From NCBI GenBank assembly GCA_000004985.1, contig GG738921.1: a DNA stretch of 64,000 nucleotides; one strand, 5' to 3'. Origin of the DNA: Naegleria gruberi. Its lineage: Eukaryota. A program made the translations under genes and the position numbers. The notes under the pieces are model-generated. The model worked only from the letters and a program-made list of their open reading frames with translations. It was not told where the DNA came from and did not search any database. Positions 1-64,000 of the stretch are shown piece by piece (positions within the stretch are counted from its first letter, which is position 1; every line of letters starts with the position of its first letter).

Positions 1-75
1 TGCATTTGGGGAATTTTAGCATTTGGAATGTAAGTTGAATTTTAATAGAATTTGAGAAATTTTAACATGTATTAG

Positions 76-1227
76 GTGGTGGGGAGGTAAATTATTACAA
101 GATGGTGAAATTGAATTCCAAAACATGTTCAGAGTTTTCACATTGCTCTTAATGTCAGTTTTGGGTAGCTCACAAATTATGAGTTTCCTTCCAGATTTGA
201 CACGTGCCATTGCTGCCAGTAAGAATCTCTTAAAGGTCATTCACAGAAAACCAGCCATGAGATTTGGAGGTGGAATTACCCCAGAAAAAATTGAAGGAAA
301 GATTGAATTTAAGGATGTTTGTTTTTCATATCCAACTCGTCCAAATATTCAGGTTTTGAAGAACTTTACTTTCAATATCAAACCTGGTCAATCAATTGCT
401 TTAGTTGGTAGTTCAGGATCTGGTAAATCAACCATTGTTAGTTTATTGGAAAGATTTTATGAACCATCGAGCGGTAATATTATTTTGGATGGAAATGAAT
501 TGGCTGAAATTGATCCACATTGGCTTCGTAGTCATATTGGATTGGTTGGACAAGAACCTGTATTGGTAAGTTTTTTTATGAACTTTCGAATATTTATATT
601 GTGAAATAGTTTGGTGGTACTATTAAGGAAAATATTTGTTATGCTATTAGAAAGACTTCTATTGATCCGTTCCCAAGTGATGAAGAAATTATCAATGCTG
701 CTAAAGCTGCCAACGCTCACGATTTCATTTCCTCTCTTCCAGATGGTTACAATACCAAATTAGGAGAACGTGGTGTTTCCTTATCCGGTGGCCAAAAACA
801 ACGTATAGCCATAGCCAGAGCTGTCATCCAAAATCCTGAAATTCTACTTTTGGACGAAGCCACCTCTGCCCTGGACACAAACTCTGAAGCTGTAGTCCAA
901 GATGCCCTCAACAAACTCATGAAAGGAAGAACAACCATTGTCATTGCCCACAGATTGTCCACCATTGTCGATTCAGACATGATTCTCGTTTTCCATAAGG
1001 GTGAATTGAAAGAAGTTGGTACTCATGATCAATTGATGGATTTAGAAGGAGGTCTCTATGCAGAATTGGCCAGAAAACAAATGATGAGAAAGGAAGAAAG
1101 TTTGGATAAAATACCATCAGTTCCATCCGCCATTGATATGTATAAGGAAGATGAGATTGAGATGCAACCATTAGAAAAGATTCCAAGTACTGATTCGGCT
1201 GATTCGAATGAAGATTCTATGGTTTAA
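76..1227 (+). CDS. ABC transporter, B-family (MDR/P-glycoprotein-like) C-terminal nucleotide-binding domain; 5' partial, gene continues upstream of window. Exons approx 76..565 and 610..1227, intron 566..609 (44 nt), plus a probable further intron ending near 75
   Basis: Translation carries Walker [10 protein letters not shown], the Q-loop and [10 protein letters not shown], then the ABC signature [14 protein letters not shown], Walker [13 protein letters not shown] and the H-loop AHRL. The GTAAGT...AATAG intron restores the frame, giving EPVL|FGGTI. Stop is at 1225-1227. Confidence 0.85.
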
Positions 1228-1382
1228 TTTCGTAATTTATTAGAAATGTTGAAAGTTTTGTTATGAACCAATTTTGTAAAGTGTTGTGCTTAGTATTTGA
1301 AAATATTAACACAAGAGGGTAAAGAACTTATTNNNNNNNNNNNNNNNNNNNNNNNNNNNNNNNNNNNNNNNNNNNNNNNNNN

Positions 1383-3394
1383 GTTTCTTTCACTCTTTCG
1401 AATATGTCAATCATATCATTCATGCAGTGAAGTTGAATTTTTCTGAAGAATGGCAAAAGATCAGCATNTGAATCAATTAACCCTTGTAATTCATCATAAA
1501 TTTCGTCCAATTTAGGATGATTCAACTCAAGAGGTGATCCTTTCGTTAAATAGGTTTTCTGAATGTGGATTGCAATCTTCTTTCTGTTTTTTGGTTTCGT
1601 CCTGGTGATCCTTTCCACATCCTTGTAGCAGAGAATCGGTTCTGGACAATAAGACCTTCTGGCAAAGTCCAATATTATCGTAAAGGTCTTCTTATTGGCC
1701 AAACATTGTTCCAATCCAGAATCTTGATTCCAATCCACATGTTTCTTATCCGATAACCAAGCATACACTATTGGCAATGTTATACTAATCACCACATCCG
1801 AAATACTGTAAAACAGCAACACATTTCCATAAGGAATGAAAAAATCCAAAAATTTTGAAAATACTGGAATAAAACCAAACGCCACAAATATCACAATACT
1901 CAATAATTTCAATAACACCAAAACGAGTGTTTCCTTTCTCATATTCCACGTATCTCTATCTGCAATTATACACAAAATAATGAGAATTACCTCAACAACA
2001 ATGTAGAAAAATGTTTCAACTCCAACCAATATAAAAGTTGAATTGGTAATGCCACATCCTCTCTCCACAGTGAATAATCCACCATCATTAGTAAAGATGG
2101 TCGTTCCCTTTCTCAATTTCTGATCCCATTCAATTCCACCCATTATGAGAAATAGAATAACATGAAGTGAAAAGATAATGAAATAGCACAGTACAATAAA
2201 GAGGTTGCTCACGAAAAAGTTTAACACCTTTGCTCGTTTCATTTCCTTTTCAAAATCTTCCCTAGCTACAGAAAACCCATCACTGTATGTGTATGATTTG
2301 ACATCGTCATCTGCCATTGAATATTCAGTAACATCAAAATCCACCATTTTGACAGACCGATCAACGTCTTTTAAGGAGAAGTTACTAGCTGATTTCTTTT
2401 TAAGAAATGCCCTAGGGGAAGTGTTGCTACTTTCATTTCTTGTTAATGCTACTGAACTATCTATTGAAATATTCGAAACTGGACTAGTTGCTCCACTCGA
2501 TTCATTCATAACTCCATTCGACTGCACATCTGCATTATTTTGAAACGCCTCCACAATGGTTGTATTTGTCGATGTATTTGTTGTTGTATTATTACTAGAC
2601 TTGCCATTTCCTTTTTTAGTTATCTTATGAGCTAAAGATTCCAAATTCGTTGTCGATTTTCCAACCGTTCCACCAATCAACATTTTCATCTTTCTCAAAT
2701 TCAACAAGTGTAGCAATACCAATCGATAACATCTAAAAATTGCTGGAAGAATCAACGAAGGAGGCAAGACGAAATAGGTCACCGAATAAATAAAACATGG
2801 ATATTCTCTCCTACCAATTGCATATCTCAGGGAGGTCGAATAGATAATGAATGCACTTGCGAATAGTGTAAGAAACATGTAGACTAAACCTCTGGATTGA
2901 ATGTGTCGAGAGTTTCGTTTCCAATACAAGCCGAAACATGTCAGAATGAAGAGAATGGAATAGAAAAACATGATTGCAATGGAAAACGAAACTGAAAGCC
3001 AAGTTTCTGGACAAATCCCATAAATTACTGTTGCATTAGGTCCGTATCGACTAAAATCGCCCAAATTTAGAAGAATCGTATAACATCCATTGAGTGGATC
3101 TACAGTTGAATTAGTACTCGAGTTATTGAGTTGTTGTGAAGAGGATGATGAATTATCTAAATAGTTGTCAGCTTGATGTCGGGTATTATGTACTATAGAA
3201 TAGTATTCTTTCGAATCGAATATACGAATCAATGAATTCATTTGAAAATTATCCTCTTCGATTGACTGCGATGGAATTAATGTTTGATGACTGCAAATGC
3301 CGAATACTAGCAGTAGCACTGACAATTTTACAGCAATTTCCCTCAGCCGTTTGAAAGTCTGCTGCTGGCATTTGACAGGTTTAATTGCTGGCAT
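1383..3394 (-). CDS. Seven-transmembrane protein with a C-terminal RGS-like domain (AtRGS1-like 7TM-RGS architecture); 3' end runs into N-gap 1333-1382
   Basis: 688-aa ORF with seven hydrophobic ~20-25 aa helices, 3 before and 4 after a long N/S/T-rich loop. The C-terminal segment matches the RGS consensus: FARRSYCPEPILCYKDVE, IAIHIQKTYLTKGSPLELN, FFRKIQLHCMNDMIDIFERV. The ORF is truncated by the gap. Confidence 0.55.
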
Positions 3395-3803
3395 TTTTTT
3401 TAAGTGATCCTTTCATGCGTTTTTGTTTGTGTGCTTACAGCTGACATCAAACCTCGTTTGTCAGGTTTTTGGCCAATTTAGAAATTCAAATAGGCTCCCC
3501 AAAGGGAATGGTTCTTTATATTTCATCTTAATACTTTGCATCACCAATAATTCCACCTCCACAAGACTATTCTCTACATGTGCATTAAACAATTTTAAAG
3601 AATGCCTCGTTGAAAAGGAAAATTATTGGAGGAGATAACTTCTACTACAGAGAAGATTTCTTATAGCGCAGTGTAAGGTTGAGAAGAAAGCCAGTTTGTT
3701 TAATGTACGTGGAGTTCGTTATTAACAAACTACACACATTAAGCAATGCACATCTGTTTCAATTTCTTTGTGGTTAAATTGATATCAATTAATTCGTATT
3801 TAT

Positions 3804-4580
3804 TTACATGTGAGAGTTGGATTTGATTCGTTTGATTTCAATGACTGGCTTTGGAACAATAGTTTGAATGGTGGCAGCTCTACCTCTTGTTGTTGTTGTT
3901 GAATTAAATTCGTATGAGAAGGCAGAAAATGAAAGTCTCTTCTTACTAGTAGTATGGAAAGAAGTGGATTTGAAATCTTGATTGGTGGCAGATTGTTGTG
4001 GAGGTGGAGTATTCAAAAGCTCGAATTGAGGAACTAACAGAGTTTGTGAATTGGAGCTCACAGCTGGGAATGTAAAGTTGCCAAGAGGAGAAATTGGTGG
4101 AGTAATTTGATGGAATCTTGTGTTGGTAGTGTGGACAATTGACTTGGAAGGACTCTTTTTGAGTTTTGGAATCGATGGCTCTACTTCTTGTTGTACCGAA
4201 ATAATTGGAATGGTCAAGTGAAGATTGGAAGCTTGTTTCATCAGGATTGGTTGAAGTTTTGAAGAGGAAGCAACCTTTGATATTGGAGAGATGGAAATGG
4301 ATTTGGTTCTGACGAGAATTGGTTTTGGTAAGGCAGCAACACCCTTAGAAGAAGCAACAGCAGGAATGCCAACACTCTGATTGTCCCTCTCATATAAATT
4401 ATGTAAATCAAGTATATTCTCATGCATTAAAAAGTATCCATTCAAATCCAGCACACAACCTTCATACGATTGTTCAGCCAACATCACAACACATGTCCAC
4501 ACGGAGACCAATAAACCTTTGAGTAATTGCCAGAGTGCGCTATAGCCGATTAAACTAGTTGAGTAAGAAGTGGAAGTCAT
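3804..4580 (-). CDS. Hypothetical S/T/P-rich protein with N-terminal hydrophobic segment (possible signal anchor)
   Basis: 258-aa ORF from ATG at 4580. The N-terminus has a hydrophobic stretch, LLKGLLVSVWTCVVML. The rest is low-complexity S/T/P-rich. No recognisable domain. Confidence 0.4.
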   Translation of the reverse strand: MTSTSYSTSLIGYSALWQLLKGLLVSVWTCVVMLAEQSYEGCVLDLNGYFLMHENILDLHNLYERDNQSVGIPAVASSKGVAALPKPILVRTKSISISPISKVASSSKLQPILMKQASNLHLTIPIISVQQEVEPSIPKLKKSPSKSIVHTTNTRFHQITPPISPLGNFTFPAVSSNSQTLLVPQFELLNTPPPQQSATNQDFKSTSFHTTSKKRLSFSAFSYEFNSTTTTRGRAATIQTIVPKPVIEIKRIKSNSHM

Positions 4581-5228
4581 TCTTTATAGACAACAAAATA
4601 ATTGTTCTTATTGTTTTTCTTGTTGTTGTTGATTTTTTTTTCTGTTATTGTCATCCAACTTGCGTTTGACTCTCTTTATGTTGGTTATGTGTTGGAGGAG
4701 GAGCTTGAGATGTGTAATGTCTTACTAGAGTTAAATCGTTATAAAAAAACAGAATAAGGACAAAAGAAAAATAAATTACATGCAAAGAATGATTCAGCAA
4801 CTTATTTGGAATTTATTTTATGTTGTTATTGCTCAGCTTGATGTTGATAATTTCGGAATGGAAATTTAATACTCAATAAGGATTTAAAAATGCATATATC
4901 TCCAAAGTAAATTGCACCAAGATAAAATCGACTAATTGAATACTGTATTATTGTGTCCATCTCGTTCCTTGAACAATTAATATTAATTTGTTCCACAAGA
5001 GGTGCTTTTTAGTTGAATCTTGAGAGATAATTTTAATCTCAAATTTCAAGAAGTTCTCCTGCTCCATTGGAAGTGAATTAAGACACTCTCATAATTTTTA
5101 CAAATGCTCCACAGATTCTCATTGTATTAAATGATTTCCCAATCATCATATTCTTCATCAAATATCCCAATCACCCGATAATTAATTTATTTTGTTATTA
5201 AATTTAAGTATTTTTAATTTTATAAAAA

Positions 5229-6528
5229 ATGAACTCGCTTAGCCTTAATCTTACTTTGCATTGCGGAAGAGATCTTCCAAAGGTAAGAAGAAATTTCATC
5301 ACAATTTGATTTTTTAATGTTTTAAAATTCTCTATTGATTTGTTTACCATATGATGATGTTGTTGTTATTAATTGCATTGAATTTATGATCATCATTTAG
5401 GCCGATTTGTTATCTTCGATTGATGCCTATGCTGTTGTTATTGTTCCGATTATTGGAGGACAAACCAAAACATTTAAAACAAAATGTGTGCAAGATGACC
5501 CAAATCCTGATTGGGAATTTGATTTGTTCTGTACAGATGTGGATGGAACCAGAGATTGTCTTGTTGAAATTTGGGATGAAGATACTTTGAGAAATGAAAA
5601 GGTTTGCACTGCCATACTTTCTCTTGTTGAGTTGAAATCATCAGGCACATGGCTTGGAAAGCATATAGTCTTGAAATGCTTATCTGGATTCAAACCATTC
5701 AAGGGAGCTAAAGAGTGCTGTATTATCGTATCAGCAAGTGCTCACATTTCTTTTGCTGACCTCACTCGCAAAATCACATCTCCAAACAAGTATGTGGATC
5801 CATCAAAAAAGACTATTGTCTTCCCTTTCTCACCTCATGGTGACAATACTCAACTCTATATTAAAATTTCAGCTGGAAAGAGATTCAAGATTTCGGTTTT
5901 GGACACTTCAGAATTTAGAACAAGACTTGTCATGTTTGAAGTTGCTGGAAAGAATATCACTTCTCAAATTATCAAACTCAAAGAACCAAAGAAAAAGTAT
6001 GGAATTAGCTATTATAGAAAGATTAAGATGAAGAAGGCTGACATTAAATCATGGACAAGCGTCAATCTTTTGGTTTCTAATTGTTCACTAGTTGCAACAA
6101 AGGGTGTGGAAGCTATTGTAAATGAACATGGCTGGTATGGATCCATGACCTTTGATCAAGCTAAAAAGACTTTGAAAAATATTATTGTGGATGAGGAATC
6201 TAAGAGTATTTTCATGCTGGAAAACAACTTTAGCTATATGGTGGACTTTGATTCAGACAACTTTGACCAAAAGGTTTGTCTCTCTGATGAATACTCAGCT
6301 CAAGGATATCATGTCGAGTTTGTATATGCAAAGGGAAATAGATTGAGTATCACTTCACATGGAGAACCAAGAGTTCAAACCAATACAAGAGTAGTATATA
6401 GATATTCTTCACAAGTGAAAGACTCTGAATACGGCACTCCATTCTTCCAATTCAGTGTTGAACTCTATCACAAGATACAACCACAACTTTACCAACTCAA
6501 CAGCTATATTCCTTTAAGTTTGAATTAA
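5229..6528 (+). CDS. C2 domain-containing protein; exon 1 5229..5282, intron 5283..5400 (118 nt), exon 2 5401..6528
   Basis: Exon 1 MNSLSLNLTLHCGRDLPK joins exon 2 ADLLSSIDAYAVVIVPIIGGQTKTFKTKCVQDDPNPDWEFDLF..EIWDED, a canonical C2 beta-sandwich N-terminus. Splice sites are GTAAGA..TTTAG. A long ORF continues to the stop at 6526-6528. Confidence 0.7.
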
Positions 6529-9035
6529 ACTTTATTTTGTTGATCTATGAAAAACCTGCTCTTTACACATGTATTGGAACATTCAAGCAAGATAGATTGT
6601 GTCGAAGGAGTAATCAAGGAAAGGAAATAATCATAATCACTCCTTAGTTCTTCAGATGCGAATGCAAAATTGAGAGCTGAGGATGAAACAGCCATTCTAA
6701 CAATATCCTTATCATTTCTTAATCTATTAGATGCGAAAGCTAAAGATGTTGAATCTGAACTGACTGCCAATTTGACAATTTCTTCTGTATCTCTTATTCT
6801 ATCAGATGCATACTTTAGCAGCGAACCACTATTCTTCAAAATGAGAAGCATAAACTTTGTGTCATCATTTAAATTCAATAACAATTTCTCAATAATATGG
6901 CTATCAATACTTTCATGAAACCGTAAAATAGAGGCAATAATTGACTGTGATAGATTTTGTGGATCTACATGTGCAAAAATTCTACCATGACGTCCACAAG
7001 AGGTTAAAATTGTATCCAGTAAATCTTCATCCTCATAATTGAGCATTTCAAAAGAAAAATTGTCGTATGGGTAGAAAACACCAGAATATATCTTGATGAT
7101 ATTCACGTGACTTGAATTAAAGTAGGCAAGGGATGCTTCTTGTAGCCGTTTCACAAAGGGAAGGTAAATCTCTCCCATATTGCAAAAAAAGTAATTCGTA
7201 CCCTTAACTGATTTGGAGCATGGATCCATGCAATAGAGAGCATATTCACCATAATAATCCAATAATTTTTCATTGAAATGATCTCCATAGATGGAAATAA
7301 AGTATTCTCTATCAAAAAATAGCATTGGATGAGCATATTGCAATGAGGGTTTCTTTTGTGATGGTGGCCTGAGCTGTTGATGAAGTAAGACAAGCTCGGT
7401 CTTGAATTCATCCTTTCCAAAAGAACGACAAATAATCATCTCATAAACTTTTTCCTCTCTAAATCCTTGTTTCAATGCCATATTTACACATTCCTTAATT
7501 ATTTCAATGTTTCCCCTTAATGATCTCGAAAAATTTGCAAATGAGAGAGCATTTCTGCTTGTGGCAAATCTCATAAATTCTGAATTGTTCTTTAAATTAT
7601 CAGAAGCAAACTCTATTATTCTCCAATCAATATCATACATCTGTTTGACAAATTCAAAGTCATCTCTCAATTCCAAAGTAGCACACTTAAAAAATGTATA
7701 GCTCCTTCTCACCAACAGTTCAATAAGATGATGATTAGATCTTAATTCTTTAGGAAATTGCATTGCCGTTTTTAAATCAAATGCTGGTAGAATTGATTTG
7801 ATGAATTCTGCATTCTTCCTTATTGAATCACCAAATAAATTCAATATACTTCCATTTTTAGATAAAAGTTCTTTAGCAACAGAAATGGAATTACGAATCT
7901 CTTTCGATACAAACTCAATCAATTCGTGTTCCCTCTTCAATATTGGTAGTATCAAATCTAAATTGCTCCTCAATCTCTCAGATGCATATTTGAGGGCTTT
8001 TGGGTAGAGTCTTGTGACAATTTGTAAAATCTCCTCGTCATCTACCTCAAAGGATCCATCAAAAACATTTTTCAATACACCTAAATCATCTTTGGCATAC
8101 CTGACTACTTCCTTGATGGTGAAAAATCGTTTTGGAATGAAAGAGGGTGGCAATAGCTCCTTCTCAACTACCATTCTCCAAAATTCTTCTCCTTGTGGTT
8201 GGTAGAGTTGTGAAAATTGCTTGTTGTTATCCTTGTTCATTACCAATTTGAGAGCTAGCTCTGAATATATCTCCTTTTTAATCCATTTACATACGTTCAA
8301 CTCTCCATTCTCCAGTGCAGTGCCTACTATCTCTGGGTCTGCTTTAAATTTTGAATTTGAATATCTGAGCACTGATCCGTAATATTTTACAGCTTGTAAC
8401 ACCAATTCCCTATTCGACTTGATTTCTTTTGCCTTCTTTTTCAATTCTGTATCATTTCTCAATTTTTCACACGTCACATATTTGAATATTCTTGTAGTAA
8501 ACCTAAACAATCCAACAATTCCCAACTCATCCTCATCAGAAAAATCAATTTTTCTCCTCACTTTCTGCAAATCATTTCCACACTCAGATAAATCCAAAGC
8601 AGCTTCCAATAATTCTCTATCAGATCGTAACTCTTTACTGGCAGAACGAAAGCAAACCTGATGCTCCTTCACCACACTCATCATAAACTGCCTATCACTC
8701 GTCAATTGCTGTGATGCATATCTAATCAACCACCCTCTCAACATGATCAATTTCTTCATAAATCCAAAATCATTATTTTCAATCAATGGAAATCTTTTCA
8801 CAAAACATCTCACCGAATAATTATCCTCACACTTTTTCAAACATTCAATATATTCCATCTTTTTTTTAAATAATGCTAATTGATCAATTAATCGGAATTT
8901 TCGTAATTTGTGGAAATTAATATTGTGTGAGTAGAGGTTGGAATTCTTGCATGGTTCCGAGAGGTCATCGAGTAGAATAATAACTGGTTCTCGCCATGAT
9001 GATGATGGTACCATCATTGGCATGGTTGTGTCCAT
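6525..9035 (-). CDS. DUF4116-repeat protein (at least 10 tandem repeats of the [FY]AS.ELR.D.E.V..AV unit), single exon
   Basis: 836-aa ORF. Repeats are YASQQLTSDRQFMMSVVKEH, SASKELRSDRELLEAALD, YASERLRSNLDL, FASDNLKNNSEFMRFA, YASDRIRDTEEIVKLAV, FASNRLRNDKDIVRMAV and FASEELRSDYDYF. The stop codon overlaps the stop of the convergent C2 gene by 4 bp. Confidence 0.75.
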   Translation of the reverse strand: MDTTMPMMVPSSSWREPVIILLDDLSEPCKNSNLYSHNINFHKLRKFRLIDQLALFKKKMEYIECLKKCEDNYSVRCFVKRFPLIENNDFGFMKKLIMLRGWLIRYASQQLTSDRQFMMSVVKEHQVCFRSASKELRSDRELLEAALDLSECGNDLQKVRRKIDFSDEDELGIVGLFRFTTRIFKYVTCEKLRNDTELKKKAKEIKSNRELVLQAVKYYGSVLRYSNSKFKADPEIVGTALENGELNVCKWIKKEIYSELALKLVMNKDNNKQFSQLYQPQGEEFWRMVVEKELLPPSFIPKRFFTIKEVVRYAKDDLGVLKNVFDGSFEVDDEEILQIVTRLYPKALKYASERLRSNLDLILPILKREHELIEFVSKEIRNSISVAKELLSKNGSILNLFGDSIRKNAEFIKSILPAFDLKTAMQFPKELRSNHHLIELLVRRSYTFFKCATLELRDDFEFVKQMYDIDWRIIEFASDNLKNNSEFMRFATSRNALSFANFSRSLRGNIEIIKECVNMALKQGFREEKVYEMIICRSFGKDEFKTELVLLHQQLRPPSQKKPSLQYAHPMLFFDREYFISIYGDHFNEKLLDYYGEYALYCMDPCSKSVKGTNYFFCNMGEIYLPFVKRLQEASLAYFNSSHVNIIKIYSGVFYPYDNFSFEMLNYEDEDLLDTILTSCGRHGRIFAHVDPQNLSQSIIASILRFHESIDSHIIEKLLLNLNDDTKFMLLILKNSGSLLKYASDRIRDTEEIVKLAVSSDSTSLAFASNRLRNDKDIVRMAVSSSALNFAFASEELRSDYDYFLSLITPSTQSILLECSNTCVKSRFFIDQQNKV

Positions 9036-9199
9036 CTCTTGCTTTATTTTTTTTAAAATTCTGTTTACAAAGAATTATTTAATGAAATAATCCACTTCCA
9101 AGTACCCAAATGTTCATGACATATATAATAATGATGATGACAGGTTTAAAGTTCCCCAAAATTATTTCCATGAACATTTGAGTACTTGGAAGTGGATTC

Positions 9200-10162
9200 T
9201 CATCTTTGCATTTCAGTACTGTGTGAAATACAAGTATAGCCAGTGAGTATCATTATTTTAATTGGATCGATAGTTCTATTCCATTCCAATAAGATACTCT
9301 CCTGAAAAACTTTAGTTTCATTTAGTCTCTTTAGGGCGCTTGTTTTAACAATGGATGCATTTTGTAATCGATGTAAAATGATTAGATTTTCAATGGATTT
9401 CTGTGCATTTTCAATGGAAATCTCAATTTCACCTCTTTTTAAATCAATCTTGTTGATTACGAAAACTATCGAAAAAGAGTTTCGTTTTTTAAAACGAATT
9501 ATATCACAAAGAATCTTGTTTAAACTTTGGACTGAATCCTTTTGATCCAAGCTACAAACAAGCACGAAACACGACTGTTCCGTACACATTTTCCTAACTT
9601 CTTCTTCTCTTTTTTCCTTTTCGTCTTGCACTTCATAATAATCTTTTTCCATTATTAGAATGTTAAAATTACATTCAAATTATATTTTCGTACCTAGTTC
9701 TTTAACTCTAATAGTCAATTCTACACCATCAATCTCTAATTTTATCCTCCTTGAAGACAATATCTTCCTATTAGGCGATCTATCAAATAATCCATCAGCA
9801 ACTCGCCTCACAATACACCTCTTTCCAACATTGTCAATTCCCAAAAGAAGAGCAAACATTTCCTTTTCTGGTTTGGATTTCATCCTTAATTTTCTCTTCA
9901 TGCACGAAATTAAAACTTTTCTTCGCATTGAAACCTTTGGATTGGAAAGAATTTTGTAAATTGCTTCAAACTCATGATGGTGTTGTCTGAAATAGAGTGT
10001 ATCCTTCATTTCCTTTTTCTGTTTCAAATTCTGTACATCTTTCCAGGTTTCCATGTCCAATTCCTTGTCCACATCACATTCATATCTAAACAATTTAAAT
10101 TTCATCATGAAATAATTCCACCAAAACTCATCAAAATAATCATCAAGATCCTGCATATGCAT
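9200..10162 (-). CDS. Atypical Ras-superfamily small GTPase-like protein with ~100-aa N-terminal extension; exons approx 9694..10162 and 9200..9642, intron approx 9643..9693 (51 nt)
   Basis: P-loop LLLGIDNVGKRCIV (G1) lies in the upstream ORF. The NKxD motif FVINKIDL (G4) and TSALK (G5, SAK-like) lie in the downstream ORF. Both ORFs share one frame, separated only by a stop that sits inside a GTACG..AAAAAG 51-nt intron. The switch II DxxGQ is absent or degenerate (YEVQDEKEK). Confidence 0.5.
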
Positions 10163-10477
10163 TGCATATTAAACATATCCCAATGATACCCAAGAATATC
10201 CAAATCATCATCTTGATCATTCCTAATAAACTTCATTATCAAGAGAAGAATTTCTGGAGGTAAGGAAGTAAAAAGTTCTCGTTTCATTTTTTTTTAGAAA
10301 AGTTCATCGGGTTTGAGGCATTTAAAAAAAATGAGGTACAAACTTTGATTTATATATAGCTCAATATAAATTATTAAAATTCAAAAATTGAGAATATTGT
10401 ATAATGGTATGCCTAGGTTACAATTTGAAACAATGAGTGACTCAATTGTTATGATGATTAAAAATTAATGTTATGAC

Positions 10478-10864
10478 TGCGTCGACCGGGAATTGAAATT
10501 CCTTTTTAGGAATATTATATTTAATATTTAAATAGTTTACAATATTGAATAATGAACAACGTGTAAATGTGTTGAAGTAGGGTACCCGTGAGTCGATTCA
10601 CCATATTTGGAAAGGTACCATTCAAGAACAACAACAATAAATGTATTTAATATTAATTATTTGATACCGGGAGTCGCTTTTCCTTTTTGGGAATGTTGTA
10701 TGTGTGTTATAAACTGGTCGACGCATTTAAAATTTTTTAATTTTTTTAAAAAAATGAAATTGGGTAACGGGAGACGGTTTACTATATATGGAACATTCAA
10801 ACATACAATTGAACCCGGGTCACGGCGATGGCAACGCCGTATTCTACCACTAAACCATCGACGC
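10478..10864 (-). tRNA. tRNA-Gly(GCC) gene interrupted in the T-loop: 5' part (nt 1-58, acceptor through T-loop) at 10864..10807, 3' part (T-loop, T-stem 3', acceptor 3', discriminator; 20 nt) at 10497..10478
   Basis: The minus strand reads GCGTCGA TG GTTT AGTGGTA GAAT A CGGCG TTGCCAT CGCCG TGAC CCGGG TTCAATT. The remote piece reads TTCAATT CCCGG TCGACGC A. Joining them gives a perfect cloverleaf with anticodon GCC and a D-arm nearly identical to metazoan tRNA-Gly-GCC. The 7-nt TTCAATT is present at both junctions. Confidence 0.6.
10498..10806. repeat. 309-bp insert inside the tRNA-Gly T-loop, flanked by 7-bp direct repeat AATTGAA (+ strand 10491-10497 and 10807-10813); contains 3-4 degenerate ~85-100-bp tandem units
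   Basis: Units start near 10483, 10582, 10666 and 10767. They share the motif ACCGGGA..TCG..TTT.C.TTTTTGGAAT. The first unit is the tRNA 3'-end/insert junction itself. There is also a GGTACC..GGTACC hairpin. ORFs 10607..10954 and 10657..10893 overlap here and are treated as spurious. Confidence 0.5.
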
Positions 10865-11090
10865 TTCACGTTCATTTGGAATGAAATGAACATCTCAAGA
10901 ACAATAATTGCTTATATTTTAATACTGGATTTTTGTGAAACAATTAATCCATGAATGTGCAAAGTTTAACCGACCAATGCTACTTTGTGCCTCGAATGTA
11001 CTTCCAAATTCAAATGGTCCTGCCTCAAAAGATGCTTCCAAATTAAGCAACGGGACACAGTAGTAACTTTTGATTACGTAACAAAACAAA

Positions 11091-11824
11091 ATGCCTCACG
11101 ATCCTACTCGTCTTCAACATTTAATCAAAAACTATTACAAGTCAGACTTGGAAAAGATTCACAAGAATTATGAAAGAATTTGTGATAGATACAATTTGGA
11201 AAAGAAGGATTTTCTGAATGATGTCTCTCTGTACAATCATTGTGATTTACTGAGCGTTTCCAATATTTATTCAACCATCAGGAACGAATCATTAAAGATT
11301 ATTCCAGTAGACTATGTGGAAACCTTCAAGAAGAGAAAGAGAAATCAAAACACCACCACTTTAGGTGAAGACTCTGACGAAACAGAAGCAAAATCTGCCA
11401 AAACATCATCCGACAAGACCTGTGCTCACTGTGGTGGCTCCGAATTCATCTTTGTTTGTAATGGTAACAGTGATGGCATGTATTTGGAGTTTCCAAATGG
11501 TAGAACAGTCTCTGGACAAACTCCACAGCTGACAGCATTAACAGATGGTGATGGAGTTTCTCTCCATGTTTGTGTTGGTAAGTTTTCTTCTTCATCACTG
11601 GAATGTAATATTGTTATTATTATTTGATGAAAATTCGTGATGATATCTTATGATGATGATTAAAAGGATGTGGAATGGTTCATGGATTCAACTCTACCCA
11701 ACTCAAGAGAGATTTGGAAAGGTACGAATTTGCTCTGGAAGATATGAACGAAGCTGATCAAGATGAATTACTCTTCGAAGAGGATGACAACAACAACAGC
11801 AAGAATAAACTTTCACCATGTTGA
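11091..11824 (+). CDS. Hypothetical protein with Cys-rich C-terminal part; exons 11091..11577 and 11667..11824, intron 11578..11666 (89 nt)
   Basis: ORF MPHDPTRLQHLIKNYY... carries CAHCGGSEFIFVC...HVCVG, then GTAAGT..AAAAG intron, then GCGMVHGFNSTQLKRDLERYEFALEDMNEADQDELLFEEDD..SPC and a stop. The phase-1 junction is consistent. No confident homology. Confidence 0.5.
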
Positions 11825-12033
11825 AGGAAAACAGACTTTACATAATTCACACTTGTTCATTGTATCATTCCCCACTTCAACACCTTGAAGATAAATCTGT
11901 TGAATGTACCTGAAGGAAAATATCAACGTGTAATTCGTTAAAGAATATTTTATTTTTTTTCTAAATTTTTAAAAAAAATCATCAACATTCGTAACGGTAA
12001 CTTTTGTGGTTCCTGAAAGATTGGTCTTCAATT

Positions 12034-13924
12034 TTATTTACTATTCACCAAGACAGGACTAAAGTTACCCTTGAAAGAAACAATGAGTACAAAGGCAATA
12101 ATCAAAAATACAAAATCTGTCCACAAAATAATTGATGGAGCTAGAGGAGTACACAATTGCAACACATTAATATAAACCATGAAGAGAATACTCCACAAAG
12201 TAGTCAATGTACTTGAAATGGTCATGGTCGTAGATGGATGAACTGGATAGGTCGTATAGACAATCATTTGATTCAACAATGGCATTGTAGGTACTGAAAA
12301 CATTCCGATCAATACAAAGGACATTCCAGACAAGACTAACAAGACATCATTCTTCTGCCACAACATTAATATACAGAACCATAGGAAGGCTAAACAAGCA
12401 GAGGCACTGGTAATGATTGTGATGAGTTTGAATTGTTTGGTCTTATCAAAGAGGATACTCAACACGATGGAGGAAATTGTAGCAAAGACAATCAAGATAA
12501 TATTCAAATTACCAGAATCAATGGCTGTATACTTGTTACCCTTGATGATTTGTTCCAAAATATAGATGGATTGGAAGAAGGAATTGATGAGTGTGGAAGC
12601 AGCTAATAACATGAAGAAGGATGGTAATCGGATCAACTTTTTCAAACCAAAGACAAATGTTTGAGGAGGATAAACATCTTTTGGTTCTTCTTGTTTTGTC
12701 TTGGATTGTTTGGTTTCAGCTGCTGATGTTTCAAGGTCTTGATTGGATAATGGTTCTTCAGCAGTGTTGGAACCTTCAGTTAGAGATTGTGTGAGGTCAC
12801 CATTAAAGCCAGGATTGGATTCTTCTTTGGTTGGTTCTGGAGCTATAGCAGGTGGTGTAGGTGGCTTACTCTTAAAGAAGAGCAAAACAAGAAAAACACA
12901 CAAGGTTGCCATTACTCCTTGAATTCCCAAAAAGATGCCAAGGCCCAAATCTGAAATCTTTAAATCCTCTTCACTTTCACTTCCAATGGTCATGAGACGA
13001 GGTCCAACAAGATAGGACAAGAGACTTCCGAATACACCTGAGAACAAGACAACAACCTGCACAACTGTTCTCTCCTTATTTCCAAACCAAAAGACTCCAA
13101 ACAAGTCACCACATTGAGTAATGAATGGTTGTCCACATGCAATGAAGATTTGTCCAATTAATGAAAGCCAAAATGAAGTTTCATTTCCCTATTATCATTC
13201 AAATTGTGGAGGTTGAATATGTGTAAAAAGGATATGTGAAATGTATGAAAACTTACTTGAATACCAATTAATCTAATCCATGCACCAATACATGTCAGTA
13301 TAGAATATATAGAAACACTCCATTTTAAACCAAATCGTTTCAGAACGAATGAAACTAGAAAAGTAATTGGAATAGTTGCAATTAAAAAGACCAAAGAAGT
13401 CATATTAATCTTCCAATTAGCATCAAGGCGGTAAAACTTCATCAATAGAGTTCTAATAGCATGGACAATTTCATTAGGACACCACAAATTACTTTTGTTA
13501 CTAGTACTCACCCTGAAGTTGTATAGGTCGACATGCAAATAATAGAAGTGACCATACATAATGCAAATATTGCTAATTGAAACCATCTTCTAATGTATAA
13601 TTTAGGTTCTTGAGTTTGTTCTTGTTGTTGATGTTGACTCGGAAGAGGGGAGGACAAAATCTCTTCCTGTTGTTGTTCATCTTGTGCCTGCAAGCTACCA
13701 TTATTAAGGGATGGATAGGAACCATCAAGCTCCTCTTTATATTGCAGAGTTTGATGAGGTTGCCTTCTCTCATCAAGGAGTTGTTCCCCGACATCTACTT
13801 CATATTGGTGATCTTTCATCATGCGACACTGCTGAATGGTGTAGTGAACTCTTTTTTTAAATAGTGAAATCATTTGTTGCTGGATCATCATTCTATCTCT
13901 CTTTGGATGTTTGTGCGCAGTCAT
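12034..13924 (-). CDS. Major facilitator superfamily transporter, FLVCR/SLC49-like; exons 13512..13924, 13257..13452, 12034..13188; introns 13453..13511 (59 nt) and 13189..13256 (68 nt)
   Basis: After a Q-rich N-terminus: RRWFQLAIFALCM..TLLMKFYRLDANWKINMTSLVFLIATIPITFLVSFVLKRFGLKWSVSIYSILTCIGAWIRLIGIQ|GNETSFWLSLIGQIFIACGQPFITQ. There are about 12 predicted TM helices and a long central hydrophilic loop. Splice junctions are GTGAGT..ATTAG and GTAAGT..AATAG, and the phases are consistent, giving a 588-aa product. Confidence 0.7.
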
Positions 13925-14160
13925 GATGATGTTGAGTTCTTCTTTGGGTGTGTGAATTGTTTATTAAGGAAGATTAAGGGGTTAGATTCTGCTTGAGGAG
14001 GAAGAGGATGAGGGTTTATTCAACTTTCCAATTATCATGGTTGGATGGGGGTGGTAGCGAGAAGGAAAAGGAATTATGATAGATCAAACAAAGCAGATAT
14101 GTCCCATGTATGTTATCATGTTAAGATAAAGATGCATAATGGTGATGAAGATAACATTGT

Positions 14161-15953
14161 TCATCTCAGATAAATATCACCATTCTTTTTGAATAGCTGA
14201 TAGAGGTAGGCATCTCTTTGAGGAATTGGAAAACCATTCCTTTCATTCTCCTTCAAGTATTTGAGTCCAAGCTTGTAGAATTTACTGGCTCGGTTGGTAA
14301 TGACCTTGTCCATCATTAATTTTGGAATGGATCCTTTCATGTCAATATAGTAAATCTCATGGAATTTAGTTTCATTTTCCGAGAGGGATTCAAAGAACCA
14401 ACCGCCCACTACACATGCCTTAATGATTTTCTTTTTGGATTTCTCTTGTTTTTCATTGTGTAATTGGTGCTCTGGATTTTCTTCCAAACACAACGAGTCA
14501 CAACTCTTGAATCCTATAATGTACAGATTGCTCACTCGATCGTGTACTGAGCTGGTGCAGACAATGATTTCTCGATCCTTGATTGGCCAAATGAGTTTGT
14601 ACTTTTCATGATTTATGACTGATGTGAAGAGTTTGTCCTTTGTTTGAATGTGAGGCTCTTCAACATATTTCACCGTTTGAATATCATAAATGTACTCATC
14701 TATCTTTTGTCTATATTCTTGATTGGTAAAAGTTTTCAAAACTTGTTTTACATTGTAAGGAAAGAGAATTTCAAATTTGAAAAATTTCAATCCAACACTA
14801 TTTCCAAAATCATACTTGTCTTTTGTAAAGTAGCACTTGTATTGTTTCTGATTGACTGCCAAAATCCATTCTCTATTGTTGATAGTTTCTCCACAAAACA
14901 CTTTTCTTTTAAGGAAGGCAAAATCACCAAGTGAAAAGTTTTGATTTTTCAAATCGGCCATTGATTCAACAGCCATATACTCTATACCTTCTTTGAGGGT
15001 CCCAATTTCATGTAGAATATCAATGGTCTTGCCACTTTTTATCAAGTAATTATGAAACAAGTCACTTTTCAAAAAACCATGGAAATAATTCAACTTGAGT
15101 GATTCGTGAATAAACATTTCAACCTTTCTAAACAAGTTTTCTGGATTATCGGCATGCTCTTGGAAACACTTTTTGAATGAATTGATGGTTTTCTCTTTCA
15201 AAGTGTGTGGTAAATTGATTCTTTAGGTGAAATATTGCAAATGAAAGTTTCAATAATGCTATTGGCAATTTTCTCAACCTTTTCGAATTTTTCCATTGTT
15301 ACAAAAGAGCTAGACATCCGATCGTAATTTTTGTCTGAAATGTTGTGTGGAATCATTACACCGTTGTGAGCTATTTCATCACTGTCAATGACATCTAGAA
15401 ATGTCATTGAAATTCCATCATGTGACAGCTCATCCTCATGGGATTCAACAGATGAAAGAGAAACATTGGAAATTACAGAAGAGGAAGTATTCTTTCCTTC
15501 AATCAGTGAAGGGGGATTGAAACTAGAGGGAGTGGACGAAACCAAATACTGTTTACATATAAATCTGTAATGTTTGGCGCTTTCCAAGAATTCTACAGCT
15601 TCTTCCATCTTTTTAGTTAGTAGAAACTGCTTAAATATCGAATAGATTTGTTTGTGAGTGATAACTGCTTCGTAGCTGTAATGGAAATTCGAAAGATCTT
15701 GTTCATCAATCACTTTACTATTCGAATGTTGTTTTGATGAGGAAGATGCTGAAGATATATCATCTCTGGAATGCTCAATCTCATATCCCTCGTCTATATC
15801 AAGTAAATGTTGAGTGGAAAAGAATTTTCCTGGTAAATGTGAAGTTTGGCTGATAGTTGTGGACATTGAAGACATGGGTAAAAGATCAAGGTGTGATGGT
15901 TCACTGTTGCTCTTGAAGGCAGAAGTGTGATGCATGGTTTGACTTGATGGCAT
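14161..15953 (-). CDS. RGS domain + START (lipid-binding) domain protein; reading frame broken by an apparent 1-nt frameshift inside the RGS domain near 15198-15201 (possible pseudogene or assembly indel)
   Basis: Upstream ORF (15198..15953) encodes the RGS N-half: IYSIFKQFLLTKKMEEAVEFLESAKHY, IIETFICNISPKESIY. Downstream ORF (14161..15201) continues without any gap in the RGS alignment: KEKTINSFKKCFQEHADNPENLFRKVEMFIHESLKLNYFHGFLKS. It then has a START-like C-terminus, DMKGSIPKLMMDKVITNRASKFYKLGLKYL. There is no GT donor or room for an intron at the frame change. Confidence 0.6.
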
Positions 15954-16088
15954 TTTGTTTTTTCAAAGAAAAGTCATTTCAGTAAGTTTCGCCGTAAAGC
16001 AGGTTCTAATTGGTTAAATTTTGAAATCCTATTTAAGGCAAAAGACCGCCATTAGGTTATATCAGTGATTTTGAGATCTCAATCGTAA

Positions 16089-16160
16089 GCCGCTATAGCT
16101 CAGAGGAAGAGCTTCGATCTCCTAAGTCGAAGGTCGCCGGTTCGAGCCCGGCTAGTGGTA
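16089..16160 (+). tRNA. tRNA-Arg(CCU)
   Basis: GCCGCTA TA GCTC AGAGGAA GAGC T TCGAT CTCCTAA GTCGA AGGTC GCCGG TTCGAGC CCGGC TAGTGGT A. Cloverleaf with anticodon CCT flanked by T33 and A37, and a canonical GGTTCGAGCC T-arm. The acceptor stem has two G-U pairs. Confidence 0.75.
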
Positions 16161-16734
16161 TAATTTTTTATTTTTGTCCATTTTCCATCGACCTTTTCAC
16201 GAGTCTTTGATGTATTTTTCATCCTTCAAGTTTGCTCCTTAATTATTAGTACATTTATGAGAAATGAATATTTAAATTGATTTTAAATTGTAAAAAAATA
16301 TTTCTAATAATTTCTTCTTGATTGTTCTCGTCTAATAATCCTTGACCAAGAATTCTTTCCATCTATTTGCAAACCTAAATTCATTCTATCATGTAATATT
16401 GCTCTATTTCATTGTACTTATTCAAGAAGTTTCACTCATTTCAGGCATTAGGAAGATTTCTAATATCAATGGCAATATTATATTGTTTCGAACCCTTTTT
16501 GGCTAATTCATCAACATGTCCTTTTACCTTTTCCAATTTAATTTCCAAATATTGTTCTATCAAATTCATCTTTAAAAATTGAAAATTTCCCATCATATCT
16601 TGGATTTAGAAATAACATAATGAAGGAGAAAGCAAAAAGAAAAAACTTGTGGCAGAGAAACGATAACTATGGACTTGGAACATTGCAATCACGATTTGGT
16701 TGTAAATCTATTCATTCAAACATCCTGCTTCCTC

Positions 16735-18040
16735 TTATTCCTCTTCTGCTTCCTCTTCTCTATTGTATCCAAATGGATGACAAGTTTTTCTACTCATTAA
16801 GGCAAGACAACAATTTACAACATATTCATAGTAAGGCTTTCCATCTACATGGGTTAGTTTGGGTTGATAGTAGGCTCTTTGTATTGTGCTTCCTGAACTT
16901 GTAAGTGATTGAAATGTATTTTTGAAAACATAGAATGATTCTGTGTGGAAATCAGAATTTGCAAATATTGCTTTAACTTTGATTGATTCCAATTCGTTTT
17001 CTTTGTCATTGTAATCAAATGAAGATAGATATAGGTATATTGATGAGTTTTCTCTAAAATCCTTAACCTCTGTTAATTATCGCGTAGAGAAATACAGTGT
17101 TTGTAACTAATTTCATAAAACTACTTACTTTTGGCAACACCCAAGTGATCGAAACAAGCTGAAAACTTGGCCCCAAATGCTGTGAACTTATCTGAATAAC
17201 AACATCTATCAATATTATCAGGACTAACACGAAATGTCAAAGTATGTATGGATAATGGAAACTCTGCTGCCCATCTATGAACAATAGGAGGATAATTAGT
17301 TGAGGATAATTCCTTTCTTCCAACATGGAACATTTCAATATTGTTGAAAGGTTTGAATGGTTCTTCCTCAACTTTCTTCATCCCAACCACAAATTTAAAC
17401 TTGAGAAAATCATCATCATCTGTTGAGTAAGCGGCAATATGAGTCTTATCAAGAAATACTCCATAAGATGCTTCAGGCATAATGAATTTTCTGCTGTGAA
17501 CAAGATAGGATTGAGGTTCTAGATCAAAATTACAAATAAAAAAGTCGAGTCTTATTCTATCAAATACCTGTTGCTTATTCTCTACTGGAATTGTGGAATT
17601 AAGTGTTAAAAATACTGTAGAATTGCCCAAACATTCATCTTCATCATCTGTTTCCGATTAGACAATTAGAAAATTAATAAAACGCAACATACCTGGCAGA
17701 AGGTCCACAACCCACTCGTGTCCAAACTGTATGAAAGGTTCAGAATAATAGCTAGTATTAAAAGGGCCAGTTTTTGGTACCTTAACATCTGCAATATGAA
17801 TGGTATAATCTTTTTTCTGTGGTGGAATATTCTCCTGCACAAATTGGTAAAGGTCTTCTCCTATAGGTTTCAATATTGGCTCAATTTCTGTTTCTGTGAA
17901 CTCTGTATCTATTTTTGCTTTCTTTTCTGCAATAAGTTCTAAGGTTTTCTTAGAAGATTTGAAAAATTCATTGGACATAACTAGGTTGATAAAGTCCAAA
18001 ATGCTATCATTTTGTGGGAAATGATCCACTACTGCAATAA
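16735..18040 (-). CDS. Hypothetical protein, at least 3 exons (approx 17658..18040, 17129..17630, 16735..17069; introns approx 17631..17657 region and 17070..17128); 5' end runs into N-gap 18041-18828 and may be the 3' part of the F-box/LRR gene
   Basis: Long ORFs 17658..18029, 17121..17630 and 16735..16992 are joined in frame by GTATGT/GTAAGT..ACAG introns: ..HLGVAK|(K)VKDFRENSS..ESIKVKAIFANSDFHTESFYVF... The first ORF stays open into the gap. No recognisable domain. Confidence 0.4.
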
Positions 18041-18828
18041 NNNNNNNNNNNNNNNNNNNNNNNNNNNNNNNNNNNNNNNNNNNNNNNNNNNNNNNNNNNN
18101 NNNNNNNNNNNNNNNNNNNNNNNNNNNNNNNNNNNNNNNNNNNNNNNNNNNNNNNNNNNNNNNNNNNNNNNNNNNNNNNNNNNNNNNNNNNNNNNNNNNN
18201 NNNNNNNNNNNNNNNNNNNNNNNNNNNNNNNNNNNNNNNNNNNNNNNNNNNNNNNNNNNNNNNNNNNNNNNNNNNNNNNNNNNNNNNNNNNNNNNNNNNN
18301 NNNNNNNNNNNNNNNNNNNNNNNNNNNNNNNNNNNNNNNNNNNNNNNNNNNNNNNNNNNNNNNNNNNNNNNNNNNNNNNNNNNNNNNNNNNNNNNNNNNN
18401 NNNNNNNNNNNNNNNNNNNNNNNNNNNNNNNNNNNNNNNNNNNNNNNNNNNNNNNNNNNNNNNNNNNNNNNNNNNNNNNNNNNNNNNNNNNNNNNNNNNN
18501 NNNNNNNNNNNNNNNNNNNNNNNNNNNNNNNNNNNNNNNNNNNNNNNNNNNNNNNNNNNNNNNNNNNNNNNNNNNNNNNNNNNNNNNNNNNNNNNNNNNN
18601 NNNNNNNNNNNNNNNNNNNNNNNNNNNNNNNNNNNNNNNNNNNNNNNNNNNNNNNNNNNNNNNNNNNNNNNNNNNNNNNNNNNNNNNNNNNNNNNNNNNN
18701 NNNNNNNNNNNNNNNNNNNNNNNNNNNNNNNNNNNNNNNNNNNNNNNNNNNNNNNNNNNNNNNNNNNNNNNNNNNNNNNNNNNNNNNNNNNNNNNNNNNN
18801 NNNNNNNNNNNNNNNNNNNNNNNNNNNN

Positions 18829-20288
18829 CAACATTCTCGTTGGTTACCCTTACATTAAGAACCTTTAGAGAACTCCTAGGTAAATGAGGAATAACTGAAG
18901 CTTCAAAGGCCTCACCTAAAACTTCTTCCAGTTTGCAATTTACTATTGCTTGGATATTTTGATGAATAATTTTATCTTCGAACTGTTCACCTTGCAGATC
19001 CAAAATTTTTAAATCTTCACAGTCATGGAAAAAGAATGGTTCCTCTTCAATATCAATATAAGTATCAGTATGGTACAGCAGTTTTTCCAAATGTTGTCCT
19101 ATTAAAGCCTTAACAACATTAAAACAAATTATTTCGTTAGTACCTCCATAAATTTTAAGAATTCTGAGTTGTAAACAACTTTTCAATTGTTCCAAAATAT
19201 CTTCTTTTAAAATTGTAAATTGAAAATTTCTCGGAAATTGTAATGTTAATTTAGACAACTTAGAGAGATTACAGAGACAACCTAGCAATGTATCTAACTC
19301 ATATGAGGGATCATATTCATTAGTGAAAACAACATTCAATCTTTCTAATGTTCTTGAAAGGAGACCCAAATTCTTTTGAAGATTCAATATTGTTTCATCA
19401 GAAGTTGATTTCCATGCCACCTTGAGCTTTTTCAAATGGGAGAATGAATTAGATGAAAATACTGAAAAGAATGAACCAGTTATATTTGATAGTGTGTCTC
19501 GAGCAAAGAGGGAAAATTTTTCAATCTTTTGTGAAACATTGGAAAGTACTAATGACAGGATAGAATCATCAAAATAACTAGGGTTGATAACCAAAACTGT
19601 TAAATTTGGACATTGTTGTGTGATATCCTCAATATTCTTGCGTGTTAGTGGATAGTTAGAACGAAACTCTGTCAAAGATTGAGGAAACCCAATCACGGTT
19701 TGATCCATTTCTTCTTCATGGAGCTTTCGTTCAGATACAAGACGCATCAACTCGAGAGTTTTTAAATTTTTAAACTCTTTCAACAAGTGAAAATATTCAG
19801 TTTTAAGATTAGTAAGTGTCAATACTTTCAAAGATTCCAACAATGGACTTGCATTCATTATCCACTCAACAATGAAACTTCCAGACACGCAAGTTGCAGC
19901 ACTCAACCTCAACTCTTCCATTGACAATCGTCCAAGCTCACACAAACCCACATCTAAAAAAGCATATATTAATCGACCATTCATAAATAATAATAATAAA
20001 TTGATAACAATTACCTGTTAATGACCAGAAATCCAAAGAATTGAATGTAAACAAATCAATAACCTTCAATCGTTTCATCTTGATCAGTAAATTATCCACA
20101 ACTCCTCCGATCCTATGATTATCCAATCCGATGTGAATAAAGTATTGAGTCTTGTTATTCAGGAAATAATACCAGATCCACTCGGCAAAAGTCTTTGAAA
20201 TAAATCTCATCTGCAGCAAGTGGTATTCATTGAAAAAACATAGCAAGTGTTCGGCACACAAATCACAAGGTAAATTCTGAATTTTCAT
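18829..20288 (-). CDS. F-box / leucine-rich-repeat protein; exon 1 20015..20288 (F-box), intron 19954..20014 (61 nt), exon 2 18829..19953 (LRR), 3' end continues into N-gap 18041-18828
   Basis: Exon 1 carries the F-box LPCDLCAEHLLCFFNEYHLLQMRFISKTFAEWI. Exon 2 carries ~12 LRR-like units: LKVLTLTNLK, LKTLELMRL, LTVLVINPS, LKKLKVAWK, LSKLTLQFP, LQLRILKIYG, LKILDLQGE, LKVLNVRVTNE. The GTAATT..TTTTTTAG junction is phase-consistent. Confidence 0.65.
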
Positions 20289-20727
20289 TTTTTTTTTTGA
20301 TTTGACAGGAAATCTTTGTTAAACTGGAATGAAATTGTAATATCTAAATAATTTAAATATTAAATTATTTAATATTTAAATATTTCAATTTTACATGATA
20401 CAATTGAGGGATCTGATCTATTCTTAAATTCATCCTCAAAATATTTGTTTTGAATGAAATTTGAAAATGTCAACAAATAATTGGTTGTTTGACCTACAAC
20501 AAATTAAGGATGATATGATGATAAATAACAATGATGATGGTTGGTAGTTGTTCCGATGGTGATGTACCAACTTGAATTTTTTCCTAATAATAAAATAATT
20601 TCCAAATCATGATGAAGGATTAATTCCAAAAATTGCAATTATTACTATTATTTAAATGATGATGAGATGATGTGGTGAAATTCTTGGAGTTAATAGATGT
20701 GAAACTACTCCAAGAATCAACAGAGTC

Positions 20728-23700
20728 GTGATGGACTGGTTGTTGCCAATATTTTTGACTTTTTCATTCTTTTCAAAATTGAAAAAAATGTTGAAGAGAA
20801 CAAGTACCAGCCTTCAACCCAAGAGAAAATTCGGAGGCTCTCTCCTATCAACAGTGCACAATACCAATGGCACCAACTCTAGGGCAACCAATAGAATTAA
20901 TCATCATGTTGGTTGTCTTTTTTCGAATCCTTCCGTTGGCTTTCATTCAACTATGGGAATTAATTCATCATCATCATCGAATATTAGTACAACAACAACA
21001 TCATCTAATACTACTACTACTTCGAGTAAAAGAACATCAAATAATAATAATATTCAATCGATTAATATTGGAAATATTAATTTATATTCATCAACATCCG
21101 TTCAGGAAGGTGAACAAACAATAGAGCAAGAATTGTTAATACCAAATTATTCATTATTTGGAGAGGATGTTTCACAATTGGATCAACAGAAGGACATTCT
21201 TTCACATCTCAAGTGGATGGCAATGAAGGATAAGATGAAACAGGACATGTTTTTGATTGGACATTACGGAGAATTGAAGAGACATTTGGCATTTACATAT
21301 TGCCAGTTGGCTAGAAGAAGTGTGGAATATGTTTGTATCACTAAAGATACAAGTGAACACGATTTTAAACAAAGAAGAGAAATAGAGACAGGTTCTGCTT
21401 TTTATGTGGATCAAGCTGCTGTTAGAGCTGCAAAGAATGGCTCAGTTTTGATTTTGGAAGGAATTGAAAAGGCAGATCTCAACATTTTGCCAATTTTGAA
21501 TAATCTGATGGAGAATAGAGAAATGGCCCTCGAATCTGGAACCATGCTCATCTCTCCACAACGTTATAAACAATTAATCGAAGAGGAGGGGAAAACACCA
21601 GAAGAATTAAAATTAATGAAGATTGAACCAGTTCATGAAGATTTTAGAATTATTGCTATGGGATTGCCTGTTCCATATTATGATGGAAATACTTTGGACC
21701 CTCCATTGAGATCGAGATTTAATGCTAGAGTTATTGATTTACCATCAATGGAGTCAATCTTCAGTTCCTTGGTCAATCATAGAACCAATGACCAAGTTCT
21801 TTCATTTCTCAGCAATGAACAAAAGAAGAGTCTCTTCTTGTCTCTCATTCAATTCACTCAGTCTATTGTCCATTTGGATAACATGCTGATGAATAGTAAG
21901 GATGCTGTAAATACCAATAGCAAGACTGGCTCTATTGAATTGCTCCCAAGATTTCCAATCGATAATTTGAAGAATTTAATTGAAATGTTGAATGATTACA
22001 GATCGATATTTGCTTCCTCTGTTGAGAATGTCGAAAGTCTCATCCATACCTTATATCCTTTCGAACTCTTCATGTCGAGAGAGAAGGACAAATCTGAAGA
22101 TGAAAAATTAGAGCAAAACAAAATGATTGAAATTATTAAGGAGCAATTGAAGGAGTGCTCGACCAAAATTCATGAAATAATTTCTCAAGATTTCTCTCCA
22201 GCATCATCTTCTGACCAGAAACAAGAATTAATTGGAAATCTTTTATCTCAAGCTAAGGCCACTCACTTTAAAGATATTGGATTTGTTCTGATTGAAAAAC
22301 ATAGACAAGTTCTCACTGAAATGATGAGATCTCATTTGTGTGGAAAGGATATGTGCTTGATTGGAGGCAAGGGTTCAGGAAAATCACTCATTTCTCATGC
22401 CTTTGCAAGTATGGTTGGCTACAAGGCAGTTGTCTTTCCAATGTACAAGGAAATGACTTCGAAGGATTTGCTACAAAAAAGAGGAACAGACTCGGCAGGT
22501 AATACCATTTGGAAAAATTCAGTGCTCATTGACTCAATGATTGATGGCTCGCTGTGTATCTTGGACGGCATTGATAGAATGAGTACAGATATTTTGCTTT
22601 CCATTCAAACTCTTATTCAAGATCGTGTATTGTACTTGTTCAATGGAAATCGTTATGTTTCACATGAATATTATGACAAGTTCCTTTCTCAAGGATTTAC
22701 CAAAGAAGAGTTGAGCAGCAAGGGAATTTATAGAATTCATGAGGATTTTAGAATTATTGCTATCGGATTAAATGATTCCCTCAAGTGGCTCTCATTAGAA
22801 TTATTCAACTTGTTCCATTTCCATACTGTTCCAAAACTTTCCATTGAAGAGGAGGTAGATTTGTTGAGTTCTAGAGTTGGAGCTGATGCATCTAGCCAAA
22901 ATTTGATTAATGCCCTAATCAGAATCAAGAATGATTACAATAACACAGAATTCAACCAAGACCAGCGTTTAATTTCCATGAGAGATTTGATTAGAATTGT
23001 CAAGAGAAGTATGATTTTCAAGGATGAATGCATTTTGACCGCCATAGAAAGAACTACCATGACCTACTTGTTACCAAAGCACCATTTGGAATTATTAAGA
23101 AAATTGGCTATCAAGTACAAGGTTTCACACAATCAAAACACCCCAACTGATAAGCCAGTTCATATCGAAAAGACTGACACTCACATACAAATGGATGATA
23201 TCAAAGTTCCAATTAATTTAAATGCCAATTTATTACTGGTTCCAAAGCCATACTTTGTGCAGACAGAACAACATGCCATTGTGATGAAAGCCATGCTCAA
23301 GGATCATCTCATTGGTGATCACAGTTTACTCATTGGCTATCAAGGTGTTGGTAAAAACAAGATTACAGATCAATTTTTAAATTTGCTCCAATGTGAAAGA
23401 GAGTACATGCAACTCCATCGTGACATTACCATTGCTTCTCTGACAGTTCAACCTTCTGTTGTGGATGGAGTTTTGACCTACATTGATTCTCCACTTGTTA
23501 AAGCTGTTCGCCACGGAAGAATTCTAGTTTTGGATGAAATTGATAAGGCACCTTTGGAAGTTGTTTCAATTTTAAAGTCACTAGTTGAGGATGGAAATAT
23601 GGTTCTCGGAGATGGAAGAACAATTGTAACCATGAAGGAATATCAAAAGAGAAAGCAACAAAATGATCCACATTTACACAAACTCTTACCAATCATGAAG

Positions 23701-26700
23701 GGATTTAGAATTATTGCATTGTCCAATCCTCCAACATTCCCATTCCATGGAAATTCATTCTATGATGCTAGTGGTGATATTTTCTCTAATCACTATGTTA
23801 GTAATCCAAGAGGTGACAGTGAAATCAAATTGTTGCAAAGTTATGGACCAGATGTTCCATTGTTGATTATCAAAAAGTTGAGCGGTGCCTTTGATGATTT
23901 ACGATTGGCAGTCGAAGAGGGTGTCATTCAATATCCATACTCTACAAGAGAATTGGTTCATATCGTCAAACATTTACAAGCATTCCCTAACGAGGCAACT
24001 CTTCAAGATGCACTTGCTAATGTTTTCGATTTTGACTCATTTGATAGAGAAACTCTTGAATTCTTGGCCAAAGTTTTCCAAAAACATGAAATTCCAGTAT
24101 CATTCAACAATATTGGTGAGTAGTTTCAAAAGATTTTCAAAGTGCATCAACAATATTCCTTCTTCAGAACAATTTTCTATTAGGATGGCCCAAGAAGTTC
24201 CACTTGTAAAAACCAATGAAGGAAAAAACATTTGTTTTCTAAGTTCGAGTAAGTTTTCTTTTTTCTTTCCCATACTTAACCTGAGAAAGATCCAAAATTG
24301 ACCTCAAGTTGTGAAATTCAAAACGTACCATATTTTATTAGAAATTACACAAGTAATCAAATGTATTACGATGAACCAGATTCTGGAGCTTTTGCTACAA
24401 AAAATCCAGCAGACAAATTTACAAATTTGATGGAATTTAGTGAATTGAGATATATCATTAACTTGCCATGCAACAAGGCTAAAGAAATTGTTTCTTTGGA
24501 AGATTCTGTACATGTCTTTTCAACATCAAATCCATTTGGAATGATTCATTTTGAGAGTAATGCATGTGATTCATTCAAAGTGACCGAGTTGTACTATATT
24601 CAATCTAAATTGGGTCCAAACTTGAGTTTTGTTTCTCTTAAAAACATCAAGGTAGTTGCCTTATTTTCTGCTAAACTTGCTAGACCAGACAGGTTCAAAG
24701 TCGATACTCAATCCAATTTCATAGACACTGATGTGTATGCACTGATTTATCATCCAAAACTCAATAAGAAATTTGAATTGGACTTTTCATATAGTCAATT
24801 CGTTCAAAATTCTCTGCATAAGGATGTGAGAAGTTTACCGATTCAAATTCTAACAGAATTTACCGATAGCCATTCAATGGTTGGAATCTATCAAAGTGGA
24901 TCAAGAACAATTCAATTAATTGATATGAGCTCATGGGATCCTTCCGTTCCTATCAAAAGAGGTACACCTCCACATAATTCTAAGAGTATCCACTTGCCTT
25001 TTAACATAGACACCGTTAGATGGCTCTCACCAAATACATTCCTGGTTTTAGAGTATGGTGGTGTGAGTAATTATTGGAAAGTTGTGGAATTGAATGGAAA
25101 TTCTGTGGAAATTAAGGATGTAAGCGACATGTCAACAATATCTCTCAAGGAGTATCATGTAAACTCGAGCGGAAAGGAAAATCTCATTTTTGCTCAACCA
25201 TTTATCAAGGAGAATACTCCTCAAGAAGTATATTTGAGAAAGATTGCGAGAAAGGATGATTTACTCACTATTGAAACTGATTTATCTCTTCAAAAAGGAA
25301 ATCCAAAAATTGTCAATGTACAAACCAAGTATTTGAAGAAATCCAACCAATTGGTTCTCCTACATCACGATAACGATGGTCTTCCTACATTGGATGTATT
25401 GAATTTTGAAAGGAATACTTATCGTAGAGTAACTCCCCCTGAGAGAAAGTCCAAAGTTGCACCTTCTTTCGATTCTTCCAAGTCTCGATTTGTAGACCTT
25501 TCCAATGGATACATTGCACTCTTAGATGAGGAAAACAAACTCTTCTTATTCAATTTGAATGTGGACAAGTTAGCAGAGGAAGCTATCAGCTGGAAAAAGT
25601 TCCACACTTCTGGTACCTCTTCTGACTCTCTCAAAATCGAATATATTCAACAAGACAAGGAAGCTAGCTTCCCTAAACACGGAAAAATTGATGATTTGCC
25701 TCATGTTGGAGGTAATACTTTTGCGGGTGGCTCTGGAGGGTTTGATACTGCCGGCTTAGCAGGCGCTGGAGGTCCATACCGATTATACAAGGAGGGAAAT
25801 CCAATTGTTCAAGTTTCCGATGAAGTGAAGAATAATGTTAGTAAGGAAATTTTGGAAAGAGCCAGAGCCATGGCAGAACAAGCATACAAGAAGAGATTGC
25901 AAGAAATTGACATGACAGCGCATGAAATGAACTTGTACTCTCAATATAAGAATAATGTGAGCCAGCAAATTGATCAACTGAGAAAAACTCTTGCAGGATT
26001 AAAGTGGAGAGATGAAGAGGAGGAACGTGTTTGGATTAAAAATCAAACAACAGGTGAAATTGATGATAACAAGATTGTGGAAGGAATTGTTGGAGAAAAG
26101 AACATTTACAAGAGGAGAGCCAATGAAAATGAAAAGAGAAAATCAAATCTTCCTAAAAAGAAGAAGCTACTCCACTTTGTAATGGATGTTTCTGGTTCAA
26201 TGTATCGATTCAATCATCAAGATGAAAGATTGGACAAAATGTTGGAAATTGCTGTCATTATTATGGAAAGTTTTAAAGGATTTGAGGACAGATATGAATA
26301 CAAGATTACAGGGCACTCTGGACAAACAAGTTGTTTGGAATTGGTCAAAAGAGGAGCTCCACCAAAAGATGAAAAGGAACGTCTCAAGGTTCTTCTTAAA
26401 ATGCATGCTCACTCGCAATATTGTTGGAGTGGAGATACGACAGTGCGAGCAATTAGAGATGCTTCAAAGAATGAGGAAAATGATTTTGTTTTTGTCTTTT
26501 CAGATGCCAACTTATCAAGATATGGAATTTCACATCAAGATATTGCTGTTCATTTGAAGAAGAATACCTTTATCATTTTCATTGCATCCATGTTTAATGA
26601 AGCACAAGAACTCAAGCAAGGTCTTCCATCTTCCAATAGTTTCGTATGTTTGGATACACGAGAATTATCAACAACTTTCAAGAAGATCCTATCTCAAAAC

Positions 26701-26724
26701 ATTACCATGAGTAAAAATAAATAA
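20728..26724 (+). CDS. VWA8-like giant AAA+ ATPase with C-terminal von Willebrand A domain; exons 20728..24115, 24168..24248, 24290..26724; introns 24116..24167 (52 nt) and 24249..24289 (41 nt)
   Basis: Multiple dynein/MoxR-like AAA modules: Walker A LIGGKGSGKS and LIGYQGVGKNK, Walker B ILVLDEIDKA. After a G-rich linker comes a VWA domain with the MIDAS motif HFVMDVSGSMYRF. Total ~1967 aa, comparable to metazoan VWA8 (~1900 aa). Both introns are GTGAGT/GTAAGT..AG and keep the frame. Confidence 0.85.
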
Positions 26725-27049
26725 ATTATGAATCATATTAGTACAACCTTAAAAGTCCTTTCCACCATTGGCAATTCCAAATCGTGGAATGATGAGATAT
26801 ATGAAAGATTCATGGAACACAATGTTTTGCACGATCCAAAGAATAGGTTCCACCTCAATAGGATATGAATACATGCCACCATCACCTTCCTAACATATTC
26901 CTCATTATCAAAAACCAATTATCTAATAGAAATATTCCTTGCTCATCATTTTGAGACATTTTTTAAAATATATTAATTAAATAATTTCATTGTAGTAATA
27001 ATAAATTAGGAAATAAATATATTACACAATAAAACTACATTTGAGAATA

Positions 27050-28483
27050 TTAATCAGTTTTGGTCTTCTTTTTTGGTGGCTTGGCAGCCTTTTCATTATT
27101 GCTCACAACTTCCAGAGTGTGCACGAGAGCATTGCAAGCAGTTTCAGTAAGGATATTTCCCTCACTATCTTTGCAGCAAAATCTTGGAACAATAGAGACC
27201 AGCTTGGAAAAGAATGGACACTTGCCATCGTCTCTCTTCTCTTCCAAAATATTGACCAGTTCTTCAGCAAGTTCTTTCTTTGGGAGGTTTCCAGATTCTT
27301 CATCTAGCTCTGCATAAACATCTTTGAGTTCCTTTAAGAGCAATTTCTTGGCGAATTCAGTAAAGAGATCATCAATGCAATTGTTTCCAAATACATCATA
27401 TCTTTCAAAGGATGGAGTTGGAGCTGGTTCTTGAAGTGCCTTATAGAAACAAATGGTGCATAAATCATAGTCATCCTTCTCTGGATCGACATAACGATAA
27501 CCTCTAATTTTCTCTTTACAAGCATTGCAAGAATAGGTATCGAAATTCTCCTCTCCTATAGTTTGGAAAATGTGATCGTGTGGGTGATCGACATCTTTAC
27601 AAATTGGCAAATCAGAGCCCTTTTGTTTCATGACAATCTTTTCACAACAATAGCCACACAAATCATATTCTCCACAATCAAGACAATTGTATCTGATTCC
27701 AGTAATAGGTTCCTCACAAATGTCGCATGTGAATTCGGGCAAATCCTCTTGTTCTTCCTCTTCCTCTTCCTCAAATTCATCAATGGCTTTGACCCTTCCA
27801 ATAATTCTACGTTTGAAGAATGCATTGATCAACTCTCTTTCCACATAACCATAACTATGTCTGCACTGATTGACATTTTCAACTAGCTCATAAAATCTAT
27901 CCTTAGGAAAACAATCAATATGGAAGTTATCACTAGAATCCTTGTCCCAAATATAAGTCTCCCTATGCTCAATCTTGGCACCACACTCGGCACATTCAAC
28001 ACCCCAATATCCATTCTCACCTGGTGTGGAAAATGACAAATCTGTACAACCCAAATCTCTATAGTACATTCTGACAATTTTTATCATCTTTTGTTTCCAA
28101 CTAGTTTCATCTTTCACTAGGTTTAATCTAGCCTCCAAAACCTCTTTCGTCCACTTTTCCTTCTCCTTCATCACATTGAACAGCAAAGGTTCCCACAAGG
28201 CATCAGACAAGGCAAAATTTCTAAATAATTTACAAACTGGTTCGATGCTCTGAGCCAAATCGTACTCATCCAAGAAGGATAATACCCTCAGAAAGAGAGG
28301 TTTAAATCCAATACCATCCATGATCCATTCTGGTGATTTCTCTTGAAATAAGACTCTTGATTTCGAATTATTGTTGTTCGATTGTTCCGAAGTTGTTGAT
28401 TCTTGAGTGTTGTTGTTGATCGGTACGGGATCAGCGAACAAGCAGAGAAAATGATGTAATGGACGAACTTTGATGTCTTTCAT
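27050..28483 (-). CDS. F-box protein with tandem ZZ-type zinc fingers, single exon
   Basis: 477-aa ORF. F-box-like segment: FKPLFLRVLSFLDEYDLAQSIEPVCKLFRNF. Three Cys/His clusters of ZZ type: CAECGAKIEH...HIDCF, CDICEEPITGIRYNCLDCGEYDLCGYCC, CNACKEKIRGYRYVDPEKDDYDLCTICF. Acidic E-rich linker and basic C-terminus. Confidence 0.7.
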   Translation of the reverse strand: MKDIKVRPLHHFLCLFADPVPINNNTQESTTSEQSNNNNSKSRVLFQEKSPEWIMDGIGFKPLFLRVLSFLDEYDLAQSIEPVCKLFRNFALSDALWEPLLFNVMKEKEKWTKEVLEARLNLVKDETSWKQKMIKIVRMYYRDLGCTDLSFSTPGENGYWGVECAECGAKIEHRETYIWDKDSSDNFHIDCFPKDRFYELVENVNQCRHSYGYVERELINAFFKRRIIGRVKAIDEFEEEEEEEQEDLPEFTCDICEEPITGIRYNCLDCGEYDLCGYCCEKIVMKQKGSDLPICKDVDHPHDHIFQTIGEENFDTYSCNACKEKIRGYRYVDPEKDDYDLCTICFYKALQEPAPTPSFERYDVFGNNCIDDLFTEFAKKLLLKELKDVYAELDEESGNLPKKELAEELVNILEEKRDDGKCPFFSKLVSIVPRFCCKDSEGNILTETACNALVHTLEVVSNNEKAAKPPKKKTKTD

Positions 28484-28706
28484 TTTTTTTTATTAATTTT
28501 TTTTCAAAATCTGGAATTATTTATGGCGCCATACTTTACAATAACGCAAAATGTCTAAAAGAAAGAATTATGTTGCCGTAGCATGACTGTTGGCTTCATC
28601 TATAGAATTGATCATCAACTTAGTCTGATTCAGGGAGATTGGATCATTTTCATCATGTCTTGCTAATCGATTCGAGATATGGAGGAGCTTTTCATATTAT
28701 CAAGAA

Positions 28707-28779
28707 GCCGACATAGCTCAGTTGGGAGAGCGTAAGACTGAAGATCTTAAGGTCCCTGGTTCGATCCCTGGTGTCGGCA
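28707..28779 (+). tRNA. tRNA-Phe(GAA)
   Basis: GCCGACA TA GCTC AGTTGGGA GAGC G TAAGA CTGAAGA TCTTA AGGTC CCTGG TTCGATC CCTGG TGTCGGC A. Canonical Phe D-arm, anticodon GAA, perfect acceptor and anticodon stems. One T:T mismatch in the middle of the T-stem. Confidence 0.75.
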
Positions 28780-28836
28780 AATTTTAATTTTCCAATATTC
28801 CTTTCAAACATAAATCTGTCTTTTAGATTTTATTAA

Positions 28837-29662
28837 TAGAGTTCCGGCAAATGCGTATTTTGAAAATGCGCTTTTTTAAAATGCGCATTTTTGGTACTGG
28901 TTTTTTCTGGTAGATATTGAAAGTGGGTATTTGATTAAATTTAGTCAGTGTTTTTCGGTAAATATTGAATTTATTCACTCTTCAACAATTACATCAGAGT
29001 CAATATTGAACATGGATTTTTTTGGCATTACTATATACCTTTGGTTGAAGAAATACTGGTATTTCTATATTCATATCAATTTCCTTTACAGACTTGGTCT
29101 TGAAAGATCCTTTTTTACCTGGTGTTACCAATCCATATGATGCCAATCTATCTTCTTCATCCACACCATGAGAATCAGTTGGCTGAGTTGAAGTGGAATT
29201 TGGATTTTGTGATTGATTTTGTGTAGGATCTGCAGAACTCGAACCAATTTGTATCTAATGAACTGGAACCAAGTTACTATCTCCATGGTAAATATTATGG
29301 AACTAAAGACAACAATGGATCAAGTTTCCGAATTCATACCAGAAAAGGAGAAAGAGTTTGCAGCTTTGGCAGAAACAAAGAAACTACAAAAGAGCTTTTT
29401 CGAATCTCTCAAAAAACCCAAACAAACGGATCAATAATTATCGAAATTAGAAAGAAACTGTTGGGAATAAATTCAATGTTTATCAATTAATTTCGAAAAA
29501 TACCGATTAAACACCATGTGGTGGAACTGGTTTTGATGGGTTCAATAAATTTCGAAAAACGTCGATTGATGGCAATCACCAACACCCACCAAAAAAAACC
29601 GGTACTGAAAATGCGCATTTTTTGAAAATGCGCTTTTTAAATGCGCATTTGCCGGAACTCTA
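28837..29662. mobile_element. MITE-like non-autonomous DNA element (~826 bp) with ~70-bp terminal inverted repeats and no long ORF
   Basis: Left end: TAGAGTTCCGGCAAATGCGTATTTTGAAAATGCGCTTTTTTAAAATGCGCATTTTTGGTACTGG. Right end, as reverse complement: TAGAGTTCCGGCAAATGCGCATTTAAAAAGCGCATTTTCAAAAAATGCGCATTTTCAGTACCGG. Each TIR holds three AAATGCGC(A/T)TTTT subrepeats. Flanks are consistent with a 2-3 bp TSD (TA or AAT). It lies ~57 bp 3' of tRNA-Phe and ~70-110 bp 5' of the next gene start. Confidence 0.65.
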
Positions 29663-29734
29663 ATGTAAAGATAGTTTCAAATTTGCTACAATGAGCGTTT
29701 CAGCGATCACACATCAAAACACAATCCATTAAAC

Positions 29735-30538
29735 ATGCTCAAAACGGTACAACCACGGCTAAAAGAACGAAAAAAAATGTCGCTATTTACACTCCTGCTT
29801 GCCATTTGTTTATGTGGCTTGATTTATGCCATGCCACATGTCAATGCCACGGCTAGTCAATGCACCAGACCATTTAACACATACAGTTCAAGTGCCAAGA
29901 GAAGTACAGCTGCAGCAGTTGCTCTTTCTAAAACATTCGATTTTTCACAAGATATTTTAGCTGCACAAACAGCTGTCAACCAAGAATCTGATGTTTCGAC
30001 ATTGGCAGCTACAAGCTTATTTTCCTTCGGTAAGCTTTCTGCAAAAGCCAAACAAAATGTGAAAATGGCACCAAAACATTTCACTGGTAAAACTGGACCA
30101 TTATTCGCCAAGATTCAGAATCGTATAATGGAATTCACTGGATTGGACGAAACTGCATGTGTTGCATGTCGATTGAATTGTCTAGATGCCATTCCTACCT
30201 TTGGAACTATCTTTAGCGAATGTGAAAATCAATTCTATTATTATGGATGTCAAAAAGTAGCTCCATGTCATTCCATGTCAGATGGCAATGTCGTATTGGA
30301 AACTGCTGTTGGTATTTGTTTGGAAAGAAATAAGTGTAAATTGGTAGATTCATTGGTAGATTTGCAAAATACTAGAAGAAGAATTGGATTTGCTAGGAGA
30401 CGAATGGTTTCGCCAACAATAGACGAAATTAAGAAGGGAGTTGTTTCAAGAGTTGGACAATATATTGATAATTATAATAGAAAACCATTTTCTTTTGGTA
30501 AAAAGAGAGGTTTGTTTGGAGGTAGAGGTAGAAATTAA
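29735..30538 (+). CDS. Secreted cysteine-rich hypothetical protein (signal peptide; start may be the internal Met at ~29777)
   Basis: ORF MLKTVQPRLKERKKMSLFTLLLAICLCGLIYAMPHVNA, then a mature region with about 10 Cys and a basic G/R-rich C-terminus. No recognisable domain. Confidence 0.5.
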   Translation: MLKTVQPRLKERKKMSLFTLLLAICLCGLIYAMPHVNATASQCTRPFNTYSSSAKRSTAAAVALSKTFDFSQDILAAQTAVNQESDVSTLAATSLFSFGKLSAKAKQNVKMAPKHFTGKTGPLFAKIQNRIMEFTGLDETACVACRLNCLDAIPTFGTIFSECENQFYYYGCQKVAPCHSMSDGNVVLETAVGICLERNKCKLVDSLVDLQNTRRRIGFARRRMVSPTIDEIKKGVVSRVGQYIDNYNRKPFSFGKKRGLFGGRGRN

Positions 30539-30758
30539 ATCTTGTTGAGATTCTAATAAAGTTTAGTTTTTTCTTTCGTTTTATATAATAAACATTTTCC
30601 CGCCATTTATAACATACAGTAACAACAGTAAGTTCGAAGTTTAAAAAATAAGCAAAAATAAAAAATTGTTTTCTTAATCCAAAAAAAAAGCGTGGTCTAA
30701 AATATCATCACGAATATTAATTTTTTATTTTTCAATATTTTATACATATATTAGAGAG

Positions 30759-32306
30759 ATGAATTCCAGAATATTTGATTGTGCCCAGACGAATAATAGC
30801 GAGAGGATGGAAATTCTGCTCGGAACCGATGAAAAGAAGAGGAAAATTCTTGCCAATGGAAGAAATAAGAAGAATTTGACTCCGCTGCATATTGCTTGTG
30901 ATTGGAATGCTGCTCAGTGTGTAAGAGTCTTGTTGGAGGCTGGTGCTAATCGTGAGGCTGTTGATGATCATGGAAGAAATGCCTTCTCATTTGCAAAGAG
31001 AGGTGGATTTATTGAAATTATCAACATGTTGGAAACTTACTACCCGAATGGTAGTTTGATCAATGAAAAGATTGGAAATAAGGGTGGTGCTTCGTCTTCC
31101 TCTGCATCAGCATCATCATCATCAGATGTGAAGGAAAATAATGCAAAGATTAGTGATTTAACAATGAATATTGTGCAAGCATCATCAAATCCAATTAAGG
31201 AAAACAGTCAAGAGAAGGAGGTGAGATTTGAAGCTCCTCTTAAAAGAACTGCTTCTTATTTTTCAAAGAGTTCAAAGGTGCCAAAAATGGAAGATGATGA
31301 ATCTGTGAGCAGTGCTGGCTATTCACAATCAGATGATGAATTAGATAGTCCAATAGTCAGTTCTAGAATTCAATGGGTTTCGACTGAGAAACGTAAACAA
31401 AGACCAAAATCAAATCCAAACAAGATATCACCAATATCAAGAGTTAGACCAGTAACAAACCAAGTATCAAAGAATACAGGAAGCGAAACAAAGTCATGTG
31501 CAACAACATTTGATATTATCAAAACAAAACCAATCAGTAAGAAGGAAACTAAACTTGTCACTGAGAGTAAGGACTTTGATGAGAATGAAAAACAAGTTCT
31601 TCTCAATATGAAACGTCAATATTTCAAGATTAACTTACAAGGAGCCGAATATACTATTCATGCAAGACTATTACAAAATGATTCTGAAAAGAAAGTGATA
31701 TGTTGTCATGGATTTTCATACTGCCAGTCTGGTTATCAATGGATCAAGTTGGCTGCAGCTCTTCATCAACGTGGATGGGATGTCATATTATTGGATTTAC
31801 CAGGCTTTGGAAAGAGTTCTGGCGCTACTCATCAAACAAGAATTTGGAAAAATGATGGACCTGATATTGTGAAAACTATTTTGGAAGGTTTGTCTTTACC
31901 AAGGATATGTGTTATTGGAAGATGTGGAGGAGCTGCAACACTCATGAGAACATTTGTAAAATATCCTCATCTATTTCACAAACGATTTTTGACCCACAAC
32001 TCAGTCATTGGTGAATGGCCACTTCAATTCGACAATCTCCTCCAGAAAACCAAAACAAAACTCATGGTGACATGGTGTGCAGATCCTGATCACTCTAAAA
32101 TGTGTGTCGCCTACAAGCATTTGAACTTTTTGAGAAAGACCAATTTTGAAAATGTTAAATTCATGGATATAGACCTCAACTTTTTAGGTAGTGGAAATGG
32201 ATATGTTGAAGGGATAACTAGAACTAATTTTGTAAATTACAACATTCCAAGTCCAGAATATCTAAAGATGGCTATAACCCACTTGGAAGAAGCTTATGCA
32301 CCATAA
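30759..32306 (+). CDS. Ankyrin-repeat + alpha/beta-hydrolase fold fusion protein, single exon
   Basis: N-terminus has ANK repeats: NLTPLHIACDWNAAQCVRVLLEAGANREAVDDHGRNAFSFA. The middle is S/K-rich. The C-terminus has an alpha/beta hydrolase core: VICCHGFSYCQSGYQWIKLAAALHQRGWDVILLDLPGFGKSSG..RICVIGRCGGAA. Confidence 0.7.
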   Translation: MNSRIFDCAQTNNSERMEILLGTDEKKRKILANGRNKKNLTPLHIACDWNAAQCVRVLLEAGANREAVDDHGRNAFSFAKRGGFIEIINMLETYYPNGSLINEKIGNKGGASSSSASASSSSDVKENNAKISDLTMNIVQASSNPIKENSQEKEVRFEAPLKRTASYFSKSSKVPKMEDDESVSSAGYSQSDDELDSPIVSSRIQWVSTEKRKQRPKSNPNKISPISRVRPVTNQVSKNTGSETKSCATTFDIIKTKPISKKETKLVTESKDFDENEKQVLLNMKRQYFKINLQGAEYTIHARLLQNDSEKKVICCHGFSYCQSGYQWIKLAAALHQRGWDVILLDLPGFGKSSGATHQTRIWKNDGPDIVKTILEGLSLPRICVIGRCGGAATLMRTFVKYPHLFHKRFLTHNSVIGEWPLQFDNLLQKTKTKLMVTWCADPDHSKMCVAYKHLNFLRKTNFENVKFMDIDLNFLGSGNGYVEGITRTNFVNYNIPSPEYLKMAITHLEEAYAP

Positions 32307-32710
32307 GTGTTGAATCAACATTTCGAATTTGTTAATGATGACAGTTGGCATTTTGTTGGCTTGTTCATTCTCTTGAGAATCTAGTGTGATGGAATAGCTA
32401 GTCCCCCTTCCTGATATTGGATCCAAATTAGTTCATGTTTGCCACCTTCAATATTTTTACAAAGTTTACAAAAATTGTTAAAAATCAAATTCGAATTGTG
32501 CCAAACAAGCGCAACAACTCTTTCCAAATCTTTTTGTTTTTGGGCCTTTCGCCATGGCTGTTTTTTAATAATACTACATTCGTCATGGATTAGGGCACCT
32601 CGGACGAAACTAAATTGTCGTATCCGCTTAACCAGGTACTAAATTGCACTGATTTTTTGAATGTTTTCAAAGTAAAAACAAACGTCTAGATTGCCACTCA
32701 ACGATGAAAC

Positions 32711-33055
32711 ATGCAACAAGCAAACATTTCTCTACATAATCAAAGAAGAAAGCATACGAAACACATTCGAATATATCTTCTCCTCACAATTCTTGGAATT
32801 CTTTCTTTATTACTCGGATTGATAGAGATTGGCATTTCCATCGTGTTGGGTATTTGGAGTGCCGTGAAATGTCGTGATGATGATTGTGATGAAAACTTAA
32901 CAGCATGGATTATAATTCCATTATGTTTGACGGCTGCCATGTTTGCATGTGTTGGGTTTATTTTGATACCTGTTGGGATTTTGGGAATGTTAAAGTGGAG
33001 GAGAATGGAAATGATGAATGCAGTGATGGAAAGTCAGCATGTTGCGTCTGTTTAG
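32711..33055 (+). CDS. Small hypothetical membrane protein (2 TM helices)
   Basis: 114-aa ORF with two hydrophobic helices: LLLTILGILSLLLGLIEIGISIVLGIW and IIIPLCLTAAMFACVGFILIPVGILGML. Weak support. Confidence 0.3.
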   Translation: MQQANISLHNQRRKHTKHIRIYLLLTILGILSLLLGLIEIGISIVLGIWSAVKCRDDDCDENLTAWIIIPLCLTAAMFACVGFILIPVGILGMLKWRRMEMMNAVMESQHVASV

Positions 33056-33212
33056 TTTGGTTTCGAATGTTTTCTAATTTTTGAAAACTTGAGATTTTTT
33101 CCTATTGAGAAACAATGAAATAGTGCCAGAATTGGTCAATTTAGATTTTACTGGTTTTTAACCTTATAAATCTTTCCATTTGTGCATTATTTTCATGAGT
33201 TATGTTTCGTTT

Positions 33213-34830
33213 CAATATTACAATTCCATTAGAAACATGTGTTTATTCTACCACGTAAAAACTTCCTTATGGAGATGGAATCTAATTCCATTTCTTTCAT
33301 TTGCATCCCAAATGGCATTCGAAACTGAAGTTACCAATTGTTCTGGACCACAAACTAAAACACCAACATATGCATTCAATTCTCCTCTTTCTTTCATTTC
33401 CTTTTTCACTTGTTCCAAGAATTGTTTTGGATTGGCTCTTCCTTTATGAATAAATGCTGTTTGTTGTGAATTTTCTTCTTTCATTTTGGAAATGAAAATA
33501 TTTGGTTTTAAATTCTTATTTCCATTCGTTTCCAAGAGTTGAGGAAATACTTGAATCATATCAGTGGTTGGAATTGACCAACAAGTATAAACAGTCTTAT
33601 CTTGAATATTCTTTTCCAACAAGTGTGAATAAATTGAATGAACTGGTGTAATACCAATTCCACCACCAAACATGACAATTGTCTTGTATCTCAATAATGG
33701 AACTGATAATGATCCATAAGCACCTTCAACTCTACAAATTAATTCATTGGCTGATTGAGCCTTCTCTTGAGCAATTTTTGCAACTTGTTTTGACCATCCA
33801 CTTCCAAAATTCTTTACATGAACTGTAAATTCTAATTCCTTCTTTTTAATCATTCCACCATCAATTTCCTTACAACTACTAACTGTGATTGGATGGTGTT
33901 GATATTTTGAAACAGCAGGAATGTATAAGAATATGAAATGTCCCATTGAAGGATTACTGCCAAATGTCAAGAATGGTTTTCTCATTGTAATGGTTGTAAC
34001 TTGACTCTTTTCATCATATTTGATTGAATCAATTTTGGTTGGAATACCAAATCCAAATACCACTCTCAAAAATACATCAAACAGATATAATAAAATTGAT
34101 AATGCCATATAAGGTAATAAATTAATATATCCAGAACCATGAATAATTGATAAAATGACAATTAAAATGGACAAGATGACATGTGAAATTAAAAAGACCT
34201 CCCATAGCTTTCTTCTTATGACTGGGAATGTCATTAACCAAAGAATAGTCATGAAAAACCATGCAATAATTCCCAAAATTGGAAATGTTGGAGATGTCAC
34301 ATCAACTAAATATAATCCAGATGCATTATAATGAACAACCATTGCAATTCCATGAGCAGTTACAAAAAACCATTGTAAAATACCCAACCATCTGTGATAT
34401 TTAATTGCTCTATCAAATGAAATTCCAAATAAAACTTGTAAAACTGAATATCTCGTGACTGGAAATAAAATTAATCCAAAATTGAAAACACAAACAGAAG
34501 CAAATGCTTTTCCAGCTTCAGCTGATGTTGCATTCACATATCCAAATGCAAACCAAATGGCCACAAGAATCCAATAACATGAAATTACAACAGCTTCACC
34601 CAAAGTTAAATCTAAAATGGTATTAATGTAAATTCCAATAAATTTCAAATTGACTTGTTTGGTCAATCTTCTGTACAAGATCAAATCAAGGAATAGATTT
34701 GGATTCACTCTTGGTCCAATCACACTCAATAAGAATCCACCAATAACCAACAATCCACAAATGAATGCAGTAGCAATCAAATGCCATCTGTAGGAATTGG
34801 CAAGTTTGGTCAATGAGTTCATTGAGATAC
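33213..34830. repeat. Inverted-repeat arm A (~1.6 kb) of a near-identical inverted duplication; partner arm at ~43900..45499
   Basis: 3' ~520 codons of FRE copies A and B differ at only 4 residues (I/V, I/V, I/V, E/D). Identity extends ~35 bp past the stop codons, where antisense ORFs 33180..33449 and 45272..45484 share the identical string MCLFYHVKTSLWRWNLIPFLSF... Identity breaks at ..GSISMNSLTK/NSYRWHLIATAF. Confidence 0.8.
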
Positions 34831-36136
34831 TTCCATCCTTAATGTTGCCAGTAGAAGAACCACATGTGGCCAATTCACTGCCAGGAGGAGCTGCCAAGTG
34901 TGCCAAAGTAGCTGTTTGTAAAAAGTTAATCATGACATTTTTGCCTCTGTAATTGTGGACATATTCCATGGATGTAGATGTTTTGGCTATAGCCCAAGAA
35001 ATTGAAATTTGTGCATTTGTAAATAAGTGATCCAATGAATCCTTAGTATTGACCAAACGTGTCCATTTCAAATGAAGTTCATAATTTCCACTCACAGATC
35101 TTAATCCTCCATTTTTGGAAATGAAATCTTGAGATGAATCTAATGTTGGTGCTTGAAGATTACCTTGCATGTATGTGTCTAATATAACTGGGTTTCCACT
35201 TGAATCCACATATCCAAACATTGTATCAGCAGTGTCCATTCCAGAGTTGGTTCCATGATTAAATCCAATTGATGCATAGCCATAAATTCCTGTGGCAATC
35301 AATCCAAATTCAATAATTGGTACATTTGCATCATTTGGATTTGTTAAAACTTTCCAATACAATTTCAAAGAATCAGAAGTTCCATAATTAGCAACTAACT
35401 TGTAATTAGCTGTAGGATAATCAGCAGAGTTGACCCACTGAGTTAAAATACTTTGTGAATATCCAGTTTGAAGTGAACAGGTCGAATTACTACTACTAGA
35501 ACCTCCATCCGAAACTACTGGTTGACTTGGCAATACTCCATACTCACCAGTAGCATAACCAGCTGAAAGGAAATTCAAACTTGGACCTTTGCCAGTGCTG
35601 GTATGTCTAACCATTCCAGTACTGGTGGAGTGGAGTGCCCAGGAAGTTTTCATGACTGCATTGGTGAAAATGACATCGTGGGAATCTCCTGTTTTAACGA
35701 AACGTGTCCACTTGATATGTGTCTCACCTGTGGCCGAGTTGTATCCACCATTTCTTTGAAGGATATCATCGGAAGCATCACTCACTGGTGATTGTGGCTT
35801 TGCAACCATCCATGCATCCATGATGGTTACACTTTGAGAAGCACTATTATAATACCCGAAAACTTTATCAATTCATCATCATTAATAATATTAAGTTAAT
35901 ATTGCCAATAACAACTTACTGGTATCACCCTTCATTGGATCTCCATTTAAATAACCAAAGCAAAACGAGACGTAACCTCTCGTGTTTTTGGCCACAGCTC
36001 CAAATTCCAAGATTGCATCATTAATATCAGAGCTTTTTTCATTCCTTAATAATTTCCAATATAGCTTGAGATTGGAACTGAATGTGGCCACATTTCCCGA
36101 TGGATAATCAGTGGAAGATACAAACTGAGTATTCAT
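33248..36136 (-). CDS. DOMON-domain ferric reductase / NADPH-oxidase-like flavocytochrome, copy A; exon 2 33248..35862, intron 35863..35919 (57 nt), exon 1 35920..~36136 with unresolved 5' end (no signal peptide found)
   Basis: Extracellular repeats (NYKLVANYGTSDSLKLYWKVLTNPNDAN..), about 6 TM helices with conserved His (HRWLG..AHG), FAD site HPITVSS, NAD site MFGGGIGITP and CGPEQL. Exon 1 homolog ..VYSQSMNTQFVSSTDYPSGNVATFSSNLKLYWKLL..GDPMKGDT. Upstream in-frame sequence is hydrophilic (..HHHHYKILDTYNNYNTTRRIKGSERK). Confidence 0.7.
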
Positions 36137-37165
36137 ACTCTGACTGTATACAATAGTTGCCTTACGTTCCGAACCTTTTATTCTTCTAGTTGTATTATAA
36201 TTATTATAAGTATCTAATATTTTATAATGATGATGATGAAACTCTTGAAAGCAACAACAACATCATCATCATCGTCAATACAATAATCAAACTCCTTAGC
36301 CATTGACTCGAAATTAAATGATGATTCTTTGATAACGCCATTTTTCTTATTACTTCTTAATTTGTTTTAAAAGTGCATCACAATTTGGCCATTACTGTTC
36401 ATTCATATCTCTCACTTGTGTATGGCCACTGTAATAGAAGAAGGTTCTTAGAAGTGGAGTGGATCAGTCTTTGGGTTTTCCAAGTTCTTCATTCCAATAT
36501 TAGTTCTGATAATTATTAGTGAAAGAATATAATTTGGAAAGTCTGCAATCTTAATCAATGCCATCTTGATGTCATTATCCTATCTCATTTCCTTTGAAAG
36601 TTCAGCATTGCATTAGAAATCATTTCCAACACCGTTAAAGAATTTCAGAAACAATTTCATTGACTTTGGGTATTCTAATCAATTTCTATTTTCCCAGATA
36701 GGAGTGTTAAATCTATTGCTTGCAACCAGATGGTTACCTTTTTGGAAATTTACAGTATTGAAGCTTGTTTCTTTGACATGGTTTACAATGCTATTTTCAA
36801 TTTTGAGTTCTCATAGAACCATTCAAAGTTGATTGTAAATTGTAATTTTATAAAATATATGGAAATCTTTATTAATAATCTTACTATCGTTAAATTAGAG
36901 TTTCACGGTACACATATTTAATTGCCTACCACTTTTTCAAGAAAATCCCTTTAAAAAACCTTGATTTCCATTAATGATTCTACTAGACCATGTTTAGAAC
37001 ACGGTAACCATTTTAAATTTTACAATATCTTTGTGCATTTCCCTTCTTGTAAATTAAATATTGATACGAGACTACTTGTAAACCCTATAAATGAAGCTAA
37101 AATTGCCGTTGCTTCATTCAATAACAAACAAAAAAACAATTAAACTCATTATTCGAATCTCAAAA

Positions 37166-37342
37166 ATGTCTGCCCAACAAACTATGATTGTCATGATGCT
37201 CTTGGCTTGTATCATGTTCTTCTTTGCCTCACCAATTAATGCTCAATATTATGAATCTGAAGTTTATGCTGGTGCTGCTGAACAAGGTTTTGCTGCCATG
37301 TTGTTGATTGCCATCTTGGCTGTTATTGGAATGGTATTCTAA
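37166..37342 (+). CDS. Small hypothetical secreted/membrane peptide (58 aa; signal peptide + C-terminal hydrophobic segment)
   Basis: MSAQQTMIVMMLLACIMFFFASPINAQYYESEVYAGAAEQGFAAMLLIAILAVIGMVF. Short ORF, weak support. Confidence 0.3.
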   Translation: MSAQQTMIVMMLLACIMFFFASPINAQYYESEVYAGAAEQGFAAMLLIAILAVIGMVF

Positions 37343-38166
37343 ACTACTGATGTAATTCTAATAATTTCACTCTTCTTCCTTTGTATATTAACTAGTAGTG
37401 TCAGCACCCATACCGGTATGCCATTAAACAAAGTGGCATACACCATATTGTATAATATTTGTAACAGTAAATAACATTGTTATTTGAATTCATTGTCAAA
37501 ACAATTAACCAACAGAGTTAGAAGAAGATAAGCTGCTCACTTTGTTTGATTGCGAAAACTCAATTAATTACTCGGTAACAATCAGAAAGGATTACAGACA
37601 AGCTTGCACCATGCCAAAATTTACATTTTTCAAATATTGTAAAAAAAAATTGTGAAAAATGTTAGGTTCACTGTGGAGAGGCTGATTTTCGGAGTGGTTT
37701 CTCGTGATGAAACTCTGCGAATTTCACAACATTATTTCAACACGACTTGAATAGTAGTAATAATAGTAATTTTTATTGGTGGATTAGAATTATGAAAATT
37801 GGAAATTATTTTTCGTGATGGAAAAATTCAAGGTGATGTTTCCATCACATCCGTATCATTCACTACTATATCTGCTGGAAAAGTGTCAAAGCAACATTGT
37901 TCGGAATGGTCAATAGTAGGGTAGGGAACTTTCTCTGGTAAATTTTGAGCAAGTTTTGATAGGTAAAAAACGAATTTACAAACAACATAGATGTTAAATG
38001 TGAATAATTTTCACCACTTCAGAAATCACTCAACAACCTGATTTGCAAGCTATAAAACAATAAATAGGTTTTACCAACACAAATAAGAAAACCACATAAT
38101 ATTACCGTTACGAAATTCAACAAAAAAAAATACAACAATCTGTACCAACATGATGACTGAATGCTT

Positions 38167-39384
38167 TTACTTGAGTGGGACGTAGGCAGGTCTTCTCATC
38201 TCACTTCTTCTTCTGCTCACATAAATAATTCCCACCACAGCAATCGAAGTTGCCAAAACCATCAACACCCCACCAATGGTAGCACATATAATGATGGCCA
38301 GATTTTCCTCCTCCTCCAAAAGTGATGATAGACCTCTGGGAGGATGATTCTGAGAGGATTTTCCAACAATTGGATGGAATGGATGTGGAGAAATTCCCCT
38401 CCTAAAGGTGGGATAGTCCTGTACGGAGAAGGTTGTGCCATTCATCATGATGTTTAAATCTCCGTAGAGTGAGTGGATGTAATGGCTGTTTTGGCAGAGT
38501 TTGCATTTGGAGTTTTGACTTCCTTCGATGCAACTTTCCATCTTGTAGCTCATTACTGAGAATTTTGTAAAGATTTCCAGTTGACCTTTGATTTGAGCAG
38601 CAGCTCCTTTGCATTCATCACGTGAAGTTTTCTGAATAATCATTTCATAGTTGGCTGTGAGAATATCATATCTGTTAGTGGTTGGTTCAATTTGAGTTGC
38701 ATTTCTAAACTTGACAAATAATTCAGTGCTTGGATCTGGATTTGTGGAAAACCAATTCGAATCATCATGATACAGAAAATTATATTGGAAAGTATCTGAT
38801 GGATAGGGAATTTCACTCCTTTCCAGAATTACTGTCAATGCATGACTATGTAATGTGATACGAGTGCAATTATTCTCCTCTGAAAATGCAAATGAATATC
38901 CACGAACATATTGAATCCACTTGTAACAGCCATAGGATATGACCGATTGACTAACAGAAGAAAATAATCCAATATTCACCTGACAGGTTAAACTAGCTTG
39001 TGATCCAAATTGAAGAATGGTATCATTTTGGACTAGATTAAATGTTGAATGTTGAATATTGACCATAATATCTTTAAATTCATCGGATTTTCTCTCAAGG
39101 TCAACTATATGGAAACGTGCTGTTGAAGAACCAAACCAGACAAACATTTGATTAAAATCACTTTCTCTCGTTTGGCTTTCCTTCATGTAAATGCTCCGAT
39201 AATAGTTTCCCGATAGACATTCATTACTTTTCACAAATTGACCATTCGTCAGTAGAAGTAGTATGCATATCATCATGATAAAGAAAAGTATTGATGTAAA
39301 ATTAATGTTGTTGTTGGTGCTGAATTGATGAAGTTTAGGTGTAGACATTTTTTCTTTAAATTCAGGAGTTTTGGCAGTTAACAC
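38167..39384 (-). CDS. Hypothetical type-I membrane glycoprotein-like protein (N-terminal signal/anchor, large ectodomain, single C-terminal TM, short basic tail)
   Basis: 405-aa ORF. N-terminal hydrophobic stretch ILFFIMMICILLLLTNG, a Cys-containing ectodomain with many N-x-S/T sites, and a C-terminal TM IIICATIGGVLMVLATSIAVVGIIYV followed by SRRRSEMRRPAYVPLK. Confidence 0.5.
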   Translation of the reverse strand: MLTAKTPEFKEKMSTPKLHQFSTNNNINFTSILFFIMMICILLLLTNGQFVKSNECLSGNYYRSIYMKESQTRESDFNQMFVWFGSSTARFHIVDLERKSDEFKDIMVNIQHSTFNLVQNDTILQFGSQASLTCQVNIGLFSSVSQSVISYGCYKWIQYVRGYSFAFSEENNCTRITLHSHALTVILERSEIPYPSDTFQYNFLYHDDSNWFSTNPDPSTELFVKFRNATQIEPTTNRYDILTANYEMIIQKTSRDECKGAAAQIKGQLEIFTKFSVMSYKMESCIEGSQNSKCKLCQNSHYIHSLYGDLNIMMNGTTFSVQDYPTFRRGISPHPFHPIVGKSSQNHPPRGLSSLLEEEENLAIIICATIGGVLMVLATSIAVVGIIYVSRRRSEMRRPAYVPLK

Positions 39385-39861
39385 ACCGAATCTCCATTGA
39401 GGGCGTTGACACTGTAAAATTTCGTCCGCACCATGATGTATTTGCCCTTAGATTGGTTCAACACCATGTTACCATTGTTGTATCCAAAGCATTAAGTTGA
39501 TGTTATTAATTTCACATATATCCAAATTGGAAATGAATAAATTTGGAATATTGCCAAAGCTGGAAAATAAGGGAGTTTGATAAATAAACTGGACTAAATT
39601 TTTTAAATTTATCAAACAAACTCAAACAAAATGAATAGAGAAGAATCCAAACAAGAACAAATTCTATCCGCACAAAGAAAGCAACATCCACATCTAGGAC
39701 CATCTGGTTGGCCACCAATGAATAAGAAGAGGGATGATACAATCAGCACAGAAAGAATCCAAGGTCGAGAGAATGCTCCTCATGTTGGTGAATCCAGTGT
39801 AAACTTTAATCAAACAGAGGATCATGATTGGGTTGTTTTGTAAATATTTTACATTGATATA

Positions 39862-40830
39862 TTATACAGTTGTTTTAGCAGTAAATTCCTCTTCCAAACC
39901 TTCCAAAGTAGAAAATCCATCTGATAATGTAATGATTGTTACATCACACAAATCTGTCTTTTCGTTAAACTTGTAAATAAAGTGAGTGCCAACATTATTT
40001 TCATCCTCATAGAATAGAACGTTGTAATCAGCTGTTCCATTTCCAGAAATTACACTAGGATACACTCTATACTTGACATTTCGTTTTAATATCAAGTCTC
40101 CTGATTGTTTAAAGTCAATATCTGAAAGTTGAATTTCAAATTTGCTAGGTCCTCCTAAAATTACAAATTTTTCTATTCTCAATCGTTAGAATATTCACAA
40201 TTCTCGTTCAAACTTACCTTTGGCGAGAATGGCAACCTTATTTTGAATCAAATAAGCATCGAATAAGGAACTAGGATTGATTCCGTGCAAACTCAAATCA
40301 ATTTTGGTCCATCCACTGTGCATTTGTGCTGAACCAAGATTTCCAGTAATGTACAATTCATTATTCTCGGTACAAATTAAAGAAACCCATTGTCCAGCAC
40401 TAATAGCCTTAATCTTACTATTTGTTGGAACAGTTAGAGGCATTGGATCATAAATCTTGTTTGGTGTTGCATACCCCAATTGTTGATAATCATTAGATCC
40501 GAAAACAACTCCACTATCATCCTCAAATATTACTATACAATAAGCATAACCAGAAGCAATCAGTTTGACTGATTTCCCCTTCACTAATGGTGATGCTATT
40601 TCAACAGGTGTATGAATATCATGTTCAGAATCTGATGGTTGTTTAGCAAACTGTGCAAGACCTGTATTTCCACAAAAATACAATCTCTTATCAGGTACAG
40701 TCACAAAGTAGGTGTGGCCATATCCAGAGTAGGCAGATCCGAATGCCTGTACACCTTCTGGAACGACAACCTTCTTGGCCTTGATTTGTTTGGTATAATC
40801 GAGTGAATTCTTATCATCAGTTCCAGTTTG
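39862..40830 (-). CDS. RCC1/BLIP-II-like beta-propeller repeat protein, 5' partial (upstream exons likely span N-gap 41035-41084); exons ~40218..40830+ and 39862..40154, intron 40155..40217 (63 nt)
   Basis: Repeats: GQTGTDDKN, YGHTYFVTVPDKRLYFCGNTGLAQ, GYAYCIVIFEDDSGVVFGSNDYQQLG, SAGQWVSLICTENNELYITGNLGSAQ. AAAG|GTAAGT..TTTTAG|G joins ..AILAKG to GPSKFEIQL in a consistent phase. An acidic exon (KEFGDGLEDEKNENGDDG) runs into the gap at 41085-41160. Confidence 0.55.
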
Positions 40831-41177
40831 TCCCCTTTATAATTAGATCCAAAATATTTTACATCATGATCAATTTGTTGATGATTTAATTATTTAATTA
40901 GATCATTTATAATATTTAAATATTCATATGATGATGATGATGATTGATGAGATGGAATAATAAATTTTGATCAATTCCAAGATCATTATATTAATATATT
41001 AATAATATTAAAATTACACACAAATGATCAAAGANNNNNNNNNNNNNNNNNNNNNNNNNNNNNNNNNNNNNNNNNNNNNNNNNNCCATCATCTCCATTTT
41101 CATTCTTTTCATCCTCCAATCCATCACCAAACTCCTTTTTATAAAATAAAAGGAATAATTTAAATTATAATAATTGT

Positions 41178-41939
41178 TTAATATTTATTCCATTTAACAG
41201 ATTCATCAAGCATAGAGCAGAAATAATCAAATTCAATTCTAATCATCTTCTCTTCAGGTTTGTAAATTAATTTAAATTGATTAATTCCAAATTTCCATAA
41301 AATACCATCATGCTCCCATTTAAATGCATACCACTTATCACTAAACAAAGGAGGAAGGCTATAATTTCCAGCAAACAACCAATGATATGTTATCTTTGGA
41401 ACTATTCTTCCTTCCCTTGCAATGCCACCCTCAATCAACATCTCTTCTTTTAAAATGCTATATGGTTTTGCCTTTTGTATTTGATAATCAAAGAATAGCT
41501 TTGCTTCGTGATCATCTGTTACAGAAACATAATGTTGATGATGCCACTTGACATTATGGGTTGTATCTGGCTGAGCATTTCTAATAACTACCTCCTCAAT
41601 AGTTCTCGGAAGTACCTTTAGGTATCTTGTTGCATAATATTCATCAGAATATTTTTCATCCATTATCTCACGCAGTGTTATTGTTGGTAGGGAAGTATCA
41701 AAAAAGTATTCAAGTTGTTGTCTTTTCTCTAATGGTATGTTCACTTTCTTACTCTCTTCACTGCCTTCAAGAATGTTTGTTACTTGGCGTTTAGCTGTTT
41801 TCAAATCATCAACCTTCTCTACAACAAAACGTATTTTGTTTGTATTGTTATTCTTCTCCAACGATTTATTCATAGCTACCCTCTTACTTTTGCTCAACCT
41901 GTATACTTCAAATGTTACTTCTGTTTTGTTGGTGACCAT
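41178..41939 (-). CDS. Hypothetical protein (253 aa), no recognisable domain
   Basis: Clean ORF from ATG at 41939 with ordinary amino-acid composition. A (CAA)n-type microsatellite lies in the upstream leader region. Confidence 0.45.
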   Translation of the reverse strand: MVTNKTEVTFEVYRLSKSKRVAMNKSLEKNNNTNKIRFVVEKVDDLKTAKRQVTNILEGSEESKKVNIPLEKRQQLEYFFDTSLPTITLREIMDEKYSDEYYATRYLKVLPRTIEEVVIRNAQPDTTHNVKWHHQHYVSVTDDHEAKLFFDYQIQKAKPYSILKEEMLIEGGIAREGRIVPKITYHWLFAGNYSLPPLFSDKWYAFKWEHDGILWKFGINQFKLIYKPEEKMIRIEFDYFCSMLDESVKWNKY

Positions 41940-42484
41940 AGAAAATACTTGTTTGTTTTGTTTTGATTTTGTTGTTGCTCATGTTGTTGTTGTTGTTGAT
42001 ATGTGGTGTTGTTGATGTTATTGTATTTTTTTTTACGTGAGTTTACAAATTGAAAAACAAGCAAGAATGAAACGCGGTGCCAAATGGAAATAAGATAAAA
42101 AACTGATAGGTAATGCATTCTGGACATTGTTGAATGAACCATTATCGATATCTAGTGTATAAAATAATCTCCTTTTGGTTAGCGACATGAATTGTTGGGA
42201 GCTGTTAATATGTAAAAGGTCAAAACGAAACACCCAATTTTTCATGTTTCCTTTCCGCTCTACTTCAAGTTTCGAATAACGTCTATTGGGGCTACCTGAA
42301 GAACACAATGATTAAGAGAGAACTTCACATGCCAATTCTTTTGGTGAACGATTTCTCAAAGTTTCCAATGGTTTCGGATAGGTGATGCAAATAGCCACTT
42401 GGATTCTTTTAGCCATTTGTTTCATCAGAAAGTCAATTTAGGTTTCAGCCCTTGCCGAACTTGTAACTGGATACCAACAAAAAA

Positions 42485-45473
42485 ATGGCGTTTTATGTTA
42501 TTCGAAACTCGCAGCTCTTTCTTCTGTCTGCACTCTTGTTGGTAACAGTTTTAGCATGTCATGACCCAGCACATGCAGCAAACGTTACCTATAGCCAAAG
42601 TATTGAAACTCAATTCGTAAATCCCTCTGATTATCCAGCAACAAACGTTGCCTCTTTCGGTTCGAATCTGAAACTTTATTGGAAACTCTTAAAAAACGAA
42701 AAGAGTTCAGATATTAATAATGCCATTCTAGAATTTGGTGCTGTTGCTCTTCGTACTAAAGGTTACCTTTCCTTTTGTTTTGGTTATTTAAGTGGAGATC
42801 CAATGAAGGGAGATACCAGTAAGTTATTTTTTTATTCGAAAGTTCTAAAGCATTAATATTCAATCTAAAGTCTTTGGTTTCTTCAATCAAGCTTCAGGTA
42901 GCATCACTGTTATGGACGCTTGGATGACTAACAAACCTGCACCACCAACCAGTGATCCCTCTGATGATATCATCCAGAAGAATGGAGGGTTTCGAACAGT
43001 TAATGGAATATCCGAAACTCACATGAAATGGACACGTTTCGTCAAGACCAACGATACTAGAGATGTTGTATTTACTAACACTGCCATGAGAATGTCCTGG
43101 GCTATTCACTCAACTAGTACTTCAATGGTGGAACATACCAGTCAAGGAAGTGGCACAACTGTTAACTTTCTTTCGGCTGGATTCGTAACTGGTGAATATG
43201 GAAAGCTTCCACAACCACCAGTGATTGCAACAGGAGGTGGAAATAACTGTTCACTTCCAACTGGATATTCACAAAGTATTTTAACTCAGTGGGTCAATTC
43301 TGCTGATTATCCTGCAGCTAATTACAAGTTAGTTGCTAATTATGGAACATCTGATTCTTTGAAATTGTATTGGAAAGTTTTGACCAATCCAAATGATGCC
43401 AATAATCCAATTATTGAATTTGGATTGTTGGCTACAGGTATTTATGGTTATGCTTCACTTGGTTTCAATCATGGAGCTAGTTCAGGAATGCAAACTGCTG
43501 ATACCATGTTTGGTTATGTAGATTCAACTGGTAAGGCAGTGATTATTGATGCTTACATGCAAGGAAATTTGCAAGCACCAGCTCCAGACACCACTCAAAA
43601 TTTTATTTCAAGCAATGGTGGTTTGAGATCTGTCAATGGCAATTATGAACTCCATTTGAAATGGACACGTTTGGTAAATACTAAGGACGCTATGGATTAT
43701 ACATTCAGCAATGCACAAATTCCAATTTCATGGGCTCTTTCCAAAACTTCTACTTCCATTACTTCTGTTCACAGTTACAGAGACAAGAATGTCATGATTA
43801 ATTTCATGCAAAATGGAGCTTCCACTGAAATGGCAGCTCCTCCTGGCAGTAGTTTGGCATGTGGATCAAGTAGTGGTTCACAAACTGGAACTGTTGTCAT
43901 TGATGAAGGTTTGAAATTAGCAAATTCCTACAGATGGCATTTGATTGCTACTGCATTCATTTGTGGATTGTTGGTCATTGGTGGATTCTTATTGAGTGTG
44001 ATTGGACCAAGAGTGAATCCAAATCTATTCCTTGATTTGATCTTGTACAGAAGATTGACAAAACAAGTCAATTTGAAATTTATTGGAATTTACATTAATA
44101 CCATTTTAGATTTAACATTGGGTGAAGCTGTTGTAATTTCATGTTATTGGATTCTTGTGGCCATTTGGTTTGCATTTGGATATGTGAATGCAACATCAGC
44201 AGAAGCTGGAAAAGCATTTGCCTCTGTTTGTGTTTTCAATTTTGGATTAATTTTATTTCCAGTCACAAGATATTCAGTTTTACAAGTTTTATTTGGAATT
44301 TCATTTGATAGAGCAATTAAATATCACAGATGGTTGGGTATTTTACAATGGTTTTTTGTAACTGCTCATGGAATTGCAATGGTTGTTCATTATAATGCAT
44401 CTGGATTATATTTAGTTGATGTGACATCTCCAACATTTCCAATTTTGGGAATTATTGCATGGTTTTTCATGACTATACTTTGGTTAATGACATTCCCAGT
44501 CATAAGAAGAAAGTTGTGGGAAGTCTTTTTAATTTCACATGTCATCTTATCCATTTTAATTGTCATTTTATCAATTATTCATGGTTCTGGATATATTAAT
44601 TTATTACCTTATATGGCATTATCAATTTTATTATATCTATTTGATGTATTTTTGAGAGTGGTATTTGGATTTGGTGTTCCAACCAAAATTGATTCAATCA
44701 AATATGATGAAAAGAGTCAAGTTACAACCATTACAATGAGAAAACCATTCCTAACATTTGGTAGTAATCCTTCAATGGGACATTTCATATTCTTATATAT
44801 TCCTGCTGTTTCAAAATATCAACACCATCCAATCACAGTTAGTAGTTGTAAGGAAATTGATGGTGGAATGATTAAAAAGAAGGAATTGGAATTTACAGTT
44901 CATGTCAAGAATTTTGGAAGTGGATGGTCAAAACAAGTTGCAAAAGTTGCTCAAGAGAAGGCTCAATCAGCCAATGAATTAATTTGTAGAGTTGAAGGTG
45001 CTTATGGATCATTATCAGTTCCATTATTGAGATACAAGACAATTGTCATGTTTGGTGGTGGAATTGGTATTACACCAGTTCATTCAATTTATTCACACTT
45101 GTTGGAAAAGAATGTTCAAGATAAGACTGTTTATACTTGTTGGTCAATTCCAACCACTGATATGATTCAAGTATTTCCTCAACTTTTGGAAACGAATGGA
45201 AATAAGAATTTGAAACCAAATATTTTCATTTCCAAAATGAAGGATGAGAATTCACAACAAACAGCATTCATTCATAAAGGAAGAGCCAATCCAAAACAAT
45301 TCTTGGAACAAGTGAAAAAGGAAATGAAAGAAAGAGGAGAATTGAATGCATATGTTGGTGTTTTAGTTTGTGGTCCAGAACAATTGGTAACTTCAGTTTC
45401 GAATGCCATTTGGGATGCAAATGAAAGAAATGGAATTAGATTCCATCTCCATAAGGAAGTTTTTACGTGGTAG
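42485..45473 (+). CDS. DOMON-domain ferric reductase / NADPH-oxidase-like flavocytochrome, copy B (intact, with signal peptide); exon 1 42485..42818, intron 42819..42897 (79 nt), exon 2 42898..45473
   Basis: Signal peptide MAFYVIRNSQLFLLSALLLVTVLACHDPAHA. Duplicated extracellular DOMON-like modules. TM region with His pairs, HPITVSS (FAD), GGGIGITP and CGPEQL (NAD). The GTAAGT..TTCAG junction is phase-1 consistent, giving ..GDTS|SITVMDAWM... Confidence 0.85.
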
Positions 45474-45499
45474 AATAAACACATGTTTCTAATGGAATT
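43900..45499. repeat. Inverted-repeat arm B, partner of 33213..34830
   Basis: See arm A. Nucleotide-level near-identity in reverse-complement orientation includes the 3' UTR. Confidence 0.8.
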
Positions 45500-45519
45500 C
45501 CAGAATGTAGTGATTTATT

Positions 45520-48252
45520 CTAGAATAAAAACTCGCAGTCAGCAAATCTTGAACTATCCACTAATTTTTCAAGTTTTCTAATCATGAAAATCCAACTATT
45601 GTTGTGTTCTGTCTTTTTGGTAAAAAACACAATCATATTATCCAATCCAATACTCAGGTTCAAATCATATCCATATCTAGCTAAGTATGGAGCAAATCTA
45701 ACCTTTAGCAAAGACAAATGATTAAATTGAACCATTTTTTCACTCTCTTTGATAAATTTAGTTCCATCCTCTTGCTCGTCTTCATTTTCAGGTACAGCAC
45801 TTATTGATCTGATTCCAGATGAGTCTCCAGAGAAGAAGAATGTTCTATCATCTCTTATTGAGCTATTAGCTTGATGATATTGGAAAGGAACTAACATTTT
45901 GTTCAAATAGTTAGAATTGTGAATACCCGTAATAAATCTAGAATCTAAATTTTTCGTAGCATCTTTAGAACATTCCAGTACCATCGAATATTGTTCAGAA
46001 AAAATTGATGAAGGACGGAGCTTGTTCAAAGTCTCATGTATCTTGAAGTGAGTTGTGAAACTGTAAAATGACGGGTAGCCAATCTCACTATAAGCATTAC
46101 TTCCTAAAATAAAGCTGGTATAGTCTTCTAGTGAAAAAATAACACCTTCTGGTAATTTAGAAATATTTACAATATTACCATGTAACCTATTTTCCAAAGT
46201 ATTAAAGTACATTTTAAATTCAAAATCAGATTTTTCAATCAAAATTGGATAAGGAAGAGGATTTTGAATCCTAGTCAGATCATTACGTTCAATGAGTGTC
46301 AAAACTTCTAAATTTTCCTTCCAGTTATCGTATGCATCTCCAATTAGTATTGATCCTGATTCTGTAAGAACATCCGTAAAGGCTCTAAAGTATTGTGTAT
46401 CGCTATCAAAGTAGGCATCGACTGGTACAACATGTCGTTTTGACTCATTATTAATATCATTTCTATTCCTGAAATTTTCGCATCCTTTTGGCCCTATTTG
46501 CAGGAAAGGATTCAGAAGAGAAAAGGTCAGTAAATGTGCAGCGTAACCCTTTGCTGGGAAGTGATAAAGTTTGTTACATTTAGTAACAATAAATGATTCA
46601 TAAAATGTGTTAACAAGTTGATGAACTCCTTGATAACCTTTCTGAGTAAAGCAAAATTGATTTTCAAAGAAAATGAGATCCTTTCTCTTATGTGAAATGT
46701 TCAAAACAAACAGTTCAGTGATATTTTTTGTCAAATCAATTTCACTGAAAATGTCTAGAGAAAGTAGAGTGCATATTTGAATTGCGAATTGATAATTTGT
46801 AATTATTTCAGTGAAAATCAAGTATGCTAAATCTCTCAAAAATAGTGTTTCAAATGAAGAATACTTTCCTGCTTGAAGATATCCATCCTTAAATACTGCT
46901 ATTAATAATTGAATAATATCATTGGAAGTGATATGTTCTTCAACAGATGATATCAGTTGGATAAGTGTTTCAAGTCTTTTCATGGCATTTTGACTTTGAA
47001 TAGTTTTATCCTCTACTTTAGGTGCTTCATTAATTCCTTCCAGAACAGTGAATCCAATTTGTTCCATTTCGAATGAGAATGAGTTAATCCAATCTTTGAT
47101 AATATGGAAGATATCTAAAGAATTCATTATTTGCCAAAGCCAATAGCACGTAGATTTCTGGACTACATATCCATTAAATATCAAGTCCTTGCTTCTGCCA
47201 ATATTTTGTGAAATTAAGTATTCCCTAATGCTTTCTGTAGTGACTGTTGAGATTCTACAAAGAATAAATTGTGAGCTTTCAAAATTATGTAATCTTCCAG
47301 AAAAGTAAATGTTTCCTTGCTCTGTTACAAGTATTGTGTGCTGAGAACCGCATGCAACTTTGACTGGTCGTTCATTGTGAAATAAAGAAGAAGTTACTTG
47401 TTGAGCTTTGCATGGTTCTGTATGTGAACAATTTGGAATTGATAATTGTTTTTGTAAATTTTGCCCAAAAGCATACAATTGATTAGATTCGGTAATGAAG
47501 AAGGCAAAATCAGCTCCGTTATGAATTGATTCAATTTTTTCTTCCACCATACAATCACCATCGTATAGTGAAATCTTTGATAGAGTTTCCACAGACTGTA
47601 TTCCATCTCCAACATCACCTGTATTTAAAAATATTATTATTGTTTCGAATAGAAATTACAACTTACCAATAATATAAACTTGTGAATCACATTCATTTAA
47701 AATCATGGTACCATTTTCCAAACTAACAATCTGTTTTATCCTAAACTTTGCACCTTCCACTCTATCAGGAATTTTAACTCCGATCAAGTATGTCATCAAG
47801 CTGTCATCCTCTGCCAAATCCAATCCAAAGTTCTTCTCCTTCTCTCCCAACTCTCCATTCGGTTTTAAATCAGCAAGTTCCGCAAAATTTACTCTCCTTT
47901 GCATCCTTTGTACAAATGATTTAATTTGTTTCTCATAATCATCAATATCAATCAAACATTGTGTATTAGTATTTCTACCAGTAACAAATACAATATTTTG
48001 CAACGGATTATCCTCATCACCTTCTTCTCTCCAATATTTTCTCTTCTTTGAACCATCACCATCACCACCAGCACCACTACCATTACCATCATCACTCTCA
48101 TCCATATTTTCGGAAGAGATCGCCCGATCAGATGAAAATAATTCCACTTCACCAGTACCTTCCGGAATGATCGACGTGGAAAATCCTAACAAACTGGCCT
48201 GTAAAGCAAAATTTAGAGCAGCCAAATGGATCGGAGCGGCTGATGAAAGCAT
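45520..48252 (-). CDS. Hypothetical protein with N-terminal RCC1-like repeats (~890 aa); exon 1 47667..48252, intron 47619..47666 (48 nt), exon 2 45520..47618
   Basis: Exon 1 ends ..CDSQVYIIG|GTAAGT. Exon 2 begins after ATACAG| with GDVGDGIQSVE..FAFFITESNQLYAFGQNLQKQL..KVACGSQHTILVTEQGNIYFSG (RCC1-like blades), followed by a ~550-aa region without recognisable domains. Confidence 0.65.
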
Positions 48253-49516
48253 TTTGATGTAATTTTTTTAAAATTTTAATTATAATAAAATTAAAAGATT
48301 TCTTGTTGTGATGGTGATCATCAAATAGTGAAGATTCAGACCATTAGTATTAAAATTCAAGTTTGTTGTTATCAATTAAATCAAACAAATAAAAAATTTG
48401 AAAAAAAAATAATCACTTCATCTCAGCATTGCTGATTATCTTCATCATTTCAATACGGAATACATTGATATTCAATGTACATCATCTTTGGATATCCATC
48501 AATAGTAGAATAGTAATTTTATTGTTTGAAATTTTAATCATCAAGAAATTTAATATCATCATCACTTGGGAAAAATTTCAAATCAATAAATACATCTCGG
48601 ATGTTGTTAGAACAGGTTAATTTGCTGTTCTAATAGTATTTTAAATAGTATTCCGCAAGTTTACTCTTTGAAATTATTTTTAATTTGGCTCAAAGTCGAT
48701 TTTCATCAAAATCATTAAAATCGGCCTATCTACTTGGTCATCACAAAAACCATCAATTGGAGATTGTTCATAATAGTAAATAGTATTTGTGGGGTCAATT
48801 TTGGAGACTGGATCTTTGTCTTCATTGGAATAGATACAAGATTATTTTCAACATGTAATGAATAATACCTCGTCATCTACTTGACCAAATCAAAAACTTT
48901 CTTCTAGTAGTACTATTTATTTTCACAATATATAACATCTTCATCGTTACTTTCTTCAATAGCATTGTCATTGTCATGGTGGAGGTTTCATCACCTATCC
49001 ACACATGTACAATATCGGAACATCATTCCAATATCATGGAGATGCTCCAATAAGTGTGGAGAATCATCCCACCAAGTTTTTTATCTTTAATAAAAGTGTT
49101 TCTCTTTTTTCACACTTTCTCAAGATTTGCAATTGTTCCTTCACATGATACTATTGATTTCAGAATCATATTTTGTTGTTAATTTTCAAAATGGATCATT
49201 ATTTGAGGAGATTTTGAGATACTTGATTTTACAGATCTAATAAAATTGCAGATACATTTTGTAATAACTGCTTAACATGAACTTCTGCAAAATTACAACA
49301 AACAAGCATTCAATAAGGCGGACATTTCCTATTGTCCTCGATGAATATTGATTCTTGAATATATTACTAATGAAAGAATGCGTGCGCAGCAGTATTTTTC
49401 ATTCTCACTAGTATAACCAAGTAGAAGTTTGTTTTAAAAATTTAAAAACTTCAAAAAAAATTAAATCACTTCTCGCCCACAACAAACTTGCAGCAGCACA
49501 TCATTTCTTTAGAAGA

Positions 49517-50593
49517 ATGACAAGTACTGGCACCTCCTCCAGTAATGGTAGAACCATGAAGATTTTGGTAGAGAGGGTTATTATGAATGATAATTCAGCA
49601 ACATCTTCATCTTTGAATACAACAATACCTGATCATTGGGATGTTCCGAAAAATTCATCATCTTCAACATCTTCACCTACTACAGTAGTAATACCTCCAG
49701 AAAAGTTTAAAGATCCTTGGATTGGAGTGAATCATGATAAATCAGTACTCGATGGAATGTCAATGATGAAGGATTTCTTATTTAATTCACCATCAATTCC
49801 GAGTGATGAAGAACTTCCTCAATTGAAACCGAATTGGGATAAATTAATGAACCCTAGTGAGTCTTCTGATGAATATCAAGTGACATGGATTGGACATTCG
49901 ACCTTTCTCATTCAGTACAGAGGTGTAAATATAATAACAGATCCTGTATTTTCAGAGAGATGTAGTCCTTCACAGTATTTTGGTCCAAAGAGAATTAAAC
50001 CAATTCCATTTCCAGATATCTCTAAATTGCCAAAGATTCATTTTGTGATTATATCTCATAATCACTACGATCATTTGGATGAACATGCATTCAAAGAGAT
50101 ACAGAAACATCATGATCCAATTTTCTTGTTACCATTCAAAATGAAATACAAGTGGATGATGAAACATTATTCAAATAGTGATGCCGAGAAGGAAAAACTT
50201 GTAGATTTGGATTGGTGGAAGGAAACTACATTCAAGGTTACAGCTGAGAATCAGACAGTTTCCAATCTGTCATTCGTATGTCTGCCAGCTCAGCATTGGA
50301 GTTCAAGAACAGGGTTTGATAGAAATCACGTCTTGTGGGGTTCTTGGGGATTCAAGTTTGATTATACTGATGGCAATGAGAATGTGACAAGATCTTTCTG
50401 GCATGCAGGTGATACAGGTTACAAGTAAGTAGACTTTTAATATTCATTCCTTAATAATTTTTTCAATAGTGGACAAACATTTAATCAAATTGGAGAACGA
50501 TTTGGTCCAATTGACTTTTCAATGATTCCAATTGGTGCCTATGAACCACGTTGGTTCATGAGTGATCAACATGTTGATCCAGAAGAAGCCATT
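49517..50593 (+). CDS. NAPE-PLD-like metallo-beta-lactamase-fold (zinc) hydrolase; exon 1 49517..50424, intron 50425..50469 (45 nt), exon 2 50470..50593 continuing into N-gap 50594-50867 (3' partial)
   Basis: [32 protein letters not shown] (metal-binding HxHxDH), AGDTGY|N|[40 protein letters not shown]. This closely matches the conserved C-terminal block of animal NAPE-PLD (..[33 protein letters not shown]). The N-terminal ~110 aa are S/T-rich. Confidence 0.8.
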
Positions 50594-50867
50594 NNNNNNN
50601 NNNNNNNNNNNNNNNNNNNNNNNNNNNNNNNNNNNNNNNNNNNNNNNNNNNNNNNNNNNNNNNNNNNNNNNNNNNNNNNNNNNNNNNNNNNNNNNNNNNN
50701 NNNNNNNNNNNNNNNNNNNNNNNNNNNNNNNNNNNNNNNNNNNNNNNNNNNNNNNNNNNNNNNNNNNNNNNNNNNNNNNNNNNNNNNNNNNNNNNNNNNN
50801 NNNNNNNNNNNNNNNNNNNNNNNNNNNNNNNNNNNNNNNNNNNNNNNNNNNNNNNNNNNNNNNNNNN

Positions 50868-50990
50868 GAAAGTAATTTTCTAATTATGAAGAATTGAAAC
50901 ACTATTCATGAATTGTTTGAAATTGTCATCTGTTGCAACAATGGAAGATTTCAATTATAATCATGAACAAATATTTGTGAAAATAAGGCA
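50868..50990 (+). pseudogene. Decayed fragment of a third kinase-HECT gene 3' end (HECT C-terminus) immediately after N-gap
   Basis: Sequence ..TATGAAGAATT-GAAACACTATTCATGAATTGTTTGAAATTGTCATCTGTTGCAACAATGGAAGAT.. encodes (E)TLFMNCLKLSSVATMED. That is near-identical to the C-termini of the two HECT genes (FETLFMNCLRLSSVATMED). It has a 1-nt deletion upstream, in YEEF, that breaks the frame. Confidence 0.5.
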
Positions 50991-51119
50991 GTGACAAATA
51001 TGAATCACAATAAATTTCCACTCTCCTTACTAATTTGTTGTTATTAAATAAAATATTAAATATTCTGGTTTGCGCCAAAATAAATTGTTTAAAAATGTTT
51101 TTGAAAAAAGATCAAAAAA

Positions 51120-54100
51120 ATGTCAACAACATTCGACCAAGTCTTCCATGCAGTTTCGGAAGGAAACATTGAATTTTTGAGACACATTGATTTACGTCCA
51201 TTTATTAATCATGAACAAGATGATCCCGACGATGAAGGTATTGTTACATTATTATGTACAGCGTGCGGCAGAGGACATTTGAAAATTGTAGAATTATTAT
51301 TGAATGTTGATGGAGTTGATGTAAACAAATGTGTATGTTTTCATAGATTAATTATTTGATGTTGAATGTAAATCTTTGAAATTTATATATGAAAATAGGG
51401 ACCGTTGTTTTTTGCTTGCCAAAACGGATACGTAGAAATTGTAAAATTATTGTTGAGTGTTGATGGAATTGATGTTAATCAAATTGTATGTAATAATGGA
51501 ATGAATAATGGAATGGTATATTTATATTAATGATTTTTATGATTATCTATAATAGAGAGTGTTACGTGAAGCATGTGAAAAAGGCTATTTTGAAATTGTA
51601 AAATTATTATTGGACTTTGATGGAATTAATGTTGACGCTTATGTATGTAGCAAATATTAATATTAAGAAGTTTAATATTAATTCTTCTTATTAGAAAGCA
51701 TTGCATGGAGCATGTTATGGAGGGAATTTTAATATTGTAAAATTATTACTTGCCAAGAATGCTCGAATAGGAAAAGAAGAAAGAAAAGAATATGATAAAA
51801 AAATCAAACCGAAAGTAAGTTTAGTTTTCAGATAAGTGTCAAATATAGTCCAATATTAGTTCAATCTCGAATATACTTTGGATGAATTAAAGGATAAAAT
51901 CTCACAATTACGAATTCAACATTGGAGAAATGTGANNNNNNNNNNNNNNNNNNNNNNNNNNNNNNNNNNNNNNNNNNNNNNNNNNNNNNNNNNNNNNNNN
52001 NNNNNNNNNNNNNNNNNNNNNNNNNNNNNNNNNNNNNNNNNNNNNNNNNNNNNNNNNNNNNNNNNNNNNNNNNNNNNNNNNNNNNNNNNNNNNNNNNNNN
52101 NNNNNNNNNNNNNNNNNNNNNNNNNNNNNNNNNNNNNNNNNNNNNNNNNNNNNNNNNNNNNNNNNNNNNNNNNNNNNNNNNNNNNNNNNNNNNNNNNNNN
52201 NNNNNNNNNNNNNNNNNNNNNNNNNNNNNNNNNATAATGATAAGAGAGAGTTGATAAATGAAATTGAAAGAGTTGAAAATAGTTTGAGAGAACATGAAGT
52301 TAATTTTGAATGTTTCCAAAATGTTAACAAATTGAAATTGAAAAAGAAAGATTTGTTCAAGTCACTAGCTGAAATCAAAGACAAAATAGAAGATATTGAA
52401 TATGCTAAAGACACACTTATATTCGAAATTAAAACTCAAAAAAGAAACAAGATTGGTAAAGTTGAGGAAATTGAAAGATTGGAGAAGAAACTTTCTGACA
52501 TGATTCAGGAATTATCAAACATGCACGAAAGAAAATCAGAAATCCAAAACGACTTGATGGAGCTGATTCCTAAATTTCCTGAAATTATTATTGAAATGGA
52601 ACAACCATTAGCAATAGATGGTGTTGTCATTTCATCATCAATGACACCAAAAGAAAAATTCAGAGTATTTGCACTTCAAAACTCTATTTTACTTTTAAAT
52701 ACTCAATTTTCAAATTATACTAACATTCAAACACTTCACACTGGATTATCAGTTGTTTACAAAGCAAGCAAATCTAATAGTCAGGTGGTTATTCTCAAAG
52801 AAATTTCTCTTTCAGAAAATAATTGTGAAACAGTAATGAATGAAATTATGAATTTGGTTATACTCAAAGGTCATCCTAGAATTATCAAATTGAATGGTGT
52901 ATTTATTGAATCACAATTTAATAAGGTTTATATTGAAACACCATATTATTCAAATGGAAATTTACTGGAGTATATCAACAAGATTAGAAATCATCATGAT
53001 TTACCAACTTTGAAGAACATGTTGAGAAGTTTATTTAGAAAAATGACAGAAACACTTCAATTTATCCATTCCAAAGATATTCTGCACAGAGATTTAAAAC
53101 CTCAAAATATTTTGGTGAATGAAAATGGAGAACCAATTATTGCAGATTTTGGATCAAGTAAGAAACTAATTGCTCAATTGACAAATAATACAATGGGAGT
53201 TGGAACATTGAAATATATGGCACCAGAAGTGAAAAGACAAGAAGAATCACCAAGTGAAAAATCAGACATTTGGTCATTGGGTGTTTCATTGTATGAATGT
53301 TGGCAATTGATTCAACAAATAAGTATGATGAATAATGCAACAGTTGAAATATTGAACTTTGACTCGAAGGGTAAGGTAGTTTTACCTACCAGTACTTTGA
53401 ATGATGAAATTGATATAACATTGATGAAAATGTTGAGTCACATGTTCAATAGCAATCCAGAAGACAGACCAAGTTCATTAACACTACTGACAGATTCAGA
53501 TTATTTCACAAATGAAAATCCTACAACAGATATACTTTCTAAATCTAATCAAAAAGAATTGGAAGGTTCTGAAAAGATATCACTTTGGCAAGCAAGATTA
53601 AAGAAGATGAAACAATTTTTGCCTGAAAGCACAGAAGGAGAAATCAAGGTTGACATCTATAGACACCGTCTATTGGAAGATATTGCCTCTATATATAAGG
53701 ATTTGATACCAATAGGGTATTCAGTGATATTTTACAAAACATTTGTGAAATATAAGGGAGAGACTGGAATAGACGCAGGAGGATTATCCAATGAGATGTA
53801 TTCTAAATATATTGAAGCCATACTGGAAAGCAAACATTTTCAAAATAGCGAAAGCTCACCAAATGAAAATTTCATTTTAACTGATGAACCACTCACAGAT
53901 GAATCTAAAAATCAATTGAGAACACTTGGGTTGTTATTGAAAAAGTTATTAATTGACTGTGACGACAAGACAGTTTATCTTCCATTGAATAGCTTTATAT
54001 TTTATTATTTATTGAATGGAAATGCTCTCAACAAAGAAACACTCCAATTTAATGCTATATCCCTTTTACTATCAAAATTCTTGAGAGAATATGATTTTGA

Positions 54101-54773
54101 ATTGGATAATCAAATATTTAGTGTGAAAAAATGTAAAAATGATGAAGAATTACAATCAATTACAATGGAAGAAACATTTATTGATGTTTTATCAAAGAGT
54201 GAGAAACCATTAATAATGGAAAATGTTCAATTATTCATCATTTCACAATTATATTCATATTTTTATTCTGATTTAAAGATTGAAAAATTGAAATTAATCA
54301 AACAAGGATTTGACTGGTTTAATTTGACTAAATTCAAACAAAGCTCAAAATTACCACCCAAGTTGAAAGAATTCCTAGACCTCCAAGGATCAAATTTTGA
54401 TGAGAAGTGTTTGAGTGTGAATGAATTGAAAATTCTCCTCTCAGGTCAATCATATATTGATGCTGATTTATTATTGAATGAAATAGACATGACCAGAATT
54501 TCACCAATAATGCAAGATCACTTCACTAAATGTATTAGAAAATTAACAAAAAGTCAATTGAGACAATTACTTGTTTGGATGACTTCACTTTCAAGCATTC
54601 CAATCAGAGGTTTTTCAAGAAAGATCTCAATTCGTGAATATAACAGATTTGAATCTCATACCTGTTCATTTGTATTTGATATTCCATCTCAAATAACCAA
54701 TTATGAACAATTTGAAACTCAATTCATGAATTGTTTGAGATTGTCATCTGTTGCAACTATGGAAGATCAATAG
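51120..54773 (+). CDS. Ankyrin-repeat / coiled-coil / protein kinase / HECT ubiquitin-ligase multidomain protein (copy A); exons 51120..51332, 51399..51485, 51556..51642, 51695..51814, 51860..(gap 51936-52233)..54773; introns 66, 70, 52, 45 nt
   Basis: Four ANK repeats, one per exon (..GPLFFACQNGYVEIVKLLLSVDGIDVNQI, RVLREACEKGYFEIVKLLLDFDGINVDAY, KALHGACYGGNFNIVKLLLAKNA). A coiled-coil region follows. The kinase domain has VVILKEI (K), HRDLKPQNILV, ADFGSSK, GTLKYMAPE and DIWSLGVSLYE. The HECT domain has GIDAGGLSNEMY and ..FESHTCSFVFDIPSQITNYEQFETQFMNCL, including the catalytic Cys. Confidence 0.8.
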
Positions 54774-55423
54774 GACAATTCTTGTTGGTATTCTTGTCAC
54801 TGCACCAACAGGATTAATTAGAGTATTACTGACTGGTGGTAGTACTTGAGCAATTGGTGGTTGATTCAAATCTACGATCATTATCAGAATTCATTAAAAT
54901 CCAGCTTCTGAAGTGCAGCTTTGATTAGCTTGCCCCAATTCAGTGGAAATTGTTTTTCTTGCATTTGTAAATCATATAATCATCAAATTTAAGGTACTCA
55001 ATTACTTTTGAAGTTTTGGAACTAAGCTGATTTGATATTGTGTTTTTTCTTTGATGGATTGAAATCCTAAGAAGAATTCATGTTATTGCCAACGAACATA
55101 CAACAAGCAACAATAAGGGTAGAACGAGATTGGATGTTTTAAGTGATAATCACTTATTATCCAATAAAAAAAATTCAGCAAATGGCTCTTTGTGTCTGAT
55201 TTTCGGAAGCACACCATCTACCATCTATTTAATTTTTATTGGAGTTCTGATCATTTTGGAATTTATTCTTCATAACCCAATTGGAATCATCATCAATGTT
55301 TTCCAATTATCAAAATAATATTAGTATTTTTGTGGAAATTATTGTATCTATGATTTTACGGTGGTATACAGATATTTCTTTAATATAGCAAAGCATTAAA
55401 GATGATGAAAATTGGAGTGGGTA

Positions 55424-57949
55424 TTAATTCTCCAAAGTGTTCTCCGTATCATTGAAATCTTCCATTGTTGCAACAGATGACAATCTCAAACAATTCATGA
55501 ATAGTGTTTCAAATTCTTCATAAGTGGTTATTTGTGAAGGAATATCAAATGAGAAAGAACATGTATGGGCTTCAAATCTTTTTTGCTCACGAATTGAGAT
55601 CTTTCTTGAAAAACCTCTAATCGGAATGCTTGAAAGTGCTGTCATCCAAACAAGTAATTGTCTCAATTGACTATTTGTTAATTTTCTTATACATTTAGTG
55701 AGGAAATCTTTCATAGTTTCCGAAACAAAATAGAAATTAATTTCATTTAACAATAAATCATCATCAATATATGATTGACCTGATAGGAGAATTTTCAATT
55801 CATTCACACTCAAATCTTGTTCAACAAAGTTTGGTCCTTGAAGGTGGAAAAATTCTCTCAATTCAGATTCAGTTGAAATACTAAAACTACAAATCAATTG
55901 AGTTTTGAATTGTTTCAAATTGAACCAATCAAATCCTTCTTTGATTAATTTCAATTTTTCCATTCTTATAGCACTGTAAAAGTATGGATGTAATTGAGAA
56001 ATGATATAGAGATGGATATTGTCCATAATAAGTGGTTTCTCAGTCTTTGATAAAACATCTGTGAACGTTTCTTCATATGCAATAGATTGTAATTCCTTAT
56101 CATTCTTACATTTTCTCAGATTCATAATTTGATTATCTAATTCAAAATCATATTCTCTCAAGAATTTTGAAAGTGTCAAGATCATGTCATTGATGTGTAG
56201 TGCTTGTTTCTTATAAATTATATCACCATTCAATAAATAATAGAATATAAAACTATTCAATGGAAGATAAACTGTCTTGTCGTCACAGTCAATTAATAAC
56301 TTTTTCAATAACCATCCAAAGGCCTTTAACTGAATTCTTGATTCATCTGTGAGTGGTTCATCAGTTAGAATGAAATTTTCGTTGGAAGATGTTTCACTCT
56401 TTTGAAAATGTTTGCTTTCCATTAACATGGATTCAGTATATTTGGAATAGAGTTCATTTGACAAACCTCCTACGTCTATCCCTTTCTCTTCCTTAAATTT
56501 TACAAATGTTTTGTAAAATATTGAATAGTTGTTATCTTTAGTCATGACTTTTTCAACAGTTAAAGAAGTATCTGTCAATAAATTTTCTCTGTCTATGTCA
56601 AATCTAATTTCGTTGCTAGGTGAAACTAAATAACCTTCTCTTCGGGCTAACGCAAGTTGTTTGAGTTTTTTCAATCTTGCCTGCCACAATGATAACTTTT
56701 CGGAGCTATCTAGTTTTTGATTTGATGTAGAAAGTAATTCGACAGTAATTGGATTTTCATTTGTGAAATAATCTCCATTTTCATTCACCAAAATATTTTG
56801 AGGTTTTAAATCTCTGTGAAGAATATCTTTGGAATGAATAAATTGAAGTGTTTCCGTGATTTTTCTAAATAAACTTCTCAACATGATTTTCAAAGTTTTA
56901 GTGTCGTGTTGAGGTTTAATCTTGTTGACATATTCCAATAAATTTCCATTTGAATAATATGGCGTTTCAATATAAATCTTATTAAAATTAGGTTCGATGA
57001 ACACACCATTCAATTTGATAATTCTTGAATGTACTTTCAATCTTACAATATTCATAATTTCATTCATAATAGCATCACAATTATTGTCTGTTGATTGAGA
57101 AAGTGAAATTTCTTTAAGAATAACCACTTGATTGTTTGACTTGCTTGATTTGTAGACAACTGATAATCCACTATGAACTGTTCCCATGATTGTATAATTT
57201 GAAAATTGAGTATTAAAAAGAAATATTGAGTTTTGAAGTGCAAATATTCTGAATTTTTCTTCAGGTGTGTTGCTTGTTGAAATAACAACACCATCTGCTG
57301 TTAGTGGTTGTTTCATTTCTACAATTATTTCTGGGAATGTTGAAATCAATTCCATTAAATTCTGTTCAATTTCTGTTTTTTGTTCATTCAATTCGGAAAT
57401 CTTTTTTCCCATTTCAGAAAGTTTCTTCTCCAATCTTTCAATATCTTCATTGTTTGTTCCAATTTTGTTTTTTCTAAGCTTTTTAATTTGAAGTCCAATT
57501 TCGTCCTTTTCCAAATCAATTTCATCAATGTCGTCCTTAATTAAGGCAAGTGATTTTAAAAGATCTTTCTTTTTCAATTTCAACTTGTTAATATTTTGAA
57601 AACATTCAAGATTTGTTGCATTTTCTCTAATGTTATCTTCCATTCTCTCAACTTGTTCCAACAATTCCTTGTTGTCCTTATCAAATTCACTTAATTTTCC
57701 AGAATAGTTTGTAATTATTTCGTCTCTAATTCTATCTCTCTCTTCAGTAAGTAGATACAACTCTTTAAATTCAACACTCTTTTCACAAGCGGACATTTCA
57801 GAGATTTGTTTTTCGATTCTATTTAATTCTTTTTTGAGCAAATGAATAGTTTGAGCTGATTTTGGAATTCTCACAACTGGTTCAACAACTGTAATACGAC
57901 TTGCTTCCATTAATTGATTTTCCAAAATTTTGATTCGTTCTAAATGTTC
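55424..57949 (-). CDS. Paralog (copy B) of the coiled-coil / kinase / HECT protein, with an in-frame ~117-codon deletion removing the kinase DFG/activation-loop/APE/C-lobe; 5' end lost in N-gap 57950-62085
   Basis: Same coiled-coil (LECFQNINKLKLKKKDLLKSLALIKDDIDEID..), kinase N-lobe and catalytic loop (VVILKEISL, HRDLKPQNILVNENG). It then jumps directly to DYFTNENPITVELL at about 56775. An intact HECT domain follows: GIDVGGLSNELY, ..FEAHTCSFSFDIPSQITTYEEFETLFMNCL. The ORF remains open into the gap at its 5' side. Confidence 0.75.
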   Translation of the reverse strand, partial: EHLERIKILENQLMEASRITVVEPVVRIPKSAQTIHLLKKELNRIEKQISEMSACEKSVEFKELYLLTEERDRIRDEIITNYSGKLSEFDKDNKELLEQVERMEDNIRENATNLECFQNINKLKLKKKDLLKSLALIKDDIDEIDLEKDEIGLQIKKLRKNKIGTNNEDIERLEKKLSEMGKKISELNEQKTEIEQNLMELISTFPEIIVEMKQPLTADGVVISTSNTPEEKFRIFALQNSIFLFNTQFSNYTIMGTVHSGLSVVYKSSKSNNQVVILKEISLSQSTDNNCDAIMNEIMNIVRLKVHSRIIKLNGVFIEPNFNKIYIETPYYSNGNLLEYVNKIKPQHDTKTLKIMLRSLFRKITETLQFIHSKDILHRDLKPQNILVNENGDYFTNENPITVELLSTSNQKLDSSEKLSLWQARLKKLKQLALARREGYLVSPSNEIRFDIDRENLLTDTSLTVEKVMTKDNNYSIFYKTFVKFKEEKGIDVGGLSNELYSKYTESMLMESKHFQKSETSSNENFILTDEPLTDESRIQLKAFGWLLKKLLIDCDDKTVYLPLNSFIFYYLLNGDIIYKKQALHINDMILTLSKFLREYDFELDNQIMNLRKCKNDKELQSIAYEETFTDVLSKTEKPLIMDNIHLYIISQLHPYFYSAIRMEKLKLIKEGFDWFNLKQFKTQLICSFSISTESELREFFHLQGPNFVEQDLSVNELKILLSGQSYIDDDLLLNEINFYFVSETMKDFLTKCIRKLTNSQLRQLLVWMTALSSIPIRGFSRKISIREQKRFEAHTCSFSFDIPSQITTYEEFETLFMNCLRLSSVATMEDFNDTENTLEN

Positions 57950-60900
57950 NNNNNNNNNNNNNNNNNNNNNNNNNNNNNNNNNNNNNNNNNNNNNNNNNNN
58001 NNNNNNNNNNNNNNNNNNNNNNNNNNNNNNNNNNNNNNNNNNNNNNNNNNNNNNNNNNNNNNNNNNNNNNNNNNNNNNNNNNNNNNNNNNNNNNNNNNNN
58101 NNNNNNNNNNNNNNNNNNNNNNNNNNNNNNNNNNNNNNNNNNNNNNNNNNNNNNNNNNNNNNNNNNNNNNNNNNNNNNNNNNNNNNNNNNNNNNNNNNNN
58201 NNNNNNNNNNNNNNNNNNNNNNNNNNNNNNNNNNNNNNNNNNNNNNNNNNNNNNNNNNNNNNNNNNNNNNNNNNNNNNNNNNNNNNNNNNNNNNNNNNNN
58301 NNNNNNNNNNNNNNNNNNNNNNNNNNNNNNNNNNNNNNNNNNNNNNNNNNNNNNNNNNNNNNNNNNNNNNNNNNNNNNNNNNNNNNNNNNNNNNNNNNNN
58401 NNNNNNNNNNNNNNNNNNNNNNNNNNNNNNNNNNNNNNNNNNNNNNNNNNNNNNNNNNNNNNNNNNNNNNNNNNNNNNNNNNNNNNNNNNNNNNNNNNNN
58501 NNNNNNNNNNNNNNNNNNNNNNNNNNNNNNNNNNNNNNNNNNNNNNNNNNNNNNNNNNNNNNNNNNNNNNNNNNNNNNNNNNNNNNNNNNNNNNNNNNNN
58601 NNNNNNNNNNNNNNNNNNNNNNNNNNNNNNNNNNNNNNNNNNNNNNNNNNNNNNNNNNNNNNNNNNNNNNNNNNNNNNNNNNNNNNNNNNNNNNNNNNNN
58701 NNNNNNNNNNNNNNNNNNNNNNNNNNNNNNNNNNNNNNNNNNNNNNNNNNNNNNNNNNNNNNNNNNNNNNNNNNNNNNNNNNNNNNNNNNNNNNNNNNNN
58801 NNNNNNNNNNNNNNNNNNNNNNNNNNNNNNNNNNNNNNNNNNNNNNNNNNNNNNNNNNNNNNNNNNNNNNNNNNNNNNNNNNNNNNNNNNNNNNNNNNNN
58901 NNNNNNNNNNNNNNNNNNNNNNNNNNNNNNNNNNNNNNNNNNNNNNNNNNNNNNNNNNNNNNNNNNNNNNNNNNNNNNNNNNNNNNNNNNNNNNNNNNNN
59001 NNNNNNNNNNNNNNNNNNNNNNNNNNNNNNNNNNNNNNNNNNNNNNNNNNNNNNNNNNNNNNNNNNNNNNNNNNNNNNNNNNNNNNNNNNNNNNNNNNNN
59101 NNNNNNNNNNNNNNNNNNNNNNNNNNNNNNNNNNNNNNNNNNNNNNNNNNNNNNNNNNNNNNNNNNNNNNNNNNNNNNNNNNNNNNNNNNNNNNNNNNNN
59201 NNNNNNNNNNNNNNNNNNNNNNNNNNNNNNNNNNNNNNNNNNNNNNNNNNNNNNNNNNNNNNNNNNNNNNNNNNNNNNNNNNNNNNNNNNNNNNNNNNNN
59301 NNNNNNNNNNNNNNNNNNNNNNNNNNNNNNNNNNNNNNNNNNNNNNNNNNNNNNNNNNNNNNNNNNNNNNNNNNNNNNNNNNNNNNNNNNNNNNNNNNNN
59401 NNNNNNNNNNNNNNNNNNNNNNNNNNNNNNNNNNNNNNNNNNNNNNNNNNNNNNNNNNNNNNNNNNNNNNNNNNNNNNNNNNNNNNNNNNNNNNNNNNNN
59501 NNNNNNNNNNNNNNNNNNNNNNNNNNNNNNNNNNNNNNNNNNNNNNNNNNNNNNNNNNNNNNNNNNNNNNNNNNNNNNNNNNNNNNNNNNNNNNNNNNNN
59601 NNNNNNNNNNNNNNNNNNNNNNNNNNNNNNNNNNNNNNNNNNNNNNNNNNNNNNNNNNNNNNNNNNNNNNNNNNNNNNNNNNNNNNNNNNNNNNNNNNNN
59701 NNNNNNNNNNNNNNNNNNNNNNNNNNNNNNNNNNNNNNNNNNNNNNNNNNNNNNNNNNNNNNNNNNNNNNNNNNNNNNNNNNNNNNNNNNNNNNNNNNNN
59801 NNNNNNNNNNNNNNNNNNNNNNNNNNNNNNNNNNNNNNNNNNNNNNNNNNNNNNNNNNNNNNNNNNNNNNNNNNNNNNNNNNNNNNNNNNNNNNNNNNNN
59901 NNNNNNNNNNNNNNNNNNNNNNNNNNNNNNNNNNNNNNNNNNNNNNNNNNNNNNNNNNNNNNNNNNNNNNNNNNNNNNNNNNNNNNNNNNNNNNNNNNNN
60001 NNNNNNNNNNNNNNNNNNNNNNNNNNNNNNNNNNNNNNNNNNNNNNNNNNNNNNNNNNNNNNNNNNNNNNNNNNNNNNNNNNNNNNNNNNNNNNNNNNNN
60101 NNNNNNNNNNNNNNNNNNNNNNNNNNNNNNNNNNNNNNNNNNNNNNNNNNNNNNNNNNNNNNNNNNNNNNNNNNNNNNNNNNNNNNNNNNNNNNNNNNNN
60201 NNNNNNNNNNNNNNNNNNNNNNNNNNNNNNNNNNNNNNNNNNNNNNNNNNNNNNNNNNNNNNNNNNNNNNNNNNNNNNNNNNNNNNNNNNNNNNNNNNNN
60301 NNNNNNNNNNNNNNNNNNNNNNNNNNNNNNNNNNNNNNNNNNNNNNNNNNNNNNNNNNNNNNNNNNNNNNNNNNNNNNNNNNNNNNNNNNNNNNNNNNNN
60401 NNNNNNNNNNNNNNNNNNNNNNNNNNNNNNNNNNNNNNNNNNNNNNNNNNNNNNNNNNNNNNNNNNNNNNNNNNNNNNNNNNNNNNNNNNNNNNNNNNNN
60501 NNNNNNNNNNNNNNNNNNNNNNNNNNNNNNNNNNNNNNNNNNNNNNNNNNNNNNNNNNNNNNNNNNNNNNNNNNNNNNNNNNNNNNNNNNNNNNNNNNNN
60601 NNNNNNNNNNNNNNNNNNNNNNNNNNNNNNNNNNNNNNNNNNNNNNNNNNNNNNNNNNNNNNNNNNNNNNNNNNNNNNNNNNNNNNNNNNNNNNNNNNNN
60701 NNNNNNNNNNNNNNNNNNNNNNNNNNNNNNNNNNNNNNNNNNNNNNNNNNNNNNNNNNNNNNNNNNNNNNNNNNNNNNNNNNNNNNNNNNNNNNNNNNNN
60801 NNNNNNNNNNNNNNNNNNNNNNNNNNNNNNNNNNNNNNNNNNNNNNNNNNNNNNNNNNNNNNNNNNNNNNNNNNNNNNNNNNNNNNNNNNNNNNNNNNNN

Positions 60901-62754
60901 NNNNNNNNNNNNNNNNNNNNNNNNNNNNNNNNNNNNNNNNNNNNNNNNNNNNNNNNNNNNNNNNNNNNNNNNNNNNNNNNNNNNNNNNNNNNNNNNNNNN
61001 NNNNNNNNNNNNNNNNNNNNNNNNNNNNNNNNNNNNNNNNNNNNNNNNNNNNNNNNNNNNNNNNNNNNNNNNNNNNNNNNNNNNNNNNNNNNNNNNNNNN
61101 NNNNNNNNNNNNNNNNNNNNNNNNNNNNNNNNNNNNNNNNNNNNNNNNNNNNNNNNNNNNNNNNNNNNNNNNNNNNNNNNNNNNNNNNNNNNNNNNNNNN
61201 NNNNNNNNNNNNNNNNNNNNNNNNNNNNNNNNNNNNNNNNNNNNNNNNNNNNNNNNNNNNNNNNNNNNNNNNNNNNNNNNNNNNNNNNNNNNNNNNNNNN
61301 NNNNNNNNNNNNNNNNNNNNNNNNNNNNNNNNNNNNNNNNNNNNNNNNNNNNNNNNNNNNNNNNNNNNNNNNNNNNNNNNNNNNNNNNNNNNNNNNNNNN
61401 NNNNNNNNNNNNNNNNNNNNNNNNNNNNNNNNNNNNNNNNNNNNNNNNNNNNNNNNNNNNNNNNNNNNNNNNNNNNNNNNNNNNNNNNNNNNNNNNNNNN
61501 NNNNNNNNNNNNNNNNNNNNNNNNNNNNNNNNNNNNNNNNNNNNNNNNNNNNNNNNNNNNNNNNNNNNNNNNNNNNNNNNNNNNNNNNNNNNNNNNNNNN
61601 NNNNNNNNNNNNNNNNNNNNNNNNNNNNNNNNNNNNNNNNNNNNNNNNNNNNNNNNNNNNNNNNNNNNNNNNNNNNNNNNNNNNNNNNNNNNNNNNNNNN
61701 NNNNNNNNNNNNNNNNNNNNNNNNNNNNNNNNNNNNNNNNNNNNNNNNNNNNNNNNNNNNNNNNNNNNNNNNNNNNNNNNNNNNNNNNNNNNNNNNNNNN
61801 NNNNNNNNNNNNNNNNNNNNNNNNNNNNNNNNNNNNNNNNNNNNNNNNNNNNNNNNNNNNNNNNNNNNNNNNNNNNNNNNNNNNNNNNNNNNNNNNNNNN
61901 NNNNNNNNNNNNNNNNNNNNNNNNNNNNNNNNNNNNNNNNNNNNNNNNNNNNNNNNNNNNNNNNNNNNNNNNNNNNNNNNNNNNNNNNNNNNNNNNNNNN
62001 NNNNNNNNNNNNNNNNNNNNNNNNNNNNNNNNNNNNNNNNNNNNNNNNNNNNNNNNNNNNNNNNNNNNNNNNNNNNNNNNNNNNNAAAAATAAATGAGAT
62101 GGAGTATATTCTATATGTTGAAATATGACAATTTGACAGATTGTTATTATTATCATATTGAATTCGATTCTAAAACACTAAAAATGATACCAGTTGTATA
62201 TCAGTGTGACTAAACGTACATGGTAAAGTTACACGATAATAGGATGTACTTTCATTGAGATAGAGTGTACACTTGGATATAATCACTCTTGACATTGAAC
62301 ATTTACTGATTGACTGAATGTAAGTTTCATGAATTGTTTCAAAACGTATATAGATGTATATAAATGATGTATATAATGTGTGTTATCAATTCTAGACTAA
62401 TTTCATATAAAATAAGTGAGTTGGAGCATAATCTTTGATTTTATGTCAAAGTTCTATAGTAAAATGATAGAGTTGACAACTCAATATCTACTGAACCAAT
62501 ATTCATGAAATTGATATCATATGCTAATTAGAGTGTCTACATATCATGGTATTAATTTCAGTGAAAATAGAGTTGTTTCTGGTCCCTTCAGATTTCCATC
62601 CATTCTCCTGACAAATCACCATGTACTATCCACTGGATGTATTTCTTGAAATGAAATTATATAATTTGATGAAAGTACACTTTATTTGAGATGTAGAACT
62701 CGATATTATCATTTATTTTGAGATTAGTAACTTTTCCTAAAGTGTCATCCTTAG

Positions 62755-62943
62755 TTGGGTTTGGGTTTGGGTTTGGGTTTGGGTTTGGGTTTGGGTTTGG
62801 GTTTGGGTTTGGGTTTGGGTTTGGGTTTGGGTTTGGGTTTGGGTTTGGGTTTGGGTTTGGGTTTGGGTTTGGGTTTGGGTTTGGGTTTGGGTTTGGGTTT
62901 GGGTTTGGGTTTGGGTTTGGGTTTGGGTTTGGGTTTGGGTTGA
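62755..62943 (+). repeat. (GGGTTT)n / (TTTGGG)n telomere-type hexamer tract (~31 units), internal, followed by 50-nt N-gap
   Basis: Perfect tandem GTTTGG repeats begin at ..CCTTAGTTGGG|TTTGGG. Unique AT-rich sequence lies 5' of it. G-rich strand is on +, running 5' to 3' toward the window end. Confidence 0.85.
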
Positions 62944-62993
62944 NNNNNNNNNNNNNNNNNNNNNNNNNNNNNNNNNNNNNNNNNNNNNNNNNN

Positions 62994-63636
62994 GATTTTA
63001 CAGATCTAATAAAATTGCAGATACATTTTGTAATAACTGCTTAACATGAACTTCTGCAAAATTACAACAAGTCTATTGAACCAACAAGTTGCTGAAACAA
63101 GCATTCAATAAGGCGGACATTTCCTATTGTCCTCGATGAATTATTGATTCTTGAATATATTACTAATGAAAGAATGCGTGCGCAGCATATTTTTCATTCT
63201 CAAGTAACCAAGTAGAAGTTTGTTTTAAAAAATTTAACAACTCCAAAAAAAATTAAATCACTTCTCGCCCACAACAAACTTGCAGCAGCACATCATTTCT
63301 TTAGAAGAATGACAAGTACTGGCACCTCCTCCAGTAATGGTAGAACCATGAAGATTTTGGTAGAGAGGGTTATTATGAATGATAATTCAACAACATCATC
63401 TTTGAATACAACAATACCTGATCATTGGGATGTTCCGAAAAATTCATCATCTTTGGCATCTTCAACATCTTCACCTACTACAGTAGTAATACCTCCAGAA
63501 AAGTTTAAAGATCCTTGGATTGGAGTGAATCATGATAAATCAGTACTCGATGGAATGTCAATGATGAAGGATTTCTTATTTAATTCACCATCAATTCCGA
63601 GTGATAAAGAACTTCCTCAATTGAAACCGAATTGGG
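62994..63636 (+). repeat. Subtelomeric duplicate (~640 bp, ~96% identical) of 49225..49838 = NAPE-PLD promoter, 5' UTR and first ~107 codons, truncated and capped by telomere repeats
   Basis: Collinear with 49225-49838. Small differences are 26-bp and 9-bp in-frame insertions and a few substitutions (e.g. GATGAAGAA to GATAAAGAA). The identity ends at CCGAATTGGG, where the original continues ATAAATTAATG and the copy continues TTTGGGTTTGGG. Confidence 0.85.
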
Positions 63637-64000
63637 TTTGGGTTTGGGTTTGGGTTTGGGTTTGGGTTTGGGTTTGGGTTTGGGTTTGGGTTTGGGTTTG
63701 GGTTTGGGTTTGGGTTTGGGTTTGGGTTTGGGTTTGGGTTTGGGTTTGGGTTTGGGTTTGGGTTTGGGTTTGGGTTTGGGTTTGGGTTTGGGTTTGGGTT
63801 TGGGTTTGGGTTTGGGTTTGGGTTTGGGTTTGGGTTTGGGTTTGGGTTTGGGTTTGGGTTTGGGTTTGGGTTTGGGTTTGGGTTTGGGTTTGGGTTTGGG
63901 TTTGGGTTTGGGTTTGGGTTTGGGTTTGGGTTTGGGTTTGGGTTTGGGTTTGGGTTTGGGTTTGGGTTTGGGTTTGGGTTTGGGTTTGGGTTTGGGTTTG
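63634..64000 (+). repeat. Terminal (GGGTTT)n telomere-type repeat tract running to the end of the window (at least 60 units)
   Basis: Uninterrupted GGGTTT hexamers from 63634 to 64000. G-rich strand is oriented 5' to 3' toward the right end, as expected for a right-arm chromosome terminus. Confidence 0.85.

Follow-up and report, generated by a model that had tools for sequence, protein, structure and literature searches.

The minus strand of Naegleria gruberi contig GG738921.1 (GenBank assembly GCA_000004985.1) carries, at positions 1383..3394 of the 64,000-nucleotide stretch analysed here (the window), a partial coding sequence for a 7TM-RGS protein, and the public gene model of this locus, NAEGRDRAFT_59832, is judged from the sequence to be cut short by a spurious 185-nt intron. 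This truncation is the sole new point at the locus; 7TM-RGS proteins are an already described, expanded class in Naegleria. Taken as a whole, the data are best explained by a member of the 7TM-RGS family that acts as a cue-regulated GAP for Gα and whose public model is truncated, an account in which we place considerable confidence.

Reading frame and assembly gap

The coding sequence comprises 670 codons and 2 further bases, starts with an ATG at 3392-3394, is intronless and runs uninterrupted from 3394 to 1383 on the minus strand, to which all coding features given below also belong, through DNA of ~34-36% G+C. Its 3' end lies in an assembly gap of 50 N at 1333..1382, which conceals the stop codon and the ~25 codons before it. 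The preliminary description had held that the gene is cut by this gap, and the relatives bear it out, with 23 (P0002) and 27 (P0151) more residues past the last aligned position. The lost codons would be expected to resemble QNKEIREMVEEW, followed by a stop. When a C-terminal tail was sought past the gap (1228-1332, three frames), no likeness to the tails of P0002 and P0151 was found, and a stop occurred after 0-13 codons in every frame. Codon 643 (1466..1468) reads NAT owing to a single n at 1468 and is translated as X (N, D, H or Y); it falls in a variable RGS loop, where the aligned residue of P0002 is H. The plus-strand open reading frames over the same region are short, at most 112 codons.

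The public gene model and its intron

The first 468 residues of the predicted protein are 100% identical to NAEGRDRAFT_59832, the public N. gruberi model of 474 aa. The removed segment of the model, a GT..AG 'intron' of 185 nt (1806..1990), is judged to be coding: it encodes the family-invariant residues D481, T482, W483 and E488. Moreover, the frame shift caused by splicing it out drops the conserved downstream sequence, including P521, P541 and the RGS domain, and the model breaks off within helix 5, so that the greater part of this helix is lost along with helices 6-7 and the RGS domain. On record, NAEGRDRAFT_59832 is a 'hypothetical protein' with no domain.

It is extremely unlikely that the public annotation is right and that the locus makes a 474-residue protein of four full helices and part of a fifth, with the downstream RGS-like sequence untranslated or decaying. 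The ends of the 'intron' fit the consensus (GTAATT...TTTTACAG), and a join of 3394..1991 with 1805..1785 yields precisely the 474-aa protein of the database. However, read-through keeps the frame open for 202 more codons, up to the gap, whereas the spliced product stops six codons past the frame shift. The stretch that is read through aligns gap-free with the relatives and contains the invariant residues D481, T482, W483, E488, P521, P541, S581, E585, N625 and R667, and none of the relatives stops at this point. The uninterrupted coding sequence is therefore preferred, and the intron was probably mispredicted for want of the true stop codon, which lies in the assembly gap. Domain-based censuses of RGS and 7TM-RGS proteins would miss this locus because NAEGRDRAFT_59832 lacks helices 6-7 and the RGS domain.

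Family and relatives

The locus is one of the members of a paralogous 7TM-RGS family of Naegleria and Willaertia. The family was found by an exhaustive representative search with a two-sequence profile, a first word-indexed search having returned only two proteins; it numbers 264 representatives at E <=1e-3 and 87 at E <=1e-30, with named members in N. gruberi, N. lovaniensis, N. fowleri and Willaertia magna. The predicted protein can be aligned over its full length with P0002 (56-57% identity), with P0151 from N. lovaniensis (49%) and with 22 other full-length relatives, and the family includes at least one N. fowleri protein, FDP41_012977 (P0017), which scores 470 bits against the family profile. 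Mean column identity across the family is only ~25%, and the positions R168, P199, C200, G446, C447, E488, P541, L565, S581, E585, N625 and R667 are invariant. A search of all open reading frames of at least 60 codons with the family HMM revealed no paralogues elsewhere in the window. Weak Pfam matches of the translated frame to EST1, Draxin, E+ motif and QcrA_N were dismissed as chance, being below the cut-off, in low-complexity or unrelated regions and absent in relatives.

The membrane part

Seven helices were obtained by two approaches, in agreement with the earlier proposal of a seven-helix protein followed directly by an RGS domain, and neither approach gave fewer. Hydropathy analysis (Kyte-Doolittle, 19-residue window, threshold 1.6) gave seven hydrophobic segments at residues 131-159, 169-189, 201-231, 388-424, 452-483, 485-521 and 524-545, and the AlphaFold model has seven matching long helices at 132-161, 170-193, 200-241, 375-429, 451-478, 483-519 and 523-551. 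The model as a whole is of moderate quality (mean pLDDT 59.9, pTM 0.53, only 10 sequences in the alignment), with pLDDT values of 70-90 over the seven helices and of 80-90 over helices 1-3. The predicted core has a GPCR fold, in that the helical bundle superposes on solved GPCR 7TM domains. Pfam matched no 7TM or GPCR family in the 7TM part, and no G-protein-coupling motif was recognised there.

Ahead of the helices, a hydrophobic segment at residues ~17-40 (3275..3346), seen as a hydropathy peak and as a model helix at 9-34, suggests a signal-peptide-like sequence or a signal anchor. It is unconserved in the family, most relatives starting downstream of it. The region that follows (residues ~41-130, 3005..3274) is predicted to be extracellular on the basis of sequons and conserved cysteines. 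Its five N-x-S/T sequons, which overlap (N81, N90, N91, N95 and N120), would fit an outside location, and C104 (3083-3085), C128 (3011-3013) and P129 are invariant in the 10-sequence alignment, C128 sitting inside the motif GxCP[DE]T.

Transmembrane helices 1-3 (residues 131-241, 2672..3004) are delimited by hydropathy, the family alignment and the AlphaFold model. This region contains the invariant R168 and the motif LRxxIGR[KR]xxPC, in which P199-C200 is invariant, with C200 (2795-2797) at the outer end of this third helix. Helices 4-7 follow at residues 375-551 (1742..2272), with an invariant G446-C447 in the outer loop between helices 4 and 5 (C447, 2054-2056), a DRDTW motif (1946-1960) following helix 5 and the invariant residues E488, P521 and P541. 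The two invariant cysteines, C200 and C447, occupy the positions of the classic GPCR disulfide. The odd number of helices, the N-terminal sequons, the outer-loop cysteine pair and the short basic loops after helices 1 and 5 (RNSRHIQSR and DRDTWNMRK) are consistent with a cytoplasmic placement of the RGS domain; the predicted first outer loop, however, also has three basic residues.

Helices 3 and 4 are separated by a long loop (residues ~242-374, 2273..2671; ~135 residues) that is predicted to be cytoplasmic and disordered. The N/S/T-rich character that had been claimed for it was borne out: N, S and T make up 35% of the loop (counted over about residues 232-388) versus 22% of the whole protein, and AlphaFold models residues 241-376 as disordered, with pLDDT <50. 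All 25 relatives have a variable insert at this place, differing in length and sequence. Near the end of the loop, an acidic motif appears as VDFDVT (2327-2344) and DDDVKS (2294-2311); D364 is at least 90% conserved in the 10-sequence alignment, and the conserved acidic motif D-x-D-V-x-[ST]-W stands just ahead of helix 4.

The RGS domain

The C-terminal domain (residues ~559-670, 1385..1720) was assigned to the RGS family by the Pfam matches of its relatives, by the family profile and by Foldseek, its very end being lost in the gap. Both sequence blocks that the preliminary description had quoted as diagnostic are found in the ORF, YLTKGSPLELN at residues 615-625 (1520-1552) and FFRKIQLHCMNDMIDIF at residues 649-665 (1400-1450). 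With the profile search proposed there, the lone sequence fell short and nearly all of its relatives passed. The Pfam RGS profile PF00615 has a gathering score of 23.9 bits, and this sequence, which is truncated by the gap and holds an X, scores below it, with 17.5 bits for the whole ORF (E 0.0056) and 21.6 bits for the domain alone. The relative P0002, in contrast, clears the cut-off (25.0 bits whole, 29.8 bits domain), and of the 25 full-length sequences of the family, 24 match PF00615 at E <=0.001, with E-values down to 6.9e-12.

The comparison with solved structures points in the same direction. The family profile matches the RGS10 chain 2ihb_B over the whole domain (E 1.4e-7; profile positions 307-429, chain residues 21-138), and sixteen further RGS chains match it at E <=0.01; the chains matched include those of RGS10, RGS12, RGS2, RGS5, RGS16, RGS17 and RGS4, with E-values from 1.4e-7 to 6.5e-3. 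The RGS domain of P0002 alone, searched as a single sequence against the PDB sequences, found RGS10 only marginally (E 0.07-0.1), so that the family profile was needed; a transaldolase match in that search was attributed to chance. In the AlphaFold model, the RGS region has helices at 560-566, 568-580, 585-598, 601-615, 621-625, 629-641 and 647-669, the last helix or helices being lost in the gap, and pLDDT ranges from 58 to 81 per 10-residue block. Foldseek superposed this region on RGS1, RGS16, RGS2 and RGS3 with target-normalised TM-scores of 0.68-0.73 and a probability of 1.00; the accompanying E-values are weak (0.09-1), an effect of the length and partial disorder of the query.

Four residues are predicted to contact Gα, namely E585 (1640-1642), N625 (1520-1522), D663 (1406-1408) and R667 (1394-1396). 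E585, N625 and R667 show no variation among the 25 sequences, and conservation of D663 is at least 90%. E585 and N625 align with RGS4 E87 and N128, and D663 and R667 align with the D and R of the 'DSYSR' motif of RGS10, equivalent to RGS4 D163 and R167. The RGS4 residues E87, N88, N128, D163 and R167 are those that we take to be the Gα switch contacts in the RGS4-Giα1 structure. N88, which is a switch-I contact, corresponds to P586 in the present protein, and this position is variable in the family (A, S, N, D, T or P). Since 24 of the 25 relatives match, the family profile finds RGS10, the fold superposes and the contact residues are kept, the identification of the C-terminal domain as an RGS domain is secure despite the sub-cut-off score of the lone sequence.

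Proposed function

According to the proposed mechanism, the RGS domain would be held at the inner face of the plasma membrane, where it would bind the switch regions of at least one of the many Gα subunits of N. gruberi in the transition state and thereby accelerate GTP hydrolysis. An extracellular cue sensed by the 7TM part or the ectodomain would alter the GAP activity or its access to Gα, and the cytoplasmic helix 3/4 loop might relay the cue to the GAP activity. Control of inactivation, not of nucleotide exchange, would then be the means by which the receptor sets Gα-GTP levels, as proposed for AtRGS1. Three N. fowleri 7TM-RGS proteins whose RGS domains have measured GAP activity serve as precedent, and by analogy with them this RGS domain may be expected to act as a GAP on Gα. 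In addition, the near-invariance of the four catalytic-interface positions in a family of ~25% identity suggests selection on the canonical Gα interface.

Two other functions were weighed against this mechanism. An RGS-homology domain may lack GAP activity and serve as a scaffold or as a Gα-effector module, like those of GRKs, axin, sorting nexins and RhoGEFs. Such a role would agree with the low score against the canonical RGS profile, with the secondary matches to the Pfam RGS-like family PF09128 (15.8-24.8 bits; P0151 has PF09128 among its precomputed matches), with the unconserved position of RGS4 N88 and with the presence of SNX25, axin, PDZ-RhoGEF and GRK1 among the fold matches; moreover, GAP activity has been lost in some RGS domains (De Mendoza et al., PMC3971589). 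It is nevertheless improbable here: the family shows little or no variation at the equivalents of E87, N128, D163 and R167, the best sequence and fold matches are to the GAP-active R4/R12-type proteins RGS10, RGS1, RGS16 and RGS2, and even the RGS-RhoGEF domain of N. fowleri has GAP activity through the canonical interface (PMC9283941). The 7TM part could also be a conventional, exchange-promoting GPCR with the tethered RGS domain as a built-in terminator, giving a self-limiting pulse on the same G protein. That arrangement appears more doubtful still, since neither a Pfam GPCR family nor a G-protein-coupling motif is recognisable in the 7TM part, and the plant and Trichomonas precedents are GAP-only (PMC9283941, PMC3865004). 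A cue-regulated GAP therefore remains the preferred function of the protein.

Comparison with known systems

The RGS domain is most similar to the animal R4/R12-type proteins RGS10, RGS1, RGS16, RGS2 and RGS4, with which it shares the equivalents of E87, N128, D163 and R167. However, identity to these proteins is only 12-22%, the N88 equivalent is unconserved, a variable insert lies here between the N625 loop and the last helices, and the animal proteins are small and soluble, whereas the present domain is tethered to a membrane domain. For the 7TM bundle, the class C receptors are closest, and the 7TM domains of mGlu, GABA-B, GPR156, GPR158 and GPRC5D are among the closest known systems.

The glutamate equivalent to RGS4 E87 is conserved, and its position is presumably the site of the AtRGS1 loss-of-function mutation E320K. 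The designation 'AtRGS1-like', given to the locus at the outset, holds for the domain order and reaches no further; relatedness of the 7TM parts is not evident because no Pfam 7TM family matches here. Common to both proteins are this domain order and the presumed logic, in which a cytoplasmic RGS domain keeps Gα in the GDP form (PMC9283941, PMC3865004). AtRGS1, which responds to sugar, is regulated by phosphorylation of its C-terminal tail, which drives endocytosis, whereas the tail of the present protein is hidden by the gap and what stands out as variable is the helix 3/4 loop. There is about one AtRGS1-type gene in plants, as against many paralogues per genome in the Naegleria family. It is conceivable, albeit unlikely, that the Naegleria architecture arose as an independent fusion of a GPCR fold with an RGS domain, not derived from the 7TM part of AtRGS1, and that it is regulated through the helix 3/4 loop, not through a C-terminal tail; if so, a receptor-GAP would have been assembled here by a separate evolutionary route.

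Protist 7TM-RGS proteins were probably first described by Anantharaman et al. 2011 and Bradford et al. 2013. The statement that such proteins are rarely described outside plants has to be withdrawn: 28 have been reported in N. fowleri (Bosch, Jeck & Siderovski, J Biol Chem 2022, PMC9283941), PMC3971589 describes the architecture from many bikonts, chytrid fungi, filastereans and ichthyosporeans, and PMC3865004 describes it from Trichomonas. Likewise, the dictyostelids, suggested earlier for comparison, are the wrong lineage for a Naegleria locus. The RGS domains of N. fowleri 7TM-RGS2, 3 and 4 are GAPs for Nf Gα2, 3, 5 and 7, and a switch-I G-to-S mutation of Gα abolishes the GAP effect of the 7TM-RGS domains (PMC9283941). 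The N. fowleri 7TM-RGS proteins, from the same genus, share the architecture of seven helices and a C-terminal RGS domain and keep the canonical residues of the Gα/RGS interface. The ectodomains of Nf 7TM RGS1-4 are large and include EGF-like repeats, lectin domains and GPS motifs (PMC9283941), whereas the present protein has a short (~100 aa) N-terminus with cysteines and sequons and a long disordered helix 3/4 loop. The biochemically tested N. fowleri proteins may belong to another 7TM subfamily than this locus.

The value of the locus lies mainly in curation: it adds one gene to the very large RGS repertoire of N. gruberi, for which 229 RGS-domain proteins have been reported (PMC3971589), and leaves the concepts unchanged. 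The invariant positions could serve as a starting list for mutagenesis in the pathogenic relative N. fowleri, whose 7TM-RGS proteins have come under discussion as possible drug targets.

Results and Discussion

In this study, the minus-strand open reading frame (ORF) that starts at the ATG at 3392-3394 was found to run through 670 uninterrupted codons to base 1385 and to encode a 7TM-RGS protein, which confirmed the observation made in the preliminary description as a whole. Only two bases separate codon 670 from the 50-N assembly gap at 1333-1382; the reading frame therefore runs into the gap and its 3' end is cut, as had been stated. Base 1468 is ambiguous, which makes codon 643 NAT, and the G+C content of the DNA around the ORF is about 34-36%. 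Residues 1-468 of the product are 100% identical to N. gruberi NAEGRDRAFT_59832, which is on record as a "hypothetical protein" of 474 residues without any domain. Joining 3394..1991 to 1805..1785 gives the NAEGRDRAFT_59832 protein exactly, and the predicted intron is thus the 185 nt at 1806-1990 on the minus strand, with the ends GTAATT...TTTTACAG. Splicing it shifts the frame, with a stop six codons on, and removes the family-invariant residues D481, T482, W483, E488, P521 and P541 together with the entire RGS domain. Because the sequence inside and downstream of this interval aligns unbroken with every relative and holds those invariant residues, the intron must almost certainly be regarded as a prediction artefact, and the misprediction may have been provoked by the assembly gap hiding the true stop codon. 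That the public model is right and the truncated protein is the true product is extremely improbable in view of the conservation downstream of the intron. The continuous ORF of the preliminary description is thus the better gene model when compared with NAEGRDRAFT_59832, for which a corrected gene model is a useful by-product.

The claim of seven membrane helices was borne out by two approaches. A Kyte-Doolittle scan with a 19-residue window gave a hydrophobic segment near the N-terminus (residues 17-40) and seven more at 131-159, 169-189, 201-231, 388-424, 452-483, 485-521 and 524-545, and an AlphaFold2 model built from an alignment of 10 sequences (mean pLDDT 59.9, pTM 0.53) had seven long helices at 132-161, 170-193, 200-241, 375-429, 451-478, 483-519 and 523-551. 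The pLDDT ranged from 70 to 90 in the C-terminal domain and along the helices, but fell below 50 at residues 1-18, 27-102 and 241-376. The segment at 17-40 is not conserved among the relatives and probably represents a signal peptide or anchor that only this copy has. Moreover, the N-terminal region contains N-x-S/T sequons, helices 1 and 5 are each followed by a short basic loop, and two invariant cysteines, C200 at the outer end of helix 3 within the motif LRxxIGR[KR]xxPC and C447 (in G446-C447) in the helix 4/5 loop, occupy the canonical GPCR disulfide positions. These features fit a topology in which the N-terminus would lie outside and the C-terminus inside the cell. No Pfam 7TM family matched the protein or its relatives; class C was ahead of class A by a small margin, and no GPCR class was called.

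The preliminary description had also drawn attention to a long N/S/T-rich tract between helices 3 and 4. This loop (residues ~232-388) indeed contains 35% N+S+T, compared with 22% for the whole protein, and is disordered in the model. Since all 25 aligned relatives carry an insert of variable length and sequence at this position, the long loop characterises the family as a whole rather than this gene alone. Just before helix 4, the otherwise unconserved loop holds a partly conserved acidic motif, VDFDVT...DDDVKS (2294-2344, minus strand; residues 351-367; family pattern D-x-D-V-x-[ST]-W), of which D364 is at least 90% conserved; this motif could serve as a signal for regulation or sorting.

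As for the RGS assignment, the sequence alone was borderline in the profile search that the preliminary description had proposed as its test (Pfam PF00615), scoring 17.5 bits (E 0.0056) as a whole ORF and 21.6 bits as an isolated domain against a gathering score of 23.9, the domain being truncated and containing one X; the relatives, the family profile and the fold all matched RGS. The closest relative, the metagenomic protein P0002 (56-57% identical, complete C-terminus), scored 25.0 bits as a whole and 29.8 bits as a domain, and 24 of the 25 full-length sequences matched RGS at E <= 0.001 (best 6.9e-12), the sole exception being the window protein. In addition, a family profile built from nine members matched the full domain of the RGS10 chain 2ihb_B, from the RGS10-Gαi3 complex entry (E 1.4e-7), and further chains of RGS12, RGS22, RGS2, RGS5, RGS3, RGS16, RGS17, RGS4 and RGS18. 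Foldseek aligned the modelled C-terminus to RGS1, RGS16, RGS2, RGS8 and RGS3 (target-normalised TM-score 0.62-0.73, probability 1.00); the length and partial disorder of the query account for the weak E-values (0.09-1).

The two motifs singled out as diagnostic, YLTKGSPLELN and FFRKIQLHCMNDMIDIFER, proved real and informative. N625, the last residue of the former, aligned to RGS4 N128, and D663 and R667 in the latter aligned to the first and last residues of "DSYSR" in RGS10, the counterparts of RGS4 D163 and R167. Furthermore, E585 in the upstream RRSYCPEP aligned to RGS4 E87. E87, N88, N128, D163 and R167 of RGS4 are the Gα switch contacts of the RGS4-Giα1 structure, and the RGS4 sequence used for the numbering places S85 and these five residues at those numbers. 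Mean column identity across the family is 25%; E585, N625 and R667 are nevertheless invariant, and D663 is conserved to at least 90%. Of the interface positions, only the equivalent of N88 is lost: it is occupied by P586 in this protein and varies among family members.

It was thus demonstrated that the protein combines a GPCR-fold membrane domain with an RGS domain in which the catalytic-interface residues are strongly conserved. We infer that the RGS domain would sit on the inner side of the membrane and serve one or several Gα subunits of Naegleria as their GAP, that the 7TM part or ectodomain may modulate this activity on an outside cue, and that inactivation would be the step at which the G-protein state is controlled, as in AtRGS1 and in the proposal for N. 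fowleri. An RGS-homology domain without GAP function is unlikely, as the conserved interface argues against it, and a dual receptor combining GEF and GAP in one protein is less likely still. With AtRGS1 the domain order is common and the mode of action probably alike; AtRGS1 has a regulatory C-terminal tail, whereas the corresponding tail here lies in the gap. The likeness is best taken as one of architecture, not as a sign of a plant-type gene.

Although the architecture in the preliminary interpretation stood, its view that 7TM-RGS proteins have seldom been described outside plants did not, least of all for Naegleria. De Mendoza et al. (2014; PMC3971589) found 229 proteins with RGS domains in N. 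gruberi and reported 7TM-RGS architectures in many bikonts, chytrid fungi, filastereans and ichthyosporeans; 7TM-RGS proteins are known in Trichomonas too (PMC3865004), and Bosch et al. (2022; PMC9283941) described 28 expressed ones in N. fowleri. In the latter study, Nf Gα2, 3, 5 and 7 hydrolysed GTP faster in the presence of the RGS domains of Nf 7TM RGS2, 3 and 4, which acted through the canonical interface and bound the transition-state form with affinities in the sub-micromolar to micromolar range. For N. gruberi, 44 Gα subunits have been reported (PMC8584482).

The window protein is a further member of this known, large Naegleria family. An exhaustive profile search over 1.84 billion cluster representatives returned 264 proteins at E <= 1e-3, of which 87 reached E <= 1e-30; many of the hits are full length across the 7TM and RGS parts. 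The named members, labelled "RGS domain-containing protein" in UniRef, include N. gruberi NAEGRDRAFT_59680 and NAEGRDRAFT_62211, N. fowleri FDP41_012977, proteins of Willaertia magna, and N. lovaniensis C9374_010381, the closest named relative (49% identity in the 10-sequence alignment). The P0002 gene lies at 454-2133 of a 10-kb environmental contig (MLSBCLC_10157081, sample 3300002220), whose source is presumably an unsequenced Naegleria-like amoeba. Eukaryote-like genes for a protein kinase and a CCG-domain protein are also present on that contig.

In the 64-kb window, no second copy of the 7TM-RGS gene was found. The 3' part of an ABC-transporter gene (1-1227, plus strand; Walker motif, signature LSGGQKQR) is convergent with the 7TM-RGS gene, the 3' ends being ~100 bp plus the gap apart; it has an apparent short intron at about 568-612, which marks the window as eukaryotic. 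More assembly gaps lie at 18041-18828, 41035-41084, 50594-50867, 51936-52233, 57950-62085 (4.1 kb) and 62944-62993, and the long "ORFs" at 57.9-62.1 kb and 18.0-18.9 kb correspond to stretches of N and do not represent genes. An 836-codon ORF at 6525-9035 (minus strand) encodes seven DUF4116 repeats (E 8.1e-60), and an ORF of 1131 codons at 20728-24123 (plus strand), with three dynein-related AAA_5 domains (E 1.1e-83), probably belongs to a larger gene of the midasin or dynein type. Two NOX/ferric-reductase-like paralogues (33248-35821, minus strand; 42912-45473, plus strand) have the domain order DOMON, ferric-reductase transmembrane, FAD-binding and NAD-binding, and are divergently transcribed with ~7 kb between them. 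Finally, the 840-codon single reading frame at 52251-54773 (plus strand) joins a protein kinase domain (residues 166-413, E 1.1e-41) to a following HECT ubiquitin-ligase domain (residues 537-823, E 1e-9), which is an unusual combination.

Follow-up and report, generated by a model that had tools for sequence, protein, structure and literature searches.

A tRNA-Gly(GCC) gene of Naegleria gruberi is interrupted in its T-loop by 309 bp of AT-rich, non-coding and internally repetitive DNA, and the locus is probably a dead copy of this multicopy gene, inactivated by the insert. The window belongs to N. gruberi, as an 857-aa ORF is 100% identical to a protein of this species. Since N. gruberi is reported to have about 924 tDNAs (PMC2888827), one copy would be dispensable. 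The whole 64-kb stretch of DNA analysed here is referred to as the window, and within it the locus and its immediate flanks comprise the following features.

10870..10891, minus strand: native 5' flank, perfect 8-bp inverted repeat GTTCATTT-CATTCC-AAATGAAC, with its end 5 nt upstream of tRNA nt 1 (read from sequence alone)
10864..10807, minus strand: tRNA-Gly(GCC) 5' piece, 58 nt, GCGTCGATGGTTTAGTGGTAGAATACGGCGTTGCCATCGCCGTGACCCGGGTTCAATT; linear nt 1-58, standard positions 1-60; 5' acceptor strand, D arm (A box), anticodon arm, variable loop, 5' strand of the T-stem and T-loop TTCAATT
10832-10830, minus strand: anticodon GCC of the 5' piece
10807..10813, minus strand: 7-bp direct repeat TTCAATT, upstream copy, identical with the T-loop
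10806..10498, minus strand: insert, 309 bp, 29% GC, non-coding, without A or B boxes, terminal inverted repeats (TIRs) or tail
10491-10497, minus strand: downstream copy of TTCAATT, in the 3' piece
10497..10478, minus strand: tRNA-Gly(GCC) 3' piece, 20 nt, TTCAATTCCCGGTCGACGCA; second TTCAATT, 3' strand of the T-stem (CCCGG), 3' acceptor strand (TCGACGC) and discriminator A
10460..10464, minus strand: native T5 terminator; its first T lies 14 nt past the tRNA 3' end, with 13 nt in between

The two tRNA pieces and their predicted transcript

A first-pass annotation had described both pieces and a 309-bp T-loop interruption flanked by a perfect duplication of TTCAATT, one copy on each side, and we confirm these coordinates and sequences within an interrupted locus of 387 bp (10864..10478). 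It had also raised the question of whether the pieces fold as tRNA-Gly when joined. They do, but the correct product is a 71-mer rather than the spliced 78-mer named there, because one TTCAATT has to be taken out together with the insert. This excision in silico is clean: the product is recognized by ARAGORN as tRNA-Gly(gcc), and each of the 12 acceptor and T-stem pairs formed across the insert is a Watson-Crick pair. Moreover, the joined 71-mer is identical at 71 of 71 positions to an intact tRNA-Gly(GCC) gene, followed by a T5 terminator, on the environmental metagenome contig L001 from the Naegleria lineage (the 5' piece matches L001 207-264 and the 3' piece L001 258-277). Thus, the two pieces are not chance fragments of a tRNA gene. 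Neither carries a single substitution, and the native 3' terminator is still present at the split locus.

In its interrupted state the locus escapes ARAGORN, whether or not introns are allowed, and the mitochondrial mode finds nothing either. It has no Rfam match at gathering score, and the 5' piece alone reaches a partial match of 18.8 bits to the Rfam tRNA family (RF00005) against a threshold of 29. The only tRNAs that ARAGORN and Rfam detect in the window are tRNA-Arg(CCT) and tRNA-Phe(GAA). A relaxed ARAGORN run (80% threshold) proposed a "tRNA-Ser(tga)" that covers the 5' piece and runs into the insert, but its stems are mismatched and the call is gone at thresholds of at least 85%. Searches of viral and prokaryotic genome collections with the tRNA core returned nothing, exact-protein look-ups with N. 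gruberi genes or with ORFs across the locus yielded no further copy, and the right-hand neighbour gene has no homologue found outside N. gruberi. A literature search likewise retrieved no account of atypical nuclear tRNA genes for Naegleria. The N. fowleri and N. lovaniensis loci reached via the BTB gene of L001 contain no tRNA genes and are not orthologous to the split locus.

Two thymidine runs in the insert bear on what could be transcribed from the locus.

10748..10754, minus strand: T7 run on the tRNA strand, at nt 111-117 of the precursor and 53 nt inside the insert; predicted RNA polymerase III (Pol III) terminator
10729-10732, minus strand: T4 run, after the T7 run

Such runs on the coding strand are expected to stop Pol III, and the reading of the T7 run as a stop is supported by four intact tRNA genes of the Naegleria lineage, which end at T4-T6 within 3-12 nt. 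The most probable course of events is that the insert DNA entered the T-loop at a break and left the 7-bp duplication behind. Pol III may still initiate at the 5' piece, since it has an intact A box and retains 9 of the 11 positions of the B box. Transcription would halt at the T7 run, yielding a dead-end RNA of ~115 nt, and the 3' piece would never be transcribed together with the 5' piece. Glycine decoding would then be left to intact paralogues, the intact gene being known here from L001, that is, from a related organism and not from N. gruberi itself. The stability of the would-be truncated transcript is not unusual (z = -1.3). In the free fold of the 387-nt precursor the two pieces do not meet, and an enforced cloverleaf costs about 6 kcal/mol.

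The absence of any substitution in either piece suggests an insertion that is recent on the time scale of sequence decay. Like typical tRNA pseudogenes of tDNA-rich genomes (PMC2888827), such a locus would be non-functional and tRNA-related, and its insert has degenerate tRNA-like fragments. In contrast to typical pseudogenes, which are truncated or mutated, the two parts of the split tRNA-Gly gene remain perfect and have only been separated.

The insert and its possible sources

The insert begins with GTATGTTTG... and ends with ...AAAAAGGAAT, and no gene lies within its 309 bp. As the first-pass annotation had recognized, it is built of degenerate tandem units that re-use the junction motif: there are about four, each ~81-100 bp long, and the last crosses the junction with the tRNA 3' piece. 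The motif by which they are recognized and two further segments of interest are listed here.

10767..10793, minus strand: sub-repeat motif U1, TTCCATATATAGTAAACCGTCTCCCGT
10667..10693, minus strand: sub-repeat motif U2, TTCCCAAAAAGGAAAAGCGACTCCCGG
10586..10612, minus strand: sub-repeat motif U3, TTCCAAATATGGTGAATCGACTCACGG
10486..10512, minus strand: sub-repeat motif U4, TTCCTAAAAAGGAATTTCAATTCCCGG, spanning the junction of insert and tRNA 3' piece
10716..10725, minus strand: internal TGCGTCGACC, perfect complement of the tRNA 3' end GGTCGACGCA, including a copy of the 5' acceptor strand, GCGTCGA
10594..10667, minus strand: segment resembling the 5' flank of the same gene at 10941-10862, with about 68% identity (55/81)

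When the 27-nt motif was searched as TTCC-N6-GG-N5-CGNCTCNCGG with up to 3 mismatches, it occurred four times in the 64 kb, always within the split locus and at spacings of 100, 81 and 100. This compares with 0.21 occurrences expected, and none of 100 shuffles reached four, in a test that is partly circular because the pattern was drawn from the same four copies. The sub-repeats are 63-78% alike and near-random between the motif blocks, and by their appearance they look old. A fifth unit in the 5' flank was not recovered by the unit profile. The units are not degenerate copies of whole tRNAs, as alignment of the tRNA with the insert gives p = 0.36 in direct and 0.20 in inverted orientation and the insert has no sub-threshold Rfam tRNA match; nor do they form an array of extra TFIIIC or B-box sites, as none of them matches a B box within 2 mismatches.

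What the first-pass annotation had missed is that parts of the insert are similar to the tRNA gene's own neighbourhood, which argues against a simple foreign element. We tentatively prefer the reading in which repeat DNA related to tRNAs, and old by then, was moved or copied into the gene, possibly from a decayed paralogous tRNA locus or from the gene's own neighbourhood. It is preferred over a classical transposon because the sub-repeats, the acceptor-stem copy and the 5'-flank-like segment all resemble the gene and its flanks. These resemblances differ in weight. In the predicted fold the internal TGCGTCGACC is base-paired with the 3' piece, and a shared word of at least 10 nt is found in 45 of 2000 shuffles (p about 0.02) and in 2 of 174 control tiles. 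The likeness of 10594-10667 to the 5' flank is suggestive: its shuffle p of about 0.006-0.012 comes from one of six tests and lies within the range of self-comparison shuffles. After multiple-test correction the flank similarities are marginal, and similarity of the insert to the 3' flank or the tRNA body is not significant.

One may argue that the insert was instead built locally without any mobile element, by template switching or unequal exchange that copied the 5' flank, the 3' end and the junction into the T-loop, with later tandem duplication giving the 2 x ~181-bp (4 x ~90-bp) structure. This is a further version of the dead-gene reading, and a tentative one that we consider somewhat unlikely. 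It would account for a 181-bp higher-order duplication (10793-10666 versus 10612-10485, 84/131 identical), whose score of 62 is above that of all 60 dinucleotide shuffles (mean 32, maximum 52), and for the register of the last unit with the tRNA 3' piece, since the alignment of U2 with U4 extends through CCCGGT of that piece. The match to the acceptor stem (p about 0.02) and the likeness to the 5' flank (p about 0.01) point the same way, as do internal duplications in other AT-rich spacers of the window. However, copies that are only 64-78% identical next to perfect tRNA pieces would call for very rapid turnover of the spacer, for selection or for gene conversion, the flank likeness is as marginal as described above, with nothing significant for the 3' flank and tRNA body, and a clean 7-bp duplication is not specifically predicted by such a process.

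The coexistence of old-looking sub-repeats with two undecayed tRNA pieces is an oddity of this locus. Had the repeats arisen after the insertion, 71 neutral nucleotides should have decayed in the meantime, and their perfection may reflect selection or gene conversion.

A more specific version of the dead-gene reading, and a rather improbable one, is that the insert is a non-autonomous, tRNA-gene-specific mobile element, either Dada-like or of a new family, that integrated into the T-loop/B-box region with a 7-bp target-site duplication (TSD). The two undecayed pieces are as expected for a recent insertion and the excision in silico is clean, but the perfect 7-bp duplication is the only point that favours this reading. 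The two 45-nt ends of the insert share no inverted word of at least 6 nt, and no word of at least 5 nt is common to the ends and the target at matching distance. The best 12-nt terminal match is only 8/12, and the inverted repeats that were found are not terminal, which does not fit a MITE or other TIR element; the earlier remark that TIRs are not obvious thus extends to terminal and sub-terminal inverted repeats alike. No A box or B box was found in the insert on either strand with up to 2 mismatches, and no A-rich or simple-repeat tail, which speaks against a tRNA-derived SINE. A second copy was found neither by blastn in the 64-kb window nor, with the unit profile, in 107 kb that comprise the window and three other Naegleria-lineage loci. 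Hence, the suggestion of the first-pass annotation that a SINE-like element had targeted the B box is left with nothing beyond the TSD. In addition, parts resembling the tRNA gene and its flank are unexpected in foreign DNA, unless the element mimics its target. An integrase-type element, which duplicates a tRNA 3' end as its att site, does not fit either, with no intact tRNA at either junction and no gene in the 309 bp.

The closest comparison is with Dada DNA transposons, which target tRNA and snRNA genes, including tRNA-Gly genes in a protist, with 6-8-bp TSDs and no terminal inverted repeats, and have disrupted tRNA genes in zebrafish and Perkinsus marinus (PMC3706591). The split locus resembles such sites in that a multicopy small-RNA gene, here for tRNA, carries an insertion with a short TSD (7 bp, within the range of 6-8 bp) and without terminal inverted repeats, and in that the host tolerates the loss through high gene redundancy. 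The target differs, however. For the Perkinsus tRNA-Ile/Tyr families the target is TAGCTC, a stretch of the A box, and in zebrafish the TSD of the tRNA-Leu family is GCGTTCA; the T-loop TTCAATT is not among the Dada target sites compared here (PMC3706591). Furthermore, Dada families are recognized by autonomous copies with a Dada DDE transposase and by several copies at one site of a gene family, and in the DNA covered here neither a transposase nor a second copy ties the insert to any family.

Intron, split-gene and artefact readings

It is very improbable that the gene is functional, whether the 309 bp are a long non-canonical T-loop intron, the other possibility offered by the first-pass annotation, or the pieces are split halves joined by tRNA splicing endonuclease and ligase. 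In favour of function, both pieces are perfect, with 12/12 bridging pairs, despite the old-looking insert, and the native 3' terminator is kept. T-loop introns do exist in Cyanidioschyzon merolae and in archaea (PMC3728597, PMC6379350), and at these BHB-type introns, as at the split locus, the T-loop is interrupted and removal restores the exact mature sequence. In contrast, the split locus has no BHB, its insert measures 309 nt versus 22 nt for one C. merolae T-loop intron (PMC3728597), and a Pol III terminator is predicted inside it. The 7-nt flanking duplication is the signature of a DNA insertion and not an intron feature. A mature tRNA spliced from the locus would have the same sequence as the product of intact paralogues.

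The BHB motif was defined, following the same sources, as two 3-nt bulges around a 4-bp helix, or as the relaxed hBH or HBh' forms, with flanking helices of more than 2 bp (PMC3728597, PMC6379350). In all 8 registers that regenerate the tRNA (8/8), no BHB, hBH or HBh' motif was found. The best register, 59/60, is the only one with the T-stem as outer helix (5/5 pairs), and its central helix TTCA/TTCA has 2/4 pairs and its inner helix 3/5 with a mismatch; the others are no better. A mirror look-alike, T-stem / TTC / AATT:AATT / TTC, has its bulges on the wrong strands and only 2 pairs in the third helix, and it arises of necessity whenever a 7-mer with the palindrome AATT in it is duplicated. 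In the canonical 37/38 BHB geometry the 3'-splice-site bulge abuts the exon-exon helix, and the handedness test applied to the look-alike was inferred from this arrangement.

Other kinds of intron fare no better. Group I introns are marked by a terminal omega-G, a 5' exon ending in U and a conserved P3-P9 core. At the split locus no register ends in G, no Intron_gpI match appears at E up to 10, and the insert has 29% GC. None of the 8 registers offers the GT..AG of a spliceosomal intron, and the insert has no match to any Rfam intron family. Moreover, the T7 and T4 runs on the coding strand are predicted to prevent transcription of a precursor through the insert, the T7 run terminating Pol III after ~115 nt.

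The split tRNA genes known from Nanoarchaeum equitans and its relatives likewise have their 5' and 3' parts apart in the genome. Halves of this type have their own promoters and a GC-rich complementary leader and trailer that form a BHB. In contrast, the tRNA-Gly pieces lie 309 bp apart on one strand, overlap by 7 nt and have no complementary leader or trailer for trans-joining, the sequences adjoining the two pieces pairing at no more than 3/5 positions; the 3' piece is also without promoter elements. If the two pieces are kept intact because the locus is still used, they would be joined without a BHB or uninterrupted Pol III transcription, which we regard as equally improbable. It would call for read-through or Pol II transcription together with an unknown endonuclease and ligase, or for two separately made pieces. 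The sole positive hint in this direction is the perfection of 71 nt and 12 bridging pairs next to junction-spanning sub-repeats that look old.

Least credible of all is a mis-assembly of the insert or of its repeat number: the sequence comes from a draft scaffold, the window containing seven longer N runs and one isolated N, and the region is internally repetitive, but the nearest N lies more than 7 kb from the locus, repeats that are 64-78% alike are too diverged for collapse or mis-join, and the junctions are clean and symmetrical with their 7-bp duplication.

Implications for Naegleria tRNA genes

If the dead-copy reading is true, the split tRNA-Gly(GCC) locus is merely one further inactivated copy among roughly 900 tRNA genes. 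If copies of the insert sit in the T-loops of other tRNA genes, Heterolobosea would have their first described tRNA-targeting element, and a split architecture that proves to be conserved or expressed would add a eukaryotic supergroup to those with BHB-independent processing of disrupted tRNA genes. In practice, disrupted loci such as this one escape tRNA finders, and the insert, as a short repeat-bearing sequence, should be checked as a possible repeat family when Naegleria genomes are annotated.

The interrupted tRNA-Gly(GCC) gene

Two tRNA genes are called in the window by both ARAGORN and Rfam at its gathering threshold, and the split tRNA-Gly locus as it stands is called by neither; in a permissive Rfam search its 5' piece scores 18.8 bits, short of the threshold of 29.

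tRNA genes and gene pieces in the window
10864-10807, minus strand: tRNA-Gly(GCC) 5' piece, GCGTCGATGGTTTAGTGGTAGAATACGGCGTTGCCATCGCCGTGACCCGGGTTCAATT
10497-10478, minus strand: tRNA-Gly(GCC) 3' piece, 309 bp past the 5' piece, TTCAATTCCCGGTCGACGCA
16089-16160: tRNA-Arg-CCT (ARAGORN, Rfam gathering threshold)
28707-28779: tRNA-Phe-GAA (ARAGORN, Rfam gathering threshold)

When the two pieces are joined with one TTCAATT removed, the resulting 71-mer is called tRNA-Gly(gcc) by ARAGORN, and all pairs that bridge the insert are Watson-Crick (7/7 in the acceptor stem and 5/5 in the T-stem). This joining, a check proposed in the first-pass annotation, bears out its claim of a tRNA-Gly(GCC) gene split in the T-loop by 309 bp, with a target-site-like 7-bp duplication, TTCAATT, on both sides of the insert. 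The "78-mer" named there counts TTCAATT twice, and the true spliced product is the 71-mer.

An intact counterpart comes from a single scan of a metagenome collection with the D-arm/anticodon-arm core as query, which yielded the 1,473-bp contig L001 (Ga0247722_10058881). It carries a tRNA-Ile(AAT) gene and an intact tRNA-Gly(GCC) gene, the latter lying 87 nt further downstream and followed by a T5 run. Since N. fowleri and N. lovaniensis provide the only named relatives (43% identity) of the BTB-domain gene adjoining these tRNAs, the contig derives from an unsequenced environmental member of the Naegleria lineage. Its tRNA-Gly(GCC) gene is identical to the joined window sequence at 71/71 positions; thus, TTCAATT is the native T-loop of tRNA-Gly(GCC), and neither window piece has acquired a substitution. 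Scans of viral and prokaryotic collections gave no match, and a literature search found no description of unusual nuclear tRNA genes in Naegleria.

Close to the locus, a perfect 8-bp inverted repeat, GTTCATTT-CATTCC-AAATGAAC (10870-10891, minus strand), ends 5 nt upstream of tRNA nt 1. The gene just downstream seems to be multi-exon (10105-10287, 9680-10162 and 9200-9652, all minus strand); its N-terminus looks F-box-like by eye (LPPEILLLIMKF), and its C-terminal part is that of a Ras-family GTPase. The start codon is predicted ~190 bp away from the 3' end of the tRNA, which places the insert upstream of this gene. No homologue of the gene neighbouring the split tRNA was found outside N. gruberi.

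Genomic setting

The window has 31% GC and dense long ORFs with eukaryotic domains, and one ORF (33248-35821, minus strand) matches a Naegleria gruberi protein with 100% identity along 857 aa. This ORF and its paralogue, whose next-best matches are in N. fowleri and N. lovaniensis, form a pair of DOMON/ferric-reductase (NOX-like) genes on opposite strands ~7 kb apart; they are 87% identical, and the N. fowleri and N. lovaniensis orthologues are 67% identical to the query copy at 42912-45473 (plus strand). The window is a draft scaffold with several N runs (1333-1382, 18041-18828, 41035-41084, 50594-50867, 51936-52233, 57950-62085 and 62944-62993), and it is reading through these that produces the very long, artefactual "ORFs" over 18-19 kb and 58-62 kb. 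Two perfect (TTTGGG)n arrays (62755-62941 and 63632-64000; TRF unit TTGGGT, 31 and 61.5 copies) have their G-rich strand running 5' to 3' towards the window end, and beyond the first lie a 50-N gap and ~640 bp of unique sequence. Both arrays resemble telomeric repeats at joined scaffold ends.

About 924 tDNAs have been reported for N. gruberi (PMC2888827), which makes each individual tRNA gene copy highly redundant. One 21-kb locus each from N. fowleri and N. lovaniensis (42 kb in all) was fetched via the BTB gene of L001; the two are collinear with each other but are no orthologues of the split locus. They hold no tRNA genes, whereas the 64 kb of N. gruberi hold two intact genes and the split one, a contrast that fits the large reported tDNA number.

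Structure of the insert

The insert is non-coding, with 29% GC, and blastn found no second copy in the 64-kb window. The tandem degenerate sub-repeats described in the first-pass annotation are indeed present, as four units (U1-U4) spaced by 100, 81 and 100 bp.

27-nt cores of the four sub-repeats
10793-10767, minus strand: U1, TTCCATATATAGTAAACCGTCTCCCGT
10693-10667, minus strand: U2, TTCCCAAAAAGGAAAAGCGACTCCCGG
10612-10586, minus strand: U3, TTCCAAATATGGTGAATCGACTCACGG
10512-10486, minus strand: U4, TTCCTAAAAAGGAATTTCAATTCCCGG

U4 spans the junction between the insert and the 3' piece, and its final 12 nt are the tRNA T-loop and T-stem. Within the 64 kb the degenerate unit pattern is restricted to this locus (expected 0.21; four occurrences in 0/100 shuffles), in a test that is partly circular because the pattern was taken from U1-U4 themselves. 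U1 pairs with U3 and U2 with U4, giving a 181-bp higher-order duplication: 10793-10666 and 10612-10485 are identical at 84/131 positions (score 62; 60 dinucleotide shuffles, mean 32, maximum 52), the likeness being concentrated in motif blocks and near-random between them. Internal duplications also occur in other AT-rich spacers of the window. With a four-unit profile, nothing further came up across the window and another 43 kb of Naegleria-lineage DNA (next-best E = 0.9).

The insert also resembles parts of the gene and its surroundings. Segment 10667-10594 shares 68% identity with 10941-10862 in the 5' flank, with p ~0.006-0.012 in a two-sequence shuffle that was one of six tests, and a score that did not exceed self-comparison shuffles. 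In addition, the tRNA 3' end has an exact complement inside the insert, TGCGTCGACC (10725-10716), with which it pairs in the predicted fold; a shared word as long arose in 45/2000 shuffles and 2/174 control tiles. Likeness of the insert to the 3' flank or to the whole tRNA body was not significant.

Intron or disrupted gene copy

The first-pass annotation had offered a T-loop intron as an alternative, a reading that did not hold up. [quoted passage not shown] In the canonical 37/38 anticodon intron, from which the handedness of the motif was taken, the 3'-splice-site bulge abuts the exon-exon helix, the 5' exon gives one strand of the central helix, and position 32 pairs with intron position -3. 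The motif, as defined in PMC3728597 and PMC6379350, has two 3-nt bulges, a 4-bp helix between them and flanking helices of >2 pairs. No BHB was found in the eight registers: the T-stem serves as outer helix only in 59/60, where the central helix TTCA/TTCA forms 2/4 pairs, and no register is better. A BHB-like drawing (T-stem / TTC / AATT:AATT / TTC) arises automatically because the duplicated 7-mer contains the palindrome AATT; it was rejected for having its bulges on the wrong strands and a third helix of two pairs. No register ends in G, which excludes a group I intron, and none has GT..AG boundaries; Rfam intron families gave no match at E up to 10.

RNA polymerase III terminates at oligo-T, and intact genes of the Naegleria lineage (n=4) are followed by a T4-T6 run within 3-12 nt. 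The tRNA strand of the insert holds a T7 run (10754-10748) and a T4 run (10732-10729), and from the former a Pol III transcript is predicted to end ~115 nt from its start, far short of the 3' piece. In the unconstrained predicted fold of the 387-nt precursor the two pieces stay apart, and forcing the cloverleaf is predicted to cost ~6 kcal/mol.

The locus is therefore most probably a non-functional, disrupted gene copy and not a gene with an intron. Insertion of 309 bp into the T-loop would have inactivated this copy. With an intact A box and 9/11 B-box positions, it may still attract Pol III and yield a truncated RNA, whose predicted stability is not unusual (z = -1.3). Intact paralogues would presumably supply tRNA-Gly. 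As to origin, we tentatively favour tRNA-related repeat DNA, already old when it was moved or copied in. Such a source would explain how undecayed tRNA pieces can adjoin diverged sub-repeats with a likeness to the tRNA T-arm, acceptor stem and 5' flank. That the same disruption arose from an insert built purely locally is a tentative second possibility.

Disruption by a target-specific mobile element is unlikely. A clean 7-bp duplication such as this one is expected from a staggered-cut insertion, and the nearest known parallel lies in the Dada superfamily of DNA transposons. These insert in tRNA and snRNA genes, with 6-8-bp duplications and no terminal inverted repeats, and are present in the protist Perkinsus, tRNA-Gly genes included (PMC3706591). 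The Dada signature described there is absent from the insert, which also has no A or B boxes, no tail and no terminal inverted repeats (best 12-nt terminal match 8/12), and no other copy was found in the window or the 43 kb; membership in a known family is thus not indicated. Of the SINE-like element once suggested, only the target-site-like duplication stands.

The sub-repeats look old and one crosses the junction, yet the 71 nt and 12 bridging pairs are perfect. Each of three processes could account for this contrast: old DNA arriving recently, gene conversion by paralogues, and selection keeping the split pieces intact. Selection, for which that very perfection speaks, is highly improbable given the internal terminator run and the missing BHB, and only selection would make the locus remarkable.

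Follow-up and report, generated by a model that had tools for sequence, protein, structure and literature searches.

An RGS-START gene in two reading frames

Two ORFs of the ORF listing lie next to each other on the minus strand of the window, the 64,000-nt stretch of Naegleria gruberi contig GG738921.1 that was analysed here. ORF1 is found at 15198..15953 (251 aa, with an ATG start) and ORF2 at 14161..15201 (346 aa). They overlap by 4 nt and their reading frames are 1 nt apart, which agrees exactly with the coordinates and the frame offset given in a preliminary description of this DNA. The whole gene occupies 14161..15953 on the minus strand, running from the ATG at 15953-15951 to a TGA stop at 14163-14161, and counts 597 codons after one nucleotide is restored. 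Over this distance 251 and 353 codons are open in the two frames with no further stop, in DNA of 35% GC. Protein alignment shows that the gene is colinear with an intact ortholog that has 55% sequence identity and is encoded on metagenomic contig k141_915386 (ENA ERZ27315067; gene at 238-1686 plus an upstream exon). Both ORFs are real and jointly encode one N. gruberi RGS-START protein, which is 597 aa long when repaired.

The protein begins with a Ser/Thr-rich leader (residues ~1-92, 15678-15953, minus strand like all protein features described below). The N-terminal part of the RGS domain follows at 15558..15677 (Pfam positions 1-40, residues 93-132) and is separated from the rest of the domain by an insertion of about 84 amino acids, Ser-rich and acidic, at 15306..15557 (residues 133-216), which is also present in the ortholog. 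The C-terminal RGS part at 15046..15305 (Pfam positions 37-117, residues 217-303 of the repaired protein) holds the frame break. ORF1 thereby carries positions 1-40 of the Pfam RGS domain (PF00615), and ORF2 carries positions 69-117 plus the START domain. Pfam gathering cut-offs were applied to both domains (23.9 bits for RGS, 22 bits for START). Taken singly the RGS halves score 21.1 and 17.6 bits and stay under the cut-off, whereas the joined protein is well above it with 56.5 bits. The family profile matches RGS proteins of the R4 type with E values of ~1e-13 to 1e-14, and the domain is of an R4-like type with a PKE-x-NL motif.

The START domain, a lipid-binding domain with a helix-grip fold, spans 14182..14931; its Pfam match (PF01852) covers 14242-14874 or residues ~361-571 and scores 24.1 bits with E = 2.7e-5. 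An AlphaFold2 model of the ORF2 frame, calculated with 33 family sequences, has a mean pLDDT of 84.7 and a pTM of 0.78. Model residues 6-88 are helical and represent the C-terminal RGS helices. When the model was compared with the PDB by Foldseek, the best 47 matches were all START domains, led by STARD10, CERT, STARD5, STARD4 and StAR, with probabilities of 1.00 and target-normalised TM scores of 0.62-0.78; the START domain of StarD13/DLC2 appeared at rank 29. The helix-grip alpha/beta fold of START domains is thus found in the model, and STARD10 is also matched by the family profile (E = 1.9e-5). One RGS domain that is cut by a frame change and is followed by a START domain is real and far exceeds what chance would give, and the proposal of a single gene broken within its RGS domain is confirmed.

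Position of the frame break

The break can be located by comparison with the ortholog. In a tblastn search of the window, ortholog residues 1-125 map to 15587-15219 in the ORF1 frame and residues 126-482 map to 15219-14164 in the ORF2 frame. Alignment of the DNA with the ortholog contig contains exactly one gap, of 1 nt and on the N. gruberi side, where AAA GAA TC- AAT TTA is paired with AAA GAG TTG AAT TTG of the ortholog. The deposited sequence over the break is AAAGAATCAATTT, in which the 3 nt ATC lie between AAAGA and AATTT. The deletion site is accordingly confined to 15217..15221 (minus strand), where GAA (Glu245, 15221-15219) is followed by TC (15218-15217), which is what is left of a codon, and by AAT (15216-15214). 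Three-frame translation shows a TAA in the ORF2 frame at 15223..15225, which sets the 5' bound for the frame switch; the ORF2 frame is open from 15222 on and reads R-I-N-L-P-H-T-L-K-E-K. The RGS score points to the same place. The value of 56.5 bits is obtained with the frames joined at 15217-15221, against 46.1 bits for the join in the preliminary description, or 42.6 bits if a residue is added there, which makes a gain of 10 bits. Judged from these alignments and scores, the codon that separates Glu245 from the invariant Asn247 has lost one base, some 20 nt 5' of the position 15198-15201 where the break had been placed. The single-base indel proposed earlier is therefore a 1-nt deletion, at another site than was assumed.

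The repaired reading PKE-[I/V]-NLPHTL-KEK corresponds to the 'PKEVNL' motif of RGS domains and agrees with the intact metagenomic ortholog and with ten paralogs. The repaired peptide IIETFICNISPKEINLPHTLKEKT can be aligned without gaps to human RGS16 (IFEEFICSEAPKEVNIDHETRELT) and RGS18 (KEVNLDFHTKEVITNS). Spacing across the break is also the same in the ortholog (KE-LNLAYGT-KEK) and in N. gruberi (KE-xNLPHTL-KEK). The codon directly following the lesion, AAT at 15214..15216 (minus strand), specifies an asparagine in the loop between RGS helices alpha5 and alpha6 and is readable in the ORF2 frame only. This Asn of the 'xNL' motif is invariant (column N155) in an alignment of 11 family sequences, and Asn247 aligns with the Asn of 'KEVNL' in both RGS18 and RGS16. 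We take it to be the equivalent of Asn128 of RGS4, a key contact with G-alpha in the RGS4-Galpha-i1 complex (PDB 1AGR), a structure that is itself among the matches of the family profile.

The different placement of the break in the preliminary description can be understood from the reading frames. Because of the upstream deletion the ORF1 frame meets a TGA at 15198..15200 (minus strand), and the 18 nt at 15201-15218, which give 'SIYHTL', lie out of frame and represent the ORF1 frame read beyond the lesion. The sequence 'HTL' is found in both frames because of a CACACAC run. The gapless RGS alignment that had been drawn across the ORF boundary thus consisted in part of out-of-frame residues. 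The CTTTG run at 15198-15203, which had been suspected as a homopolymer error, lies only near the stop of ORF1, at a distance from the frame switch at 15219, and from the same comparisons it is not the lesion. A break at 15198-15201 was rejected on account of the lower RGS score, the loss of the invariant Asn, and the disagreement with both the tblastn and the DNA alignments.

The public gene model and the origin of the missing base

The last 345 residues of NAEGRDRAFT_53933 (XP_002669944.1, D2W1C0), listed by NCBI as 'predicted protein [Naegleria gruberi]', match ORF2 with 100% identity. Mapping by tblastn gives exons of this model at 20210-20016, 19993-18896, 17984-17634 and 17420-17124, followed by 15198-14164. 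The last two are separated by an 'intron' of 1,932 nt (15195..17126, minus strand), which skips ORF1 as well as a tRNA-Arg(CCT) gene that ARAGORN located on the plus strand at 16089..16160, between the RGS-START gene and the upstream gene. The GTAAGT donor of the model (17126-17121) overlaps the natural stop codon of the upstream gene, TAG at 17123-17121 (...GVAKSK-TAG), and its acceptor is an AG with the G at 15195. NAEGRDRAFT_53933 is a chimera, in which the upstream gene is joined over ORF1 and the tRNA-Arg gene to the START ORF. We attribute the model to the frame break, which would have driven the gene predictor to this solution, and regard it as an artefact because in the ortholog the two RGS halves and START follow one another within a single ORF.

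Several explanations other than a missing base in an ordinary gene should be considered. If the public model were right, the leucine-rich gene upstream (17124-20210) would have the START ORF as a 3' exon, attached by a 1.9-kb intron, and ORF1 would be a dead remnant. The existence of the model, its consensus-like GTAAGT donor at 17126-17121 and its AG acceptor with the G at 15195 speak for this. However, the donor overlaps a natural stop codon, no more than RGS positions 69-117, half a domain, would be left in the product, and the 'intron' would contain a complete, conserved ORF for the N-terminal RGS half together with a tRNA gene. The only intron read in the gene family measures 42 nt, and the RGS halves and START occur side by side in the single ORF of the ortholog, all of which makes the public model very unlikely. 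Less probable again is a combination of a real deletion with actual use of the annotated splice (GTAAGT at 17126 to the AG with G at 15195), by which the leucine-rich gene upstream would have acquired the half-RGS and START as an additional 3' exon. If true, domain shuffling would here be caught directly after the disablement of a gene. Programmed -1 ribosomal frameshifting or transcriptional slippage could in principle allow the deposited sequence to give a full-length protein; the shift needed is indeed -1 and both ORFs are intact. Yet the sequence TCA CCT AAA GAA TCA at the site offers no X XXY YYZ slippery heptamer, there is no homopolymer long enough for polymerase slippage, and the predicted folding of the 95 nt that follow is no more stable than that of shuffled sequences (MFE -9.4 kcal/mol, z = +0.56). 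The ortholog, moreover, encodes this stretch in a single frame. With neither a slippery site nor a downstream RNA structure, recoding was rejected as extremely improbable. A spliceosomal intron over the junction, removal of which would restore the frame, has in its favour that tiny introns occur in the lineage of the gene, the 42-nt intron of the ortholog being situated elsewhere in the RGS domain. But conserved coding sequence extends up to 15219 in the ORF1 frame and continues from 15219 in the ORF2 frame, abutting the gap from either side, so that no space is left to accommodate an intron. The coding strand lacks a GT between 15277 and 15170, and the one candidate pair nearby, from a GT at 15278 to an AG at 15221 (58 nt), lands in the third and wrong frame and deletes the conserved VEKIANSIIETFICNISPK. 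An intron at the junction is thus excluded for practical purposes, and the earlier statement that no GT..AG intron fits was correct.

This leaves the loss of one nucleotide, which splits the gene into two ORFs in the deposited sequence. We assign a probability of about one half to the reading in which the gap is a consensus error of an unfinished draft or stems from one allele of a heterozygous diploid. The ~1.8 kb of the gene contain a single lesion, the 1-nt deletion, and neither the multiple lesions nor the lost conservation of a unitary pseudogene are seen. Since a second lesion is absent from these 1.8 kb and conservation reaches up to the gap from both directions, either the base should be present in the working copy of the organism or its loss would be extremely recent. 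Naegleria has been described as mainly heterozygous diploid (PMC9928731), so capture of a null allele by the assembly is plausible. A base-calling error is not specially expected, because the deletion lies outside any long homopolymer; at most AAA was shortened to AA, if the lost base was an A. The competing possibility, to which we give somewhat less than even odds, is that strain NEG-M truly carries the 1-nt deletion in fixed form, and that the gene has very recently become a unitary pseudogene within a highly redundant family. In that case ORF1 would encode a shortened RGS fragment without function, and no protein would be made from the START ORF. The deposited sequence does carry the deletion, and the lesion takes away the invariant Asn and everything downstream of it. 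N. gruberi has 229 RGS genes (PMC3971589), and there are many RGS-START paralogs, so loss of one copy would be tolerable, and young real pseudogenes are to be expected in a family of such redundancy. On the other hand, a lone lesion in ~1.8 kb of AT-rich DNA with frames that are otherwise open fits only a very recent event. All readings other than an error or heterozygous allele and a fixed young pseudogene are, even taken together, quite improbable. We lean slightly towards the base being present in the working copy, through a consensus error or a heterozygous allele, instead of a very recent loss.

Searches for further copies of the sequence bear on the same question. A homology search for an independent copy of the locus gave only the chimeric NCBI model and one ortholog of 51-61% identity. 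Run ERR1078381 contains a strain that is identical to NEG-M in 639 of 641 positions at a paralog, but its assemblies evidently miss the locus, because none of their ORFs was returned by the homology search. Exact look-up of the ORF1 product gave no record, nor did exact look-up of the neighbouring ORFs at 18029-19984 and 6525-9035. Scanning of JGI metagenomes with protein patterns produced 600 pattern matches with no true relative among them, and a DNA pattern bracketing the break, with 2-5 nt allowed in between, found nothing in the same resource. A literature search on the locus identifiers also found nothing.

The value of these results is mainly in housekeeping, that is, in the corrected lesion site and the recognition of NAEGRDRAFT_53933 as a chimera. 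The entry fuses two unrelated genes and conceals a complete gene for an RGS-START protein. Splitting of the entry is called for, with the frame break either flagged or corrected. The locus is a clear example of how one base missing in a draft assembly can lead to a chimeric multi-exon model that is passed on to UniProt and EukProt.

The RGS-START family and comparison with known systems

The ortholog has the same colinear layout as the N. gruberi gene, with an RGS domain that contains the insertion followed by START, and its identity rises from 55% overall to ~61% over the START half. In contrast to the N. gruberi gene, it passes through the site of the break in a single uninterrupted frame, and it has a 42-nt intron (k141_915386, 182-223) in the N-terminal RGS half that N. 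gruberi lacks. The surroundings also differ: its downstream neighbour is a TTL gene, unlike the situation in N. gruberi, and neither this TTL gene nor a further downstream gene of 769 residues has a match within the 64-kb window.

An exhaustive HMMER search with the ortholog returned 90 clusters at E <= 1e-3, the clusters being represented at 50% identity. A Pfam scan of these relatives detected RGS in 73 of 89 and START in 45 of 89, with a best START E value of 7.6e-16. Named members belong to N. fowleri, N. lovaniensis, Willaertia magna (with many paralogs) and N. gruberi; all name look-ups of members led to Naegleria or Willaertia. In the paralogs N. fowleri FDP41_013009, N. lovaniensis C9374_000684, W. 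magna ABK040_012065 and N. gruberi NAEGRDRAFT_65731 an N-terminal RGS domain is likewise followed by START. These RGS-START paralogs are 32-37% identical, and they have the invariant Asn and many residues of START in common with the gene described here. Their frames are all intact, and their low-complexity insertion is located after the Asn-loop helix, whereas in the present gene and its ortholog the insertion is found between RGS Pfam positions ~40 and 37. The repaired polypeptide has RGS and START in the same colinear order and shows significant similarity to members over its full length. The gene thus belongs to a large heterolobosean RGS-START family, so far found in Naegleria and Willaertia (Heterolobosea).

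The preliminary description considered the RGS-START combination unusual, an opinion that does not stand in view of the ~90 clusters and the Naegleria and Willaertia members. The architecture is already known and is common in Heterolobosea. In a comparative study, START was listed among the domains that are repeatedly combined with RGS in divergent taxa, and 229 RGS proteins were reported for N. gruberi (de Mendoza et al. 2014, PMC3971589). The N. fowleri genome reportedly encodes 79 further RGS-domain proteins besides the 7TM-RGS class (PMC9283941). The RGS-START family, expanded in Naegleria and Willaertia, may merit study as part of the very large G-protein signalling repertoire of Naegleria; the locus at 14161-15953 by itself brings nothing new to the question of G-protein signalling.

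A combined GAP and lipid-binding function can be envisaged for the repaired protein. The RGS domain would bind GTP-bound G-alpha and speed up hydrolysis of the GTP, and the START pocket would bind a lipid or sterol and thereby localise or gate the GAP. Through START, the lipid or membrane state could be tied to GAP activity on G-alpha. GAP activity of the repaired RGS domain is plausible. It is not assured, because several positions that contact G-alpha in RGS4 are different as judged by eye, Asn88 being Ala, Asp163 Asn and Arg167 Gly. More generally, not all RGS domains are GAPs (PMC3971589).

Among proteins of known structure, the RGS domain resembles the R4-subfamily members RGS16, RGS18 and RGS4 (PDB 2ik8, 2jm5 and 1agr), which are matched by the RGS profile. 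The motif 'F-I-C-x-x-(S/A)-P-K-E-(I/V)-N-(L/I)-x-H' is close to identical with that of RGS16. These three proteins differ from the N. gruberi protein in that they have no START domain, and the N. gruberi gene carries an 84-aa insertion inside RGS. The START domain shares the helix-grip fold with STARD10, CERT/STARD11, STARD4/5 and StAR, at a sequence identity of only 12-17%.

For the combination of domains the closest comparison is with the RhoGAP-START proteins. DLC proteins have a GTPase-inactivating domain that is N-terminal to START, and the same order, as in DLC2/STARD13, is found in the N. gruberi protein. The partner domain of the DLC proteins acts on Rho, whereas the RGS domain of the N. 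gruberi protein would act on heterotrimeric G-alpha. The RGS-START design may be a parallel to the RhoGAP-START design of DLC/STARD12-13, with a putative GAP for a different class of G protein placed in front of a lipid-binding module.

The public gene model and neighbouring genes

In the public model that covers the START ORF, the 3' ORF of the split RGS-START gene, an upstream leucine-rich-like gene is fused to this ORF (NAEGRDRAFT_53933, 948 aa). The exons of the upstream part lie at positions 17124-20210 of the window, and no significant Pfam domain was found in this part. The splice sites of the fusion are located at 17121-17126 (a GTAAGT donor) and 15195-15196, and the donor overlaps the TAG stop codon of the leucine-rich-like gene. 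The annotated 'intron' also encloses a tRNA-Arg(CCT) gene (16089-16160, + strand), which is positioned upstream of RGS-START on the opposite strand, at a distance of 136 nt from the RGS-START initiation codon. A tRNA-Phe(GAA) gene is present at 28707-28779 (+). Neighbouring ORFs encode a C2-domain protein (5407-6528, +), a protein with seven DUF4116 repeats (6525-9035, -; E = 8e-60) and a large AAA_5 ATPase that is dynein-related/midasin-like (20728-24123, +).

Telomere-like repeats

The window probably reaches the end of a chromosome, where the G-rich strand points outward (5' to 3'). A perfect (TTGGGT)x61.5 array occupies 63632-64000 and reaches the window end, and upstream of it lies an interstitial perfect (TTGGGT)x31 array (62755-62941). 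The DNA that precedes both arrays is very AT-rich (GC 14-17%, window 56000-64000). Permuting the TTGGGT unit gives TTTGGG, which has been reported as the candidate repeat of N. gruberi telomeres (PMC3622300).

Variation within the RGS-START family

An organism in a metagenome run carries an RGS-START paralog that is identical to NAEGRDRAFT_65731 of N. gruberi NEG-M at 639 of 641 positions, the differences being a one-Ser indel and one substitution. The source of this paralog (L002 / L003) is ENA ERZ929261 and Logan ERR1078381, project PRJEB11402, and ERR1078381 / PRJEB11402 represents independent Illumina data for NEG-M or a near-identical strain. Among the 89 relatives scanned against Pfam, a BLUF blue-light sensor domain occurs in three (all within P0003-P0090), and kinase or glutaredoxin/thioredoxin domains in single members each, which hints at light- or redox-linked variants within the family.

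The metagenomic ortholog of the RGS-START gene (contig L001) has a 42-nt GT...AG intron in the N-terminal half of the RGS domain (L001 182-223; …KKKME|intron|EAIEFLES…), whereas the N. gruberi gene lacks it. Therefore, an intron was gained or lost between close relatives. Both genes share an acidic, Ser-rich insertion of about 84 aa inside the RGS domain (window 15306-15557, - strand). In the other family members, however, the family alignment places a low-complexity insertion elsewhere, after the Asn-loop helix.

Follow-up and report, generated by a model that had tools for sequence, protein, structure and literature searches.

Between a tRNA-Phe(GAA) gene (28707-28779, plus strand) and a gene for a protein with a signal-peptide-like N terminus, the genome of Naegleria gruberi holds a stretch of DNA bounded by inverted repeats, and this locus raises the question of whether the stretch is a mobile element, to which class of transposon it would belong, and whether its place beside a tRNA gene reflects targeting. 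A preliminary description had read it as a DNA transposon with terminal inverted repeats (TIRs), and our analysis upholds that reading, since we found TIRs, subterminal repeats and an interior homologous to a gene that adjoins a DDE_Tnp_4 transposase gene. From these sequence comparisons, the element (28838-29661) is probably a non-autonomous, internally deleted PIF/Harbinger-like DNA transposon of the N. gruberi nuclear genome. All positions refer to the window, that is, the whole 64-kb stretch of DNA that was analysed. At ~34% GC, with long stop-free ORFs and N runs in several places, the window looks as a scaffold of the N. gruberi genome should. The ORF beside the element (27050-28483, minus strand) is 100% identical to the N. 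gruberi hypothetical protein NAEGRDRAFT_59833, encoded on a 207-kb scaffold, and a further ORF, at 30759-32306, shares 100% identity with a predicted protein of that species.

The inverted repeat itself is real. Its arms (28837-28919 and 29580-29662; 83 nt each) are 80% complementary without gaps, and the local inverted-alignment score of the element region reached 112.5, whereas 300 shuffles averaged 28 and never exceeded 51.5. Under the same scoring, the rest of the 64-kb window had a median of 32, and the only higher score belonged to a palindromic gene pair at 54-55 kb. Arms of ~70 bp had been described and were indeed seen, but the symmetry goes further inward, the left side reaching ~28990 and the right side starting at ~29455; the inner arm parts alone, compared by gapped alignment of the left with the reverse-complemented right, scored 41.5, while shuffles gave a mean of 21 and a maximum of 38.5. 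Imperfect inverted homology links the left (28856-28990, plus strand) and right (29455-29643, minus strand) subterminal regions, and the right one includes a 59-bp tandem duplication (29483-29508 / 29542-29567) that lengthens the right arm.

The outer boundaries of the inverted repeat are sharp. Both ends share an identical first 19 nt, TAGAGTTCCGGCAAATGCG, and the left TIR (28838-28855, plus strand) is a perfect 18 bp, AGAGTTCCGGCAAATGCG, with an exact opposite-strand match in the equally perfect 18-bp right TIR (29644-29661, minus strand). When up to three mismatches were allowed, the AGAGTTCCGGCAAATGCG terminus was matched in the window at the right end of the element only, and the 17-nt terminal core GAGTTCCGGCAAATGCG had no further match anywhere in the 64 kb. 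The terminal 19 nt are perfect whereas the remaining arms are only ~75-80% alike, and a uniform decay would leave perfect 19-nt termini with a probability of ~0.8^19 = 0.014. Consequently, the sequence suggests that the ends have been under functional constraint in the family, rather than that a once-perfect palindrome has been eroding.

With AGAG...CTCT as its ends, the element measures 824 bp under a parse with a 3-bp duplication, and the candidate target-site duplications, as read from the sequence, would be the AAT at 28835-28837 and the AAT at 29662-29664. A 3-bp target-site duplication fits these AAT/AAT flanks, which belong to a single copy and are A+T-rich; the flanks may also be parsed as TA/TA (element 28839-29660) or as TAAT/TAAT (element 28838-29660), and one copy cannot separate the parses. 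Before insertion, the empty site would read ...TTTTATTAAT joined directly to GTAAAG... Comparison with related loci yielded no counterpart of this site, given that the homologue of the ZZ-domain gene in N. fowleri lies in non-syntenic surroundings with no tRNA, that the ZZ-gene homologue on an ENA metagenome contig is likewise non-syntenic and without a tRNA, and that a JGI metagenome contig with a homologue of the ankyrin-hydrolase gene gives the same picture. The element lies in a divergent intergenic region of 1251 bp, and the other gaps between genes in the window are roughly 50-350 bp, with one of 942 bp; the region is therefore unusually long, which is consistent with an insertion.

Three subterminal repeats had been noted at each end, and we likewise counted an 8-bp motif, AAATGCG(C/T), three times per arm at mirrored distances. 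The left array (28849-28891, plus strand) consists of AAATGCGT, AAATGCGC and AAATGCGC in a 15-nt period, with GCG(C/T) cores lying 15, 30 and 45 nt from the left end; in the right array (29608-29650, minus strand), the cores are GCGC and lie 15, 28 and 45 nt from the right end. In its full form, AAAATGCGCATTTT, the motif is a palindrome. Moreover, all eight occurrences of AAATGCGC or its complement in the 64-kb window fall within the element, and the motif was found in no other promoter of the window.

The interior had been called AT-rich and non-coding, and neither term can be kept. At 34% GC, the element equals the window average, and it is the adjacent intergenic DNA that is poorer, at 17-33% GC; furthermore, the interior retains part of a protein-coding gene. 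Among ORFs with a start codon, the largest within the element have 69 and 74 aa, the same sizes as first reported, and the longest open frame is not significant by its length (p = 0.07). On the minus strand, an 84-codon open frame (29003-29254) with no ATG at its start matched P0019, a metagenomic protein of 315 aa, at a phmmer E of 8.6e-9 among 1.84 billion representative proteins. The core of this match by BLASTP is ungapped and has 27 identical residues out of 37 (73%): YGLVTPGKKGSFKTKSVKEIDMNIEIPVFLQPKVYSN in the frame versus FGLLTPGKKGLFKTKPMKAIDVHTEIPVFLQPKVFSN in P0019. By tblastn, residues 128-205 of P0019 and P0021 were matched at 42% over 78 aa, the sole significant match in the window, which marks a putative remnant of an accessory (ORF1-like) gene at 29015-29230 (minus strand), inside the 84-codon frame. 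Next to it, the central segment (29255-29454) contains plus-strand open frames of 74-87 codons without detectable relatives.

Other searches with the interior were negative within their scope. The 84-residue query matched no N. gruberi protein among the 1.84 billion representative proteins, and Pfam gave no match for any of the internal open frames. A concatenated six-frame translation of the element returned nothing from 5.8 billion proteins searched by word index, even at E<=10, and, as not even a self-hit appeared, no gene is annotated inside the element. The second HMMER match of the query, P0020, is a Ser/Thr/Asn-rich repeat protein that aligned with the low-complexity part of the query, and was rejected as compositional.

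P0019 and three near-identical sequences stem from two short metagenomic contigs that several sources share, one of 2681 bp (JGI sample 3300050339, the same as ENA ERZ22067504) and one of 1848 bp (JGI sample 3300059473, the same as NCBI GCA_041447055.1). On the 2681-bp contig, a transposase-family gene stands head-to-head with that of P0019, ~25-100 bp apart, and this neighbour matches both PF01609 (DDE_Tnp_1) and PF13359 (DDE_Tnp_4), the latter of which we take to be the family of PIF/Harbinger and HARBI1 transposases. On the 1848-bp contig, which comes from other samples, there is again a divergent upstream gene, cut by the contig end and with no family on record. A search of viral contigs with P0021 found nothing. 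The single-sequence AlphaFold model of P0019 had a pLDDT of 34 and was unusable, its helices at 45-61, 69-83 and 89-103 being only suggestive.

PIF/Harbinger elements carry two genes, one for a transposase of 400-500 aa and one for a Myb-like protein of 300-400 aa, have short TIRs of ~15 bp and 3-bp duplications, and, as parents, yield deletion-derived MITEs such as mPing (PMC9710019, PMC2836001). P0019, with 315 aa and a divergent DDE_Tnp_4 gene as neighbour, fits this two-gene plan, and among PIF/Harbinger traits we found in the element a perfect 18-bp TIR and three 8-bp motifs per end. In this context, the combination of TIRs, subterminal motifs and an interior homologous to a gene neighbouring DDE_Tnp_4 points to the relic of a TIR-type DNA transposon. 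The ancestral transposon would have carried both the transposase gene and the accessory gene; deletions would then have removed the former together with both ends of the latter, leaving the transposon ends and a stretch from the middle of the accessory gene. The element would have inserted into the A+T-rich spacer between the tRNA-Phe gene and the secreted-protein gene, and its mobility would depend on both proteins being provided in trans.

Such a history resembles that of mPing and Ping in rice, where a short non-autonomous derivative arose from a two-gene PIF/Harbinger element by internal deletion, as we propose here, and where TIRs, a 3-bp duplication (a candidate one in N. gruberi) and a location near genes are also seen; mPing requires ORF1 and the transposase in trans (PMC2836001). 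In contrast, mPing is 430 bp long, has a TAA/TTA duplication, many copies and a known parent, whereas the N. gruberi element is 824 bp long, keeps a piece of the accessory gene, has a candidate AAT, which differs from the TAA/TTA common among plant PIF elements, and is present as one copy in the 64-kb window. With regard to size, MITEs are usually under 600-800 bp, so that the element stands at or above the limit; it has no intact gene, and a gene remnant is kept. The MITE label would further call for many homogeneous copies in the genome. A second likeness is with Harbinger3_DR and Harbinger3N_DR of zebrafish, in which a Myb-like protein binds a repeated 9-bp subterminal motif and recruits the transposase (PMC9710019). 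The three AAATGCGC motifs at each end of the N. gruberi element are arranged likewise and, by analogy with Harbinger3_DR, may be putative binding sites of the accessory protein. Unlike in that system, the TIRs and motifs are without sequence similarity to those of zebrafish, and P0019 had no match in Pfam (E<=1) or among PDB sequences.

Other readings of the same DNA were weighed against the PIF/Harbinger-like one. In the first, the locus would be a non-autonomous element of Tc1/mariner (Stowaway-like) type, at 28839-29660 with a TA duplication, and its P0019-like piece would be captured or filler DNA. We consider this unlikely. Reading the element as GAGTTCC...GGAACTC does leave a TA on either side, and some Tc1-type elements have long TIRs with internal repeats; the TIRs, the possible TA duplication and the A+T-rich, gene-proximal setting of the locus recall Stowaway-like MITEs. 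However, the TA parse is automatic from any AAT/AAT parse whose T and A extend the TIR, and 824 bp is larger than typical Stowaway MITEs. Furthermore, no transposase remnant, of Tc1/mariner or otherwise, was detected in the element by the six-frame protein search or by Pfam on the open frames, and the sole internal homology is to a gene linked with a DDE_Tnp_4, not a Tc1/mariner, transposase.

It is also improbable, in our judgement, that P0019 is an ordinary host gene of which the element holds an N. gruberi counterpart in fragment, either as a pseudogene or as a piece acquired by some other TIR element. No recognised domain was found in P0019, and only one short contig links it to a recognised transposase gene, the neighbour on the second contig having no family on record; both points agree with a host gene. 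Nevertheless, the fragment sits exactly between TIRs with subterminal repeats, a length of 315 aa paired divergently with DDE_Tnp_4 is what the PIF/Harbinger plan provides, and a full-length N. gruberi homologue was absent among the 1.84 billion representative proteins. Finally, a non-mobile local palindrome, whether an inverted duplication or regulatory or structural DNA serving the tRNA gene or the divergent promoters, is very unlikely, for although the single copy in the 64-kb window, the nature of AAAATGCGCATTTT as a palindrome of the type that dimeric factors bind, the motif pairs that form hairpin-plus-T-run sites (4 found versus 0.9 expected) and the tRNA's own flanking inverted repeat would all suit it, it leaves unexplained both the internal remnant of a transposase-linked gene and the perfect, sharply bounded termini with flanking direct repeats, and the motif is missing from every other promoter in the window.

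Relatives of the element were sought within the window and beyond it. The 63 kb of window around the element contained no second copy, nor did ~75 kb of DNA from other heteroloboseans, and a Pfam scan revealed no transposase gene among ten large ORFs of the window. In metagenome contigs, the terminal 18-mer had 40 matches, all of them single and mostly in G+C-rich bacterial DNA, with a similarity that did not extend beyond the match; one A+T-rich 18-mer match (L004) was without a partner arm. A terminal 15-mer found only chance matches in viral contigs. The pattern of the motif array returned 102 matches in prokaryotic genomes and 9 in viral contigs, which were unrelated tandem minisatellites with a period of 13-17 bp, and the terminus was in none of them. 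Nor did these collections reveal an autonomous partner with matching ends, and the tie between the TIRs of the element and a DDE_Tnp_4 transposase is thus indirect. In the arms, Rfam reported sub-threshold similarities to mir-9457 (23.7 bits versus a cut-off of 90) and to Atu_C9, which were judged to be due to chance. Only a small fraction of the repeats of N. gruberi is assignable to known transposon types (PMC12344493), and our literature search found no description of MITEs or Harbinger elements in Naegleria. The terminus, the motif and the accessory-gene fragment together provide a handle for annotating the family and for tracing its autonomous parent.

Regarding the question of targeting, the tRNA-Phe gene (ARAGORN; Rfam tRNA, 67.9 bits) is a neighbour and not part of the element. 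From its 3' end to position 28837 there are 57 nt, the same distance as first reported, and TTTT runs follow the gene at 28782-28785 and 28788-28791. The preliminary description saw here an echo of the tRNA-gene targeting known in dictyostelids; the case is that of one insertion, 57-58 nt downstream of the gene, and the only other tRNA in the window, a tRNA-Arg (16089-16160), has no such element nearby. In gene-dense genomes, TRE5/TRE3 and DGLT-A of dictyostelids and Ty3 of yeast likewise lie within ~60 bp of tRNA genes. These are retrotransposons whose many copies stand at a statistically fixed distance from Pol III genes, while the N. gruberi locus offers one copy of a DNA transposon and an unoccupied second tRNA. 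The 57-nt spacer beside tRNA-Phe has 17.5% GC, and extended target-sequence preferences are known for PIF/Harbinger elements (PMC2836001); we infer that a preference for A+T-rich targets is a simpler account of the insertion site than tRNA targeting. For the present, we regard the proximity to the tRNA as unexplained by targeting.

A bolder proposal, which we hold to be highly improbable, is that a heterolobosean PIF/Harbinger lineage preferentially integrates just downstream of Pol III-transcribed genes, with AAAATGCGCATTTT serving as the binding sites of its accessory protein. If true, such a lineage would parallel, among DNA transposons, the retroelements that target tRNA genes in dictyostelids and yeast, and would have arisen independently of them in another compact protist genome. 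Otherwise, the element is a routine transposon relic, and its position would become interesting only if genome-wide copies were to cluster at tRNA genes.

The element would also be of interest if its right end drives the neighbouring secreted-protein gene. This downstream gene (29735-30538, plus strand) is a neighbour and not part of the element, and comprises a 267-aa ORF, or 253 aa if counted from the ATG at 29777. From position 29662 there are 72 nt to the ATG at 29735 and 114 nt to that at 29777, in agreement with the short space of ~70-110 bp that had been given. Its product had been described as a Cys-rich secreted protein; the signal-peptide-like N terminus is in line with the second part of this description, but with 11 Cys in 267 aa the protein is only moderately Cys-rich, and it had no Pfam match. 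On the other side of the element, the T stem of tRNA-Phe contains one non-standard pair, U51:U63, which corresponds to the T:T mismatch noted previously. In addition, the tRNA-Phe gene is bracketed by a 21-nt inverted repeat with 19 of 21 positions complementary; the window has just one other close repeat of this kind.

The tRNA-Phe gene (28707-28779), downstream of which lies the proposed non-autonomous PIF/Harbinger-like element (28838-29661), carries a U51:U63 mismatch in its T stem and nevertheless scores 67.9 bits. Both sides of the gene are occupied by the arms of a 21-nt inverted repeat (28554-28574 and 28807-28827), which are complementary at 19/21 positions and spaced 232 nt apart. 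Shuffling the region 200 times produced no comparable inverted repeat, and the whole window holds just two close inverted repeats of this kind. The repeat bracketing the tRNA gene is not flanked by a direct repeat.

Within each of the inverted-repeat ends of the element, neighboring copies of the subterminal motif AAATGCG(C/T) make up short hairpins that have a GC core and lead into a run of T (28853-28871 and 29613-29633). These combinations constitute sites resembling bacterial terminators on both strands, with four observed against 0.9 expected from shuffled sequences. The left site (28853-28871) is located approximately 75-95 nt 3' of tRNA-Phe, a position at which read-through by Pol III from this gene might in principle be halted.

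The metagenomic contigs that carry a gene for P0019 (the 315-aa protein resembled by a minus-strand remnant inside the element) or for a near-identical protein are short (JGI 3300050339, 2681 bp; JGI 3300059473, 1848 bp), and on both of them the stop codon of this gene is separated from the contig end by 160-195 bp. Contig ends so near the stop codon would be consistent with assemblies breaking where a repeated element stops. The element in the window has a subterminal region of about 165 bp, similar in length to this post-stop stretch.

Other repeated structures were detected in the window. A hairpin at 9089-9118 and 9169-9198 (30-nt arms, 97% complementary; 50-nt loop) precedes the start of the minus-strand ORF 6525-9035 by approximately 55 bp; it may represent either a palindromic element of very small size or a hairpin with a regulatory role. 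Duplicate segments in direct orientation (49225-49838 and 62994-63636; 90-100% identity), one on each side of a 4.1-kb run of N (57950-62085), could have arisen by recent duplication, or could be an artefact of the assembly or of haplotypes. Moreover, an inverted segmental duplication (33222-35480 and 43247-45499), with about 7.7 kb between copies that match over 1586 nt at 98% and then over 612 nt at 82%, harbors two DOMON/ferric-reductase genes (857 and 853 aa). Finally, a large imperfect palindrome spans 52234-57681, its arms being 71-88% alike, where the plus-strand ORF 52251-54773 encodes protein kinase and HECT domains (Pfam) and is mirrored by a minus-strand ORF at 55424-57925.

Follow-up and report, generated by a model that had tools for sequence, protein, structure and literature searches.

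The 64-kb stretch of Naegleria gruberi DNA analysed here (henceforth referred to as 'the window') contains two genes, A and B, that encode ferric-reductase-type proteins with extracellular DOMON domains, and our analysis makes it likely that they are N. gruberi-specific head-to-head paralogues that arose by duplication, had their 3' halves repeatedly homogenised by gene conversion while their DOMON domains diverged, and have a ferric-reductase-type function. Gene A lies on the minus strand (33248..36341; 984 codons) and was defined by its open reading frame (ORF) and gene model, its Pfam domains and an exact match to P0001; gene B lies on the plus strand (42485..45473; 978 codons) and was defined by ORF, gene model and Pfam. 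The architecture is the same in both, in the order signal peptide, DOMON1, DOMON2, ferric-reductase membrane domain, FAD domain and NAD(P)H domain. The genes are divergently oriented, with 6143 nt between their start codons (36342..42484), and self-tblastx detected no homology between this region and the flanks outside the gene pair. It holds a small ORF (37091-37342, plus strand) and, on the minus strand, an ORF for a type-I membrane protein (38167-39384), an RCC1-like gene (39862-40704) and a 253-amino-acid ORF (41178-41939). The '9 kb spacer' described in the first-pass annotation is accurate in that 9106 nt separate the two high-identity arms, but this stretch also contains the 5' halves of A and B. 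The spacer also contains a scaffold gap of 50 N (41035..41084), and both how far apart A and B lie and how they are oriented to each other depend on this join. Self-tblastx of the window detected no paralogy beyond genes A and B, indicating that the duplicated unit was the gene alone. We rejected a mobile element with long terminal inverted repeats, since the arms are coding 3' parts of genes under selection and Pfam detected neither transposase nor integrase domains in the spacer ORFs. A (GGGTTT)n array (63632..64000, plus strand) reaches the end of the window and matches TTTGGG, published as the candidate telomere repeat of this species (PMC3622300), which indicates that a chromosome end is probably near; the A/B pair is thus probably ~18-30 kb from it and the window is probably a subtelomeric scaffold piece. 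The same window holds a second inverted gene pair, and redundant sequence is found near the scaffold end.

The left arm of the inverted repeat (33222..34807, minus strand) runs from the gene A codons for LANSYRWH to the stop codon and through 26 nt of 3' flank, and the right arm (43914..45499, plus strand) covers the same codons of gene B and 26 nt of 3' flank, with an AATAAA immediately after the stop codon. The near-identity noted earlier for the inverted 3' halves ('~99%') was measured at 98.1% over the 1586 nt of the arm (30 mismatches; 22 transitions and 8 transversions), and the four conservative amino-acid differences previously counted are exactly four (three I/V and one E/D). Identity in sliding windows was 96-100% within the arms and 56-90% upstream of them. 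The maximum chi-square statistic (434, a value as high as which was seen in none of 1000 permutations) placed a single breakpoint at aligned codon 488, with a divergence of 29.0% to its left and 1.7% to its right. The abrupt end of identity proposed by the first-pass annotation is therefore a permutation-supported step, located at ..LK/TK-LANSYRWH, 8 residues upstream of membrane helix 1, and uniform divergence along the gene was not seen. At the other end, the identical 3' flank turned out to be shorter than the '~35 bp' given before, as identity ends 26 nt after the stop codon. Past this point similarity between A and B falls to the random level and the flanks are unrelated, from which it follows that A and B are paralogues and not alleles. 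The differing codons of the arm were synonymous in 23 of 27 cases and non-synonymous in 4 (83% of the 30 differences being synonymous; p ~1e-12 against random errors), and this synonymous excess indicates that both arms are real, selected sequences.

Upstream of the arms, the earlier by-eye estimate of two-thirds identity does not hold as a uniform figure, because the region is mosaic and includes another tract of high identity (35321..35463, minus strand, in gene A; 43264..43406, plus strand, in gene B). This tract is shorter than the arm, lies at the start of DOMON2 and is ~95% identical between the two genes; it starts straight after an indel-rich linker and its identity decays toward the 3' end. 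It contains 3 third-position differences in 45 codons, which was reached in 0 of 20000 permutations. A hypervariable membrane-adjacent linker (34808..34868, minus strand, in gene A; its counterpart at 43859..43913, plus strand, in gene B) forms the 5' edge of the 3' conversion tract, and here identity between A and B is near the random level, with two 3-nt indels, a dN of 0.60 and a dS of 0.80. Between A and B, dS was 0.079 and dN 0.004 in the arm, dS was 0.34 and 0.94 in two parts of DOMON2, and pS was 0.78 (saturated) and pN 0.19 in DOMON1. Compared with its orthologues in N. fowleri and N. lovaniensis, the same arm shows strong divergence (dN 0.24, dS 1.7-2.2; ~20% non-synonymous divergence, with synonymous sites saturated), and constraint can therefore not explain its identity between A and B. 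The low dS of the arm relative to DOMON1 and DOMON2, together with the identity past the stop codon, points to interlocus gene conversion and not to selective constraint. These steps in dS and the identity of the 3' flank support the initial proposal that conversion affected the membrane/FAD/NAD half only, while the DOMON halves diverged; the conversion can be called 'recent' only with the qualification that a dS of ~0.08 does not place it yesterday. At least two conversion tracts of different ages are present, and we infer from divergence levels only in which direction sequence was copied and how many times this happened. No trace of GC-biased conversion was seen in the arm (GC3 0.23). Both genes are under purifying selection. 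Derived amino-acid changes are distributed between A and B in ratios of 26:5 in DOMON1 and 15:6 in DOMON2, and the ectodomain of A evolves ~2-5 times faster than that of B.

Copy A had been suggested either to be a 5'-degenerate pseudogene or to use an undetected upstream exon, and the latter option fares better. A putative exon 1 (36243..36341, minus strand) comprises 33 codons from an ATG at 36341 and would encode the signal peptide MALSKNHHLISSQWLRSLIIVLTMMMMLLLLSR; the pseudogene option is unsupported. The candidate intron 1 (36161-36242, minus strand; 82 nt) has a weak non-consensus GTTTCA donor and an AG acceptor, and its splicing restores the frame such that ...SR/ATIVYSQS in A (the slash marking the junction) matches ...AANVTYSQS in B. 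Intron 2 (35863..35919, minus strand; 57 nt, GTAAGT..AG) follows ..MKGDT at a position where gene B and N. lovaniensis also have an intron, and the same splice is used by the public model P0004; the intron of gene B (42819-42870, plus strand; 52 nt) is the only one in that gene. After removal of the two GT..AG introns, gene A comprises 984 codons without a stop or frameshift, and its dN/dS is well below 1. The public model of gene A (NAEGRDRAFT_75169 / XP_002669946) spans 33248-35821 only, and thus misses the first 127 residues of A, including the signal peptide and half of DOMON1. No protein model for gene B was present in the protein collections searched, and exact-protein look-ups of P0001, P0004 and the B ORF in other assemblies returned no match.

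The DOMON1 domains of A and B form a clade with 99.7% bootstrap support, and N. fowleri and N. lovaniensis have one gene each at their locus; the duplication is thus specific to the N. gruberi lineage. In tblastx comparisons of the window with the N. fowleri and N. lovaniensis loci only the reductase gene was matched, which makes gene order unusable for inferring a past inversion. The idea that the segment between the arms may invert is a reasonable one; A and B would both be expected to survive crossing over inside the arms undamaged. In the history that we favour, the whole gene would have been duplicated in inverted orientation after N. gruberi split from N. fowleri and N. lovaniensis, and non-reciprocal homologous recombination (interlocus gene conversion) would then have repeatedly overwritten the 3' 1.58 kb, with the last event at a dS of ~0.08, while at least one further conversion, now with a higher remaining divergence, would have covered the start of DOMON2. 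The tracts would stop at indel-rich, fast-evolving linkers, where homology has been lost, so that DOMON1 would have escaped conversion and diverged to synonymous saturation. The outcome would be one common catalytic core joined to two different extracellular modules, with both copies under purifying selection, and the subtelomeric position probably favours recombination between A and B.

A third N. gruberi sequence, P0004 (XP_002668181), bears on the order of these events. It lies on a 2987-nt contig and has a unique linker and three DOMON domains (Pfam), of which DOMON1 shows 100% protein identity to DOMON1 of A and DOMON2 contains B-like patches, A-like and B-like patches alternating in the DOMONs other than DOMON1. 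P0004 could be an allele of A, or it could be a third locus that donated the 5' half of A, which would change the history: the inverted duplication itself would then be recent (dS ~0.08), and one copy (most likely A) would later have had its 5' half overwritten by conversion from an older DOMON-ferric-reductase paralogue at another place in the genome, the P0004 locus, so that divergence would have been imported instead of identity being restored. In favour of this reverse order are that P0004 is a separate sequence whose DOMON1 protein is identical to that of A, that its unique linker and third DOMON argue against a simple misassembly of A and B, and that nearly all derived changes fall on A. 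We nevertheless regard it as unlikely, since an old duplication and gene conversion would still be required (the same mechanism in the other direction), the graded divergence (0.08, 0.34, 0.94 and saturated) would take several imports, the DOMON1 domains of A and B remain mutual closest relatives, and P0004 may be the other allele of A, heterozygosity having been reported for N. gruberi. The chance that A is instead a decaying pseudogene, whose 3' half looks intact through recent overwriting by B, seems smaller still. Its main exon has no in-frame start bearing a leader, the donor of candidate intron 1 is weak, the public model is 5'-truncated and A has accumulated 2-5 times more amino-acid changes than B; yet its reading frame stays open over all 984 codons once the 82-nt intron is removed, the never-converted DOMON1 (pN 0.19 against pS 0.78) indicates constraint on A over most of its past, both DOMONs of A retain the Met and His that are candidate heme ligands, and the great majority of the changes that the arm has acquired after its last conversion are synonymous.

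An assembly artefact, in which the arms would stem from the collapse or misjoining of a repeat, or from both haplotypes of a single locus having been placed in the scaffold as an inverted pair, would be in keeping with a draft Sanger-era scaffold whose 64 kb contain seven runs of N (including the one between A and B), with the redundancy near the scaffold end and with small unplaced contigs that carry related sequence (P0004). However, each arm is contiguous and uninterrupted by N, and is joined to a strongly divergent 5' half of its own on one side and to a unique 3' flank on the other; the dissimilar flanks show that A and B are not alleles; the 83% synonymous share of the 30 differences is as expected for real selected paralogues and unlike errors; and an assembler cannot produce 98% identity from sequences that are 71% identical. 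We therefore consider an artefact very improbable. Practically no weight is left for a history free of recombination, in which both halves would date from one duplication and the 3' half would simply be under much stronger purifying selection. The weak difference seen between N. fowleri and N. lovaniensis, with the catalytic half the better conserved one (dN 0.056, and 0.05-0.09 in the DOMONs), is in its favour, but synonymous divergence between A and B differs more than 10-fold between the halves (0.079 against 0.94 to saturated), the 26 untranslated nt after the stop codon are identical and the synonymous sites of the arm are saturated against the orthologues; the synonymous-site and 3'-flank data together refute it. 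A broader reading of the locus, to which we give a low probability, is that it forms part of a recombination-driven diversification of extracellular DOMON modules, in which DOMON cassettes would be shuffled, duplicated and patched between A, B and P0004 while the catalytic core is held identical by conversion. A subtelomeric position would favour such shuffling, the analogy being surface-protein families in the subtelomeres of other protists, and if this reading were true, selection, and not just the loss of homology, would account for the conversion boundaries lying at domain linkers.

The domain calls DOMON, Ferric_reduct, FAD_binding_8 and NAD_binding_6, which the first-pass annotation had put forward, were all obtained by Pfam above curated cut-offs in both A and B. 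Ferric_reduct (PF01794) scored 69-71 bits (cut-off 28) and DOMON (PF03351) 73-76 bits (cut-off 32.7), the latter with two matched stretches per protein. Two H-x13-H pairs, HRWLGILQWFFVTAH and HVILSILIVILSIIH, lie in membrane helices of both proteins, and N. fowleri and N. lovaniensis have conserved them as well. Both proteins also contain HPIT, GIGITP and CGP, which fit the HPF[TS]-like, GxGxxP and CGP motifs of the FRE/NOX-type core. A PDB sequence search with the ectodomain returned nothing meaningful and a fold search was used instead: the AlphaFold2 model of DOMON2 of B is all-beta (pLDDT 74.8), and its top PDB matches in Foldseek were 4zel, 1pl3, 6jt6, 1d7c and 4qi3. All 9 aligned Naegleria DOMONs share an invariant Met (in SGM/DPM), followed 94 residues later by an invariant His. 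This Met, 5 or 6 residues upstream of the Met of ADTMFG, is the better candidate for a heme ligand; the Met of ..ADTMFG.. was rejected, since Met and Ile change places there between DOMON1 and DOMON2 when species are compared. The following model of the enzyme activity, of heme in the DOMONs and of the natural acceptor is the most likely one by homology: FAD would be reduced by cytosolic NAD(P)H, electrons would cross the membrane via two b-hemes, each held by one H-x13-H pair, and would then pass to b-heme on the extracellular DOMON domains and on to an external acceptor, for example ferric or cupric chelates. Extracellular ferric reductase activity has been reported for N. fowleri at the level of the organism, without gene assignment (PMC7326272).

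The fusion of DOMON to a ferric reductase, described in the initial annotation as an uncommon architecture, is real by Pfam, but was already on record for N. gruberi: Zhang et al. (2013, PLoS One 8:e58126; PMC3591440) described DOMON-containing eukaryotic ferric reductases (eFRE subfamily, model M10) with the same architecture as A and B, listed seven N. gruberi paralogues together with Albugo and Phytophthora homologues, and reported that one member with two DOMONs has a signal peptide. Their paper does not mention gene B, the inverted pair or the conversion mosaic. Relatives with a single DOMON occur in N. gruberi, N. fowleri and Willaertia magna. Among the plant CYBDOM proteins, of which Arabidopsis HYP1/CRR is an example, HYP1 is an analogue with a three-heme conduit that has been characterised by experiment, and reduction of ferric and cupric chelates has been demonstrated (PMC10784544). 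Like A and B, CYBDOM proteins place an extracellular DOMON, predicted in CYBDOM to hold b-heme by a Met/His pair, on a two-heme transmembrane electron carrier, and the Met/His spacing of the Naegleria DOMONs resembles M90/H174 of HYP1 (PMC10784544) when distances along the sequence are compared, which makes the Met and His a candidate ligand pair. However, the membrane module of CYBDOM is a cytochrome b561, an unrelated fold with ascorbate as donor, whereas that of A and B is of the NOX/FRE type with its own FAD/NAD(P)H dehydrogenase, and the relation is best described as a mechanistic analogy and not as family membership. The predicted fold of DOMON2 also matches the cytochrome domain of cellobiose and pyranose dehydrogenases (1pl3, 1d7c, 4qi3 and 6jt6; Foldseek E 3e-4 to 5e-4, TM ~0.5), at the level of the overall fold and at a sequence identity of 10-12%. 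Its best structural match is the DOMON of dopamine beta-hydroxylase (4zel), which is not known to have a bound heme.

Textbook cases of partial interlocus gene conversion include the primate gamma-globin genes HBG1/HBG2, RHD/RHCE and the palindrome arms of the human Y chromosome. A and B share with them near-identity in part of a duplicated gene, a sharp boundary, the homogenisation of synonymous and flanking non-coding sites and divergence of the remainder, and with the Y palindromes also the inverted repeat on one chromosome; they differ in the heterolobosean amoeba host, in a tract boundary that coincides with a protein-domain boundary and in the subtelomeric position of the pair. The A/B pair is an ordinary example of a well-known process and does not overturn current understanding. 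It provides a clean, quantified case of domain-limited concerted evolution in a deep-branching protist, and the annotation is corrected for a pair of N. gruberi genes, the model NAEGRDRAFT_75169 being 5'-incomplete and its partner, gene B, being without a protein model. Overall, the two-DOMON ferric reductases are candidates for the extracellular ferric reductase activity of Naegleria, and the faster ectodomain beside a common catalytic core offers a testable case of subfunctionalisation in acceptor or substrate specificity.

Genes A (minus strand, 33248-36341) and B (plus strand, 42485-45473) lie head to head and share near-identical inverted 3' parts (henceforth the arms; 33222-34807 in A and 43914-45499 in B), each of 1586 nt with 9106 nt between them, which differ at 30 positions (22 transitions and 8 transversions; 98.1% identity). 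The first-pass annotation, made from the sequence alone, had described such inverted 3' halves with an abrupt end to their identity, and both features proved to be real. In 100-column windows along a global A/B alignment, identity is 96-100% within the arms, 56% directly upstream and, upstream of this dip, 57% to 90% over the remaining coding region; beyond the start codons it falls to random level. Rather than uniform divergence along the gene, a maximum chi-square scan revealed a step change, with the single best breakpoint at aligned codon 488 (29.0% divergence to its left and 1.7% to its right) and an observed statistic matched by 0 of 1000 permutations. Past both stop codons identity continues for another 26 nt, AATAAA included, and then ends abruptly, so that the shared 3' flank proposed earlier exists but is shorter than the ~35 bp given for it; the outer flanks further out are unrelated between A and B.

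Nei-Gojobori estimates for A against B gave dS 0.079 and dN 0.004 in the membrane/FAD/NAD half, compared to a saturated dS (pS 0.78) and dN 0.22 in DOMON1, dS 0.34 and dN 0.05 in the first part of DOMON2, dS 0.94 and dN 0.15 in the rest of DOMON2, and dS 0.80 and dN 0.60 in the membrane-adjacent linker. Constraint cannot account for the identity of the catalytic half, because this half is strongly diverged from the N. fowleri or N. lovaniensis orthologue (dN 0.24, dS 1.7-2.2). Sequencing noise is ruled out as the source of the arm differences by their synonymous excess (p ~ 1e-12 against random error): 23 of the 27 differing codons are synonymous and, as first reported, the other four are conservative replacements (three I/V and one E/D), which shows that the arms are distinct sequences, both under selection. 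Each arm also runs without a break into unique sequence of its own on either side, which strongly argues against a collapsed-repeat artefact. We therefore conclude that partial interlocus gene conversion has acted between inverted, lineage-specific DOMON-ferric-reductase paralogues, homogenising the membrane/FAD/NAD half as originally suggested, and that its boundary is the junction of ectodomain and membrane domain. A second high-identity tract (B 43264-43406, A 35321-35463; ~95% identical) starts right after an indel-rich linker, at the start of DOMON2, and fades toward its 3' end; its low third-position divergence was reached by 0 of 20000 permutations, and the conversion probably comprised several events. 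Both tracts start where alignable homology returns past a hypervariable linker, and the simplest reading is that heterology halted heteroduplex extension there, with selection for divergent ectodomains a possible alternative cause of the same edges.

Both genes extend past their main ORFs, to modelled lengths of 984 (A) and 978 (B) codons. Gene B starts at 42485 with the clean signal peptide recognised before (MAFYVIRNSQLFLLSALLLVTVLACHDPAHA, followed by AN) and has a sole intron at 42819-42870 (plus strand, 52 nt, GTAAGT..AG); the equivalent intron of A (35863-35919, minus strand) has a counterpart at the same position in the N. lovaniensis orthologue, and its splice is also used by the public model P0004 (XP_002668181). 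For copy A, the first-pass annotation had found no leader and proposed either an undetected upstream exon or a 5'-degenerate pseudogene. The exon is now a well-fitting prediction: a candidate signal-peptide exon of 33 codons (36243-36341, minus strand, ATG at 36341) would encode MALSKNHHLISSQWLRSLIIVLTMMMMLLLLSR, and excision of a predicted 82-nt intron 1 (36161-36242, minus strand, GT..AG, with the weak donor GTTTCA) joins it in frame to ATIVYSQSMNTQF.., matching AANVTYSQSIETQF.. of B. The pseudogene is not supported. Copy A is fast-evolving yet still constrained; amino-acid changes polarised with outgroups gave derived changes in A and B of 26:5 in DOMON1, 15:6 in DOMON2 and 2:0 in the arm. 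The 857-residue ORF of A (33248-35821, minus strand) matches NAEGRDRAFT_75169 (XP_002669946), a 'predicted protein' of N. gruberi, without a difference, which places the window on an N. gruberi scaffold. In that public model translation starts at an internal Met, and the signal peptide and 127 N-terminal residues, with half of DOMON1 among them, are absent; a search of public collections found no protein model for gene B.

N. fowleri and N. lovaniensis each have one two-DOMON orthologue at their locus and, in a neighbour-joining tree of single DOMONs, DOMON1 of A and of B form a clade (99.7% bootstrap) while the DOMON1 and DOMON2 groups each contain all species, which points to an old two-DOMON architecture and an A/B duplication specific to the N. 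gruberi lineage. The duplicated unit is the gene alone; no similarity was found between spacer and outer flanks apart from A/B, nor any synteny of the A/B flanks with the N. fowleri or N. lovaniensis loci. P0004, a 569-residue partial protein on a 2987-nt contig, has a DOMON1 with 100% protein identity to that of A, and a second DOMON of alternating B-like and A-like patches, followed by a unique linker and by a third DOMON, which is A-like. Heterozygosity has been reported in N. gruberi, and P0004 may represent the second allele of A in a heterozygous strain or else a third locus; in either case its mosaic structure suggests that these DOMON sequences are still recombining with one another. 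P0004 also leaves room for the reverse history, in which the 5' half of A was imported.

In both proteins Pfam found, above curated cut-offs, the domains named in the first-pass annotation: DOMON, here in two stretches, Ferric_reduct, FAD_binding_8 and NAD_binding_6. Two H-x13-H histidine pairs lie in the membrane domain and HPIT, GIGITP and CGP motifs in the dehydrogenase part, and nine aligned Naegleria DOMONs share one invariant Met and one invariant His, 94 residues apart. An AlphaFold2 model of B DOMON2 (pLDDT 74.8) is an all-beta sandwich, to which the closest structures in the PDB are the dopamine beta-hydroxylase DOMON and, from cellobiose dehydrogenase and pyranose dehydrogenase, the b-heme cytochrome domains. 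The motif ..DT[MI]FG.. (residues ~112 and 324 in A/B, 120 and 333 in the N. fowleri protein P0002) has its states swapped, with Ile in DOMON1 and Met in DOMON2 in N. gruberi and the converse in N. fowleri and N. lovaniensis. In the plant CYBDOM protein HYP1, for which ferric and cupric reduction was measured, a DOMON heme lengthens a two-heme membrane conduit (PMC10784544). By analogy, A and B would most likely export electrons from NAD(P)H via FAD, two membrane hemes and a DOMON heme, with extracellular ferric or cupric substrates as predicted acceptors; in N. fowleri, extracellular reduction of ferric iron has been reported as an activity not yet linked to a gene (PMC7326272). Zhang et al. 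(PMC3591440) had already described this architecture for N. gruberi. An exhaustive HMMER search at E <= 1e-30 returned 68 cluster representatives. Single-DOMON ferric reductases are the closest of them, and the named ones belong to N. gruberi, N. fowleri and Willaertia magna. Two single-DOMON proteins of W. magna (P0006 and P0154; 731 residues, at least 90% identical) lie on different contigs, and recent duplication or homogenisation in this family may extend beyond N. gruberi.

The window ends in a perfect (GGGTTT)n array (63632-64000), with a second at 62755-62941, and TTTGGG has been published as a candidate telomere repeat for N. gruberi (PMC3622300). It is thus probable that a chromosome end lies here, with the entire region subtelomeric and A/B ~18-30 kb away. 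A near-telomere setting favours ectopic recombination. Positions 62994-63636, a direct copy (92% identical to 49225-49838) of part of the gene at 49517-50428, stop at ..LKPNW with (GGGTTT)n directly adjoining, and resemble a truncated copy whose end was healed by a new telomere or, alternatively, another chromosome end or haplotype joined on behind a 4.1-kb N gap in the scaffold. A second inverted pair of paralogous genes, at 52251-57925, comprises convergent ORFs of 833-840 residues (52251-54773, plus; 55424-57925, minus), kinase-like by eye only (HRDLKPQN motif), which share 71-88% identity in blocks and have their 3' ends only ~650 nt apart; part of the region following HRDLKPQN is missing from the minus-strand copy. 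Inverted gene duplication may be recurrent here. Gene B is flanked by two different RCC1-like genes (40195-40704 in the spacer and 45520-47592 just 3', both minus), and N. fowleri and N. lovaniensis have one ~9 kb downstream of their reductase orthologue; comparison of the RCC1-like genes near these loci detected no significant sequence similarity. Seven N runs (1333-1382, 18041-18828, 41035-41084, 50594-50867, 51936-52233, 57950-62085 and 62944-62993) grow denser toward the telomeric end and make structural claims dependent on scaffold joins; as the run at 41035-41084 separates A from B, it is on such a join that their spacing and relative orientation depend. The arms are a plausible inversion substrate, since a crossover within them would keep both genes intact. 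Overall, the analysis has some annotation value for genes A and B, and their locus neatly illustrates a known process rather than representing a new kind of system.

Follow-up and report, generated by a model that had tools for sequence, protein, structure and literature searches.

A solitary fragment of a kinase-HECT gene end, probably a non-coding relic, close to a putative chromosome end of Naegleria gruberi

Gene relics, that is, unprocessed pseudogene fragments, are known from the subtelomeres of yeast, Plasmodium, and trypanosomes. Short templated (filler-DNA) insertions are formed at the repair junctions of double-strand breaks. As for the chromosome ends of Naegleria, the telomeres have reportedly so far only been inferred from genome data. 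A candidate telomere repeat of N. gruberi is TTTGGG (PMC3622300), while the kinase-bearing, highly divergent HECT proteins of this organism are assigned to the "GL-Bikonta" group (Grau-Bové et al. 2013, PMC3673628).

The locus described here belongs to a window of 64,000 nt (the whole stretch of DNA that was analysed) from the N. gruberi NEG-M draft assembly, in which eight N-runs are present. In the spacer between a NAPE-PLD-like gene and a kinase-HECT gene (gene A), the window holds a HECT-tail-like island of 78 nt (50882–50959, + strand) that matches the ~25 codons with which the kinase-HECT genes end and is of the lineage of a second one (gene B). It starts 15 nt past an assembly gap of 274 N and has the same orientation as gene A, whose ATG lies 161 nt downstream. 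This fragment is a new instance of a familiar kind, the subtelomeric gene fragment. It resembles the relics mentioned above in being short and truncated, in deriving from a family that has been duplicated locally, and in its disabled frame; it also lies within ~12 kb of telomere repeats, surrounded by paralogues, inverted duplicates, and terminal truncations. Unlike them, it is one fragment next to two full genes rather than part of a large array, and it comes from a signalling enzyme family instead of a surface-antigen or stress-gene family. With filler-DNA insertions it shares a length of tens of nucleotides, an inverted candidate donor at a distance of a few kb in the same chromosome, abrupt junctions, and small errors; however, a duplication plus a deletion fits almost as well. 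Regarding the GL-Bikonta proteins (PMC3673628), genes A and B are candidate members, and the fragment corresponds to the conserved C-terminal tail of the family. Nevertheless, it has no kinase domain, HECT N-lobe, catalytic cysteine, or open frame, and is a derivative of the group, not a member.

Gene A (51120–54773, + strand; XP_002669909.1 / NAEGRDRAFT_75175, P0121) has a length of ~3.65 kb, interrupted by a gap of 298 N at 51936–52233, and encodes ankyrin (Ank) repeats, a coiled coil, a protein kinase, and a divergent HECT domain. Pfam profiles recognize Ank, Pkinase (1e-41, residues 166–413), and HECT (38.9 bits versus a cut-off of 23.9, residues 537–823), and the HECT part matches the HECT C-lobe of HUWE1 with an E value of 2e-6. 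Gene A therefore combines in one polypeptide a kinase domain with a divergent HECT domain C-terminal to it, an arrangement of which the fragment retains nothing. Gene B (55424–57925, − strand) is an inverted paralogue, placed tail-to-tail with gene A, whose N-terminus is lost in a gap of 4,136 N (57950–62085). Both genes are 71.5% identical at the amino-acid level and 78.6% at the nucleotide level. An exhaustive profile search, in which matches above 50% identity were merged into one representative, retrieved an Ank-kinase-HECT protein from Willaertia magna (P0123), 41% identical, together with metagenomic relatives. The Willaertia protein holds Ank and Pkinase domains and aligns over the entire HECT part. 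All the relatives share the C-terminal motif Y-E-x-F-x-x-x-F-x-x-x-L-x-x-S-x-x-A-T-x-E-[DE], and end 0–2 residues after it.

The pair also exhibits some features of its own. Compared to gene A, gene B has undergone an in-frame loss of ~123 codons, opposite gene A 53151–53519, which takes away the kinase DFG motif, the activation segment, and the kinase C-lobe, so that only positions 13–136 of the 263 of the Pkinase profile remain. In the 75 nt before this deletion (gene A 53076–53150), the identity between both genes rises to 99%, against an average of 78.6%, a stretch that may represent a conversion tract. The annotated model of gene A, on its part, places the 298-N gap in an intron, joining ...YDKKIKPK to KDLFKSLAEIK... 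(window 51836–52340), and leaves out the coiled-coil codons at 52251–52340, which are also found in gene B; the public gene A protein is probably ~50–100 residues short.

The relationship of the fragment with these genes is clear from BLAST alignments. Nucleotides 50882–50959 match the 3' coding end of gene B (55523–55447, minus strand) at 74 of 77 positions (96.1%, one gap, E 1.2e-29), and the 3' end of gene A (54699–54767) at 63 of 69 (91.3%, E 1.6e-21), which confirms the homology to A and B and the original observation of near-identity with the end of both genes. The pair formed by the fragment and gene B is also listed as inverted repeat I9 (97% over 66 nt), and the window holds a 35-nt core in exactly three places, while none of 100 shuffles contains it. 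The island, translated as NYEE(F)ETLFMNCLKLSSVATMEDFN, corresponds to the C-terminal tail of the family and resembles the end of a genuine HECT (PF00632) protein. Two aspects of the earlier description have to be modified. The copy had been delimited to 50868–50990, but its homologous part comprises only the 78 nt of the island, with unrelated flanks; and it had been called decayed, although it is truncated rather than eroded, its identity with gene B (96%) exceeding the ~93% observed between A and B over the same stretch, and by far the 78.6% between them gene-wide.

Of the five sites at which A and B differ, four have the B-type base in the fragment. Moreover, fragment and gene B have in common a derived read-through, TTCAAT (Phe-Asn; "MEDFN"), past the usual ...ATxE[DE] end of the family. 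The shared read-through and the B-type sites point to a young copy of the B lineage, and gene B is the closest relative of the fragment, likely either its donor or its sister. The fragment differs from B at 2–3 of 77 nt, whereas A and B exhibit a nucleotide divergence of 21% and changes in 25% of the conserved codons; so few differences suggest that the copy is much younger than the A/B duplication. By our own rough estimate, roughly ten substitutions would be expected under neutrality since the A/B split (Poisson P(<=3 | 11) = 0.005). Constraint at the nucleotide level on the 3' end of the genes was considered and rejected, as the fraction of identical codons between A and B in their last 25 codons (0.89) falls within the 0.46–0.96 of other windows. 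The high identity needs no special constraint, young age being the simpler account.

The homology ends abruptly on both sides. Between the gap edge and the fragment there are 14 nt of non-homologous sequence (50868–50881, + strand), with 4/14 identities to B and 5/14 to A, while A and B agree with each other at 12/14 of these sites. Chance alone would give 0.277 matches per site, i.e., 3.9, and the probability of 5/14 or fewer at the gene-wide identity of 0.786 is 6.5e-4, for a junction judged from only 14 nt at a contig end. On the downstream side, a unique tail (50960–50994, + strand) reads ..NHEQIFVKIRQ, a residual reading frame closed by a TGA at 50992–50994. Past 50959, this tail is unrelated to those of gene B (DTENTLEN*) and gene A (Q*), the three being mutually unrelated; alignment downstream of this point detected no similarity to A or B, and no relative of the tail is detectable.

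Within the fragment, the reading frame is broken by the loss of one nucleotide (50894–50895, + strand), where TT replaces the TTT of A and B in the (E)F codon, so that GAAGAATTTGAAAC of gene B becomes GAAGAATTGAAAC at 50888–50900, as the sequence is given; the alignment thus bears out the frame-breaking deletion initially proposed. From 50896 the frame reads ETLFMNCLKLSSVATMEDFNYNHEQIFVKIRQ, up to the stop at 50992–50994, and from ETLF through its own tail it is continuous for 33 codons until this TGA. Upstream, this ETLF frame is closed before the gap by a TAA at 50881–50883 and a TGA at 50887–50889, and the YEE frame contains a TAA at 50873–50875, so repairing the 1-nt loss would still leave the frame closed. 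Intron splicing was also tested as a means of rescuing the frame and was rejected, because the sole upstream AG (50871–50872) would place the TAA of the YEE frame at the start of the exon, and stops follow within 10 codons in the remaining phases, leaving no usable splice acceptor.

In terms of the HECT domain, the fragment represents what follows the catalytic HTC motif in the gene. The HTC codons of A and B, which encode the catalytic cysteine ~35 residues from the C-terminus, lie ~40 nt upstream of the point equivalent to 50882; at this place, where the catalytic cysteine of PF00632 would be encoded, unrelated sequence precedes the fragment, and beyond it lies the gap. Likewise, the continuous open reading frame that leads from the N-lobe/C-lobe to the C-terminal tail in PF00632 proteins is disrupted here by the TAA at 50873–50875, the TAA at 50881–50883, the TGA at 50887–50889, and the 1-nt loss. 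Homology, truncation, and frame disruption, three attributes of a pseudogene fragment, are all present.

The other side of the gap is occupied by the NAPE-PLD-like metallo-beta-lactamase gene (49517–50593, + strand), which has an exon at 49517–50424, an intron at 50425–50469, and a second exon (50470–50593) cut by the gap. It matches the Pfam families Lactamase_B_2/B_3, and the ORF 49517–50428 is a 100% match to an N. gruberi predicted protein (P0001). The annotated model derived from it (303 aa) ends at a TAA inside the 45-nt intron 50425–50469, which had gone unrecognised; as the reading with the intron removed runs into the gap and matches the relatives, the public model is truncated. Aligned to seven relatives from Naegleria, Willaertia, and metagenomes, the gene stops at ...HVDPEEAI and misses a conserved block of ~57 residues plus a variable tail, which amount to 62–95 codons (186–285 nt), in agreement with the earlier claim that its 3' end is missing. 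In the closest relative (L001), 75 more codons follow, 228 nt including the stop.

This deficit is to be compared with the size of the gap (50594–50867, 274 N), which separates the NAPE-PLD contig from a contig of 1,068 bp (50868–51935) bounded by gaps on both sides. In assemblies of this type, N-runs of lengths other than 50 are estimates from mate pairs. Since the missing 62–95 codons are about as long as the estimated gap, there is little room in it for a third gene of more than 3.6 kb. Exact-protein look-ups with P0001, P0121, and the first ORF of gene A retrieved no other assembly spanning the gap.

The fact that gap sizes are only estimates is what an intact third gene would rely on: the gap would be far longer than 274 nt and would contain the 3' end of NAPE-PLD and ~3.6 kb of an Ank-kinase-HECT gene, the stops and the frameshift being sequencing errors. 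Contigs often break within repeated gene families, and the fragment keeps 96% identity to B and the conserved C-terminal motif of the family. Nevertheless, we regard this explanation as highly improbable. The sequence that borders the gap (14 nt) shows no relation to A or B (P < 1e-3), it would take three erroneous stops and an erroneous frameshift within 30 nt, no usable splice acceptor restores the frame, and the gap would have to be underestimated ~14-fold in a scaffold that reports a large gap as 4,136 N. Furthermore, the related species do not have such a gene after NAPE-PLD. In N. lovaniensis (L002), N. fowleri (L003), and the metagenomic relative L001, NAPE-PLD is followed by unrelated genes, with no kinase-HECT gene among them, and the Ank-kinase-HECT orthologue of W. 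magna (L004) is a single copy at a different locus. The adjacency and the inverted pair therefore appear to be specific to N. gruberi, although the synteny of relatives is only indirect evidence.

Two options had originally been considered, a third family member lying inside the gap and a pseudogene remnant. The latter is supported by the truncation and the frameshift, while the former is argued against by the junction, the stops, the space available in the gap, and the 3.65 kb that such a gene would need. The 5' part of the HECT copy, which had been taken to exist and to be unaccounted for, probably does not exist.

Near its right end, the window contains, on the + strand, a perfect (TTTGGG)n array of 31 units (62755–62941) and another of more than 61 units (63632–64000). 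In this orientation the G-rich strand points 5' to 3' toward the terminus, as in the arrays of the species repeat that delimit subtelomeric regions, and the arrays mark a putative scaffold end. Two contigs ending in telomere repeats have been joined in one scaffold across a 50-N gap, from which it follows that at least one of the joins at this point is probably spurious. Between the arrays, the NAPE-PLD promoter and the first ~108 codons recur at 62994–63636 (compared with 49225–49838), with six mismatches in 606 ungapped columns (99% identity) and seven indels of 1–26 nt. This second copy stops short of the spacer in which the fragment lies. It may represent another haplotype, or a paralogous chromosome end devoid of the kinase-HECT pair. 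In any case, the assembly of this chromosome end mixes more than one version of the locus.

This mixture is relevant to a further alternative, in which the situation of the fragment is an artefact of assembly or scaffolding. The 1,068-bp contig would be misplaced, would come from another haplotype or a paralogous end, or would have a chimeric or low-quality stretch in its first ~100 nt, so that neither the junction nor the 1-nt loss nor the position next to NAPE-PLD would reflect the real chromosome. Such errors are conceivable in a contig only ~1–2 Sanger reads long, with gaps on both sides, and in a region where two versions are mixed, two telomere-ending contigs are chained in one scaffold, and the 99%-identical NAPE-PLD 5' copy with its seven indels is appended after a telomere array; the 1-nt loss, in addition, falls in a T run at the contig end. 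However, the fall from 74/77 to the level of chance is abrupt, while the decay of quality at a read end would be gradual. The other end of the contig suits gene A, since its Ank repeats and the coiled coil that follows continue in register with gene B across the 298-N gap, and the two substitutions with respect to B favour a separate locus over a mis-joined B read. An artefact thus appears rather unlikely, albeit somewhat less so than an intact gene hidden in the gap.

Taking the above into account, the most probable explanation, to which we assign a probability of roughly 0.75, is that the fragment is a solitary, non-coding relic in a plastic subtelomere, produced either by a templated copy or by a deletion. 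Of these two routes, a templated copy from gene B during break repair is tentatively preferred, slightly ahead of the other. According to this model, the repair of a break would have copied a short stretch of gene B into the spacer between NAPE-PLD and gene A, as a templated "filler" insertion or as a very short ectopic conversion, and the copy would later have gained the 1-nt deletion and two or three substitutions. The fragment would do nothing, no intact gene would end in it, and what the gap mainly hides would be the last 62–95 codons of NAPE-PLD. One event of short copying explains both abrupt junctions as well as the length, which is typical of such insertions. The combination of a short insert and a nearby donor, by which filler insertions are recognized, is found here, with 78 nt and the corresponding stretch of gene B (55446–55523) inverted at a distance of 4.5 kb. 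The true donor, on the other hand, could be another N. gruberi copy located elsewhere, such as a full gene ending in ...MEDFNYNHEQIFVKIRQ*. An inversion with staggered breaks was also considered as the origin, but the duplicated piece would then be expected at a breakpoint, whereas it falls within the segment that would have been inverted, and this origin was rejected.

The deletion route fits the data almost as well as the templated copy, even though we consider it a less likely, if still plausible, origin. It supposes a third gene X, sister of B (B being copied from X, or X from B), that once lay head-to-tail upstream of gene A and was deleted upstream of 50882, leaving only its ~25 terminal codons and its distinct tail (FNYNHEQIFVKIRQ*) as a dead remnant. 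The 33-codon frame that continues from ETLF through a distinct tail to the stop at 50992–50994 resembles a true gene end, the orientation and the distance of 161 nt to the ATG of gene A are those of a tandem array, the derived "MEDFN" read-through is common to the fragment and B, and terminal deletions are known in this region. However, this route supposes no fewer than two events, with a deletion following a duplication, where one suffices; there is no further trace of X in the window; and the tail after 50959 has no detectable relative that would mark it as coding.

A functional role would be another way of explaining the high identity to gene B, unexpected for a supposedly neutral piece. 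The 78 nt could act as nucleic acid, in the form of a NAPE-PLD 3' UTR, a gene A 5' leader, or an antisense source of small RNAs against the kinase-HECT mRNAs, or could supply the last NAPE-PLD codons. For the latter, frame 1 from 50868 (ESNFLIMKN*) is open into the gap and has its stop (50895–50897) inside the fragment, and the paralogue tails ...NIWESTE* and ...NLFSNTQQL* are loosely like ESN.... Frame 1 (50868–50897) is the only one open into the gap, and its resemblance to the paralogue tails is too weak to decide. Should ESNFLIMKN* be the true C-terminus of NAPE-PLD, the fragment would supply its last four codons and the stop. Against a functional element, a likeness of three residues is no evidence, the conservation is unexceptional (0.89 within 0.46–0.96), and young age explains the identity more simply, all of which makes it very improbable. 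Scanned against Rfam, the 1,068-bp contig produced no match, only a sub-threshold bacterial sRNA (18 bits against 50). Even so, if the fragment were transcribed as part of the NAPE-PLD 3' end, of the gene A leader, or in antisense, it might couple the expression of its neighbours to that of the kinase-HECT pair, for instance through small RNAs, as RNAi machinery is present; we deem this a long shot.

For annotation purposes, the solitary-relic interpretation means that no third kinase-HECT gene is to be expected in the gap at 50594–50867, and that the fragment is better labelled a pseudogene remnant and kept out of gene models. It also provides one small data point on the plasticity of chromosome ends, together with the inverted paralogue pair, the deleted kinase lobe, and the telomere-healed 5' copy of NAPE-PLD. 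In a milder version of the regulatory proposal, the fragment and the telomere-capped NAPE-PLD copy would simply record ongoing cycles of break, copy, and heal at one chromosome end; if this holds true, the kinase-HECT pair would be hemizygous or variable in copy number.

The telomere-capped NAPE-PLD copy outranks the fragment itself in interest. This copy breaks at ...CCGAATTGGG and is directly followed by TTTGGG repeats, and being broken and capped, it indicates that break and repair events do occur at this chromosome end. It looks like a de novo telomere addition (chromosome healing) inside a gene, since the copy, broken at ...AATTGGG, runs into (TTTGGG)n with a TTGGG seed common to both; this likeness, however, concerns the truncated NAPE-PLD copy at 63632 and not the HECT fragment. 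It would thus constitute a sequence-level case of de novo TTTGGG addition in Naegleria.
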